DNA from: Blepharisma stoltei ATCC 30299
Taxonomy: Eukaryota; Protista; Ciliophora
Reading direction: 5' to 3'
NCBI GenBank assembly: GCA_965603825.1
Contig: CBFDEM010000062.1
Span: 186,001-250,000 of the forward strand
DNA: 64,000 nt
The notes under the pieces were generated by a model. The model saw nothing but the letters and a program-made list of their open reading frames with translations. It was not told the DNA's origin and made no database searches. The first letter of the stretch is position 1; each line of letters begins with the position of its first letter. A program made the translations under genes and the position numbers. This document shows, piece by piece, positions 1 to 64,000 of this stretch.

Positions 1-1226
1 GTAATAAAAATAATTCTATTATATAAAGCAGTCTTTTCTGGGCTTAATGATCCTTCTTTTTTTAATTTTAGATGAAGAAGCTTGTAATTCGATTCATAAA
101 AATCTTTTAGGTCTTTAGGTATTTTAAACAAATCAACTGCACGATTTTTTCTTTGTTTAACTGTTTTTAATACACATTCAATTCCAAATTTAAGAAGTGA
201 CCGAGGGGTTCTTTCTATAGGGCTAAGTGCGACGAATTTCTTTTTATTTTCTCTAATTGGAAGTTACGCTTTAAGTATGAATTTATTATACTCAGCTAAA
301 TAGTCACAGACTTTTACAATGTCATGAAACTGTTTTTGATGGAATTTTGTATAGATTTCAGGCATAGCTACATCAATTGCATATCTTGGTTTGTCCAGCT
401 GTGTTAAGTCTCCATTGTGGATAATTTGTGTTGTGGCGTTAACTATTTATATCTTACTTGGCAATATTAAATAATCATTAATTTGACACTCATATGTTCT
501 CTTTTTTAAAGCTTCAATAATTTCATTTTCTGAGCTTAATTGGCTCAATATTTTGTCGTCATCATTTTTCCAATAAATCCCAAGTCCGACAATATTCAGC
601 AATTTATATATCGATTTCCCAGCACTGCCTTCTTGCTGTCTATCAGTATATTCTTTATTCCAATATTGATTTGTAGTGTAACATTCAACTTTTTCTAAAG
701 TAAGCCCACTTGAAAACCGTCTTCCGTCCATATTGTGTTCAAACCTAAAATGTATATCTTCAATCGTGACTTTTAAATTATCAATTATTCTTGAAGCAAG
801 TTTTTCAAGATAACTTTTTTGCTTTAATTCTTCTTCCGCCGATAGAGTTTTTTGTTCTTGTAATTGCTTCCACCTTAGCTCATTTGCTGCTATATGTTCT
901 TTTCTTCGCAAAATTTCTCCATCCTCGCTGTAATTTCATGTGTTCTTCTGTTGAGGGGTAACTATTGCAAATACCCCTTGGAGATTAATTTCAACAGGAC
1001 TGCTTCCAAGCTGTAGCCATGGAATTCTTATTTCAAGTCTAGATACACGAGAATAGTGAAGAATTAAAGGAAGTTGAAGCATTAATAAAGTTTCGGTCTT
1101 AAGATGAACATTTTCTAGAATTATGTCTCCACTTCACACAGCAATTTTTAAATTTTCCCTATCAAGCCCTTCGATATATTTTCCAAGTTTTGCGAGAAGA
1201 ATTCTTTCAAGTAAGGCTTCAAACAT
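1..1226 (-). CDS. VPS13: VPS13 family lipid-transfer protein, N-terminal chorein region (3' end beyond window); introns 443-457 and 253-267
   Basis: ATG at 1226 gives MFEALLERILLAKLGKYIEGLDRENLKIAV(W=TGA 1134-1136)SGDIILENVHLK...LEIRIPWLQLGSSPVEI...IIDNLKVTIEDIHFRFE, the Chorein_N signature; frame stays open to base 1 after removing two 15-nt introns. Confidence 0.93.
253..267 (-). other. 15-nt spliceosomal intron GTAACTTCCAATTAG (VPS13)
   Basis: GT..AG, A at position 10, contains an in-frame TAA; removal restores the VPS13 frame. Confidence 0.85.
443..457 (-). other. 15-nt spliceosomal intron GTAAGATATAAATAG (VPS13)
   Basis: GT..AG, in-frame TAA at 447-449; removal gives YLILPINATTQII. Confidence 0.88.
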
Positions 1227-1458
1227 TTTTTCACTATTTATTGCGAAAAGTGGCTTGGCACATAAAATGAGCCAAAAAGCATTCTGTGAAAAATGGAGTG
1301 TTTTATAATGCTGGGTTAATTAAGAATATAGAGACTAATAGGCGCTGAAGACTGGAACTTTTAATTAATATCGTAATAATTTAGTATTTCAACAATTGAA
1401 AGTGTGGTGAATTTAACATAAATTATAAAACAAATCTCTTAACAATTTTACAAGTTAT

Positions 1459-2166
1459 TTATAGATTATCATGAATAATCATACTCTTTGACTCATCCAC
1501 AGTTGACATTGATGGCCTTGCTCGAATTTCTTCTGAATTAATTGACTCTTTTCTACTGCTGCAGCTTCCTTGAGATAAAATTCTCTGTGAAGGCTGACTA
1601 TTTGTATCGTAATAGCTTTTTGGTAGGATAGAATTTAAATATACCAAGCGTTCTACTTCATGGTGAACCTTGCTAAGCTCTTTACTAAGATTTCTTATTT
1701 CTTTATCCCTTTGGCTCATATGGGATTTTATTTCTTGCATAGACTCTTCTACATTTTCTAATTCTGATATAATTTTTTCTTTATCGATTTTATATTTAAT
1801 TATCTGGTCTTCAAGAAAAATTTTTCTTTTTAAATCAGCTCGCTCATCTCATTGCTTTACTGATTCTTTATTGGAGTTTTTATTCCACTTTTTATCTTTT
1901 GATGCATCACAAATTTGTTGTATCAGGCTTTTCTTTTCTTCTTTTAAGTCTGCGACTTTATTGTCAAGATTTTTGCTTTCGTTATTGATAATTTTTACTT
2001 GATTTTCAATTTGGCTCAGCATATCTTTAATAAGTTCGCTGAATAGATGTTACTTATCTAAATTGTTAGCGATACCAAAGTCTTCTGAGAAGATGGATGA
2101 CTCCAGATCTTCTTGGTAGATTCATATTTCATCTGAAGCCTCACCATATAATAATTTCTTTTGCAT
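1459..2166 (-). CDS. Hypothetical coiled-coil protein (~230 aa), one intron 2039-2053
   Basis: ATG 2166; open with 2 TGA=Trp and one 15-nt intron through to TAA 1459; E/K/Q-rich heptads. Confidence 0.7.
2039..2053 (-). other. 15-nt intron GTAACATCTATTCAG
   Basis: GT..AG, A at position 10, contains an in-frame TAA. Confidence 0.78.
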
Positions 2167-2521
2167 TATTTTCGATTTGTTATTATATTACATAAATTTT
2201 TTGATTGATACAGAAAAAGTTTTATTTAAAGTGGCAATTTTGATATTCAGTGATGCATTAGTTATAGTGGCCTAGAAAATGCTTGAGCTATATCAATATA
2301 GATTATTTTGATTAATAGACTGTATTTCAAGCCTATTTCTTAAGTTAGTAGGCTAGCCATTAAAAACAATTTTCAAATTAGACATAATATTAAATCATAA
2401 GGAGAAAGAATTTTTAATTTAAATATTTTATAATTGAGCTGTACTTACCAAATTAAATTTGTTTTAACGCATGCATATATAAATAACCCTAATTAAGTGA
2501 ATTTTATACTTTATATAATAC

Positions 2522-4411
2522 TTAACATAAAACACTTTGTAACCAACTGTGGTGCAATGCTTCAGCATCCATCCTTTGTGCTGGATTTTTAGCTATCAGC
2601 TTGCTTATAAACTCTGTAGCTTGAGGTGTCGCATTTAGCAAATTATCAGTGGTCACAATGCTTGCATCCTCTTTTAATATCCATTTCGCAATTTCTTCTT
2701 TATCTTCACTATCAAAAGGAAGCTTCCCTTTCAGCAGTAAATAAGCAATAATCCCTACACTCCACAAATCAGCCTTTTTCCCATATCCTTCTTTATTAAT
2801 CACTTCTGGAGCAATATACGGGAAAGTCCCACAAACCAGCTCCAATCTCTCCCCATCTTCACATCTTGTAGCTATTCCAAAGTCAGCTAATTTTATTTCT
2901 AAATTCTCTTCATCAGCTACAAGAATATTTTCTGGCTTTAAATCTCTATGAACAATGTTCAACCCATGCAAATGGCTTACAATTTCTAGTAATTGCTTGA
3001 TTACTTTTTTAGCTTCATTGTCGGTGAATTTTCTCTTTTTATTTATAAGGTCAAGAAGTTGGCCTCCTTCTATTAATTCTGTGATAATCCATGAATATCT
3101 TTTAGAGTCAAAAGTCTCTTTATATTTTATGATTTTTGGGTGAGAGGAAAGCTTTAAAATTTCGATCTCACTAGCTAAAAAGCTTTCGTCGAGCTGACTA
3201 AGCTTTTTTTTGTCTACTTTTTTGGCAGCATATTCAAGTCCTGTGGATTTTTCGATGACTTTAAAAACTTCTGAAAATCTGCCGCCTCCAATTTTGTTTT
3301 GAATTGTATAGAAATTATGGATTTTTCGAGTACTTGCTGCGATTTCTAATTCTTCAGCCCATTTGTCGCGTTGGCGGCTGGAACTGCACCAAAGATCTAT
3401 TTCTTTGTAGGACTTTTTGCTGTTTGAAATGGAGATCCCATATTTATATTTTTCAGAGCTATTTAGCATGCTCTCTATATAGCAGTCTTCAAGAAAAACA
3501 ATTGATTTTGGAAGAGTTTCTTTTTCATTGTTGAAAAAATATAATAAACTGCCTTTTAAGACATTATAGCAAGGAGAAAATGATGAGGAATGCGATTTTT
3601 GGTCTTTTTGAAAAAAAAGACCATGAAGTTTTGAGGTGTTTTCTCGGTCGGAAACAATCTTTGATTCTGATACGATGCGATTATAAGGGTTTTTTGTGAT
3701 TCCAAGCGAGTTTAGAATACTATTGATTTTCCCAAAGATGACATCATCAATAGTATGGTGATTTTTGCAAAAATTTTTGAACTGCTCAAAGTTCATAAGC
3801 CCTTCACTCCCATAATGCGTAACTGCTTTTGCAGCCAAAATATTAGCTCTATCAACTAGCGAATCCTCAAATGTAGCGTTATCGCTTAATTCCTTTGCTG
3901 TGTCTAAGTCTTCAACCTCTTTAGTCCCTATAGCAGAACTATCAGCTATCCCATCAGAACTCTGCAAAAAATGCGAAAAAATTGGAACTAGATCATTTTC
4001 AATTAGAAAATCATCATGGTTTGAATCCAAAATTTTGAATATTTGCCGAGTCCTTAAGCCTTCCCCTATTTTAAAGGATTCAGAAATTCCTTTTAAGAAT
4101 CCTTCAAAATCAATTTTTTCTTTTCTGTTACCACTGAATGTCTCAAAAAGTCTCTCCCCGATCATGTCCTGTCTAGTTGTTACGTTTGGAGAAAAATATT
4201 TCAAAAAGGTCGACTTGTCAATTTTGCACCTCTCTTCAGATCGTAAAGAGAGATCAAAAAACAAACAGGCTAAGAGGTGCATTTCTTGAGAGGTAACTAC
4301 TTAGAACTTACATGCAGATAAGATTTTCTTGTCCTCACAAGCTAATTCTCTCTCGTTAAGAACGAATTTTTTGGCTGTCTTTCTGGTTGCTGCTGATGTG
4401 CAAGATCCCAT
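2522..4411 (-). CDS. CAMK-group Ser/Thr kinase with N-terminal EF-hands and PH domain (CDPK7-like architecture), ~624 aa; intron 4297-4311
   Basis: MGSC N-terminus; EF-hand-like FKILDSNHDDFLIENDL; PH domain ending CSSSRQRDKWAEEL; kinase motifs IGGGRFSEV, AAKK, HRDLKPEN, DFG, APE, DLWSVG. Confidence 0.88.
4297..4311 (-). other. 15-nt intron GTAAGTTCTAAGTAG
   Basis: GT..AG, in-frame TAA; joins the MGSC exon to the kinase ORF. Confidence 0.85.
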
Positions 4412-5211
4412 GATTTTTAATATTAATTTCATTGATTAAGAAATTATGGACAATTATGATACCTTAGGAGAGGATGACGAGAATAATTAGATGCCATCAA
4501 ACTTAAAAATATAAATATGAAATCTCTGGTTTTTTATTTAATAGTAAAATGCGGATAGGAATTAAGGAATGATAAGTCGAAGCTATATTGCTCTGAAAAA
4601 TATTTGGGTGATACTTATATCTTTATAATAGAATTTAGGATAGGAAAGTATTATTCTTGTCAGAAACTATTTTTCATATGTCTAATTAATATTGGTTTTA
4701 ATTCCATAAATATGAAGAGAGCAAATAGCCTTTGATCTTAAGAAGTTTGCATATATGGCATAGAGTTTGAATAGGATTGACTAAAAAAGAAAGGACAATC
4801 CTTAGTTTAATTTTAGAAATTAATTTCATACTCATAAGATTAGAATGAAAATTATATAGATTTGAATTTAATTTAAACAATCTATTTTTGATTAAATTTT
4901 GAATTTCAGCACCTTTTAAAATTTATATAATCGTGGTTGAGAGTTTGATTAACTGTGGCTTTTTTAACATATGCACTCAAGTTGTTTGGGTCTACCAACT
5001 CTCAAATTAGTTGATAATTTATTATTAAAAGCAATGGCTTATATATGCAGCAATTGCAAATTACAATTCATGAAGAATGAAAAACAAGAAAAATTGATTC
5101 AATTTTTAAATTTTTTCGAATCATTATAATTCTAAAATTAAGATTTGCTTGCTTTAGCAATAAGTAAACGTTAACTTAATAAATATTTATTACAATAACT
5201 TTATTAAAAAA

Positions 5212-8200
5212 TTAAAGATTTTTGCTCAATTTGTTGAGAACACTCATTTCTTGATAAAGTTTGACTACAGATTTTGCAGCTGAATCAAACATTTCTTGAT
5301 TCTCCAAATATCCTTTCATAATATTTGCTGCACTCTCTGCAGGAGTCATAGGCAATCCAAAATGAGGAGACGACATCATCTCAGCTTTGCTTAGCATATA
5401 ATCTTTTGATATTTTGGACAATTTATTTGGTGTTGCATTTCTTATATGCACAGGGAGTGAATTTTTGTTCATCGACTTTATAACTTGGTTATTTAAATCT
5501 TGAACAAGCTTATACACCCTTGAATGCGCCTTTGGCGGATGATAAGGCCTCCTAGGAAGTAGCGGAACACTGCTGCTTCTTGAAGAATTTTTTATTTGAA
5601 TTTTTTTCTTTTTTATTGCTTTCTGCACAAATTCTCGCTCTCTTTTTTTCTTTGCTTCATCATGATAAGAATCCGCAAACATTTGGCTTTCAGTTTGCCG
5701 ATAACTAGTTTTATCAAAGGATTTGTCAATTGAATCTAATTTTTTAGCTAAATCTGCTACAGATTCCCAATTTCTTTTTTTCGGAGGAGGCTTGTCTTCA
5801 ATTGGTTCTAATTGTTCAAATTTTTTTGGAGGAGTTACATCGTCATATTCTTTCAGACCATATGTAATTGGGTTAAAAATTTTTTTATATTTGTCTGCTG
5901 ATTTTTTTTTTATGTCAATTTGTCTCAGAGTGGAGCTTGATTTGTGCTTTTCTGAATGGATTTTAGGTAGAGAGTGGGCTGTCACTCGATTTTGAGCGTC
6001 AACTAAATCAAAAGTCCTTACAGTTGATGATTGATGAAGATGCTGCTTGACTGGAAGAGAATAGTTTAAATCATAATTATTTGCTAGTTCTGCAAGCAAA
6101 ATTTCAGCTTGAGAATAAAGTCGTTCTCTATATGCAAAAGTGTTTATTTTTAAATTCCATAGGTCTGGCTGGAGCCTTGTTAAGTTGATATGTCCTTTTA
6201 GTTCTGCTTTTGTGTTCCAGATCTTTATAACAGCATCATTTCCTACAGTTATAATCAGTTTTTCTGAAATTTGGCAAACTATCATATCATTCAAATTGTC
6301 TTTATGAGCTTTTCATCTCTGCACCCTATTATTGCTTGTATGAGCTTCAGGAGAGCTTGCTAAAGCTTTCGTTCTTCCAATTCCAAGATTAATAATTGCT
6401 GCAAAAGTGCTTGCATCAATATTCATTTTCTTATTAAAAACTGAATCCGGCTCTCTTTGTATCGATTTTACTCCTTTAATAAACCTCCCCACATTCCAAA
6501 TGCTTACAAATCCATGGTCACTTCCAATATACATCCCATATTTCAGCTCTTTTCCGCTTTCCTCAACCCCAGTCGCAAATATTTTATTATCTTCAAAAAA
6601 TTCTTCTTCAGTTACATCAAAAGCAATTTTTATTGGAAGCTCTACAATGCATTCTCCCCTTATTCAAAACAAGGCTTGATGAATACTTTCTACAGTAGAA
6701 AGATTGTAGACTGAAATTCTTCCACTAATTTCTGCAACTGTAAGCAATGGTAAATGCTCAGATAAATAAATGGAGTCTACTTCTTCTTCAATTTTGGTGC
6801 TTCCTCGGCTGCAGAGATTGAAAATATCTCATATAGCAATCACACCACTTTCACTACAGGTTGCAAATATTCCTTGTTCTCATGAACAAGCTGCCCTTGC
6901 TAAAGAATCTTCATGGACGTCTGATAATACTTTTAAAGGTTCATAATAAGACCCATCAGCCCAGATCTTTACAAGATTATCCCATCCAGCAGTAAATAGC
7001 ATATCATATCGTAAAGAATAATTCAAACAAATGATTTCTTCTTTGTGCATAGTAACTGCGTTCATAGTAACCCCATTTGCATGCTGGATTTCTCTGGTTT
7101 CGCCTTTTTGGTTACTTATAATCACCCTCATCCCTAAATGAGTCAACGTCATTTGGCAGACCTCGCTAGCTGCATCAGTGACATCTGCAATAATTCTTGA
7201 CTGTTTTCCTGTATATATATCAAAAACTCTTAAATCCGATCTATATTAACTTTACTTTGTGCTTAATAATAGCTCTTTGTCTTGCCGTGAGTATATTAAA
7301 GCTGTGGGCTCAATTTCTTTATTCTATTTATTCCTTACATTGATGCCGTTTGCATTTGTCTGTATAAAGCTTTCATACTCAAACCAATAAACCCTGCAGC
7401 CTACTGCACAAAAAAACTGCTCCCCTGCAGCAGGGATTATTTTTGAAATTTCCATTCTTTCTTGATTCAGAGTTTGTAAGCATTTTAAGTTTCTTAAGTC
7501 TCAAACTTTGATAAACCCTGTGTCATCTGCGGTCACGGCGAGTGGAGTTCCGTTGATGACTGCCATAGCTGAGACAGTATGTACATGTCCTTCAAGTTTT
7601 CCAAAAATGCTGATATCTTGCATTGTTTCTAGATTTCACACTAATGGTGTTGTTTCATAGGCTGCGGTTACTAGATATTGAAAATCAAAAGAATAAGCTA
7701 AAGTGTGGGCGCTTACATCAGGTAGCGTAATTACACATAGTGATGCTTTATTTTTCATTTCTCAAAGGACGACATTTCTGTCTAATGCTGAAGTAGCCAA
7801 AACTCCGTTAAACTCAATTAGTCCTGTGATTTTCCCAGCATGTCTGTTAGGTCATAGTGTTGGGTTTTCAGTTTCTATATCCCACTCGTACAGTGCATTA
7901 GTTTTGTCAGTAGTAAACCATATCCCTCGGTCCACAAACCAAATTCGGTTCTGCAGTTCTTCAACAGGAGGGTTGGTCTTTAAAATTTTTTCATATGAAA
8001 AATCGTCACGATAATCCCAAAATGTCAATGAAAAATCCTGCATGGCGGCCCCAATCCTTTGATATTGCTCACTTCAGGCAAAATCTAAAATTACCCCTTC
8101 AAATAAATGATTGCTTTTTACAGGCTCAATTTTGCCTTTAAGCTGAGAGTTATTCCCATACATTCTTATATGGGAGGATACTTGGTCTAATGTAAATAAA

Positions 8201-8781
8201 CATTTGGCACTTGGAGCATAGATTCCTTGCCGGATTGACCTTTGATGATGGTATTTGTCAAGAAGTCTGGTACTTAAGTGGATTCTGCTGAAATGATGTT
8301 CTTTTGCTCCAAATACAAGGGGAGCTTCAGAAATTGATGGAGCGTTTTCTATTAGCTTGGTTGCTGGGAGATCAAGATTATTCTTACTGTTAAGAGCTAG
8401 CTCAAGAATATATTCACTCAGCTCATTCCAAAGAATGCCTTCAGATATGGATTTTTTGTGCTTTTGCTTTAATACTTCTATATATAAAGTTATTGCACCA
8501 GCAGTTACATACACTTTTTCTTTGATTTCATGTTGGATTACTTGCAAAATCAGCCATACAAATTCTTCAATTTGGAGAGTTTTCTGCTTTTCAAACTGAT
8601 TTTCTATTTCTAAAATGCTTGAGAGCTCGAGATGATTGAGGATATTTCGAGCAGATCATTTGTAAAGCAAATAAGTGTTTGTTTCTGGGTCTATTTTGTC
8701 GATATCAGCTTGCCGATTAAAGGAAATCTCAAGATCTCTTGGGGTTGAATGTTGGGATATTAAATCGTTTAGATTTGACAT
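5212..8781 (-). CDS. WD40-repeat protein with degenerate N-terminal EF-hand-like region and basic low-complexity tail (~1179 aa; WDR49/EFCAB8-like); introns 7324-7338 and 7241-7255
   Basis: Five ORF-track fragments share one frame and are joined by 10 TGA codons, several at WD positions (VVL-W-E, PLV-W-N, GFIKV-W-D, IAI-W-D); GH..WD repeats. Confidence 0.88.
7241..7255 (-). other. 15-nt intron GTAAAGTTAATATAG
   Basis: GT..AG, in-frame TAA; removal keeps the WD40 frame open. Confidence 0.82.
7324..7338 (-). other. 15-nt intron GTAAGGAATAAATAG
   Basis: GT..AG, phase 0, terminal TAG is in frame. Confidence 0.82.
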
Positions 8782-9114
8782 TTCTTTAAACTGAATTGTT
8801 AATTAAAGTTTGTGAAATTAAATATTAATAATTTAGAAACCTTTTAATTCTATTTTATATAATAATATAAGGAAAGGTAATCCTTAAGGCTAGTTTAAAT
8901 TTATAAGCTGGCTAAGGTCTTGGCTACCGTTTATAGCTTATTTTCAATTATTTTGATGTTTTAAATATAGAATGGGGAATTATGATAAGTTTTATAAGCA
9001 TCATCTCTTATTCTTTAAAGCGATCTATTGAGGATAGATCATTTTAGTTCCATTTTGGCAATTTTCTTATACAAAAGAGAATAGTTATTATATGAAAATT
9101 ATTTAATTCAAATC

Positions 9115-10104
9115 ATGGGAAGCTGCGTATGCTGCCAAACAGTCTCAAACCTAGAACTCCAACGATCTGAAACTGTAAAATCCCCAGAGTCCACTGTTCA
9201 AATTCCTCAAATGCACCCCAAAGTCCACGTCCTTGCTGATCGTGTACTTCACAATCAAACTCTTACAGTAACAAACATTGATTTATCAGGAAGGGATTTA
9301 GGGGAAGAAGGCGGTAAGTATTTAGGTGCAATAATCCCTTATTATCATCACATTACATCACTTATTCTATCAAAATGCTACTTGGAAGCTGGCGCATTTG
9401 AAAGTATTGCTTCTGCTCTGACTGATCTTGTTATGCTTAAAGAACTAGACTTTAGCTTTAATAATATAGGCTCTGAAGGAGCTGACATATTGAGCCCAGC
9501 TTTGGAAAGGATGGGAAACCTTGAAATACTAGGATTAGAAGAAGTTGGGCTTGGGAGCAATGGGATGCTGATGATATGCAGTGGAATTGTAGGCCTCAGA
9601 CATTTAAAAGAGCTATATATTGGAAAAAATAATATTGGAGATGTAGGGATAAGAGGACTTGCAAATATTTTCCCATATATATGCAGTCTAGCTACTTTGG
9701 AAATAAATAAAAATGGGATTGGGCCCAAAGGGATGGCATTTTTAGCATCGTCATTAGGATGTTTGAAAAATCTTACAAAATTCAATGTAGGTGAAAATAA
9801 TCTGTTACCGATTGGCGTGTCTATGATGATTCCTCACTTGCCTAGATCATTGGAAAGCTTAGTCATCGACAAAGTAGGGGCTGATAACAGCAATATTATG
9901 AAACTAACTGATATTTTATCTGAATTCTCCAAACTAAAACATTTAAGCCTCGACCACAATGAAATTACATCAGAAGGGGTTGAAGAAATCATAAAAATAC
10001 TTCCAAAGTTAAAGCTCAGCTATTTAGGACTCATTGGATGCGATATCAGTTCTCATAGAAAAGCCCTTAGCCTTGCTGGATCCTCTACCGAAGTGCTACT
10101 GTAG
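9115..10104 (+). CDS. Leucine-rich repeat protein (RNI/RanGAP-like LRRs), putatively N-acylated
   Basis: Repeats LxxLxLxxNxIGxxG; MGSCVCC N-terminus; ends in TAG. Confidence 0.88.
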   Translation: MGSCVCCQTVSNLELQRSETVKSPESTVQIPQMHPKVHVLADRVLHNQTLTVTNIDLSGRDLGEEGGKYLGAIIPYYHHITSLILSKCYLEAGAFESIASALTDLVMLKELDFSFNNIGSEGADILSPALERMGNLEILGLEEVGLGSNGMLMICSGIVGLRHLKELYIGKNNIGDVGIRGLANIFPYICSLATLEINKNGIGPKGMAFLASSLGCLKNLTKFNVGENNLLPIGVSMMIPHLPRSLESLVIDKVGADNSNIMKLTDILSEFSKLKHLSLDHNEITSEGVEEIIKILPKLKLSYLGLIGCDISSHRKALSLAGSSTEVLL

Positions 10105-10201
10105 ATTAAATAATTTTTGCATAATTTTAAAGATTTATATAGCTAGCCTTAAAATATCTTAAAAAATGTATTAATGTAATTAACGTGAAAAGTTTATCCT
10201 T

Positions 10202-11038
10202 TTATCTATCAGCAGGACAACTATTTTTTTCTTTTTTCGGGCTCATAGACTTATTACTACAAATTCTTGACTCCAAGCTTCTCATGCTTCTTTGCCTTGT
10301 ATCGTTTTTCTTCACAAATATTTGGATTTCGTCTAGTAGTTTCTTCCTCATATCTTTTTTATTATTCAGTCATTCTGTCGCTGTTTTATCTAAACCTTGA
10401 ATTGTACATTTACAATTTGTATGTCTGCAGTTATTGCACTTCGCTTTATTTTCTTCTTGTACAAGTAATACAGAAAGATTAGGAAACTGCATTCCATTAA
10501 TTTTTACAGGTGTTTTTTTCCTTATCTTTACTGCAGTTCTTGGTGAGGAATATTGACGATGATGTCTATGATGATTTTTTTCATTTTTGCTGAAATAGTC
10601 AATTACTCGAAGCTTCGCTTCGAGTTCAGGGTTTAATGGTGTCAACGGATAAGATGAAGCTTGAATATCTAGGCTTGAGCTGTTATGGGAGCTGCATTTC
10701 TCTTCTAGAAGATCTGCAAAGTCGTAATCGTTATCTACGCTAGAGTTTTTATATCTTCTTGGCTTATGTTTTGATACTTTTGCATAAGCTTGAAATAAGG
10801 TTTGTGAAGGATTTGTTGGAGAAACCTTTCTAGGCTGTTTATAAGCTATTTTATTTGCGTTATTCTTTTCGTCCATTGACTTGTTTAGCTTTTGGATTTC
10901 TTCGTGGATTTTTTCTGTAATATGATTGGTTTTCTTGAATACTGTTTGTCTATAATTTAAGCTGTGGGAAATCCCAGAATTTAAAATTTCATCACTTATT
11001 TGTTGGCTTTGAGAAGCGTATTTTTGAGCATATTCCAT
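10202..11038 (-). CDS. Hypothetical basic protein (~278 aa)
   Basis: ATG 11038 (MEYAQKY) avoids overlap with the divergent gene; reads through TGA 10370 to TAA 10202; small Cys cluster CNNCRHTNCKC. Confidence 0.65.
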
Positions 11039-11088
11039 GCTAAAGATATATTTTCCTAATATGACACTAATGAAAACTTTATAATAAA

Positions 11089-14000
11089 ATGAGAATTCTC
11101 TATGCATATGAAGTAGGAGGAGTAGAGCAAACATATAACCAGCACGCACTAGATATCACCGCGCCTGACCTAGAAAGCGGTCTTTCTCGCGAAATCCTTC
11201 TTAAATATCTCAAAGATGACGGAGCTCAAGTAAATGATGAAAGTGTTTTAAGTATTTATAACGAATCCCGCAGCGCCTACGTCACCCTCAGAAAAGGCGA
11301 TTTCGTTTCTTCAGACTTAGAAGTCCGGGTTCTGATCCGCAAAGGCCATTCCCCTTCAGTTCACGAACTTCTTCAAAAAATTGAAGCTCTTGAAAAACAG
11401 GTCCATATGCTTCAGAAAAAATTAGAAACCAGGGTAGAAACGACAGCAGCCAGAACTTATGCTATAAGAGGGTCTATTATATTAACAGCTTACTCAGAAA
11501 TCGACGTAGCCATGCTTCACAGCTCTCCTCTGGTTACTTCAAATAATGGGGTCATCAAATCTATAGAAGATTCCAGCCTAGACTTCGAAGGCGAAAGAAG
11601 AAATTTAATTGAATATTTAGAATCAAGAGACGCTGGCTGCGATATTAGGTTTGAGGTCGCAAATACAGAAAACTTGTATGAACTTTTGGACTATAAGCCT
11701 AAAATTATTTATATTTCTTCACAAGGATATTTGGTGAAAAGAGAAAATGGGTCAGAATTTGTACTGGGGTTTGAAAAAAGAGGTGGGGTTGAAGATATGG
11801 GGATTTTAGATGAAGTCGATGCAGATAGACTGAAGAAAATATTGGGCTCTGCGTCGACCTATTTTCAAATAGTAATTTTTAAAGGGTGCTATTCACAAGA
11901 AATAGGGGCAATGCTGCAGAATGCAGGGTTTAACTGTGTGGTGACTGTGCATGATCTGGATGGAGACATCCATGCGAAAACTTTTGTAGCTGAAATGTGC
12001 AGGAGTCTTATTAAAGGAGATTTCATTGAAAATGCTTTCAAAAAAGCAGTGGTGACTATAGAAGATAAAAATAAAATTTCAAGCTGCTGTTGTGCACATA
12101 GACATAAACCAAATTGCTTGTGGATGAATAAGATCCAGTGCTCAAATAAAATGGAAATCCACCGAGAGCATGTCCCAGAGTCTTGTAGATGCAAATTTGG
12201 CAGCAATATTCATAGTATCAACTGTGCTTGGGCTCAAAATTTCATGACTGACTATACACCTGAGAGGCAGCTTACAGACGATGAGCTTTTGAGTCAGAAA
12301 TTTGTAATTTGCTGCTGCTCTCCTGAAATTAATCATGCAAATATCAAATTTAGCATGCTTTATAACGACTCTAGTATCCTAGAACAAGTTTTGTTAGAAA
12401 ACAACGGGAAAACTAGCATTGAAATAAAATCCCCGCTTCCTGCCCATTTAAAGCCTCCATATGTAGAAAAAATCACAGTTGGAAGAAGAAAACAAATAAG
12501 GCAGCTGGCAGTGCTTGCTTCAGTAAATCGATGTGTAGAAGTTATCGGGCAATGCGGGATTGGGAAGACCATGCTTGTGAAGCGTGCTGCACAATATGTG
12601 TATGAGAGAAGGATTTTTAAAGAAGGCGTTGTGTATTTGGATTTCATGATGAGAACTGATATCATCTTTATGTACCGCTATATAGCAAGCACGCTGAATT
12701 TGCCATCAATAAATAACCTTAATGAGCTTTGCAAAGCACTTGACAACCTTGATGTGCTACTTATTATTGATAATATTGACCCTCTTCTAAAGCAAGAAAA
12801 TTCAACTTTAAAAGAAACCTATTCGTCACTGATAAACAATACGACTGCGCCGAAGTTTATAATAGCGACCCAAAAAGAGCTGAATTTTTCGCATTCAGAG
12901 AAATTCATAGTCAAGCCTTTAAAAACTAGGGAAGCTGCCAAACTGCTGGTGAATTTGGTAGATCCTAATTGAAAGCTGAAATCGGATTATATTAAGCACC
13001 CAGAGTCAATTGAAAGTGATTTTTTTGATAAAATTGGAACTCTGCCTGCAGCTATTCAACAAATAGCGCCTCTTTTTAAAGACTATTCGTTAGAAGAACT
13101 CAGTTTGCAAGCTTCAGGAAGTTTAGATAACTTTAATCAGCATTCAGCTAAGGATTCAGAAAAAACGCTTTCAATGTCTCTTACTCATGTTAATAATAAA
13201 TTGAACAAAACTTCTGATTTTTTGAAACTTTTATGCTATTTGCCATCTGGAGCTTTCAAGATTAATATCGATTATTTATGCAGAGGCACAATACTTGACT
13301 ATATGAAAATTTTACAGCTATTAAACACTGAAGGCCATACCTTAAATACATGGTTTTTACATAGTGACCCTAATTTTGAATTTGTACTTGTCAGAAGTAA
13401 TGTTGCGAATTATTTGGAAACACACTATTCTAATCGTCCAGAATTCGCTACAAAGGTAATTGAGCACTTAGCTGTTTTCGCTAGGGCTCTTTTAAAGTGC
13501 TTTTTACTTGGGTCTTCTCCAATAGGCGCCGAAGTAAAAGGAAGCTTATTTTTTGTGAATGCTGCAATAGACTATAAAATGTGAAGCAGCCAATTTCCTG
13601 ACCTAAGCGACCAGCTAGCTGAGCAGCTTGAAAAAGAACCAATTAAACCTCGAGACATGTTTGCAAAAATTGAAGCAAATTTCTGGTATTATATGAACAT
13701 TGATCAATTAAAGCGGGCTTTAGGCATAAATGATACTATCCCTGAAGAAACTGCTAAGGCCCTAGGAGAAATCATGAACTGTACAGCAGCAATTTTCATT
13801 ATTCTAGGAAAAAATGCAGACGCTCTAGAACTGCTTGATAGAGCTAAAAAATGTTGTGAAGCTTTTAATCTGGATAAATACCATAGCATGATCAATTTAA
13901 CCTATGCTTCTTTATTATCCGCAAATCCAAATAATTTTGATAAAGCGATTGACTTAATTGAAGCTGCGAAAAATTATTTTATTGAAGCAGACGATAGAGA

Positions 14001-16140
14001 AGGCCAAGCTGAATCCAACTTTTTACAAGCAATGATAAAGGAATTTAGAAGCACCAGCAGTGAAGGCACATTAATTCTTTCAAGAAGGTCAACACAGACT
14101 GACTTAGAAGGCCAATTAGAGCTAGCTGATACAAGATTTAGAGAGTCAGAAAATAATTTAGGCTGTGCTAGAGCTCAGCTAGCCTTGGCAGAGTACAAGC
14201 TTAAATATGAAAGCAACGAAGCTGACGTGCTTGATAAACTAGAAAATGCCAGAGTTGTGTTTGAAGAACTTGGCAGGACTTATTGGGAAGCTCGAGCTAC
14301 CATTTGTCTAGGCGACTGGTATTGCTTTGGGAAAAACTGGATTAAAGCGAGAGATATCTATACTTCAGCTTTAAACTTAACAAAGAGAAATGGGGACAGG
14401 AAGCAAGAAATCGAAGTCACAGAAAAAATAAAAAAATCAAATGAAATGATCAGAAAAAAGAGCAAAAATGTAATAGCTTTGTTAAAGTCCTCACCACTGG
14501 TTGAAAAAACCAATAGCATACAAAGGGTAGGCGCAGTTTGCCGATTTCCATCTGAATTTAGAACAAATCTTAAAGCAGAACTCGCTGAAACTGGAAAAGA
14601 AGTCTGTGTAAGATTTGATATTGGTTCTAAAGCAAAACTTAAAGAATACTTGCAAGAAAATTGCAGAATCTTGCATATTGCAAGCGAAGTCCCAAGAAAT
14701 AATTGCTTGATTTTTGAAAAAGAAAATGGCGTTGCAGAAATTCTGACTAAAGAAGACTTGAAAAATGAAATTGTAGGATTTCAGCAGTATGGAGTTGAAG
14801 TTCTAGTCTTAGCAATGCCATTTAGTGTTCAGCTTGGAGAATTCTGCCGCCAAGAGCTAGGAGTTCCCCATGTCATTGCATTTGGCATGCCAGATTACCC
14901 TAAGGATGGAGAACCTATTCACCTATATTTGGCATTTGAATCGGCAATTCATACTTTTTGTATCAGTTTTTACAAAAATCTTGTGTCTGGGCTGACAGTA
15001 AGGACTTCATATCTTGAAGCCAAAGAAGAAATGGAGCTATATCTAGACGAGCAGTCAAGAGAATTTGGCTACTTAGAGTTTATGGGTAAATATTTTGAGC
15101 AGTGGTGGGAAGAATACCACAGAAATGAGCCAGTTCTCATAAATGAAATAAGTGGGATTCATGATTCCCCAATATTTTTTGAAGATGGCCCAGAATATCC
15201 TAAAAACTCTTCACTTATTGATATGAGCACTCCTAGAGCTCCAAGCAACATTGAGAAAAAAACAAAATGCTTTATAGGCCGACAAGTAGAACTTTACAAC
15301 ATAATTGAGGCCTTAAACGACTCTTCTTCATGTGTCCACATAACTTCTGCTGAAGGCGTCGGAAAGTCTGAATTTGTGAAATATTTAGGATATTATTTGA
15401 ATATCAGAGACAAATACCCAGATGGGATTTATTTATTGGATCTACAAGGAAAATCATCATTAAATGAAGTTTATGAGCTGTTCCAAAAAGTAGGGCTTGC
15501 GTTTTATTCGTCTGATATTGATCCAAGAACATTTTTATACCAGCAAAGGCTTTTATTGATTCTTGATAATTGTGATGCGTTAATGACGCAGGCAGAAATT
15601 ACTTTTAACAGCTTGCTGAGAATATTTTTAAAAGAATGCAAAATATCGGTAATATTAACATCATGCGCTCAAATAACCACAGATGATTCGTATAATATCA
15701 AAAGATTTGCGTTGCGCCATTTAAATAACCAAGAATCATATCAGCTTTTAGCTTTGAAAAGTCCGAAATTCACAAGCCAAAGGTTAGAAGCAGAAAGAGA
15801 TAGGCCGGAATTTAACCAAACAGTATATGAAATAATTCGAGAATGCCAAGGAATTCCTAGAAAAATATTAATTTGGGCGAGAAGACTGGAAAAGCAGGAT
15901 TCAAAAAATATTTCACTGCTGCTTTCTTTGAAGAATATGAATAATACAGCTTCTGAGCCTACAAGTCCATTGTTTGAAGAAGATTTGCCATCATTAGAGT
16001 TAGTTAGAAGTAGCACAAAAGATGAATTCTTAACAAGATCGAGAACAGTTGAGCCATCATCGATAGCATATCAAAGCCAAGAAGGCGATTGGTTCATTAA
16101 GACAGATCTCAAGAGAAATTCTTTATTCCCTTACAAATAG
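11089..16140 (+). CDS. NLR-like STAND NTPase protein, 1683 aa: CHAT-like domain + Cys/His insert + NB-ARC-like NTPase + TPRs + second CHAT-like domain + second NTPase
   Basis: Three ORF-track pieces share one frame, joined by TGA 12970 and TGA 13582 with no TAA/TAG between; Walker A GQCGIGKT and SAEGVGKS, Walker B LLIIDNID and LLILDNCD, GxP-like GTLPAAI and QGIPRKI; TPR-like helices ~13760-14450. Confidence 0.85.
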
Positions 16141-16901
16141 AAGTAATTTAGAATTTGATAATATCTCATAAATATTGATTTAATTAATTTCATCCTTATT
16201 TTGACAGCTCATAAAGCTTTGGCTGAAATGTAATAATTTTTTGATAAATAATCGCAATTCATAAAGAAAATGTTAATGATGGGAAATTAAATAAAATCAA
16301 TATTCATGATAAATCCATAATTTGTGCTTTTAATCTTCGTAATTATTTTTCGATAATGTCAAAAAGGAAATGATGGGCAAAGAGTATAAATTGCATTTTC
16401 AAGATATTTGCATAGGCTGATAGATGTCACAAATTTTGACGAGATCATAAGAAAAAATTATAAGTTTAAAAAAGTTTTAAATTTTGACATGGACCTGAAG
16501 TCATGCCCTAACTTAACTAAACCTCTCTCTATCCCTTATTATTAAAATATATGTGTTAGATAGTTTATAAATTACTATTATTTTGAGCTAAATTGGGCGG
16601 TAATCTTATCAATTTTATAAAATGGCATTAATGCTACCAAAAACAATTATGGATTAAATCCTATCTTTAATCGAAAATTTTTTGTATTGAATTTATTCAC
16701 TCCAATTGAAAGGGACATTGGATGATATTTATTTAAAACTTTTCAGAAGATATCTTACAATTGATTGGCATTATTCACATTTTTAAATTAAATATATATG
16801 TTATACTGGTTAACTTTTAGCTTATAATTTTAAAATAAATCTATGCATTTTTAATTAAAAGAAATTTAAAATACAAAAAATTTCTTGAAAAAATTCAAAT
16901 T

Positions 16902-17702
16902 TTAATTAAAAGAGGCATATCCTAGTCCACTCCTTGGGCTTGCAGCTTCTTCGACTTGTGAAGTTGGGACTGAAAGGCTATTTTGTGCCAGATCTTTGAC
17001 ATCAATCTTGCAAGGCTCTTCAAATGGTATCAGCTCCTGCCTCTTTTTATTCAAGAGAGACTTTATTCGGTTCTTTACTGAACATTCTGTCCGATTTCCC
17101 ACCTGTTTTGCTATGGTGCTCCACTTGTTGCCAAGCTCCTTATGCAGCTCAAGCAACTGTGAATCTTCCTTGTCAGTTCAGCTCCCTCTCTTGATTTCAG
17201 GATTTAAATGGTTGTTCCATCTTTCCTTGCAATGCTTGCCAGTCCTTATTTTGAGTCCTTTGTGTATTGTATTGTTGATAATATTAGCAATGTTTCCCCA
17301 CTTTTTTACAGCGCTTTCTACCAATTCGATGAGCTTTTCATCTTCTTTTTCAGACCAAATCCCAGGGCGCAAAGTTCCAGAGACTTGGATTTCGTTGATT
17401 TTCGCCATACACTGCTCAGCTGACTGTTCGGTTTCCTTTGAAATCGTTTCAAAGTCGTGGATGTCGAGATCCTCGATATTTTTGTCCTTCTGCTGAGCAT
17501 AGGCTTTGGTTATTTCATAGAGCCTTTCAACTTGGTTCTTTTTCCAAGTCCTCTTGTATTTCCCTTTTGGAGCTGTTTCAACAGAGTTTTTAATTGGAAT
17601 GGACACTACTGGGACCTGGGGAAAGGCACAGAAGTAGTATGGGGTTATGGTCTGAATTGTATAGTTTGGAATAAAGTATTGAAAGCTTTGCTGATTTTCC
17701 AT
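16902..17702 (-). CDS. Myb-like DNA-binding protein (266 aa; R2R3 plus a degenerate first repeat)
   Basis: GIWSEKEDEKL...WGNIA...RTGKHCKERWNNHLNPEIKRGS(W=TGA 17178)TDKEDSQL...GNKWSTIAKQVGNRTECSVKNR. Confidence 0.93.
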
Positions 17703-18296
17703 TTATAAAGTTGTATAATAGCCATTACATGAAATTTGAATTTAAGTAAGGAATAAAATGGTCTTATTGTTAACACTTTGTAATTAAGTAGTAAAAAAAG
17801 AAGTTTTGAAGTGGGGTTATTTTTCTAGAGAAAATTTTTGTAAAAATTCAGTTATTCTTGTTTAGAAATTGATTATAGAGTTTTTGTAAAATAAAATTTA
17901 GTAGGATATTATAATTGAGTTTTGAATAAAGAAACTCTAAAAATCTATTAAGAGAAAATCTTGTTTATCTATTTCAAAATTTAGGCCAGCTCAACCAAGT
18001 TTAAGAAAAGCTTCTTAATATTTGATGTTTCATCTATTTATAATAAAGAAGGACTGCATTGAAGACATAAATATCTAAGTAAAGAAAATCTACTTTGTAT
18101 TCAAATTTAAAATTCCGTCAACTAATTATGGTTAATCCAATAAATCTACGGTTTTTCAACGCACGAGTTGATTTACAAAATTATAATTTTGTCATATTTT
18201 ATAAATATGCTATTATACCTAATTTATTCAACTGAGTTTTAATAATAAATAATAAAGTTAAAAATATTCGTTACAGTAATTTCAGTAATTTTAAAA

Positions 18297-20570
18297 TTAA
18301 AATTTATTTTCTTCAGGTCTTATTTCTTGAATAGAACTCAAAGGAAGCGCTATCAACTTTGTAATCACTGCTGAAAACATCCTTGAAAAATCATAATCCC
18401 TTCTTTTTTCTTCAAACCTCTTTTCTTTTTGTTGTTCAAGTTCTTTTTTATTTATTTCAGCTCTAAGTTGTTTATTTATACTTATCTCTTTTACGTTCTG
18501 CTGCTTATCTTCAATCTCTGCTGAAATCTTGGATTTCATACTTTGGACTTTTTGCAAATAATTTTTATATTTAATTTTTTTGTTTTTTTCTATTTCCTCA
18601 TATAGCGATTTCCTATAGTTTTCAGCCTGCTCAAGTTTCTGCAGCTTAACTTCAAATTCTCTTTGAATTTGCTCAGTAAGCTGGCTTTCTAAATAAGTTT
18701 TTCTTTCCTGGCTTTTCTTTATATTTTCTTCTGTTGCCTTTGCCATGTCTTTGATTTTTTTGGAAATTTCCATTTGGATGAGCTCGACATTTGATCTTGA
18801 AATTTCAGCTCTTTTTTTCATTTGCTGATAAAAGAATTCTTTTTTCTTTTCATATAGATCATATCGGCTTATAGACTTTTCTCCTGAAGGTATTTTAAGG
18901 CTCTCTGTGCGCTCATCATGCCTGAGAAGGAAGCTGGTTTTGCTTTTGTTTAGTCTTCTTGACTTTTCTTCAATGCTTTTTGCTTCTCTTGGGGATAAAA
19001 AGTCTGAAGAAGCTGAAGAAGAAACTTTTGTGGGGTTAACAAATGGCTTTAAGCTCCTGATAACGATTTTTGAAGACCCTTTCTCTTGAACTGAGTCAAT
19101 TTTATCTTCTGGAGGCCTCATATGTGATCGTCGTGCGAGCAGTCTCTGCACAGAAAAAGATGGCTCTATTTGTGTATAAGATTTAGCAGAGTGTCTTATA
19201 AATTGACTTTGCTGGGACTCTTCTGACGGTAGGGTTTCTACTTTTGTTTCAATGATCTCTGGGATTGTTGGCTGGTTCAACTCTGTTTCTTTTGATTGTC
19301 CTATTGATAAATTTGGAGCTGATTGAACAACAGAATTTTCAGTCTTTGGATGTATTTTAGGAAATGAAAGCATGGAATTATTGCAGTTTTCTTCTCAGTC
19401 GTCTTTTTTTATCATAACTCCATTCACTATCGCATATTTTTTAGTGAAATTCTCATACCCTTCCACAAGCAAATTATAATCATCGTGAGGATTTGAAGCT
19501 TTATATGGTTTATATTTCATATCACTTTTGTACTCAGCTTGATGAAATTGCCATCCTTGCCAGCTTGGGCCTTGATTTCGATTATCTAGTCTTTTAAGCA
19601 CCTTATATCCAAGTGGACCATCATACCTTTGAGTTGAGTCTGTTCTGCATCTGTGCCTCGAACTGAAAGAAATAGCTTCTTTTTTGGGGCAGCCTTTTCC
19701 TCTTAACTGTAAATAAAGCATAGCTTGATCTATTGTAAGTACTGAGTCATTAGGGCTTAGTTTATAGCAATACCTCTTTAAAATGTCTTCTTTTCATTTA
19801 GCATCCTCACTCATCTGAGTTGAATTCGTCCTCGCTGTTTTAGCAGGGCCAGTATACCCATTAATGCAGTCTCATATTGGTAAATTTCTTGGGGTATTGC
19901 AAACTGATGTAGGTAGAGATCCATAAAAATTTTTCATTCTACCTCCAGAAGCAGTTGACATCCATCGAGTAGTTCCAGGCTTTTCAAGTAGTTCCGCTAA
20001 ATGAATTAGCCTTCTTTCTTCGTGCCTTGACCTTTCTTCTTTCATCTTATTAATGTTTTCTTCTTGTATCGCTTCCCTTTTCATAATAAGTGACTCGCTT
20101 TGAGTGCTCTTTTTAAAAATTTTGCTTGGATCATCTCTGCTCGTCAATGAAGTTTGAGCATTTGACGTGTCTCCTGTAGACTTTCGATACTGAAAAAAGT
20201 CTTCCACCTTTTTATTCTCTTCGCATTCAATGCTTCTTTTTCTAGACTGAACTATAGATGAAAATTTATTGTTTTTCTGAGTGATTTCTCTTAATATTTC
20301 TCTTCTTCTTTCCGTTTTCAGCTGCATCGTTTTTTCTAACTTCTGCTCTAAACTTATTCTTTTCCGGTTATTTATCACATTTTGTATATCTAAATTAAGC
20401 TGCTTTCGGAGCTTGAGTTTCTGGTTCTTAATTTCTGAAATTGAAACAATATCTTGTGTCGCCTTCTGCTTAGTCTCTAAATCTAGAAACTTTTTATTAT
20501 ACGAGTTTTCTATATATTTTATGATCTGTTCCTGGGGCATTAAAATCCCTGCAGATTTCGATTTCTTCAT
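18297..20570 (-). CDS. Hypothetical coiled-coil/low-complexity protein (757 aa)
   Basis: Three ORF-track fragments share one frame, joined by three TGA codons with no TAA/TAG. Confidence 0.75.
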
Positions 20571-20620
20571 CTATTTCTAAAAAAATGGAAATTTTGAGTA
20601 AAAGTTAAGAATTAAGTTAT

Positions 20621-23600
20621 TTATTTTTTCCTAAACATTTCCAGCATTCTATAGGTCACCACAAATCCACCGACCACATTTATACTGGCGAAGAAGAGGC
20701 TGGTGAACCCAAGAGCGCTTCCTTCATCAAACTTGACATCTTCAGATGCAGGAGTCAGCTCAAGCATGGCTCCAATTACAATAATTCCTGATATAGCGTT
20801 CGTAACACTCATAAGAGGAGTATGCAATGCTGGGGTGACGTTCCAAATAACCATATATCCAATGACAATTGCCAAAATGAATATCAAAAAGAAGCCTAAA
20901 AATTCTACATCAGCTGAGTAGCCAATTGACAAAAATACAGTAGCCAGCAATGCAATATTCAAAAGCCAGCTGTATTCTTGGATAAAGGATTTATGGGAAG
21001 CGTCTTCAAGAGGCTGAGCTGCATGGAAAACTGGAGCTGCCTGAGGTGCGGCTGCTGGTTTTGCTTGAGGAGGTGGAGGTGGTGGTCTTTTGTCTAAAGG
21101 AATCCATGTGACTTCTCCAGCATTCGCAACAACCATATTGTTTACAATTTCGTCCTTCATGTTAATATGGAACTTGCTAGCTCCTCCTAGTTCATCAAGC
21201 AAATGCCATAAATTATTAGCAAATAGTTCTGAGCTTTGTGGAGCCATTCTTGATACTAAATCAGTGTATCCGATAATAACTACTCCGCTTTGTGGATCTG
21301 TAATAGCATTTCCAGGCTCAGTCAGTTCGCAGTTTCCGCCCATTTCGGCAGCCATATCAACAATAACGCTGCCTGGTCTCATCACTCTGACCACTTCTTC
21401 TTTAATCAGTTTTGGAGCTGGCTTTCCAGGAATTAAAGCAGTGGTAATTACTATATCGCTGACTCTGGCAATATCTTTAGTTAGCTGATCCTGGGCTCTT
21501 TTAAATTCGTCACTCATTTCTTTGGCGTAACCTCCTACACCTTGTCCTTCTTCTTTAAGCTGAACTTCTACGAATTCTGCACCTAAACTTTCGGCTTGTT
21601 CTCTTGCAGCAGATCTGGTGTCGAAAGCTTTTACAATGCAGCCAAAGTTTCTGCAGTAGCCAATAGCAGCAAGACCTGCAACTCCACATCCAATGATAAA
21701 AACTTTTGCAGGCGGCAATTTTCCAGCAGCTGTTATTTGAGCCTTAGGGCATTTTTGGAAAATATTGAACGCCTCTACGACAGCTCTGTAACCTGCAACA
21801 TTGGCCATAGAGCTTAAAGAGTCTAATTTCTGAGCACGTGTAATTCTAGGTACACAATCCATAGCTGCTATGGTGAGTTTTGGGTATCTTTTAGCTAGGT
21901 TATCTACATATGAAAGATCTTGTGCTGGGTATACATAGCAGACAAGCAATTTTACGTTTTCAAGCAAGTCTTGCTCATTTTGGTTGAGTTCTGCATTAAA
22001 AGAAGGTTTTCTTACCTTTAAGATGATATCAGCTTTTCTCCATACTCTGTCAGTCCTGTTAATTTTAGCTCCATACTTTTCGTATTCTGAGTCCCAAAAT
22101 CCGGCAGCTTCTCCTGCTCCTTTTTCGATGATGACTTCAAAACCTGATTTTCTGAACTTTCTGACCATTTTTGGAGTTATAGCGACTCTGCGCTCTCCTT
22201 GAAGCACTTCTTTAGGAACTCCAATAATCATTTGAGGATCTGGATATACACCATCGTCAGCTTCAGACTCAACGACTTCTTCTTTTTTAACCTCTTTTAC
22301 AGCTGGGCCGTTATCTCCAGCTTTTCCTTTTAATTCTCCTAAAATATCTTTGATAGATTTATCAGCACTTCCAAAGAACATTCTGGTATTTGGCTTCACA
22401 AATAGTGGATTCTCTATGCCAGCGTATCCTGTTCCTGATCCTCTTTTGAAGACACAGACCATTTTGCTTTTCCATACCTCGCATACAGGCATCCCAGCAA
22501 TTGGGGAATTCGGGTTTTCTTGAGCGTCTGGGTTGACGATATCATTAGCTCCAATAATCATAGAAATATCGGTATGTGGAAAATCTTTATTGATTTCTGA
22601 CATCTCCATAACGATGTTATAAGGAACGTTTGCTTCTGCTAAAAGCACATTCATATGTCCAGGAAGTCTTCCTGCGACAGGGTGGATACAAAAGTGAACT
22701 TCCTTGCCCATTTTTCTTAAAACGTCAGCAAGTTCCCCGACGTCATGCTGAGCTCTAGCAACTGCCATTCCATAGCCAGGGACAATTACAACACTTTTTG
22801 CTTTGACCAGTTCTGCAACAAAATCTTGGCACTTTATAGGTGTTTGAACACCATCTCCAATGTTAACTGGACCCATCGTTGTTCCTTGTCCAAAGCCTCC
22901 CATAATCACACTGAAGAATGACCTATTCATGGCTCTGCACATAATATAGCTAAGAATGGCACCAGAAGAGCCGACCAAAGCTCCTGTGATAATTAACAAG
23001 TTGTTTTGAAGCAAAAATCCAGAGGCGGAAGTAGTCCAACCTGAATAAGAGTTCAGCATTGATACAACAACTGGCATATCTGCACCTCCAATAGCCATAA
23101 CAAGATGCCAGCCTACAAAGAACGAAATTCCTGTCATTGCCATCAAAGATTGAAAAGCCAATGTTTCGTCTTCAGCGAAAAGGAATAAATATCCAAGCCC
23201 GAAAATAAGAATCAGGGACACGATATTTAGCATATGTCTACCTCTCCCACATATCAGTAATGGGATTCCGCTGATCAGTCCTTGGAGTTTTGCAAAAGCG
23301 ACTACTGAGCCAGTAAAAGTAATAGCTCCCATAAAAACGCCGACAAAAGTCTCGGATTTCTCGATTATCCCCATGGCTTCGTTTAACTCATTCTCATGGA
23401 GGTATTTAGAATACCCGACAAGGGTTGCGGCAATACCAACAAAGCTGTGCAAAGCTGCGACCATCTGAGGCATCATAATCATTTCAACTTTTAAGGCAAG
23501 GGTAAGCCCAATCAAGCCTCCTAAGGAAAATGCTGGAATAAAGTAAACGAAATTGCTATTGAATTCGTCTAATAAAAATGTTGAGCCGATTGCAAGAGTC

Positions 23601-23719
23601 ATTGAAATGATTCCGAAGAAATTCCCTTTTCTAGAAGATTCATGCTGTGATAATCCACCCAGCGCGAGGATAAAAAGTAGACTACATAGCATATAAACAG
23701 ACTCCACTATCTGTTGCAT
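20621..23719 (-). CDS. NNT: NAD(P)+ transhydrogenase, single polypeptide in beta-alpha order
   Basis: PntB motifs ([49 protein letters not shown]) followed by PntA motifs ([41 protein letters not shown]). Confidence 0.97.
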
Positions 23720-24002
23720 TTTATTATTGGCTATAATAGAGAATTAACTATCCAGAGATAAAAGCATTATTTTAATTGAGATAAAATAATTAAGAGAGTT
23801 CAAAGAGAGTTTAATAAAATAAAATTGTTTGAAAATAATCATAATTTGTAGCCATCATATTTAAATAATGGATTCAATAATTATCCTATTTTCCTATCAT
23901 TTAGAATCTTAGTATGTAAATCCAAAATGTTTTAGGTAAAAATAAATCGATTTTTTTAAAGGTAAATTTATATCTAAATATACATATTATTATATTTATA
24001 GC

Positions 24003-27000
24003 TTATATTGGAGCGATATCTCCTTTTGAAACAAATTTTACAGGCGATCCTTCTGATCCAGTAAAGCTCTGCCTCACTGGGGATTGTGGCATCTTAACTT
24101 TTATCAAATTATTATAACTCTCTTTGCTTTGCACCTTTATAGTGTTTTTTATATTTTCCTTAATTTGATTATACAAATCATAGCTAAGTGGCTTATTGGG
24201 AGTATTATATTTGTTTTGCATTTCCATATATACATTTATCCATTCTCCAAGCAGCTGGTTCAGCTTAACCACTTCTCCTTGTTTTCTTTCCAGCTCTTTT
24301 TCAAAGTTTTCTTTCATCTCGGTTAAATATGATTTTCATTTTTCTCTTTCTTCCCTCATTGAGCTAAAAACATCTTGTTCAAGCTTTGCTAGCATTGCTT
24401 GGTTGTGTTCGGCTACTAATTTGTATTGCTCATTGCTGTTTTTAAGCTGAAAATTATGCATTTCTTGCATTTGAAATCTTGTTTCAAGGTTCTTATAACG
24501 AATGAAAAAGCTTTGGCTTTCGTAGCTTTCGTGGCTTTCGTTTTCGTTATACGCAGAAGCTAAAGAAGTAAAATCGAGCCTTTTTTGTGTGAAATCATGC
24601 TTTACTGTGCATGATCTGGAATTGGATCTTTGTCTATGCCCTTGTGGCTGAGCTTGCACTGGGACTGCAGGTTTGTTTGTAAAAGTCTTGAGAAACTTTG
24701 ACTTTGGGCTTGTAGCTTCTAAAGCAGTAGGTGGTTTTAGCACTATTTCTGGCTCTTTGTTTTCATATAGTTTTACCACCTTTTTATAAGAATTTTGAAG
24801 AAATTCAATCATTGACTCTAGTGTTTTGATTTGTTCATGCTGCTTTTTACACATAAATCTTTTTATCATATATTTATGATTGGCTAAATTCATCTTCCAG
24901 TCCAAGCTATACAGAGTTCTTGACATATTTGCATTAATTATAGCTGAATGAATAACTTGATTTCTCAGTTGAAAAATCGTGATATCCTTGTTGAGCTCAG
25001 AATTATTTTCAAGAACCTGCTTTAAGCCTTTCGCATAAGGGCTTGCCTGATATAGTCCATTTGGATCAATAGGAATGCTGATTTTTGAAATCCCTAGGTC
25101 ATAAGTTTCACTTTTATCGCCTTCTACTTCATCATGTTCTGTAATAACAGGTACATCAAGCCTAGAAACCATTTCAGATCTATCGTCAAACTCCAAACAA
25201 GTCGTTTCTTTTGGATTTGAAACATTATCAACAAATTCTTTAAATCTTTTATCAAGATCCTGCAAAGAAGAAATAAGCCTTTTAGTTTGCACTGAAAGTC
25301 CTTCGTTTTCTCTTTTTAATACTGCGTTTTCTGTAGAATCTTTATTTATCATCATCAAGGTTTTGTGGTAATTTTCATAATACTCGTTAGCTCTTTGTTC
25401 AGATTGCAGCTGCTTTGTTCGAGAAGACGCTAATTTATTTTCGAGTTCTTGGTTTTTTTCAGCAAGAATTTTGTATTCGTTTTTGAAATGATGGTATTTT
25501 TTTTTGAATTTTTCCAAATCTCTTTCAAGGGTTTCTCGGACTTGTTGGAAATTTTCTTTCTGCTCACCATCGAAATCTGTTAAACGCTCTGGGATAAAAT
25601 TGAAGGAAGAGGCTAAGGAGTCAGTCTCGAAAATTGAATAGTGAGTGTTTTTCTTGTCTAAAATTGGAAAATTGTCTTCAGAAACTGCCCTTAAGTCTTC
25701 TAAATTTACTAAAAGCTTGGCTTCTTCTGAAGATTTTCTGCTGATTTTTGGCTTTGAGATAATTGTGAGAGATTTTCTGGTTCCTTGAGGAGATTGGACT
25801 CTACTGCTTTTCTGCGACTTGCAGTCAGTGCATGAAGTTTCTTTTTCTCCTCGTAAAAACTGGATTTCTATTTTTGCTGAATTTAGTTCATTTTTGAGCT
25901 GTTCAATTAATTTCAAGTAATTGTCAGGTGAGTTCTTTATATTCACTTTGACCTTGTTTTTTATTGCTTTAGCTCTTATTGCGAATCCCATTGTGTTCAA
26001 AGTTTCTTCTTGGTTTTTTGGCGATGGAGAGCAAGCAACAATAAGTGTCGTTTTATAGTTTCCTCCTAACGACTCTTGTAATAGTCTTGTTAATTTTGAG
26101 TCCCTATATGGAATATGGTCAGAATTCTGCACCAGAGCGTGAATCACGTTACCTAGTGCTGAAAGTGACAAATTTATTTTTTTGGCTTCTTCTAGCTTAT
26201 TTCCAGTCACCCCTGAGTTATTGACTTTTTCGCTACCCGCCAAATCGACCAAATTCAAAGTTCCTTTTTTTTCTGAGTCATTTGGCAATTTCTGCATAAC
26301 CTGAAGAATAAAAATCAAATGAGATCTGGAAGACGTCTTATTTAATTTTGTAGACGCAACTGTCCTCATTTCCTCTCCTAGCGTTAAGGCTTCTAGCATA
26401 TCATTTTCTGAGGTTACACAAACCTCAGTAAGCCCCTGCACATAAATTCCTCTTCTCGGACACTGTTTTATTCTCAGTGATTTTGTCTCCGCATCTAATA
26501 AATCTCTTATAGTTTCTTTATAAATTTCAAGCATTGAGCATTTCAAAGTATATTCAATTTCGCCACTATCCATTTGGACAGCTTCAAAAATTTGTGAGGC
26601 TGCTCTCGGAATAATCCCTCTAGACTCTTCAGAATATATATCATATCCCATCATTGTATAGGTTTTGCCTGATCCTGTTTGCCCATAAGCGAAAATTGTG
26701 CCATTATAGCCTGTCATGACATCTTCAATAGTTGGTTTCCCAGCTAATTCATAGACTTCTTGTTGGGTTGAGTTTGGATCGAAGATCCGGTCTAATGTAA
26801 ATGATTCGAGGTCTTTTCCTTGACCAATGCCTACCGTTTTTTCGTTTATAAAAGTGATTACTTCTAGGGAATCGGAATATGCCTATATAATCGTTACCAT
26901 TTCGTAATCAACGATTGGTCGAAATCTCCCTATAACTTTTATATTGCTTGCTCTTGGTTGTTGGATTACAGATATGCTAGTATCAGAGCCCTGACTCATT

Positions 27001-27050
27001 AATGCTGGGCTTTGAGGCCTATTAAAAGACTCTTGCCTGATGGTTGACAT
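24003..27050 (-). CDS. Kinesin heavy chain-like motor (kinesin-1 type), ~1010 aa; intron 26883-26897
   Basis: NIKVIGRFRP, GQTGSGKT, SSRSH, DLAGSE, HIPYRDSKLTRLLQESLGGN; coiled-coil tail; TGA 24336 read as Trp. Confidence 0.93.
26883..26897 (-). other. 15-nt intron GTAACGATTATATAG
   Basis: GT..AG, in-frame TAG; joins the RFRP exon to the motor domain. Confidence 0.88.
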
Positions 27051-27264
27051 TTATTATCAAATTAAAATGTAATTTTATCAGTTGAATTATTACTGTTCAA
27101 ATTGAGAATTGTCAATCAAATTAAATAATACTTTAATAATCGTAAATAATAGAATTCTGCCATTATATTTGGTATACATTGAAAAAATAGACATAAGGAA
27201 GAAAAATGAATGACATCATTCGACAAATTTCTTAAATTACCAATAATTGGATAATAATTAATTT

Positions 27265-29454
27265 ATGCAGGCTTTGGCTCTAGAGAACTCAAAGGATTAT
27301 TCCAGTTTAGCTTTAAAACAAGTGGAGATCCCTGAACCTAAAATAGGTGAAGTCTTAATAAAAATTGAGAAAGCCCCAATCTATAATTCTGATATCCTTT
27401 CAATTCACACAAAACCATCAAGAAAAAGCTCTGCCTATCTAATTCCTGGCATAGAAGGAACAGGGACTGTCATAAAAAGTGGAGGAGGTATAAAATCCTG
27501 GTTTCTGATAGGGAAAAAAATCAGTTTTTTGCAACTTGATGACACATATGCAGGATCCTGGGCAGAGTATACCGTTTGCAACTCAAAATGATGCAAACCA
27601 ATAGAAGACAATAAAAATTCCTCAAGAATTTTGATATATAGTTCTTTCTTAGCCAAAATGGCGATCGATACTGCAAGAAAGAACAATTATTCAGGGATAA
27701 TCTTAACTAATGCAGACACTATTACTGGAAAAATCCTGCTAAAACTTGCTCTTTCATGCAAAATAAAATGCATTTGTATCGTTGAAGAAAAATCACAGAA
27801 AATTGAACTTAAACAAATAGGGGCAAATAGTGTGCTTAGACCTAGCAAAAATAATTTTAACTCAAAACTCAAGAAGTTATGTGACGATGTAGGTCCTTTG
27901 TGCACTTTTAACGTAAGTGGAGGCAAACTAATTAGTTATATCGTTCCAATAATTCCATTAGAAAGCGAAATTTATATCATTGATAATGATTCTGATAGCC
28001 AGCTCTCTGGAATTAACCCATCAGATCTTATTTTTGGAGGTAAAAAAATCAAAGGCTTAGATTTGCAAAGATGGCTTAAAGGGTTGTCTATGAGACAGCG
28101 CTTAAGCCATCTAGAAGATATTTTTAACGAAAAAGAAATTTTTCAAATAAACGATTTTGACTATTTTTCTTTTTCAGACTTCAAAAATGGAATAATAAAC
28201 TGCTTACACAGTAATAGCAAGCGCCAATCTATTTTAAATATCAATCATATTATTGAAGAAAGCAAAGAGAATGAGAATTCAGAAGAGATAAAGCAGGAAA
28301 GTGCTGAAAAAGAAGAAATACCAGAAAAAGAAGAAATAAAAGAAAATGAAATTGAAGAGTCTAAAGAAGAATGCGAGATAAATAATGAAAAAGAAGAGGA
28401 AGATGAAGCAGAAAAGGAAGAACAAGCTTATTTAGAGAGCGAAATTCAAAATTCTGAATCAAGAACAGTAACAAAACTGCTTCAAAGCCTGCCTAAGTTT
28501 GAATGGGATTATCAGCTTGGTGATGGAATCGAAACAAAAGAAATGCCACTAAAGCAGCTTCCTGATTTAAGCATCTATAGAGGAGAATGGGCTAATGGCT
28601 CTCTTCATGGGAAAGGGACAAGATATTACACTGATGGGTCCATTTACATAGGATACTGGCAGAATGGCCAAAGTAATGGAAAAGGACTCTTTATTAATTC
28701 AGACGGAGAATGGTATGAAGGTATGTGGAAGGAGTCAAAATTCAATGGTTTCGGAAAACATTTATCCCAAGAAGGTCAATATTACGAAGGCATATTTGAA
28801 AATAATTTTATTCAAAGCGGAAGCGAAGTCACGTTTGATGGAAATAAATATGAAGGAAACTTTATTAATAATGAGTGAAGCGGATTTGGGTCTTTAACAA
28901 TTAGAGAAACAGAAATGAAATATGAAGGAGAGTTCGTTAAAGGAAATATTTCAGGAAAAGGGAAATTATTTTATAAGGATGGCAAAGTTTTCGAAGGAGA
29001 ATTCGAATGGTTTAATGCAACAGGTACTATGACTTATCCTGATGGAACTAAATTTGAAGGAAAAATTAATGACTGCAAGGAATGTGGGGAAGGAAAATTA
29101 ATTACAGCAGATGGGGAAGTAAAAACTGGATTATGGAAAGAAGGGCAGCTTGTTAAATGAATTGAGGATAATAAAGAAGAAACAGAGAATAAGGAAGAAC
29201 AGAAAGAAGAAAACGCCGAAGAAAGCAAGCAGGAACAAGAAGTAGAAAGCAAGCAGGAACAAGAAGTAGAAAGTACTGATAAGGAAGCAGCTCATGATCA
29301 AGAGACAGGGAGCAAAGATAATGCAGAGCAAAGCAAGCCTGAGAGCAGTGAAGACACAAGTAAAGTAAATGAAGAAGAAAGTGCTCAAACAATAGAAAAC
29401 TCTCAAGAAGCTCAAGATGCAGAAATTAAAGAAGAAAACAAATCCACTGAATAA
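27265..29454 (+). CDS. MDR/quinone-oxidoreductase-like domain fused to an acidic linker, MORN repeats and an acidic tail (729 aa)
   Basis: GEVLIKIEKAPI, IPGIEGTGTV, GSWAEY (MDR family); YRGEW..G..HGKG repeats (MORN); joined by TGA 27589, 28876 and 29158; TAA at 29452. Confidence 0.82.
29221..29268 (+). repeat. 24-bp tandem duplication (ESKQEQEV x2) in the acidic tail
   Basis: GAAAGCAAGCAGGAACAAGAAGTA occurs twice in tandem. Confidence 0.9.
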
Positions 29455-29603
29455 AAAATATTTAACCTAGAAAATTCCCAATAAAAGTTAAAAATTTAAT
29501 AAAATATTTAATAAATAAAAATTAAATTTAAATTCCCTTTTTATTATAAATTATCAAAATATAGCCCCCTTAGGAGTAATTGCTAAAGAAATTTATAAAA
29601 ATT

Positions 29604-31187
29604 ATGGTTAAGAAGCGAAAAAGCAAAAAAACTTCCAAAGACGCACCAACATTTACTGCTACCAATGTAATTGAAAGCACTGATCTTATAAATCCTTATA
29701 TTGAACGGACCAGAGATGAAATCATCCAAATATCCCGATTCAAGCAAATAAAAATAAATTTCAGCGAAGAAGACAACACACAGCTTCCCCCACGGCATAA
29801 CTATCTTTTCCATATTGATTTCAATAGAGCACAAAGCGAAACAATAGAAGATCCTCTTCCACCTGATGAAGTCGAAGAATACAGCAGATACGCTGACGAG
29901 CTCTTCCGAGACTTTGCCAGCAAAGCTCCCGACTATGACCTAAACGAAAATGTCCTAAGCCACAATCTTTCTGATGGCGTCACAATTAGAGAAATGCTTC
30001 AAGCCATTAAAACTAGCCCATATAAAGATGACTTCAGGACTTACCTTGAAAAAATCCAATTTAACTCTATTAATCAAATAAAGCTCAAAGAAAAAGAAGA
30101 AACCATAATAATTGAAGCTGTCGAAAGCTTCAAGCGAGGACTCTCAATTAAGGACGCTTATCAAGAAATGAAAGGGAGAGCTTCTTCTGAGAAATTAAAA
30201 AGCATATATAAACTATGAAAGCTCAATGGAGACAGCTACCTCAGTAAAATCAAGAAAAAAACAATGCCTGCATTGAAGCCTGAACATATGGCATTTCTTA
30301 AAGAAATTTCTGAAGACCCAAGAAATACAGTTTTATCAGGAAGGGAAAGAAAATTATTATTATGCAACCATTTTGGGACCAAAATTAAAACTGATAGTGT
30401 CAGGCAGGCTTTGAAAGAGCTTGGGTATTCATTGAAAAGAATCAGACTCCATGTGCCTGAAGCTGACAGGATTTCACATAGAAACTCCCGATGCAGAGTG
30501 GTGCAGCAGCTTGTTATGCTACAAAGGGCAGGGAAAGAAATGGTCAGTGTTGACGAAGCTCAAGTAAATAGAGGAGAAACTGCAAACTATGGCTGGGCAA
30601 AAAAAGGCCAAAGAGCTTTATATATAAGAGGACGCAAAGGAAAGCCTTTACAAATAGTAACAGCTGCAAGACCTAGTGGATTAATCGGGTACATAATCAA
30701 GCAAAACAGAATTGACCAATACTCTTATAAGCATTTCCTAAGCTTAGTATTTGAAAAACTCAAAGAAATCGACCCAGAAAACTATAAAGAAAGGTTTTTC
30801 ATATTCATGGACAATGCTTCTGCACACAAAACCAAGCTAATAAAAGACTACTGCGAAATTCATGGAATGATTGTCCTCTGCAATGCTCCGATGACCCCAC
30901 AGCTGAATCCTATTGAATTTGTATTTTCTATGTTTAAATGAAATTTAAGAAGGCTCCCAATGAGTGAGCATGATGACTTATTGACTTATGTTTATGAAGC
31001 ATTTAAGAGAATTAAGCCAAGACACATTTATAATGCTTATATTCATGCCATGAGATCTTATAAGCCTGCACTGAGATATGAAATGATGCACGATACCAGA
31101 GGATATAACAAGATCGACTGTAAGATCAAATGTGCAGGAAAACATGTGAAAACTTTGATTAATTTCATGAAACTTAACACCCTTTAA
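29604..31187 (+). mobile_element. IS630/Tc1/mariner-superfamily DD34E transposase gene (527 aa), no terminal inverted repeats evident; possibly domesticated
   Basis: Single frame via TGA 30216 and 30939; HTH-like VRQALKELGYSLKR; catalytic triad SVDEA, FMDNASAH, PQLNPIE with 34 residues between the second D and E. Confidence 0.88.
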
Positions 31188-31224
31188 TATAAATTATTAT
31201 TAAAAAAGCTATTAAAATAAATAA

Positions 31225-32847
31225 TTATTCTAAATTATTAAGCACTTTTACAGCGCTATAATAATATTCTTCGCCCTTTTTATTCCTCTGCAAAACTCCT
31301 CTGCTTTCCCAGAATGAAATTTCTTTTCTTAGCTTATGAGGGTGAATTCCAAGCTGTTTACTTAAATCTTCAGAAGATTTTTCTCTGTCATCTTCATCAA
31401 ATAAAGAAATTATGGCTGCATGCAAAGGAGTTACCCCTTCAAATTTTTTGCTTCCATTTGCGAAGTCAAGCGTTAAAGTTACACTGCCAAGCTGTTCGTG
31501 GAATTTTAATTTTCTTGAAGCTTTCATATATGTATATAATTCTGAATACTCCTCAAAAACTTTTCCTATTTTTTCTGGGAGTTCAAATTTCATATCCTGC
31601 TCTTCTAAAGGCCAGAAATAGCTTGAAATAATAAGAAAATCTAGGCTTTTTATAGGCAAAAATCCTTTTCCTTTTCCTTTTTCATGCACAAAAGCATTGA
31701 TTCTTTTCGAGCTTAAAATATCTTGGATCATGACTTCACATTTGTGGACGTTCCCTTCTCCAAACCTCTTTTTAAGCATTTCCAGGTCTTTGATTTCATT
31801 CCCTACTTCAAATTGTGTATTATTCCATAATTTTTTGCAAAGATAAGTCCTGTATTCTTCCATAAAAAGTTCTGGAGAACCATAAATGTTGATAAGCATA
31901 CTTACAATGTCGCTTTTCTTATTAAGAGCACTAATAACGTTTCTTAGCGCACTTCTTGGAATTGGCTGCCAATCAAGGGCTGATTTTTCGTCTTCATCAC
32001 TTGAAAAATCGTCTTGCTCTTTTATGCTCTTTTGCTTTATGTCTAGGAGTGCATAGAGTTCTTCATCCTCAGATATGGTTTTTATAATGCATTTAAAAGT
32101 ATCTGTTCTGCTTCTTAATTCTTGTTTTAGTGGGCCTGAAATAGATTCCAGCAAGTTTATGGTTGGGAAGAGTAAAGGCATGATTTTTGTCAAGTTAATG
32201 TAAACCAGAAGAATTCCATCAGTCGATTTGCTGCAATGTACAGCTCGTTGTATTAGCTGCTCCTTTGTTTTATTTTCAAGAATTTTACTTAAGTCACAGT
32301 ACTTTAAAGCTTCAGCTAAGTCATCTATTGCTGGTTTTGTTTCGGGGAAATCTAAAATAAGATCGAAAATCTGTTCAATTCTTATCAAGCCAATTGAATA
32401 ATAAAATTCGTGGATCGTAAAAGATTCCCAATATTGGAGATTTTCCATAGAGTCAAAATGACTTCTAACCCAAGGCAAAAAATAGCAATTTAGTCAGTCT
32501 AAAGAAGGGTATAAGCAGCTTTCATTTATTTTGGCAATGCTTTTGACTTTTGTGTAGACTGTTTTTTTGATGCATTCTAAAAAGCATTCGTCAGCTATTA
32601 GGTTTCAACCATGGATTCTAAGTTTTTCTAAAACCGCTGTACGGATTAAAAGTGTGCTCTCATGCTCCAGTGCCAAATTGGTCATTGATTTTAATGATGC
32701 TTCATTTTCAATATTTCCTATACTTTTCAGCTGAGAAAGCCCTGACTGCAATACTCAATTGTTTATTTCTTGAAGATTCAATATATTTTTGCCTACTAAA
32801 TCGACTTCAAAAAGAGAGCTTGCTTGCTGGATTCAGTTTGAGTCCAT
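31225..32847 (-). CDS. ANAPC2: Anaphase-promoting complex subunit 2 (cullin-like), 540 aa
   Basis: DWQPIP, DIVSMLINIYGSPELFMEEYRTYL, LKKRFGE...CEVMIQDI, ISSYFWP; N-terminal extension open through 4 TGA. Confidence 0.9.
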
Positions 32848-33327
32848 GTTATTTTAAATTTTGCGGGTAATTTGCATTATTGTTTTAATTTACACAAGAC
32901 GAGTGCTTTAGATAAGAAATGAACAATAGGCAATAAATAATAAAGGAAACAGGGAGCAGCATTTTGTAAATTTTTGATATAGATATTATACTGTATTAAG
33001 TGTCTTGAATAAGACATTATGCTTATTTCTTAATTATAAAATATAACATTTATTCGAATATATATAATGTAATTAGCAATAGCATTCATTAAGCTTTTTA
33101 AAAGCAAGTCAATCAAATGTATAGTCTTAATTGTAGTAACTGGACTACTATGTGGCACCTAAAGCTAAGCACAAATTTAAGAATCAGTTTCATCTATAAA
33201 AAAGAGCTTGATAAATAACATTATAAATTAATTTTTATGAATAAATCACTCTTTCAATGATTCAATACTTCATTCTTTTTGACTAAGCTAAATGAATATT
33301 CTTTAAATGATTTTATATGATAAAAAT

Positions 33328-34062
33328 TTAAGCTTTTACTGATTTTTTTGAAAATAAGCTGTCCACCAATTTCACCATAGGGATTTTCCCTGTTTTCTTT
33401 ATTACAAGAGATTGCCTCGGTCTTCTCGTTAGTTTCTTAAGTTGAAGCTTCAACTCTTCAATATCTGAATTTTCTTTATCATAGCTTTTGCTTTCCAATG
33501 AATGATTGCGATTTGAGTTTTTAGGAGTAATTTGTTTAACAACAAACCTATTTATAGGTGTTTTAGAAGTTGGCGGATCAAGACTAACTGTATTTAAATT
33601 CAAAAGGTGCTTTAACTGCACATTCTGTGAAGCAGATTTTGAGTGTGGAGATTCTGTTTCTAAATGTTCTGCTATAGGTAAGATTGGCTTTGAAGTTACA
33701 GAATGAGGCCTGAGCTGAGGCTTATTTTCGATTCTTATATTTTTTGAAGATTTTGCACTTAATGGATGCGGAGGAGGGAGCCTTGAAGTCCTGCTGGAAT
33801 TATCAGGTTTTACAACAGGGGCCTTAGGCTTTGGGACAATAGTTTCATTCTTCTTTGTTGCCGTTAATTCTAGCAAAGGTTCTGGATCATGATCTCAGCT
33901 CATTATTTCTGAGCCTGATAATGAAGACGCTTTGTAATGTTGCATGTCGTCACTTAAATTGAGTAACGTTCTTATCGCTCGCTTTTCTATTGCGGTATTA
34001 GGAGTATCTTCAGGGTGCTTTGGCTTGACTTTTTTCTTAGATTTTGATTTCGATTTTTTCAT
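33328..34062 (-). CDS. Hypothetical basic, Pro/Ser-rich protein (244 aa)
   Basis: ATG 34062, one TGA, TAA 33328; low complexity. Confidence 0.65.
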
Positions 34063-34231
34063 TTATTGCCCATTTTGAATACCGACTATTCCTATCTTCG
34101 ATATATTATAAACCTTCGATTATTTATTATTAAAGACTTTGCAATCTTATATGATGCCATGCCAATCTTGCGATATTAATCTTTATAAATTTGATAATTT
34201 GATATAAATCACTTTCATAAATAAAATACAA

Positions 34232-34997
34232 ATGAAGAAATCTGGAAAGATGGGACGACTAGAATTGCTAGGCTGGATCAACGAACTTATGGAAACTGAC
34301 TATCCTAGAATTGAAGCTTTAAGTGATGGCATTGCTTATGCTCAAGTATTAGATTTATTGTATCCAAAAATTGTTCCTTTATCTAAGCTCACCTGTAAGA
34401 AATAATTTAGTTAACCCTAGGTCAGAAGAAGACAATGCTAAGAACTTGAGGATTGTTGACGACGTTTTGCATAGAATCAAAGCCAAAAAAACAATAGACC
34501 CATTAAAGCTTTCAAGAAGCAAATTTCCAGACAACATGGAATTTGCACAATGGCTCTTTCAGCATTTTTTACAAATGAAGGATACAGTAAAAGGGCGGTA
34601 CCCTGCATATGCCAAAAGACTTGAAGCATATAAAAAGCAGAGAAAAATTCCACCTGAAAGGACGAATTTTGATCTTCAAATGAGCTCACATTTAATTCCT
34701 AATGAACCTCTAGTTGACAGCTCAGATGCATCTCCAGCATCGCCTGACTTAAATCAGCAAAGATTAAATCAATTGAGAGATTTAGTTTTGTCATTAGAAC
34801 AAGAATTAACAAACCAAGTGAGCAACTATAAGCTTCTCCAAGAAGATATAGCGCAAGTAGAAGAAGAAAGGAACTTTTACTTTAATAAGCTTCGACAAAT
34901 AGAGCTTTTATGCCAAAATGACACTAGTGAAACATCAAGAGAACTCATAGATATCATTTCAGCAGTTCCTGAAGAATTTCTAAAAGCTCAAGGCTAA
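34232..34997 (+). CDS. EB1: EB1/RP family microtubule end-binding protein (249 aa); 16-nt intron 34395-34410
   Basis: GRLELLGWIN...IEALSDGIAYAQVLDLLYP (CH domain), DNMEFAQW, EEERNFYFNKLRQIELLCQ. Confidence 0.92.
34395..34410 (+). other. 16-nt intron GTAAGAAATAATTTAG
   Basis: GT..AG; removing 16 nt is exactly what joins the two EB1 reading frames. Confidence 0.9.
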
Positions 34998-35050
34998 TAT
35001 TTATATATAGTTATATTTAAATTTAATATTTTAAAATTCTTTATATTATA

Positions 35051-38000
35051 TTATCTTCTCAAATTTCTCTCTAAATCTGCAATTCTTTCTTCATATGCCT
35101 TTCTTTGATGCACAATTTCCTGTTTCATCCTCTTTATATAATCCTCATATTTTTTAGCACAATCCCCAGAGCTTTTTTCCAGTTCGACTCTTTCTTCTAC
35201 AAGCTTATTAAACAAATCAATGACTTCTCCAGGGTCTAGCTCTTTATTATCTATCATTCTCTCAATTTGTTCTAAAGTGCTTCCAATTGATTTTGAGCCA
35301 GGCGTTACAAACTCACTGAGCTCATCTGCATCAAGATTCAAAATATCCATGCAGTCGCTATAATATTCTCTATCAATTTGTCCTGACATGCCAAGTTTTG
35401 ACTTAAGCCCTTCTACAGAAGCTGATAATTCTCTAAAAATTCGTCTGGTAATATTAAATAAAGCTTGAAGCTGAGATTCAGCTTTTTTAAGCTGCTGCTG
35501 GAGTTTTTCATTTTTCTTGATTTCTTTTTCAAGAGATGTAAAAGCATCTGTGGAAGCATTTTGTCGGTCAGCTTGAATTGCTTCTAAATCCATTTCGGTA
35601 GTTTCAAGCTTGACTTTTATAGCTTTCAGCTGCGTGTCTTTTCGATCACAGTCGTTTTTAAGTTTTCTTACTTGGTCTTTTAATTTTTCAGTCTGGTCTG
35701 AAAGAATCTTTCCATTTTCGATATCTGACGAATAGGAATCTAGCCTGGATTTCAGATCTTTTATCATTGCATCTTTTCTAGCCAAATCATTTTTGAAGCT
35801 CCTCAGTTTTTCAGCCATTACAATGTTATCATCATTTAGCCTTTTTTCGCTTTCTCTGGACTGTTCTAATGCATTTTTCATCTCATAGATCGCCTTATCT
35901 TTTCTGCCGAGCTCATTTTTCATTCTTTTGAGTTTTTCAGAAATATCTTTAATTTGTTCAATTTCGTCTTGCATAGCATTTGTTTCGTTTTCTTGCTGGT
36001 CCTTAATAGATTTATAGTTCTCTAATAAGTCTCTTTTTCGATTAAGTTCGTCAGAAACCCTCTTTAAAGCGAGCTCAAGTTCTTTATTTGTGTTCACTAA
36101 TTGGTTCCAGTCTTCTGGGGAGTGCCATCTTTCTCTGATTCTATTTACTTCTTCAGCAAGTCTTTGCATTTCAAACCTGTGTCTTCTTTCTAATTCCTGC
36201 AGCTCTTTTCGGTTTGTTTGGTCTTTATCACGATTTTGTTCATGCATTTCTATGTTCATATCAAGCTCGACTCTGAGTTTTTGTGCTTCTTCTTTGACTC
36301 CTGCTAATTGTGATTCGAGGTTTCTTATAATGGCTTTTAGCTTATAAATTTGGCTTTCTAAAAGTACAACTTCATTTTGCTGCTCTTCTGGGACAGACTT
36401 AGGCTGCTTTTTATCTTTTTTAGGCTTAATAGATTTTAGCTCAGTTTTTAGTGATCTTATGACTGCGTCTTTTTTGGAAATCTGCATCATATAGTCAATA
36501 GTTTCAGAAGCTTTTTTGGCACCTTTTCTGTTTTTAAGTTCTAATGAAATTTGTTCCTTGAGGCTTGAAATTTGTCCTTCGTATTTTTCTACAGTTTTAT
36601 CGAACTCTGCATATGCATTTTTAATTTCTCCTCGGATTTCGTCAACTTTTTCGAGGTATTGCTTTTCGATTTCTTCTTTTTCTATTTCAAGCTCTCTTAT
36701 TCGGTTTTCATAGTCTTTTATTTTGGTTTTTTGTTGAGCTTTGGTTTTTTCAGCTTCTTCAAGCTTAGGGGTTGCGTTTTCCCAATAATGCTCAAGCTCT
36801 TTAATTTGTGAGTACAGCTCTTCTTTTTGCTTTTCTGCAGTATTTAGTTTTTCCTTAAGATCACCATTAAGAGATTTAAATTCATTTACCTTTGTAGCTG
36901 ATTCTTGGATTTTTTGGTTTAATTTGAAAATTTCGCCCTTAAATTCTTGTTCCATTGATCTGCGGTCTTGGTCAATTTTCTTTATATATTCTGCCATTCC
37001 TTCAGCAGTGCTTGCTTTTTCATCAAATCTCTGTAAAAGCTTATCTCTGTCATCTTTGACTAATTTAAGCTCATCTTGAGTTCTTGCTAAGGCCATTTCT
37101 AATTTTCTTACTTCTTCTTTTCACTCTTCTTCAAGCTGCCCAATCCTTTTATCAGAGTCTGCTTGGCCTTCATAAAATTCTCTGAACTTGTTTTCTGACT
37201 CAATTCTCTTTCTGATTTCATCATCTAAAACAGTTAGTTTTTCTCTTAATGTAGAGTGGAGGGCAAGCATTTGGGTATTTAAATTTTGAATTTGAGACTC
37301 ATAAGCTTGCTTTAAATTCATTATTTGGATGGTATAAGTGTGCTCCATTAGCTCTTTTTCTTCTTCTTTGATGGCTTTTTCTGCTTTTTCTTTTGGAGGC
37401 CTGCCTACACTTTTGCTTCTTTTTTCTTTCTTTTTGGCTTCTTCTTGGGATTTGTAGTAGTTTACGTATTCTTCAAGCTGGGTGATTTTGTTTTCTTGGG
37501 CTTCTTTTTCGCGCTTGTTTCTTTCCATTTCGAACTTTAAGTCGTCTTTAAGTGCGTTTATTTTGATTTTAAGCATTTTAAGCTCTTCTGGCTCACCTTT
37601 GGCTTCTCTTAACTCGTCTATATCGTTTCGTAGTTCTCTATTTTTTTTCTTTAAAACTGTATTTTCAGAAGCATGCTTATTTTTTTCATCTTGTAGCATC
37701 TTTACTTGCTTTTGTAGCTCTGCAACAAGTTTATCTTTAGAAATTAAGGTTTCTTGATGCTCAGTTTGCCATTGTCTCATATCATTTTGGACTTTTTCAA
37801 CCTTTTTGCCAGTAGTTTCTCTCAGCTCTCCCATATTTTCAATCTCCTTTCCTAATTTTTCATTATTTTGAGCTACCTTATCATATTCAATTTCAAGCTT
37901 GTTATATTGTTTCTTAGTTTCATTCAAAGCAGTATCTAGCTTCCTATTTTCTTCTAGCACTTCTTCAAACTTCTCAGCAATATCTTTGCTTTCAGCTTTT

Positions 38001-41000
38001 AATTGATTAATTTGATCATTCATTTCACTGGTTTCATAAGAATGTTCTAATTTCGTTTTAAGCAGCTCTTCTTCTAGTTTCTTTTTCATCCCTTCAGCAA
38101 GAATGGCTCTTTCTTTATAAAGGTTATCATCTTTTCCTTGGATATTTTCTCCAATTCCTCTTACTTCTTCAAGATCGCTTCTAATTAAAATGCAGGCTTG
38201 TTTCAAAATGTCTAGTTCTTGAGCAGTCTCTTTTGTAGACTTCGCTAAGTCCATTGCTGCACCTTTATACTGTGCGCTGCTTGTCATATTTCCTGTGATT
38301 TCGACTGAAATTCGGTTGGTGAACTCTACAAGGTTTCTTATTGTATTATGTGCAATATTCAATTGTGTTTCCAACAGTTCGACATACCATAGCTGCCTAT
38401 CTTCTTCTTTTGAAGGCTGGAATTCTACTAAAGATTTCAAGCTTTCATCTCCTCTCATAAGTTTATTCATTCCTTTCGTGAGGGCTTTTATAACAATTCT
38501 TTGGCATTGCTCAATTGTTGGTGATTTTTTCCCATCTATAGATCCACAAACTGAAGACTGAGAATCCCTATCAGATTCGCAGAGCTGGTCTATTAAATAA
38601 ATAACCCCTTCAATAAGGTAGCCATAGTCGTCTTCTCTTACATTATCTTCTTGGTGCCACAAATTCGAAATAGGCATGTACTGTCCCCAGGCATTAGCTT
38701 CACTTAGTCTGAGTTCTGAGTTTTCTATTTCCACTTCTCTGATCCTTCTTTTTAGGGAAACAATAGAAGGATGCTCTTCTTCCTCTTCATGGAAATATTC
38801 GTCGCTTGGTTCTGGGACTTTTTGGATTGCCATATATCGCTTCAGGCCTTTGATTCTTGCTTCATAAGTTCTGACTGATTCTTCTTTTTTAATTAAGTTT
38901 TCGCGAAGATCAGCTAAAGCTTTGCCAGAAGTTCTGAGCTTTCTACAAGCATCGGATTCGCCCATTTTGGCGACCACTAAAGCTCGGATAAGTCTTTGTG
39001 GTGCAAACCCAGAAGGCCTTGAAGGTTTTTCTAATGTTAAAGAGCCTTTCTTTCCTTTTTTGGCAGGCTGAGACTGGCTTTTTTCAGTTTCAATGCCAAG
39101 TCCTGCTTGTAGGTCATTCATAATTTGGTTTCTTGCATCTAACTCTTCTTTAAGTTTTGAATTTTGGTTCGTCAGCACTTGGAATTTTGTAGTGAACTGC
39201 AGATTTTCATCATGAAGCCTTTGGTTTTCTTTTAACAAATCATCAATATCCATCAGCATCTGTTCATTCTGCTGCTTGAAATATCCAGGATAATTCCCAT
39301 CTGTAAATTTTTCACATTTCCTAGCATACTCTAAATCCAGTTCTTCTTTATTCCTCTTGATTTCAATTTCACAATTAGTTTTAATGTTTTCCAACTCTAC
39401 TCTTTGCGCTTCTTTTAATTCACTGATTTCTTTCCTCAGTTCTTGTTCCTTTGGCCCCTCGCTTTCGCTTTGTTGTGCTCTTAAATTCCTCAATGCAGCA
39501 AGCTCCTTTTCAAGTCTTGCAACTTTTTGCTGAAGATACGAATTTTCTTCTTTTCTGGTTTCAAAAGCTTCTTTCAGCTTGAAAATTTCTGCTTGTTTCT
39601 GTTCAAGTAAGTTCCTTGTATTGGTAGTATTGATAATATTGATATTGATTGGGACGTCTCTTTTTTCAGATTCCTCTATAAGTGCGCTTAGGCCTTCATT
39701 TGTGATTTCAAGGGAATTTCTTTCGTGGCATAAGCCTTCATAAAGAGACTGAAAATCAGCAAGCTGAATTTTAAGAGCTGTAATTTCGCGGCCTAAAAGT
39801 AAAAGTCGGCTGCCTTCTGTAGTGTCTAAAGACGCTTTGCTTAATAATGAGTCTATATAAGATCTGATTTCTTCATCACGGATTCTAAGCTTGGATTTTA
39901 TTTCTTCTTCAGCGCGGTTCATGCAGCTTCTTTCGACTGCTTTTTTGTTCAACTCAATCATTTTTAGCATGTCTTCAAGCTTTTTGACCTTGATATCATA
40001 AACTTCGCATCGTCTTTTAAGCTCAATAGACTCATCTTCTATATTTTTTAGTATATCTTCTTTTTCAATTATAGACTTTTCAAGCTCTTTGATCCTAGAA
40101 TGGTAGATTTCGGGGTTTGGCATGTTTGAAGGGTTTCTCCAAAACGTGAGTTCATTTGTAAGCAGCTCGACTTGGTCTATAAGTCTGTCGGTTGCTTCTA
40201 TAGTACTTGAGTCTAGATATTTGAAGTAAACATTTGCCTTGACAAGAAATTCAAGCTCTCTGAGCTTAGACCCGTTGCTGAGGATAGTTTCGTCACATAG
40301 CAAAACTAAGTTTTGTAGCTGCTTGCAGATTTTGCTAAAAACTTCAGGCTCATTAATCCTTTTTCCTGCGTTGCCTAGTGAGATTGAAAGCTGATTAATA
40401 GCTAATACAAGAGATTTGTCAGACTCTTGGCCTGATTTTTGCTCCTTTTCATCTCTAACCTTGAGTAGATTGTCCCTGAAATCTTGCCGTTCTTTAGCTA
40501 GTACTTGAGCATGTCTTTTTTGGCTTTCATTTAGCTGCTGTATATACAGGGTAACTTTTTCTTTTAAGCTTTTTTCATCGTCTTGAGACCTTTTATATTG
40601 AGTTTGCAAAGCCTGGATATCATATTCTTTTAAGGCTAATTGCTGCTTAAGTTCGCTATTCTTCTTATAAAGCTCTTCATTGATTTTTTCTAATTTAGAT
40701 CTTTGGAGCAGTGATTCTTCGTCATTTTCCAAAGCTTTATTAGCAATTCTTGTTTGTTCTTCTAGCTTCTTCTGAAGATTGATAACTTGGGTCATGAGCT
40801 CAGACCTTTGTTTTATCAATGAGCCTTCTACAGCTTTGCTAGTCCCTAGCTTCCCAGCAAGATCAACTAGTTTTTTATCAATATCTTCACTGCCTTCAAT
40901 AGTTTCAAATAAAATCGCAATTTGTTGAGTTTTCCTTTTATCATTAAGCTCGCTTTCTTCCAGTTCTAATTTCAATTTATTTCTTTCTTCAGTCAGCTTT

Positions 41001-42784
41001 GAAATTTCACTTTTAGCTGTTTTTTCTAGCGCTTCAAAGTGTGATTTAAGCTCATCTCTTGAATCTTTCATCTTATCAAGCTTTACTCCAAGCTGATCAA
41101 GTGACTTTTTCACTTCTCCAAGCTGCTCTTCAGAAATTTCATTCTTTTTCTCCAGCTGCATAATTTCTCTTTGCAGCCTGCTGATTTCTTCAACATGCTG
41201 ACTTTCTTTTTGGCTGAATTTTTCTTTGAGAGCATGGTTGTCTTTTAAGACTTCATAATGTTTCATCTGATATAGTGTGACTTCTTTATTAAGGTCTGCA
41301 ATGCTTTTTTCATATCTTCTGCTTTCGAACTCTTCCCATTCAAATTCCAATCCTTCTTTTTTCACGTCAGTTTGGGTGTCTTGGCTATGTTTGACTACTT
41401 TTGCTTTTTTGGAAGCTTTAAGTATTGAGTCTTTTTCGGTATTCCAAGCTTGCCTTTCTTCTTCAAATTGCTGCTTTAATTTGTTAATTGCTTCTTCAGC
41501 TCTTACCAGCTGCTGTAATGCTTGCTCTTCTCTGTTCTTTAATGCAGTAATTCTTGCATTTAGTCTGGAAACTAGCTGAGTTTGGGCAGCAAGATTTTGT
41601 GTGTAGGACTCAGTGCCGTCAATTTTGGTTAAAATGCCAGAGAGGTCTTGGTGGAGTTCTTTATTAGACTGTTCAAGAGAGGAAACTATATGCTTGAGGT
41701 CTGCGTTTTCTCTTTCAAGCTGCTGAGATTTCATCTGTTCAGTTCTTAAAGAATTAGAAAGCTGGGATAGCTCTTCGTCTGGGCTAGCTCTGGTCAAGCT
41801 TTCTTGAGATCTTGATTTTTGGATTTCAATTAATTGGTTTTGCAGCTCGATAAGTTCTTTATTTTTATTGGCAATTGAGTTCTCTAGGTCACGATAATGG
41901 TCTCTGCTTATCTTCAATTCTTCATAGAGTCTTGTATTTTCACTTTCCAAGTCTTGAATTTTTTTGACGCTTACTTCGCCATCTGGGCTTCCTTCTAAAT
42001 CTTCTTGTTTAAAAGTAACTGATGATCTCTGGCTTTCAGCTAGCTGCCTTGATAAATTTTTATTTTCTTCTTCAAGCTGCAAGACCTTGCTGAGCACATC
42101 ATGGTAACTTGACTGTGAGAATTTTCCAAGCAAAGCTTCGATATGTTCAGCCTGTGTTGACACTTTAGTCCTCAATTCAGTGATCACCTGTTCTTTTTCA
42201 CGGATCACTTTTTCATTATCCTCTCTAATTGAAGACTGCCTTTCACTCAGTTCCAGCACATACTGCTCCCTCTGTTTCAGCTTGTGAGCTTCTTCTTCTA
42301 CCTTCCTCAACTTATTTGTGAGGTCATTTATTTTTTGGATATTAGTTTCAGCTTCTTTTTTATCATTTTCAAGGTCTTTCTGCAGCTGAGCAATGGTGTC
42401 GCTCATTTCAAGCACTTCGCTGCCTTTAAGCGTTCTATGGAATTTCTCATTTAGCATATCAAGCTCATTTTTAAGGCTTTGGGACAGCTGCTCTTTGTCA
42501 AAATTGTTCGTTTTCAGCTCTTCTATTGTCTGGTATGCTGATTCCAAAGATTTTTCGGTATTTAATAGAAGGACTCGTGCGTCGTCTAATTGGTGCTCAA
42601 GCTCAGCTATTTCATGTCTTTGGTCACCAATGATTCTTTGAAGGTCTTGGATTGTGTTGTCTTTGATTGTTAAAATTTCTAAAGTCCTGCGTGCGTTGGC
42701 TTCATATTTTTCTCTTTCTTCTTGTAAGGCGAGGTCAATTAAAGTCTCCAGGGTTGGCGGCTTTTCTTTGAATAAGTTGGCCAT
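35051..42784 (-). CDS. Giant coiled-coil protein (2577 aa), possibly basal body/centrosomal
   Basis: The 1887-aa and 681-aa ORFs share a frame, joined by a single TGA (37121) and a coding-like linker (EEE-W-KEEVRKLEM); heptad E/K/L/Q throughout. Confidence 0.8.
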
Positions 42785-42934
42785 GTTTTTAAATATAAAT
42801 CTGAAATTAGAATAAAGGATTTGAGGGATTGATAATTTTGCTTATTTAGAGATGAAATAGTTCTGAAATGGCTTAAATAAAGTTATAAAAATTGAAATAA
42901 ATGATTTTAAGCATAAAAAGTCTAATTTAAGTTA

Positions 42935-43816
42935 TTAGTGATTTTTTATAATTGGATCCTCGGCCCAATGATGCTTAATAAGCTCCATTGAAATTTCATA
43001 TGAGAGGAATCCGCACCCATTTGCTAATGCAGCTCTAACTGCACATGCAGAGAAGCCAAATCAAAATCCTTTAAGCCCGCTTTCTTGGTAAATTAGTTTT
43101 CCCATGTTATAAAATCCTCCATCTCACCCTCTAGCTACTTCATGTCCTACCTGTAGTCTAGTTTTAATGATATCTTGCGGATAGCTTCATATTCAGCAAT
43201 TCAGCCCAGCTACCATCCCTGAAAGAAATAGCCAATATAGCGGAATTTCATCTCTCCCTAAAAACCACTTCAAACTTGTCTTACAGCCTTCATATGCAGC
43301 AAACTGTCCTGCATACGCAGGAATCTCTCGATAAATTGAAGCTACATTCCCAACATACAGTCCTCTTATTCCTTCAGTTTTGAATACATGTTTAAAGCAT
43401 TCAAAACTGTTTTTGTATTTAATAGCCCTTCCTATGTCTTGGTTATGGCTTTGGACTTGCATTTTGCATTTAATCAGCTCTATTGGAGTGACTACAATTG
43501 TATTCACAAGTCCTGCATATGACCCTGCAAGGATTCCATTCGAAAAACTGTTTTGATTGCCTAAAAAAGAGTTTGCTTGTGCATAAGCTCCAAATATAAC
43601 TGCGTTCACTATTGGGACAGATCATAGAGGTCCAGCCACCCCATAATAAAACCCGCGCAGCCCATCTGCTTGTAATGTGATTTTTATGCATTTGAACAGA
43701 CTGTGGACATGCCCAGTTTGCATTCTGACCTTGATAGTGCTGATTAGGGTTTACTCAAAGGGATGTCCTGATAGTGTGATTGCGACTCCTGCACATATGC
43801 CTGCACTGAATTCCAT
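42935..43816 (-). CDS. Mitochondrial carrier (carnitine/ornithine-type SLC25), 288 aa; intron 43740-43754
   Basis: Three Px[DE]xxKxR-type motifs: HPFDTIKVRMQ (created by splicing), TPIELIKCKMQ, YPQDIIKTRLQ; 5 TGA. Confidence 0.92.
43740..43754 (-). other. 15-nt intron GTAAACCCTAATCAG
   Basis: Removal reconstitutes the carrier signature PFDTIK. Confidence 0.92.
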
Positions 43817-43958
43817 CTCTAATTAATTTTCATCATATATTTCTACTTTATAGTCTTTAATAAGCTGAAAATAAGTTTTTGTATCTAAAAACTGTTTATG
43901 GCTGTTTAGTATAAAATGTTTTATTTAATTAAAGAATATCAAATATAGCAAAATATTT

Positions 43959-44936
43959 ATGAAGCAGCAAAGCAGTCTTCTAACAGTAGAACGACACATG
44001 AAAATTTCGAAAAAAGAGCTGGAGTTCAATCCGCCTAAAATTATTCCAAACAAGCATAGCCAGACACCTCTTATTTCACAGCTATCGAATTCCTCGGCTG
44101 ATTTTAAAATTAAAGGAACTATCAGGAAATCAAACCCATACTCTTCTTATATATCGAGAATTAAGCTGCCAGTTTTGAAATCAGATACAAGAAAGACAAA
44201 GCATATTACGCGATCTGAATCTAGCTCACCGAATACGAGATCATGCAACTCGTTTCACAGGTCTCGAATTGGTTCTAAAGACTTAAGAATACCGAATAAT
44301 TTCCCTGATCTTTCGATTGATTTGCAAAAGAAGCCGGCTGATATTGTCAAAAAGATTTCAGAAGATAGTGGCATGAAATCAATTCAATTATTAAATTTCG
44401 ATAGAAAAAAACCTGAAATTATAAAACCTCTAGAAACTAAAGCAATAAAGCAAATTTATCCACTGATAAGCGACAAAAGTACTCGCGAGTTCATACCACT
44501 TTCTTCGGATAGAACTTATGAAGTAAGATCAAAGGCAGAGACGCCATCTCTAGCTTCTACCAAGCAGTCTATCCGAAGGCCAGTTTTCAGTATCCGAAAA
44601 TCTAAAGCAAATTTAGATATTTCAGACCATGAAATCGAAAATAATGATTCAGTTATAGAAGGATCTAAGATAATAACATCTACCACAAATATATCATTTG
44701 TGTCTAAAGTTCCATTAAAGCAGCACAAATTTGACCCTTCTTTTGCAAATCTGTTTAGCTTGGAACCGACAGCATCTTCTCCTGAATTTAATACTCCAAA
44801 TAAGCTTAATGATATTGAAAGCATTTCTAAATTCATAAAGCTTGAGCCTCACAGATTTGCAATTGAATTTAATTCTTTAAGAAAAATAAGGAGTCAAAAC
44901 ACAAAAAGGTCAAGAGTAAAGAGACTCATGATGTAA
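43959..44936 (+). CDS. Hypothetical basic Ser-rich protein (325 aa)
   Basis: Uninterrupted ATG..TAA ORF; no recognisable domain. Confidence 0.7.
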   Translation: MKQQSSLLTVERHMKISKKELEFNPPKIIPNKHSQTPLISQLSNSSADFKIKGTIRKSNPYSSYISRIKLPVLKSDTRKTKHITRSESSSPNTRSCNSFHRSRIGSKDLRIPNNFPDLSIDLQKKPADIVKKISEDSGMKSIQLLNFDRKKPEIIKPLETKAIKQIYPLISDKSTREFIPLSSDRTYEVRSKAETPSLASTKQSIRRPVFSIRKSKANLDISDHEIENNDSVIEGSKIITSTTNISFVSKVPLKQHKFDPSFANLFSLEPTASSPEFNTPNKLNDIESISKFIKLEPHRFAIEFNSLRKIRSQNTKRSRVKRLMM

Positions 44937-45472
44937 AAGAGCTAAGCTATTTATATAATTTGAATTATTTGTGAAGTTGTTTACTCAAGCTTATATATTA
45001 TCATATAACTCATTAATAAAATAAGCTTTATTAAACATCCTTATATAAAAGAATAGCATCATATTCCTGAAAGATATATTTTAATTTAATAAAGAAGCAT
45101 GCTCTCGCATAATTATTACGGCTAAGTAAATTTTCACTATCCACAGTTTTCAATTTTTATTCAAATCTGATAAAAATATTTACCCAATAAATTAGTGACA
45201 TCATCATCAACATGTCACTATAAGAAACTTTTGAAAATCTTGAACTTCAACAAACTTCTCAAGCTGCTTCTCCTTTTTGGTGAAGTTAGAAAACTTCAGA
45301 AAATAAACTAAATCTTCATGGGCTAGCCATATTCTTATTTAAAATATGTGGTTACTTCCCAGACTTTACCTTATTTTACCTATTCTTTTATTTTTATTCA
45401 CACAATTTAAAATCCTGACTTGTTTTCATTTTATCAAGGATTTCTTTTCATCTTTATTATCCCTATTATAAA

Positions 45473-46429
45473 ATGAAAGCTGTTGCTTTAATTCTTCTTG
45501 TGACACTAGGCACATTTTCCCAAGCCCTCCCATTGGATCCTGTCAAGGACTTTTTAGATGCTGCCCATACTGCCTTTACTGGCTCAGCGGTTAATAACGA
45601 GAACTGTCTCAGCCTTGACGAGCAAGACGCCCTTTTCACCCGCATAATCAAGCTCTTCTCCGATTTCAGCGATTATGCTTCCTTACAAAAACTCTACCTT
45701 GACATTGTGATGTCAAGCGCCGAATTCCAAGCTTTCTTCAACGACTGCGATATTAGTGCTTTCACCAGCGCTGTGTCTGACAGCATTGAAAGACTTGGCA
45801 CTGAAGCAATCCTTGACAAAATGGTCAGCCAATACAGCGAAATCCAGGCCAAAATCCAAAGCACTGTTGACCTTATCAGCCAAGAAAACTACGCTCAAGC
45901 TGGAACTGAATTCGGAACCCTCTTCGGAATGATTTTTGAACCAGCTGCTGATGCCATGTTCAGAGTGAACTTTGTGGAAAACGCCCTTACCCCATTCGCC
46001 CACGACTTTTGTGACTTTGTTTTAGGGTTGGCTCTTGGATTCCAAAAGACTTCAACTCCACTCTCCAACTGCTACAATGACACCAAGGCTATCAGAGCTG
46101 CTTATGATAACGTAGATGCTATGGTTGATAAATGCTTGAAATTCAGCTTCTCCTCTTGCAACAACGTCCCAGCCATGTTGACCATTTTCAACACCCAAGT
46201 TATGGCAAGCTACAACAAATGCAATATTGAACTTTTAATTAACGACATCCAAGGACTTAAAGAGCCAGTAAACTTCAGCCAAAGTGTATTCCTTTACTTC
46301 AGCAATGAAGTCTTAATCAAAGGATACATTGCAAATATGGAAAAGGCTTTCGCTAAAGGAGACTTCTTGACTGCTGGACAAAACTTCTCATCGATCTTCC
46401 GAGTTGTCCTTGGATTTTCAGTTAACTAA
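45473..46429 (+). CDS. Secreted protein with signal peptide and two internal ~140-aa Cys-containing repeats
   Basis: MKAVALILLVTLGTFSQA signal; repeats end ENYAQAGTEFGTLFGMIF and GDFLTAGQNFSSIFRVVL; strong C-ending codon bias. Confidence 0.8.
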   Translation: MKAVALILLVTLGTFSQALPLDPVKDFLDAAHTAFTGSAVNNENCLSLDEQDALFTRIIKLFSDFSDYASLQKLYLDIVMSSAEFQAFFNDCDISAFTSAVSDSIERLGTEAILDKMVSQYSEIQAKIQSTVDLISQENYAQAGTEFGTLFGMIFEPAADAMFRVNFVENALTPFAHDFCDFVLGLALGFQKTSTPLSNCYNDTKAIRAAYDNVDAMVDKCLKFSFSSCNNVPAMLTIFNTQVMASYNKCNIELLINDIQGLKEPVNFSQSVFLYFSNEVLIKGYIANMEKAFAKGDFLTAGQNFSSIFRVVLGFSVN

Positions 46430-46483
46430 ATAAATATTTATTTTGTCTAATTAAGGAATTTATTAATATTTTAGGAAAGATCT

Positions 46484-46990
46484 ATGTCATGGGATGCTTA
46501 TATTGATAATTGACTATTGCAAAAACGCACAGAGACGACGAAATATGATAACTGTTGTAGTTCTTGTGCAATATTGTCAAAGTTTGATGGATCTATATGG
46601 GCTTGCTCTCCTAATTTTAGGCTTTTGAACTACAAATTGGATATCCCAGATGAAGATTCCAAATATTCTGAAAGGGTTTATATTAATGAGGCTGCAAATT
46701 TGGTTTATACGATGAATCATGATGGTAAGTCGCCAAATAAAGCAGGAATCCGAATAACAAACAAAAAATATTTAGTTGTGAGGTTTGATTCAGAAGCAAA
46801 AAGTATGTATCTTAGAGGAAGATTGGGTGGAGCTTGTGCATGTATGACGAACTTGTGTATAATATTTGCGAGTTATGACGATAATTCGATTGTTACGTCT
46901 GAAACTGAGTATCCATTTGTGCAAAATGCAGGATTGACGAATGAAAGGGTTGAGTCATTAGCTGATTTTCTGAGAGAGAGCGGATTCTAA
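46484..46990 (+). CDS. Profilin (alveolate type), 168 aa
   Basis: MSWDAYIDN(W=TGA 46511)LLQ, GIRITNKKYLVVR, IIFASYDD, VESLADFLRESGF. Confidence 0.9.
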
Positions 46991-47237
46991 TGATTTTAAG
47001 TTATGAAATGATAGTATTTAGCTTGAATTAATTATAATTATGCTTTAATTTCGTTAAGATAGCAGTCTTAAGAGGAATTCTTGAATTTTCAGATTTTAGC
47101 TTGAATTTGCAATCAAAACATAAGAAAAATCAAGATTTTCGCTATGTCGCCTTTGCAAATAGCTTAATTTAAGCTTAAAATCTAGATAAGCTCGAATAAG
47201 ATTAGTATAGTTTTAACCAATACTAGTTAAGCTAAAA

Positions 47238-47496
47238 TTAAGCTTCATCATAAGTGCCTTTCTTCCAATCTTCATAAGCAGACTTCAGTCCTTCAGGAGT
47301 CGTAAATCTCTCATAGCGAGTAGGACAGTCTACGTTAAACCAAAGAATCTACTATAAAATTTACTCTTTCCACATTGCATTTCATTGGAACATCCACATC
47401 TTTCACGCTCTTTTCATGGAGACAAGTCACATAGTTCTTTTCGAGCATCTTACACTCGACTTCTTGGTTCATTGGAGGCTTGTAAAGGATATCCAT
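47238..47496 (-). CDS. Small 80-aa CX9C-containing protein (possible mitochondrial intermembrane-space/respiratory-chain subunit); 16-nt intron 47349-47364; absent from the ORF track
   Basis: MDILYKPPMNQEVECKMLEKNYVTCLHEKSVKDVDVPMKCNVER|ILWFNVDCPTRYERFTTPEGLKSAYEDWKKGTYDEA*; GC-richer than flanks. Confidence 0.78.
47349..47364 (-). other. 16-nt intron GTAAATTTTATAGTAG
   Basis: GT..AG, phase 0, AT-rich island; removal gives a continuous 80-aa ORF. Confidence 0.78.
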
Positions 47497-47576
47497 ATTT
47501 TTATATTCTCTTAGGCAGGATTTGCTTAATTTTTATTCACTTCAATAAGTTTGAAAAGAAAATTCTATTTAAATAA

Positions 47577-48458
47577 ATGGAGGAAGAAAAGTCAAAGGCA
47601 GCAAAAACACTGCCAGCTCAGCTGACTAGCATAATGATTGCTAACGCATTGGATTCGCCAGCAGCCCACACTTCTTTTGGGAAATTGCCATTAGCCGATG
47701 AAAAATCAGCTCCTGTTTTCAGTTTTGGTACCGGAACCCGTGATCAGTTACAGAAAGTTTTTTATTCTGAAGAGCTCAACGGTCAACCTTGCAAGAATGG
47801 CCCAGGTCCGAAATATGAAGTTAAAGACAACGTCAATTTTAAAACTTTACCTAATTTTTCATTTGGCAAAGATAAAAGAGTTACTTTAGGAAAATCCCAG
47901 CATTATTATCATTATGATATCCAGGATACATTTACTGACCCAATTAAATCAAAAATATATACTAAAACCTCTTATGGCAATACAAAATTTGGGACTGAGT
48001 CAAGGATGCCTCCTCCAGAAATTCAAGGAACTCCTGGACCACAGTATTATCCTCCCCTAAGACCAGAAGTAAAAACTGCTCCAAAATACACCCTAGGTGC
48101 AAGAAGAGTAAATCCTAATGGCTCAGTTTTGCAAAATCAAGTTTCGACACCTGGCATTGTAGGGCCAGGAAGATATGCGCCTGAAAGCTCTTCATATACG
48201 AGTGTTCATAAAGATCCTCCTACATGGACATTTGGAAATTCAGAAAAAATAGGAAAAACTGCGAAGTCAGTCACGAGGCATCAAACTTATGATACTCATA
48301 GTGTAGCTTGTGGTCCTCAAATTTCATCGAAAAAGAAGAGCGCCCCAAATCCCAAGATTGGAACTGCATCTCGAGACCAAGTAGCAAAACTTGGAACTTT
48401 CAAAGATATGATGGCCACGCAGCCTATGAAGGTTCGCCTTCCTCATCCATCATTTTAA
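47577..48458 (+). CDS. PGP-repeat (SHIPPO/ODF3-like) ciliary/microtubule-associated protein
   Basis: Repeated GPGPKY, TPGPQY, VGPGRY motifs alternating with FSFG/YTLG. Confidence 0.8.
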   Translation: MEEEKSKAAKTLPAQLTSIMIANALDSPAAHTSFGKLPLADEKSAPVFSFGTGTRDQLQKVFYSEELNGQPCKNGPGPKYEVKDNVNFKTLPNFSFGKDKRVTLGKSQHYYHYDIQDTFTDPIKSKIYTKTSYGNTKFGTESRMPPPEIQGTPGPQYYPPLRPEVKTAPKYTLGARRVNPNGSVLQNQVSTPGIVGPGRYAPESSSYTSVHKDPPTWTFGNSEKIGKTAKSVTRHQTYDTHSVACGPQISSKKKSAPNPKIGTASRDQVAKLGTFKDMMATQPMKVRLPHPSF

Positions 48459-48636
48459 GATAATAATGAAGATTTAATATATAAAATTGGAAATTGTTGA
48501 GAAATTATAGATAATGATGACCTATAAAGTAATTAATAAAATAATTTTTTATTTATATTGATCTAATGAGAAAATCTAGAATTTTTATTTATTCTTATAA
48601 AATCATATTCCCTTTTAATATAAATTATTGCATAAA

Positions 48637-48963
48637 ATGATCGATTTCGTAATCAGATTTGGCCCTTGGATTGCCTTCATTTTGGTGATGATCTGGATTG
48701 TTTCGACAAATTTATATCCTCGATATCAAAACTACAGAAGAAATCAGCAACTGCTTGATGAAATTGATGACAAATATGAAAATTTGAGGAAGATGAGAGC
48801 TGATCTTATATACCACATAGATTGGGCAATTGATAGAGGAGAAACCAGGCAGGCTAGAGAGCTAGAAACTGAACTTGAAAGAATTGATAAAGAACTTGAA
48901 GAACTAAGAGATAGATATCATGCAATAGAAAAAGGCAAAGGGAGTTCCAACAAGATCATATAA
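48637..48963 (+). CDS. Small single-pass membrane protein with coiled coil (108 aa)
   Basis: N-terminal hydrophobic helix WIAFILVMIWIV followed by a charged helix. Confidence 0.75.
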   Translation: MIDFVIRFGPWIAFILVMIWIVSTNLYPRYQNYRRNQQLLDEIDDKYENLRKMRADLIYHIDWAIDRGETRQARELETELERIDKELEELRDRYHAIEKGKGSSNKII

Positions 48964-49118
48964 AAATAAAGCAAATTTCCAAGATTAAGAAAATTAATAA
49001 ATCTTCAACAAATATAATGATTTTAGTTTATTATTAGATATAATATTTATAATTAACTTCGCTATTTTTAAATTATTAAAATTATTAGAAATTTGAATTA
49101 AATTAATTAAAGAATACC

Positions 49119-49808
49119 CTAGATTTTCCTTAATAATGCGAGCCTAATTGAGCTACAATTATGAACTGATCTCACAAATTCATCATTATATTGAAACTCA
49201 AATCTTGACTGTAATCCTTCTAAGTATGGATTAATAGTATGAGAAACTCTGAATTTGTAAGTCATTATCACTTGAGTTTTTTCTGAACACAGATAATGCA
49301 GTGTGTTACAAAAATCATTTGCAAGTGACTAATAATCAATTACTGGCAAATAAAATAAATCAGAAAACACTATATAATCATATTCTCTTGCTTTCAGAAT
49401 TTCTCTTTGCTCTTCATTTCTTCAATCAAGCTCACTTACCAAATATGACCCTGTGAATAATTCTTTATTTTCTTCTAAATTTTGCTCGGATAATTTCAGC
49501 CCTGGCATAATATCAGTTGTATATACTTCTCCTCCTCCAATGCAAGCAACAATCGAAGGCAAGGCAGTCCCAGCTCCTAATTCAAGTACTTTTTTCCCTC
49601 TAAAATCGATATCCTTTATAAACCTCGACACAACATACGAGGCATCCCAAAGTTGTCCACATATTCCTAATTTCCAATCCTGATTAATCCTAATAATCCT
49701 TTCACCCAAATCATCAAGCAGCAGCACAGGATCATGAACATACCTCACATCATAAAATTCCGTCAGGCTGGTATCATCTTGTCCCATATGAACTATCTTC
49801 CCTTCCAT
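49119..49808 (-). CDS. Methyltransferase-16 family (METTL21/23-like) protein lysine methyltransferase, 224 aa; intron 49329-49343
   Basis: GQLWDASYV, VLELGAGTALP, SELD(W=TGA 49422), DYIVFSDLFY. Confidence 0.88.
49329..49343 (-). other. 15-nt intron GTAATTGATTATTAG (T rather than A at position 10)
   Basis: GT..AG with in-frame TAG; downstream frame continues the methyltransferase fold. Confidence 0.72.
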
Positions 49809-49835
49809 TTATCTTTTCCAAGTTGAACAATAAAT

Positions 49836-50810
49836 ATGAACATAGCTGTTCTTGGAAGCAAGCGAGTAGGAAAATCCTCAATTTTAAAAGTAGTTTTTCA
49901 GAAAATGTCCCCCAATGAGACTTTATTCATCGAAAGCACAACGAGAGTTGATGAAGTGAAAATCCAAAACAATCCATACACTAGATGCACAATTCTTGAT
50001 TTCCCAGGGACCTTTGAGATTTCCCAGATGACGTCTCTAGAGAGAAGGTTTCTGCAGGACTCTGCCATGATCATATATGTTCTAGATGCCCAGGATGAGC
50101 CATATAATAAGTCACTGGAAAAGCTAGTAAGTTTGATGAGCGAAGTTTATAGTTTTAATCCCCACTGCAAAATAGAGGTGTTTTGTCACAAAATTGATGG
50201 GGATATGTTTGTAAATGATGATGTAAAGCTGGGAGTACTTAATGAAGTCTCAGAAATTGTAAGGTTTGATACAACTGAAAGAAAGCTGCCAGAGCCAAGC
50301 TTTCATTTGACTAGCATTTATGATTTGAGCATTTTTGAAGCTATGAGCAAGTGCATACAGAAAATAACCCCAGGAGTCGGGCACATGCAAAACTTGTTAG
50401 ATATTTTGATGAGCCACTGCAGAATTGATAAAGTTTATGTGTTTGATGTAATTAGCAAGCTTTATATTGCCACAGATTCGACACCGGTGGATTTGATTTC
50501 GTATGAACTGTGCTCAGATATGATTGATGTGGTTATTGATGTGTCGTGCATTTATGGAGTAGGAGAAGACGAAAACTTCAATAATGCGTTTGATGGAAAA
50601 AGCACGTCAGTTATTAGACTAGATACAGGGCTAACACTTTACTTAAGGGAAGTGGAGCATTTATTAGCACTTGTGTGCTTGGTGAAAGATGATAACTTTG
50701 AAAGACATCATCTGATAGACTATAATATAGATAGATTTAAAGAAGGGGCGAAGAAAATTTTAGATGCCAGGGAAAAGTGGGTGAAGGAGCAAGAAGAGGT
50801 TAAAGGCTAA
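49836..50810 (+). CDS. RRAGC: Ras-related GTP-binding protein RagC/D (Gtr2)
   Basis: GSKRVGKSSILKVVFQKMSPNETLFIEST, DFPG, HKIDG, TSIYD, YELCSDMIDVVIDVSCIYG. Confidence 0.93.
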   Translation: MNIAVLGSKRVGKSSILKVVFQKMSPNETLFIESTTRVDEVKIQNNPYTRCTILDFPGTFEISQMTSLERRFLQDSAMIIYVLDAQDEPYNKSLEKLVSLMSEVYSFNPHCKIEVFCHKIDGDMFVNDDVKLGVLNEVSEIVRFDTTERKLPEPSFHLTSIYDLSIFEAMSKCIQKITPGVGHMQNLLDILMSHCRIDKVYVFDVISKLYIATDSTPVDLISYELCSDMIDVVIDVSCIYGVGEDENFNNAFDGKSTSVIRLDTGLTLYLREVEHLLALVCLVKDDNFERHHLIDYNIDRFKEGAKKILDAREKWVKEQEEVKG

Positions 50811-51068
50811 TTACAAATTAATAAGATTTATAAAATAAAGAAATTAAATTAATAAAGAGTGCAGTATAAATTCTATAGCAATATTAAATTTTTATTAAAG
50901 AAATTTTTATTTTTTAATATTAAATATTTAAAGTAAAGAACTTTAATTGTGATAAAAATTGCATTTGAGTGAACTAAAGGTTGAGTTCTTTAATTGAGGA
51001 TTATTTAAAAATTGATTATAAAAGATGGTGTCATTAGATTCCTCTAAAATTCAATTTTAAGTATAAAT

Positions 51069-51464
51069 ATGTCTTCCTTAAACGAAATTCGCCCGTTTGT
51101 TTGTTCGATATGTCAAGCCAAGTTCAAGAATAAGCAATTCCTTCAAAGGCACATGATTTCTCATACTTCTCTCAGAAGTTTTATATGTGATATTTGTGGT
51201 AAAACTTATAAATACAAAAAAGGGTTAAACAGGCACATACAAAAAGTCCACACAGAAATGTGGGAATCAATGAAACAGCAGCACCCTCGGAAAAGATGCA
51301 ACACTTTTGATGTTGGCCACTTTTTATCTCTTGAAGAGGACTCTTCATACAAGATAGACGAAGCACTTGAAAATCAAGTTTTTAAAGAGGTCTCAGTCAA
51401 TGAGAATGTCAATATAGAAGATGCAACTTGTAGAGTTATTTTTACATCCCCATTCCCTGCTTAA
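51069..51464 (+). CDS. C2H2 zinc-finger protein (2 fingers)
   Basis: CSICQAKFKNKQFLQRHMISH and CDICGKTYKYKKGLNRHIQKVH. Confidence 0.9.
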   Translation: MSSLNEIRPFVCSICQAKFKNKQFLQRHMISHTSLRSFICDICGKTYKYKKGLNRHIQKVHTEMWESMKQQHPRKRCNTFDVGHFLSLEEDSSYKIDEALENQVFKEVSVNENVNIEDATCRVIFTSPFPA

Positions 51465-51819
51465 TATTACTTAATTAATTCTAATAAAGGTATCCATAAA
51501 TCTGATATTTTTAAAACTTTAATTTTAAATAAAATTGAGCACTTACAATTTTAAACTTGTAGTGTTCAGATTGGCGGAATTTTTGGCTCAGTTGGCAAAT
51601 TAAATACAAAAATGTCTTGCAAGTTTCCAACACGCCATATGCTAGCAGATAACTTGCATTTAGATAAAACTTTGTGGAATTGAAATAAAGCAAAGACGAA
51701 AGAGATATCGGATTTTAAATGCAAATTGAGCTTAATAATAATTTTGGCTTTGATAGTGAGATATCGACTATTTTATAAAAAAAATTGAAAAAGATAATAT
51801 AAAAGTAATATGAAATAGA

Positions 51820-52341
51820 TTAAAGCGATTTTTTTAGCTCGCTACTCTTTTTTAATTTCAATTGCTCGCTATTTCTCGCCGAATCACGATTTCTTCTTTT
51901 ACGAAAATATTTTTTAGTAGGAGTCCCAAAAGATTCTTTCGATTTGAGAGTAAATTGTTTTGTGCTTTGAGTTTTCAAAAGCTCAAAGCTTGTTCTTGAC
52001 GCAAATGTTGAGAAGATTTTGGGATTATCAAAATATTCTCTCAATGGGATTGGATATTTTTCGTTATCCTTAGAAAAGGCAACAGAAAACCTGTCATTTC
52101 AGCCTTTTTCTAAAGATCTTGAGGCTGGTCTCCAAACTGTTGAAGTTCTTGGAATTCTATGTGATAGTTTATCAAGCGTCGATCTTAAGTTAGGAGTTTC
52201 ATACAGCTTTTGCTGTGTAGGTGTACAGAGTCTGACTAATTTTCCTTTGGAAGGTTTATCAAAATATTGCCTGAAAAAATCATGACTACATTGATTATCT
52301 TTGCTTGGGATCACAAAAAAGCGATCGTTCCACCTTTTCAT
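51820..52341 (-). CDS. Hypothetical 173-aa protein with a duplicated WNDRF..SKDN..R.YFD.P motif
   Basis: Two ORFs joined by TGA 52099; internal repeat aligns TGG with TGA. Confidence 0.8.
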
Positions 52342-52442
52342 TGATTTTTTTAACCTATTATTTCAAACACTAATTTAAATTTTCCTCAAATTCAAAACAA
52401 TCTCTTAAAGTACTTTATTTTAGAATGATAGACTATTCCATC

Positions 52443-52946
52443 TTATAAAATAATATCATCCTCCTCCTCATCTTCATCCCAGCCGCTATCTTCAACAACT
52501 TTGAATTCTTTTCTTACATCATATATATATCCAGGATCCCCTGGCCGTAGCGCATTCTGTTTAAAAACGGTATCCATTTGCTGCTTATGGAGCAAAACTT
52601 CTTCAGGTGTCAGTTTATTCAAATCAATTTCGTCCTTTGTAGGAGATCCTGAATTTCTGCTGGGTCGTCGAGGATTCTCATTTTCTAGTTTTTGTTGGAG
52701 GTGGCGAATGAGGTCTACGATTTGGTCGTCAGAGATTTTGGCTGGGGGGAGATACATGCTATGCTTCTTTCTGAGCTTTTGAATCCAATCTCGAGGGTTA
52801 TCTTGGGGCTGGAGCTCACGTAATCTCATCTTGTGATGGTAGAGCTTTCCAGTGGAGGGAACTAGGTATTCTAACACTATTGTGGGAGGCTCATATTTTA
52901 GTCCGAATCGTTTCGGAAGGAAGTCGGGAAAGATATCTAAAGACAT
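52443..52946 (-). CDS. CEP19: Centrosomal protein CEP19 homolog
   Basis: PKRFGLKYEPPTIVLEY...GKLYHHKM; DLNKL...KQQMDTVFKQNALRPGDPGYIYDVRKEF...SGWD. Confidence 0.88.
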   Translation of the reverse strand: MSLDIFPDFLPKRFGLKYEPPTIVLEYLVPSTGKLYHHKMRLRELQPQDNPRDWIQKLRKKHSMYLPPAKISDDQIVDLIRHLQQKLENENPRRPSRNSGSPTKDEIDLNKLTPEEVLLHKQQMDTVFKQNALRPGDPGYIYDVRKEFKVVEDSGWDEDEEEDDIIL

Positions 52947-53078
52947 GATTCTAGAATTTAAATATTGTATACTCCCAAATAATCTATAACTGAATACTAA
53001 TAAGCTCTTTCTGCTATTAACTTTAAGAGCAAGATCGCCAGCCTAGCCTAAAATCAATATGCAAATATATAGTTAATA

Positions 53079-54554
53079 TTAAAACTTATCAAGAAGAAAC
53101 TCAGTGAACTCGCTAAGATCAATTTGGCCATCTCCGTTTTTATCTGCTTCTTTTAATAATTCTTTCCAAATTTCAATATCCAGATTGTCACTACTCGCAA
53201 GCCAATTCATCAATTCATCTACAGAAAGCATTCCATTTTTATCTATATCAAAAATTGAAAAGGCTAGATACAAATTTGTTCTGGACAGCAAAATATTTTT
53301 ATCAATGGACGCTTTGAGGTATTCTGTATATTGTATGTATCCATCCATATCAGCGTCAACTTGCTTTATGATTTTTTCTACTTGACATGCAGCCTTATCA
53401 TATGACATTCGCCTTTGCAGATGATCAATTAGGTCTTCGCGCCCTATTTTCCCATCTCCGTCCTTGTCAATAACAGAAAAAATTTGTCTGATTTCTTTGA
53501 AATCTTTATTATTGATTATTTGTGCAGCAATAAAAGACATGATTGTGTCTCTTAGCTTGAGTGTGTTAGAAAACTGCTTTAAATTTTCCAATATATGATC
53601 CAAAGTCCCTATATCAACAGTTTCATAGCTAATATGAGAAGTTATTCAAGGGTGACTTAAAGCTTCGCTTGCAGAAATTCGTTCTGCTTGAGGAACAAGC
53701 ATTTTTTTAATCAGATCAAGCGCTTCAGGAGAAGTTTCTTGGAAAATTGGTAAGTCTGTGTTATATTCTCCTATTTTAATTCTTTCTATTATTTTATCGT
53801 CTGTTTTTCCTGGAAATGGTGGTCTTCCAGTCAGCAATATATACATAATTACACCGCAGCTCCATATATCACATTTTTCGCTATATTTTCCAGTAAAAAC
53901 TTCAGGAGCCATATAAAAAATTGTCCCAACCATCCCTTCCATTAATTCATTCTCTTTTAGTTTTACAGCTGTCCCAAAGTCTCCTATTTTCAGTTGGAAG
54001 CTTTTTCCTCTTTCTTCAATCATTATATTTTCAGGCTTTAAGTCTCTATGTACGATGCCTAAACCATGACAAAATGAGACAACTGAAAAAAGCTGCCTCA
54101 TGATTTCTGCAGCTTGCGTTTCGCTGAACCTTGATAATTTAGAAATTTTCTTGAAAAGTTCTCCTCCTTCACAATATTCCATGACTAAATAGTAGTTTTC
54201 ATCGTCTTCAAAGAAATCGTATATTCTGATAATATTGGGATGGTCTAGTAATTTAAGAATTTCTGTTTCCTGAGCCATACTGCCTTCTTGGTTTTCTTCA
54301 GACTCACTGCCTAGTTTTCTGTATATTTTTGCCGCTCTTAGCAAGCCTGAGAGTCGGTGAGTGCAGCGTCTTACCTCTCCAAAACTTCCTTTTCCAATTA
54401 AATTTCCTAGCATATAAAGTTGTTTGAAAGGAATCCCATGAGGCTTAACGAAAGCTCCTGGATGGATCTTTATATCAAGCGCACTTCGAGCTGTAGGAGG
54501 AGCTGAGTTGTTTATAGCCAATTCTTTTGGCTTTGCGGATGGGCAGCAACCCAT
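53079..54554 (-). CDS. Calcium-dependent protein kinase (kinase + 4 EF-hands), 491 aa
   Basis: MGCC start; GKGSFGEV, HRDLKPEN, DFG; ALSHP(W=TGA 53646)I; EF-hands DKDGDGKI, DADMDGYI, DIDKNGML, DKNGDGQI. Confidence 0.93.
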
Positions 54555-54808
54555 TTTGTAATTAATAATTAAAAAAGAGCTTAGGGAATCCAAATTTTTT
54601 TTAGCAGTTTCGCTAATAAATTAAAATATTCCAACTAAAAAATTTATTATTCATCCTGCGGCTTATGTAAAATTCTTATTATAATATTAATGACGTAAAA
54701 CTAAATTAAAGCTTAAAAGACTCTAAACAGAAAATTAAATTTAAATTCATTTTGATTGGATCATAAATAAGATATAATGCTTACAAAAATATAAGATTTA
54801 TACTGATC

Positions 54809-55606
54809 ATGGCCGATCTAAGATTGTTTGATGAAGTCAGTCCAGTGATAGAAGATATCTGTGGAGTTCCAAGGACGTGGGGAATTAAAGGTCTCCTCAG
54901 TAAAGAGGAATGCCAGCTCTTTTTACAAAATGTTGTACATGATGAAGAACTAGATACATCTGCTTACAAAAGGGCAGATGAAGTAGAAATTTTCCCAAAA
55001 CGAATATCTTATCGATATAAAGCGGATCTTGATAATCTGTCGTTGCAATTTTTCGACAGAATCAAGACACTTCTTCCAAACCCACTTGTTTTCAATCAAG
55101 AAGACTCTGAATTAGGGTCATTTTTAGAGGGGTCTTGAAAGTTGTGGGGAGTTAATGAAAGGATTAGCTTTTTGAAATACTTGCCAGGTGGGCAGTTTAC
55201 AAAACATAAAGACGGAATATATTTTAAGAATGAGGACCTTAGAAGCATGATAACTATTTTGATCTATCTTAACGATGATTATGAAGGAGGCAGGACAGTG
55301 CTATACAATGATGAAGAAACTGTTAGGGTCGCCTTCGAGCCAAAAGCAGGAGATGCTTGTGCAATGATGCAAAACGTTATACACGAAGGAGGAGTAGTCG
55401 AGTCAGGAGAAAAACATGCCATTAGGCTTGACATTATTTATGAAAGAGATGCCCCATACGATCCTCAAAAATTTGATAATAATCAACTAGCAATGCAGTA
55501 TTTAAAGATCGCACAAGATTTAGAAAGAGCCCACCAAGCAACTGAGTCAGTAAAGTATTATCAAAGAGCGTTTAGATTAAACCCACATTTGGAGTGGATG
55601 CTTTAA
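54809..55606 (+). CDS. 2OG-Fe(II) oxygenase (prolyl 4-hydroxylase-like) with C-terminal helical tail, 265 aa
   Basis: LLSKEEC, FLKYLPGGQFTKHKD, LIYLNDDYEGGRT, HEG, KHAIRLD; TGA 55136 read-through. Confidence 0.88.
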
Positions 55607-55707
55607 TTAAAAGCTTTTTATATATGCTTCTTGAAAGAGAATAACCTAAAAGTTTTATTTTCTATATTTTATAATTTCATTGCTTGTCAGAGGATATACA
55701 GCAGCAA

Positions 55708-57204
55708 TTAATTAGTAGTTAAATCATTAGAAAAATTGGAAGGAGTCTGATTTCTATAGTGCCGTATCAATTTTGATCTCACTTGAGAATTGCGAGCTGA
55801 ATTAAGAGTAGATTCAGGACTGTATGAGCTTTTGACTATTTTATAATGGTTACTCCCTATGTAAGTTTTACTTAATGGCTTAAGCGGTTGAGTTGGAAGA
55901 AATGTTGTATTTGTGCTAGCTTTGCTTGATGGCAAAATTTTATGCATAATTCTTGAGTATGGAGAAATAGACCGAACTCCATAGCTCCTATCTTCTGAAG
56001 GGGTTTTTGATCGACTTTTATCTTGCTTCACTTTCTGATACTTTTGTAGTAGGTCAATCGGTGTCTTAAGAACATAAGGATTGCTATTTAATTTATCTCT
56101 AATTTTGACTGTATTGCATAATTTTTCCTCTTTATTTACTATATTTTTTAATTTTTCTTTTGGTTCAGTGCTTTTCTTTGACAGTTTTTTCTTATTATAC
56201 AGCAAATAATAGGTAGCTGTAAGATGAGTTTTTTTATTTTTCAATAAAGACTTTTTTAATCCAGTAATATTAAACCCAATCATTCTTAATTGATTAAAAA
56301 TCGTCTCATCAATAGCATCTCTCCCATCATAAGCCTCATCATCATCTAGATTTTCCCCATTAAGCCATTCATGCTTTCTAATTAATTCAATTGTTAATCT
56401 CTCTTTAGGGTCAGCTTTAAGAATATTTCTAATCAAATCTTTTGCTTCAGCGCTAATTCACTTAGGAAAGTAGTATGAATTAGCAACAATTTTTTTATAA
56501 AGAGATGCTACGTTTGTATCATCAAATGGAAGATACCCACACAGCATAACGAAGAGAATCACTCCACAACTTCAAATATCAGCTTTATTTCCATCATATT
56601 CTTTCCCTATTAAAACTTCTGGAGCCAAATATGAAGGACTGCCACATGAAGTTTTTAAAAACTCATCAGATTCATGTTTTCTGCTGAGCCCGAAATCTAC
56701 AATTTTTAAGTTAAAATCATCATCAATAAGGATATTTTTTGGCTTCAAGTCTCGATGAGAAATATTCAATTTGTGCAGCTCTTCGATCCCTCTTAAAATT
56801 TGACAGAAAAATTTCTTAGCTTGAGGCTCAGCAAGTTTTCTGTTTTTAATAATATACTCAAGCAAGTCTCCATTACTGATGTATTCCATTATCAGGTAAA
56901 TCTGCTTGGAGTTCTCAACAGTTTCAAAAAGCTGGCATAAGTTAGGATGCCTTATGTCTTTTAATATTTCGATTTCTCTGGTGATTCTGATCATGTCTTC
57001 GTTATCTGTTATTTTGGATTTATCAAAAATTTTAACAGCTACCTTTTCACCTGTTAAAACATGAGTTCCAAGCTTAACTTTACCAAAATTCCCTTCACCT
57101 ATGGTATCTGATATAATGTAATGGCCGATGTTATGACTTTTACCTGAAGCTGGTCTAATTGCTGTCATATCACTCGAGGCTGGCCTGCAATTTGATCTAC
57201 TCAT
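55708..57204 (-). CDS. SNF1/AMPK/MARK-related (CAMKL) kinase with UBA-like region, 498 aa
   Basis: [39 protein letters not shown](W=TGA 56572)[23 protein letters not shown]. Confidence 0.92.
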
Positions 57205-57452
57205 TTACAAATTAAATATTGAATTTTTATAATAAAAATGAGTGGAACAAAATTCCTACATGTTAAGTAAAAAAATTGTAATTTATTATGCGTATTTGGG
57301 ATAAAGGAAGCATAATTTTTATTAAAATGTCAATAACACAATTTTTTTTCTGCAATAAAATTTAGGGCAATATTATTAAATTCCGCTGCTAAGATGCCAA
57401 TCTATAGCGGCATATAATATCTTTTAAAATGAATATATATTTAATAAATCAA

Positions 57453-58385
57453 ATGAACTGGCTTTTACAATCTCCTATGAGCTGGAGTGAGAACAATGGA
57501 GATCAGGGTGAATTCTTATCTTCTGTGATGTCAACTGCAGAAGCTTTGAACAACATTATTCTTAATGTAAATAACTTGATATACGTTTTGAAAGATTCAG
57601 CAAACTCAACACTGCGCTCAGGTAAAAAATAAATAGATCTCACAAATAGTGAAAATGAGCGTGTTGCAAAGTATATCAATGGAGCATCACAAGCTCTTAA
57701 TCGAATTGCATTAGACTTTTACATGATTTCTCCAAGTTTTAGTTCTCCATCTGCACCTTCAATAGTCAAATCTGAAGATGAAGAAAAGAGTGTCGCTCCA
57801 TTTAAAGATGATTTTGATTATTTGAATAGCCTTAGTGGAATAAATAGCTCGATTGACATAGATTTATATGCTGATCCTGATTGTCTATCGATTGGAGCCA
57901 AATTTGAGACATTAGAAGACGCATTGTATACTTTTCAAAAGTATGCAAATAAGAAAGGATTCAACATCTGCAAAGGAAACAGCAAGCAAAATGTATATCA
58001 AGAATACGCCTGCTCAGCTCGTGGAAAAGCCAGAAAAAGAGAGACAGATCGCAAAAGAAACCGAAAAAGCACGAAAACTATGTGTAAATGCCACATAATT
58101 TTAAGGAAAAAAGAAGATTGCTGGACTGTAACCACAAGCAAGCTTGAACACACTCATAGTTTATTGACTGAAGAGCAAATAAAGATGACAGCGAAAAATC
58201 GCTACATTCCTGACCACATTAAAGCACAAGCAATAGCTCTTTATCAAGCTGGAGAATCCCCTGCTAAAATTCAATATTTCTTAGAAAATGAGTATCAAGA
58301 ATTATGCACTTGGTCCATGAAAGATCTATACAACATGCTTTACCGTCGCCGAGAAACAATCAAAGAAGAGATTTCTTCATACTAA
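57453..58385 (+). CDS. FAR1-type (MULE transposase-derived, WRKY-GCM1 fold) DNA-binding protein, ~305 aa; intron 57622-57636; alternative start at 57429
   Basis: IGAKFETLEDALYTFQKYANKKGF...YACSARG...RKSTKTMCKCHI...WTVTTSKLEHTHSL. Confidence 0.8.
57622..57636 (+). other. 15-nt intron GTAAAAAATAAATAG
   Basis: GT..AG, in-frame TAA; joins two in-frame ORFs. Confidence 0.8.
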
Positions 58386-58476
58386 TCAGCTGATTAACCA
58401 ATTTTCCAACTAAGTAGTGTATCTAAGTAATTGTATTTCCATATGCATTTGTCTGGTCAGCAACATCTTGTAATTA

Positions 58477-59670
58477 ATGGAGACAGAAGAACAAGTAGCA
58501 AAAGGACTCACAAATGCCAGCGTAGTAAGCAAGTACAGAGAAGCCGCAAACATAGTAAACCGTGCTCTCCAAGCTTTAGTCCCTCAATGCCAAGCAGGCG
58601 CTGACATTTCCACACTTTGCTCCAATGGAGATCAGCTAATTGAACAAGGCCTCGCTACAGTTTTCACAAGCGCTCCAATTGAAAAAGGAATTGCCATCCC
58701 TACTTGTATTTCAGTAAACAACGTGTGTGCTCATTATAGCCCTCTTCCAGAAGAGTCATCTACTCTTCAGCCTGGAGATTTGATTAAAATTGAATTAGGT
58801 GCACATATTGATGGGTATATCGCGAATGCAGCTACTTCTTTAGTGGTAGGAGCCTCTGCAGAGACCCCGATTACTGGAAACAAAGCTGATGTTGTATTGG
58901 CTGCATATAATGCAATCCAAGCTGCACTTAGACTGATTAAGCCAGGAAGCTCAAACCTTGAAGTCACTGAAGTTTTCAACAAAATTGCAGCTGATTACCA
59001 ATGCAATGTGCTTGAAGGAGTTCTCTCACATGAGATCAAGCAGCATGTAATTGATGGAAACCATGTGATCATTGGAAAGGAGAGCTTTGACCAGCATGTA
59101 GAAGAGTTCAAGTTTGGAGCTAATGAGGCGTACATTATTGATATTTTTATATCAACTGGTGAAGGAAAGCCAAAAGAAGCTGAGACAAGAACCACAGTTT
59201 TCCAAAGAGCATTAGATATGACTTACAATTTGAAGCTTAAAAGCTCAAGAAACTTTTTGACTGAAGTAAACAGAAGGTTCCCAACCTTGCTTTTCTCTCT
59301 AAGATCCTTTGCAGACCAGAGAAACGCTAGAGTCGGAGTGTCTGAGTGTTTGAATCACAATATGCTTTATAGTTTTCCAGTTATTACTGAGAAGCCAGGC
59401 GATTTAGTTGCACAGTTCAAAGTCACAGTTTTGATTCTTGAAACAGGGACAATTGTAATTACACCTCTCATTTTCAACCCAGAGCTCTGCCAAACTGAAA
59501 AAACAGTTACTGATGAAGCAGTCAAAGCTTTGTTAGCAACTCAGATGGCAACTGTTGCGGTGGCTAAGCCAAAGAAAGCGAAAAAGAACAAGAAAAAGAA
59601 AAAAGCAGCAGCTCAAGAGGGAGAAAGCAAGGAAGAAGAAAACAAAGCAGAGGAAACTAAGGCAGAGTAA
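58477..59670 (+). CDS. PA2G4: Proliferation-associated protein 2G4 / EBP1 (MetAP fold)
   Basis: KGIAIPTCISVNNVCAHYSP, IELGAHIDG, YNLKLKSSR, Lys-rich C-terminus. Confidence 0.93.
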   Translation: METEEQVAKGLTNASVVSKYREAANIVNRALQALVPQCQAGADISTLCSNGDQLIEQGLATVFTSAPIEKGIAIPTCISVNNVCAHYSPLPEESSTLQPGDLIKIELGAHIDGYIANAATSLVVGASAETPITGNKADVVLAAYNAIQAALRLIKPGSSNLEVTEVFNKIAADYQCNVLEGVLSHEIKQHVIDGNHVIIGKESFDQHVEEFKFGANEAYIIDIFISTGEGKPKEAETRTTVFQRALDMTYNLKLKSSRNFLTEVNRRFPTLLFSLRSFADQRNARVGVSECLNHNMLYSFPVITEKPGDLVAQFKVTVLILETGTIVITPLIFNPELCQTEKTVTDEAVKALLATQMATVAVAKPKKAKKNKKKKKAAAQEGESKEEENKAEETKAE

Positions 59671-59705
59671 CTAATTAGCAGTTAGACATAAATATAGAAA
59701 TTAAT

Positions 59706-60833
59706 TTATTGAAGCTTACAGGCAGTTTCGAGATCTGGCACATATGCGGAATTTAAAATTTCATAAAATTCATCCACAGGGCAGTAAATATTTGAGCAAC
59801 TTGGAATTTCTGTTAAAACATCGTTGTAAATTAGGCCCACAGTAGCATTTTGATACGCTTCAAATACTAAAGTTGATGCAAATGGCGGATTATAATCTTG
59901 AGCAAGATCTAAGCAGGAGAGAAACGCAGCAAGAGTTGTATCATGAGCTGAATAATAAGCAAACTTTAAATCCCCTCCATTAAAGGCTTGCTTTATGTTT
60001 CCTATTAATTCCTGGAAAAAAGCTGAGCATGATAAATTTCGAGCTTCAGCGTCGCTGAATGGGACATAAAATTTCGAGAATCCATGAATTTGTGCAAGCT
60101 GCTCAAAAAGTGTTTCATTCATGCCTGTTTTCCATGGATTTCCATTGTATAAATCACATTCAAGTGCTGTATGTATGTTTGAGGCAGACGAAATCGTAGA
60201 GATTTTGACTCCTAGCACTTCTGAAATAGTTTTTAATATACCATTAGCCCAGTATTGTTGATTATTTAGGTATACTGTTGAATTTTTCAATGTTGCACTT
60301 ATTTGGGAGATTCTTGCACAAGAATCTGAGTCATAGCCATGCAAAACGTGGTCTTTCGGGCCTTGTATAACATTAATTGGAATAACTTGCATACTATTTG
60401 TAAGTGCAGCCTTGCCTAAGGCATTTTGAATAGAAGCAGTATAGGCGCTAATATTCATAGGAGGTGCTGTATTCAGCAATGTTACGTTTGGCCCTGTCCC
60501 TAATGGGTAAAGGCCAAGCATCTGGCTTCAAGCACTCATGATTGTCCTGTCTGACGAAGTGGCTTGAACATATATTTCACTTGAGTTATATATTTCGCTC
60601 AGCAGAGGGGTAACTTGAGTATATCTTCTCCGGAATTCGTGGCCTATCAAATAATGCTGCCTCATTCCTGTAGGGGTGAGCTCTCCAAGCAAATTCGGGT
60701 CTCAGAAAGCTATATCGAAAGGATATAATTTGGTAGGAGCTCGTGCACCATGTCGTGATATTTCAGTAACAAAAATAGCATTTCCAATTGTGAATTCAAG
60801 CAAAAATATCAGCCAAATCATAAAATGCAACAT
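59706..60833 (-). CDS. Histidine acid phosphatase (secreted/lysosomal type), ~375 aa
   Basis: Signal peptide, SRHGARAP, GELTPTGMRQHYLIG, SAHDTT, PPFAS; 2 TGA. Confidence 0.92.
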
Positions 60834-61092
60834 TTTTAAATTAATATGCTGAATTTTTAATAAATTCGAAAATGCTATTCTATCAGATATTGGATAAAGC
60901 AATGATTATTTGAAATTAGCAAGAAATGCTATTTTTAAAAAAAACGAGCCAAATTTTATTTTAAGACCATTGGGTCTTATTATTTAGCTTACAATTTTTA
61001 TAACTTTGTCTTATAAGCTCGAAATAATGATTTTCTAATTGATTTAATACAATATGCCAACCAACGCCAAATTTTAATAGTAAAATAAGAAA

Positions 61093-62883
61093 ATGATAAG
61101 GACTTTCCTGAGAAGATTATTTTCAGAGCGGTGCATAATCATTCATCCTGTTTCGCAACATCAGTAGCATTTATTTAGCCGTGGAGTAAAAGGTGAAATC
61201 GCTATGGCCGAGGAAGCAATTGGTCTTGCAAAGTCTCTTGGATGAAGCGTAGAAAGAGGCCCAAAAGCGCTCAACGAAGAAGTCCTATATCCTGACGCAA
61301 TTAATTTAACAGCTGAAGAAGTGGACGAAAATTCCCATGGCAGAAAGCTGAAATCCCGCAATAACTCTTATTCTACACACACAATTGAAGGAGAAAAGCT
61401 ACACAACTGAGATGATGTCGAAATTGCAGGCACAGGGATGAAAGGATACTACGTAAATGGTAGTTTTTATTGAGACCCAACTGAAGAGCACACAACGGAT
61501 GAAGAAGACTTTGTAGGGGACGAGTGAAAAGACGCGATAACTAGACATGAAATCGCTTCAACTTCTCTAGTCAGAGTAAGAAAGCCTAATAGTGCTTTGT
61601 TTTTTGGGACAGGAAAGGTGCGTGAAATTGGGCAGGTAATTGCAGAAAGAGGAGCTTCAGCAGTTTTTATTAACACGACACTAAGTCCTCTTCAGCATAG
61701 GAATCTTGATAAGTAAGCATTATATAGCAAGTGGAACCAGATATTAAAAGAAAATGATCCCGAAAAGAAAGTTATGATTGTAGATAGGATGTCAATTATT
61801 TTAAGGATTTTTGCAGAGAGGGCCAGGACTAAAATTGCAAAATTGCAGCTGGAGATGGCTTGGCTTAAATATGTGAAAACTAGACTGGTGAGAGGAGAAG
61901 GCAACACGATTTCAGGGCTTTTGTCAGCTTTTCAAGGGAAGTTTGGAACGTAATTTTAAAATAGAGGAGGGCTGCAAGAAATGGAAATTGTGAGTGCGAG
62001 AGGAAGAGGTGGCACAGGAAAAATGGGCGGTGAAGGAGAAAAACAGCTGGAAATGGAAAAGAGGCAAATTAATGACCGTGAAGCGAAATTGAGAGCTGAA
62101 ATTGATAGAGCACAAGATTTATTGGTAAAGAAAGGAAAGGAAGGGATTTTGAAAAACTATCCTACATTTGCTATAATTGGCTACACAAATGCTGGGAAAA
62201 CAGCACTTATGAATTTTTTGACAGGAGAAAATCTAATCAGTGAAGATTTATTGTTCCAAACTCTTAACACAACTGCTAGAAAGTTATCTTTGCCAAGTGG
62301 ACAGTCAGCAGTCCTGCTAGACACTGTTGGTTTCATAACGGATCTTCCCCATGACTTAGTTGAAGCATTTAAATCTACTCTAGAAGGAGTTCAAACAGCT
62401 GATGTTGTCCTTCATATCAGAGATATATCCCATCCATTTACAGAGCTGCAAAAAAAAGCTGTCTTCAAAGTCCTTAGTGACATAAATTACCCCCCTGAAA
62501 AGTTTTTTAAGCGATATATTGAGGTTTGGAATAAGGTAGATTTAATTGAAAAAGATATTAAAATAGAAGAAATTGATGAATCTCCATATCCAATTGTTGC
62601 TATTAGTGCAAAGTACGGAATAAATATTGATAAATTGTTAGAAGCTTGTGACGAAATAGGGATGAAAGTAATGGGAAGAAAGAAAATGACTTTGGCATTT
62701 CCAATCGAGGAGTTTTCTATGAGGATGGGATGGATTTCAGAGCAGCTCCACATCGCCATGCCGACTTATGAAGTAGAGGAAAAAAGAGGAAAAACTATTG
62801 CAAAAGTTGCAGTGTGCATGGACGATACTACTCACCAAAGATACATAGCTAATTTTGAGCACTATGAAAAAAAGAGAAGATAA
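61093..62883 (+). CDS. hflX: HflX-family GTPase (GTPBP6-like, probably mitochondrial), ~581 aa; introns 61164-61178, 61713-61727, 61950-61964
   Basis: MIRTFLRRLFS presequence-like start, FFGTGKV, VDRMSIILRIFAERARTKIAKLQLEMA, GYTNAGKT, FQTL, DTVGF, NKVD, ISAK. Confidence 0.9.
61164..61178 (+). other. 15-nt intron GTAGCATTTATTTAG
   Basis: GT..AG, in-frame TAG. Confidence 0.82.
61713..61727 (+). other. 15-nt intron GTAAGCATTATATAG
   Basis: GT..AG, in-frame TAA. Confidence 0.86.
61950..61964 (+). other. 15-nt intron GTAATTTTAAAATAG
   Basis: GT..AG, in-frame TAA. Confidence 0.84.
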
Positions 62884-62913
62884 TTATTTTAAATATTGGC
62901 TAACCAATAATAT

Positions 62914-64000
62914 TTACAAGCCGCGTGTTGCTCCTAAAATCAGCATTGCAGCCTTTCTGGCAGGAGGTTCTGATTTTCTTTTTTCGACTAATAATGTGTG
63001 TGATAGAAACTTTATTTTGCTTGCTGCCCTTAGGTTATTTTCTCTGATTTTTCTTTGGTCTTCTTCGATTTCTCATGATCTAATTAGATCGTTTGCAGAG
63101 CTATGGTCAGTTTCTAATGAATAAAGCTGATTAGGGCTGAACTTATTTAATGCCATTCCTCCAAAATACAAAATTCGTGTTCCTATCGTAGAAGCTGAGG
63201 CTCCCCATCTTGGGGACGGCGCATAGCCATACGGTTTTAACGTTTCTCACCTGCAGTTTGCAATATTTAATGCACAAATTTCATTGACTTCTCCTCCACA
63301 GCCATTTTTGAAGAGTGCATCATTTCTGCCTCCTATTATATACAAATAGTTTCCACATAGCACTGTGCAATGGCCACATCTTGGAATTGGCAAATTTCCT
63401 GATGGCTCTAGCTTGGTTCATTTTAAAGTGTTTAAAAAATCTCGACTGTATTTTAAAGGTTGGAGTATATATAAATCATTACATACAATACCACTCTTAT
63501 TCATTCCTCCAAAAAGGTATATTCCGCAATTCTTTTTGGAAAAGACCTCGTCGTGAATGCTGGGTAAATTAAAAATATCGTTTGAGTACTGCCTTAAAAC
63601 TGCAGGGTGATATACAGAAGTTAAGGTAAAAGAATGTCTCAGTCCAGGCTTTTCTGATGCTTTGTCAAGCTTTATTGAAAATCATTGCATAGATTCGAGA
63701 TTCAGCCCATGGAGGTCTGCTAAGGTTTTGCCATTGCTATCAATCCCACCATACATAATCATAGTGTTTCCTATTAGAGCTGCTCCATGGTTTCTTCTTG
63801 AATCAGGAAGTCTGCCTAAAGGCTTGTAACTTCTTCATTCAGAATTTACTGTATCGAACATATAAACCAGAGGAAAGCATCCTCTGATATGAAGAGTTGA
63901 ATTAAAGCCGCCTCCGCCTCCATAAACGACCAAAGAGTTTCTAAATCCAACTGCAGTATGTCCAACTCTCGGATCTGGGATTTCTTGCGCAGTATCTTGA
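62914..64000 (-). CDS. Kelch-repeat protein (5' end beyond window); missed by the ORF track because of TGA codons
   Basis: PDPRVGHTA..VVYGG, DSRRNHGA..IMYGG, YLFGG, PIPRCGH..YIIGG, PSPRWGAS..LYFGG; kelch Trp positions are TGA (e.g. 63835, 63418). Confidence 0.9.

Follow-up and report, generated by a model that had tools for sequence, protein, structure and literature searches.

A single open reading frame under a reassigned code

The window is a 64,000-nucleotide stretch of Blepharisma stoltei DNA, and the gene described here occupies positions 11089–16140 of its plus strand, on which all the features below lie as well. Under code 4 it forms a single frame of 1,683 amino acids followed by TAG, with no intron seen, just as the first-pass annotation had read it. 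The frame contains two in-frame TGA codons, at 12970–12972 (Trp628) and 13582–13584 (Trp832); relatives have a TGG-encoded Trp in the same alignment column as the second. With seven aligned family members, 49 of the 147 residues opposite TGA were Trp, against a background of 0.6%. The frame is interrupted under the standard code and under codes 6 and 15. Code 10 (TGA as Cys) leaves it open, yet the aligned residues point to Trp. The alignments thus support the reading of TGA as Trp in this gene, and UGA is translated as Trp in the macronuclear code of B. stoltei (PMC9942806).

The frame is covered without joints or indels by contigs of four sequencing runs that are probably RNA; this assignment is a guess, with which the empty flanks agree. 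One of these contigs (12919–13679) bridges both TGAs. Coverage ends at 15986–16172, shortly before or after the TAG, and is zero over 16216–16600.

An intact orthologue (L020) shares 84% identity over 1,670 amino acids, with a pN of 0.095 and a pS of 0.83, the synonymous sites being saturated. The poorly conserved tail (15919–16137, aa 1611–1683) has the highest pN among the regions (0.26), and the TPR region, at 0.098, resembles the rest of the protein. All 27 listed variants of the gene are synonymous. The gene is real, maintained and under purifying selection, and its neighbours are housekeeping genes.

Two CHAT–STAND modules in one chain

This ciliate protein carries CHAT-like, STAND, TPR-like, CHAT-like and STAND regions, in that order, in a single chain. 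The architecture proposed in the first-pass annotation is supported, and the motifs quoted there, including Walker A at 12547 and 15346, were all present. The proposed tandem duplication was recovered both by comparing module 1 with module 2 (phmmer E 8.5e-13) and by aligning the CHAT 1 and CHAT 2 profiles (hhalign probability 99.8%). Among the ciliate-like proteins, each branch in the tree of one module has its counterpart in the tree of the other, indicating that the duplication is old and has not been followed by homogenisation. An origin in a recent duplication, or conversion of one module by the other, was therefore rejected.

Residues 1–87 (11089–11349) adopt a ubiquitin-like (beta-grasp) fold whose top structural matches are DIX domains. 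However, DIX membership fails at the sequence level: Pfam, PDB-sequence and Atlas searches with this domain gave no match, PF00778 (DIX) did not match the locus, and the DIX profile, which contains three sequences only, aligned with an hhalign E of 0.61, a score equalled by 55 of 60 shuffles. A long helix, a probable coiled coil, follows at 11353–11463 (aa 89–125, the span of the AF2 helix).

The first CHAT/caspase-fold domain spans 11497–12072 (aa 137–328), with its last strand (aa 421–425) located after an insert; the second spans 14464–15138 (aa 1126–1350). Both units matched the caspase-like alpha/beta fold (CHAT/caspase-hemoglobinase), as had been expected of the repeated domains. Profiles were required for this, and single-sequence PDB searches with the protein gave nothing useful. 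The closest solved structure is SAVED-CHAT, and the matches also include Raptor (5wbi) and a chain of the axonemal central pair (7n6g_1N).

The insert in the first CHAT fold (12079–12342, aa 331–418) is absent from the second. It contains about 10 Cys and 6 His that are almost invariant, the highest conservation in the family, and is probably a multi-zinc domain. A Pfam search with it gave no match, and P0029, a member of the clade of non-catalytic proteins described below, lacks it. The first-pass annotation mentioned neither this insert nor the N-terminal ubiquitin-like domain.

STAND nucleotide-binding domain 1 (NBD1) lies at 12472–12963 (aa 462–625), with Walker A at 12547 and Walker B at 12757. 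The second STAND region (15241–15909, aa 1385–1607, Walker A at 15346) consists only of an NBD and a GxP helical domain. The GR motif, the Walker A Lys and the Walker B Asp are present in both modules, and with intact Walker motifs both NTPases look functional. In Pfam, NBD1 matched AAA_22 (E 1.1e-6) and NACHT (E 1.1e-4; 4e-10 for a paralogue) and NBD2 matched AAA_22 (E 8.6e-4; NB-ARC at 1.6e-7 for a paralogue); family members pass the NB-ARC and NACHT cut-offs. The helical region after NBD1 (12964–13728, aa 626–880), which is kept in the family, has a GxP helical domain at aa 650 and probably also comprises a winged-helix domain and helical domain 2, named by analogy with STAND anatomy. GxP occurs in both modules, and an MHD-like motif is not conserved in the family.

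TPR-like helical repeats occupy 13729–14448 (aa 881–1120). They are kept in the family. The TPR call itself is weak, since Pfam TPR_12 (E 1.2e-5) reached 25.8 bits, below the cut-off of 30.1. Module 1 shows the tripartite NLR-like order of effector, NOD and repeats, with a weak TPR call and a dead effector. Module 2 ends after its GxP domain, and the absence of sensor repeats after STAND 2 had been correctly noted.

Both protease domains have lost the catalytic dyad

Neither unit has the His-Gly ... Cys pattern of an active CHAT protease. In unit 1, Gln212 (11722–11724) occupies the position of the catalytic His, and Lys-Gly-Cys replaces Ser-Ala-Cys, with Lys265 at the Ser position. In unit 2, Glu1200 and Pro1244 are found at the dyad positions, and both dyad residues are absent from this unit in all 36 family members compared. 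Judged by these residues, the protein is a non-catalytic paralogue in which both protease domains are dead.

The gene falls in a clade (support 100/99) whose 11 proteins all lack the dyad. Cys267 is kept in three of the 11, including this gene and L020; elsewhere in the clade the column holds Gly, Arg, Ile, Asp, Asn, Ala or Lys. Among the ten members compared, Gln or Glu occupies the His column in nine and Lys the Ser column in nine, and the Cys column is free. The mean identity of CHAT 1 is 0.42 in this dead clade versus 0.44 in the active group, and for NBD1, the TPR region and module 2 the dead clade shows stronger conservation than do the active sequences compared. As read from the alignments, the pattern in unit 1 is that of a pseudo-enzyme retained for binding, not of decay.

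Of the 46 proteins scored as having both modules, 33 keep the dyad in unit 1. The dyad is also lost in further branches of the family, namely P0063, P0061/P0042, P0066/P0079 and P0065/P0082 (placed by FastTree only). Such recurrent loss would be expected if dead partners are useful.

The family in Blepharisma and other protists

The genome of B. stoltei (41.46 Mb in 64 contigs) contains four family members. The three paralogues, P0005 (CAG9327374.1), P0185 and P0186, have about 29% identity with the 11089–16140 protein and fall in a separate clade. Their domain order is the same, but unlike it they keep His-Gly and Ser-Ala-Cys intact in unit 1, from which we infer that they are catalytically active. 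Their translations are identical to B. stoltei proteins at NCBI, so the prediction that annotation would show three unrelated fragments does not hold for them. They and Stentor coeruleus SteCoe_35861 (P0018) carry NCBI/UniRef labels such as 'CHAT domain-containing' or 'AAA+ ATPase domain-containing'. The Stentor protein, which belongs to a different clade, also keeps the His-Cys dyad in unit 1, but it has one module rather than two. Dead and active types were seen together in one genome only for Blepharisma.

When 1.84 billion cluster representatives were searched with a profile, at least about 40 proteins sharing the duplication were among the best 150; word searches with stop-free parts of the protein found just 3 matches and 1 match. 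Two family contigs (L023 and L039) have ciliate-type telomere repeats. In the marine contig L041, the family gene adjoins a chlorophyll a/b-binding gene, and the foraminiferan Nonionella stella carries a member with the duplication in a transcriptome entry that is possibly contamination. The ciliate-like second modules form a clade (100/100), outside which those of P0026, P0044 and P0060 are weakly placed. L019 has module 1 only, yet its two flanks are both syntenic with those of the two-module L026, indicating that module 2 can be lost. The nearest relatives outside the family are CHAT-STAND(-TPR) proteins, including bacterial Atlas clusters and P0110-like proteins. In agreement with the first-pass annotation, which knew of no functional description, literature searches covering few subscription papers turned up no account of these protist proteins as a family.

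Comparison with known systems

The protein belongs both to the CHAT fold and to the STAND class, and its module 1 is NLR-like in order. CHAT-NOD-repeat proteins are known from fungi (PMC8851545) and bacteria (10.1101/2020.01.06.895854). The CHAT-NOD-TPR proteins of the HET-Q2-like class and of multicellular bacteria share the CHAT–STAND–TPR order of module 1, but they have a single module and an active protease, often with a linked gasdermin or effector gene, whereas the protein studied here has two modules, dead proteases, an extra N-terminal domain and insert, and no linked effector. SAVED-CHAT from the type III-B CRISPR system of Haliangium ochraceum (PDB 8TL0) combines a SAVED sensor with an active His375-Cys422 dyad and lacks the STAND, TPR and Cys/His insert regions, all of which are present here. 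DIX proteins include Dishevelled, SOSEKI and the SAR 'Musketeer' proteins, and the four SAR DIX architectures that have been described include neither CHAT nor STAND (PMC12077222).

The first-pass annotation had proposed a sensor and a helper joined in one chain. The likeness to plant paired NLRs lies in two STAND units that possibly act together. In plants, however, the two partners are encoded by separate genes, LRRs are present and the helper bears a working executor domain, whereas the second module here lacks both repeats and a working effector. With a dead protease and a truncated STAND region it cannot execute as a helper, and in the active relatives module 1 houses the protease as well as the TPRs. 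To judge from these features, the protein is not a plant-type sensor/helper pair, nor is it an active CHAT protease; as an immune NLR or a DIX protein it is a candidate only.

In APAF-1/caspase-9 and CED-4/CED-3, a STAND platform controls a caspase-fold protease, and the pseudo-caspase c-FLIP is a dead paralogue that tunes such a protease. These systems use separate chains joined by death-fold domains and a different caspase-fold clade, so the comparison is one of analogy, not membership.

Possible functions of the non-catalytic paralogue

Our best explanation, held tentatively and at somewhat below even probability, is that the protein is a nucleotide-gated, non-catalytic partner, regulator or scaffold of the protease platform formed by its active paralogues. 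It draws on the folds, the dyad loss alongside dyad-keeping paralogues, the dead clade with its own Gln and Lys, and purifying selection. The TPR-like arm would keep NBD1 closed until a ligand binds, as in other STAND proteins. Nucleotide exchange would then lead to oligomerisation, aided by the ubiquitin-like domain and the coiled coil. In the active paralogues, clustering would switch on CHAT 1, much as in the filaments of SAVED-CHAT, for which activation through oligomerisation is documented (10.1101/2023.06.23.546230). Lacking a protease, the present copy could act only by binding, through co-assembly or by holding substrate, and might tune the platform in the manner of c-FLIP, by inhibition or allosteric activation, or serve as a scaffold. 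Hetero-assembly with paralogues at about 29% identity is not assured. Against this reading, a dead CHAT domain, unit 2, is already built into every family member.

After regulation of the active paralogues we rank an independent scaffold and then an immune sensor acting in trans; the first and the last are compatible. A scaffold outside both immunity and the protease pathway, in which a dead paralogue would serve as an ATP-gated TPR platform (e.g., in cortex, cilia or polarity), is possible though on the unlikely side. It would accord with the strong conservation, the copy number of four, the housekeeping neighbours and the higher conservation of NBD1, TPRs and module 2 in the dead clade. The fold matches to Raptor and the central-pair chain point the same way, since non-immune STAND-TPR proteins and the dead caspase folds of Raptor and the central pair would be its parallels. 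The N-terminal fold also resembles DIX, and a role in polarity and motility has been suggested for SAR DIX proteins (PMC12077222). Doubtful, and placed below the scaffold, is an immune or cell-death NLR whose TPRs would recognise a ligand from a pathogen or from non-self, and which would signal in trans to an active paralogue or serve as a decoy. The effector–STAND–TPR layout and the CHAT-STAND(-TPR) proteins as closest outside relatives suggest it, and CHAT is an N-terminal NLR effector in multicellular bacteria (10.1101/2020.01.06.895854) and cleaves gasdermins in fungi (PMC8851545). However, the residues at the dyad positions indicate that this copy has no effector activity, so the first-pass proposal of a sensor with a caspase-like effector is unsupported for it. 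Fungal NLRs typically show expansion, rapid turnover or diversifying repeats (PMC13449251), the opposite signature to that of this gene, in which low copy number, all-synonymous variation and unexceptional TPR variability argue against a diversifying pathogen receptor. The same data are compatible with a conserved APAF-1/CED-4-like switch. PADLOC gave no match for the gene, and Pfam found no gasdermin in the B. stoltei genome, although distant ones could escape the model.

It is very improbable that the protein is still an enzyme with altered chemistry, using Cys267 without the canonical His or a metal-dependent activity of the Cys/His insert. Cys267 is indeed retained here and in L020, and the insert sits in the CHAT fold as the most invariant region of the family, but the Cys is replaced in the rest of the clade and P0029 has no insert. 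The usual role of such Cys/His clusters is structural. The reading as a pseudogene in decay, or as three genes for which the TGAs are true stops, has nothing in its favour beyond the frame broken by the standard code and the lost catalytic residues. It is refuted by the reassigned code, the contigs spanning both TGAs, the intact orthologue with saturated synonymous sites, and the TGA-free full-length relatives P0008 and P0009, leaving it practically no probability.

Implications for ciliates and other protists

The architecture is a variant of a known CHAT-STAND kind, with paralogues already annotated whole and a function that is undescribed. To our knowledge, ciliates have no canonical caspases and no described NLRs. 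Since its only Pfam CHAT-type company in the B. stoltei genome is separase, the CHAT-STAND family is a specific candidate for a system of regulated, caspase-like proteolysis in these organisms. With three genes that keep the dyad and one that is dead, Blepharisma supplies a ready-made comparison. A wider reading, which we regard as rather unlikely, is that a protease platform of 'apoptosome-like' kind, built in a single chain and so far undescribed, exists in protists, comprising a ubiquitin/DIX-like polymerising head, a zinc-insert CHAT, a STAND switch, a TPR arm, a built-in pseudo-protease and a second STAND, and that a heterotrich all-pseudo-protease paralogue co-assembles with it and sets its threshold, convergently with c-FLIP. 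If the dead copy does tune the active ones, the logic of STAND, caspase and pseudo-caspase would have arisen independently in protists.

Gene start and genomic neighborhood

The gene under study has a divergent, head-to-head neighbor, an ORF at window positions 10202-11134 (minus strand), whose product gave no Pfam match. This neighbor is also found upstream of the 84%-identical orthologue L020, with 43% identity. Because the transcript contigs of the two head-to-head genes are only about 50 bases apart (11056-11103), the gap points to a start near 11039.

No defence cluster was found among the neighbors in the window, where the genes for a PH-kinase (2525-4300), an LRR protein (9085-10101), a Myb protein (17181-17702), a kinesin (24006-26882), an APC2-like cullin (31228-32853), a Rag GTPase (49671-50807), a kinase (53082-54620) and an M24 peptidase (58474-59667) are all ordinary. 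A single-chain NAD(P) transhydrogenase of 1,040 aa, with the beta part preceding the alpha part and no in-frame TGA, is encoded at 20624-23743 (minus strand). A 2,596-codon ORF (code 4; 35054-42841, minus strand) is coiled-coil-like for most of its length, and its only match was a weak one to Fez1.

Elsewhere in the B. stoltei genome (G000), three true DIX-domain genes, L036-L038 (C30:587258, C11:974454 and C46:693839), exceed the Pfam cut-off and resemble the SAR "Musketeer" proteins. Four additional NACHT-domain genes outside the family also exceed it (C63:108805, C53:502669, C53:1349606 and C27:232815).

Module loss and relatives

The genes at L019 (7995-11231) and L026 (5001-9887) are orthologues by synteny, and both belong to the dead clade, which lacks the His-Cys dyad in CHAT 1. 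The L019 gene encodes one module with TGA as Trp; the L026 gene encodes two and has no in-frame TGA. Synteny with the two-module L026 gene indicates that module 2 was lost secondarily in L019. Separately, P0027, P0031, P0032, P0034, P0035, P0038, P0039 and P0041 form a distinct subfamily of short proteins (760-800 aa) with a predicted-active CHAT, the Cys/His insert and a single NTPase, lacking TPRs and a second module.

In an ESM Atlas search with the CHAT-NTPase module, a cluster from oomycetes (1,060 aa, labelled "FHA domain-containing") scored 0.84; it is only a lead to what may be a further eukaryotic CHAT-STAND family.

In P0026 from the foraminiferan Nonionella stella (EukProt), an RRM lies within the Cys/His-rich insert (aa 571-635; Pfam E 4.9e-7), and at the matching position (aa ~560-725) P0044 carries a larger insertion. 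The predicted RRM in P0026 hints that the Cys/His-rich insert may contact RNA in some family members.
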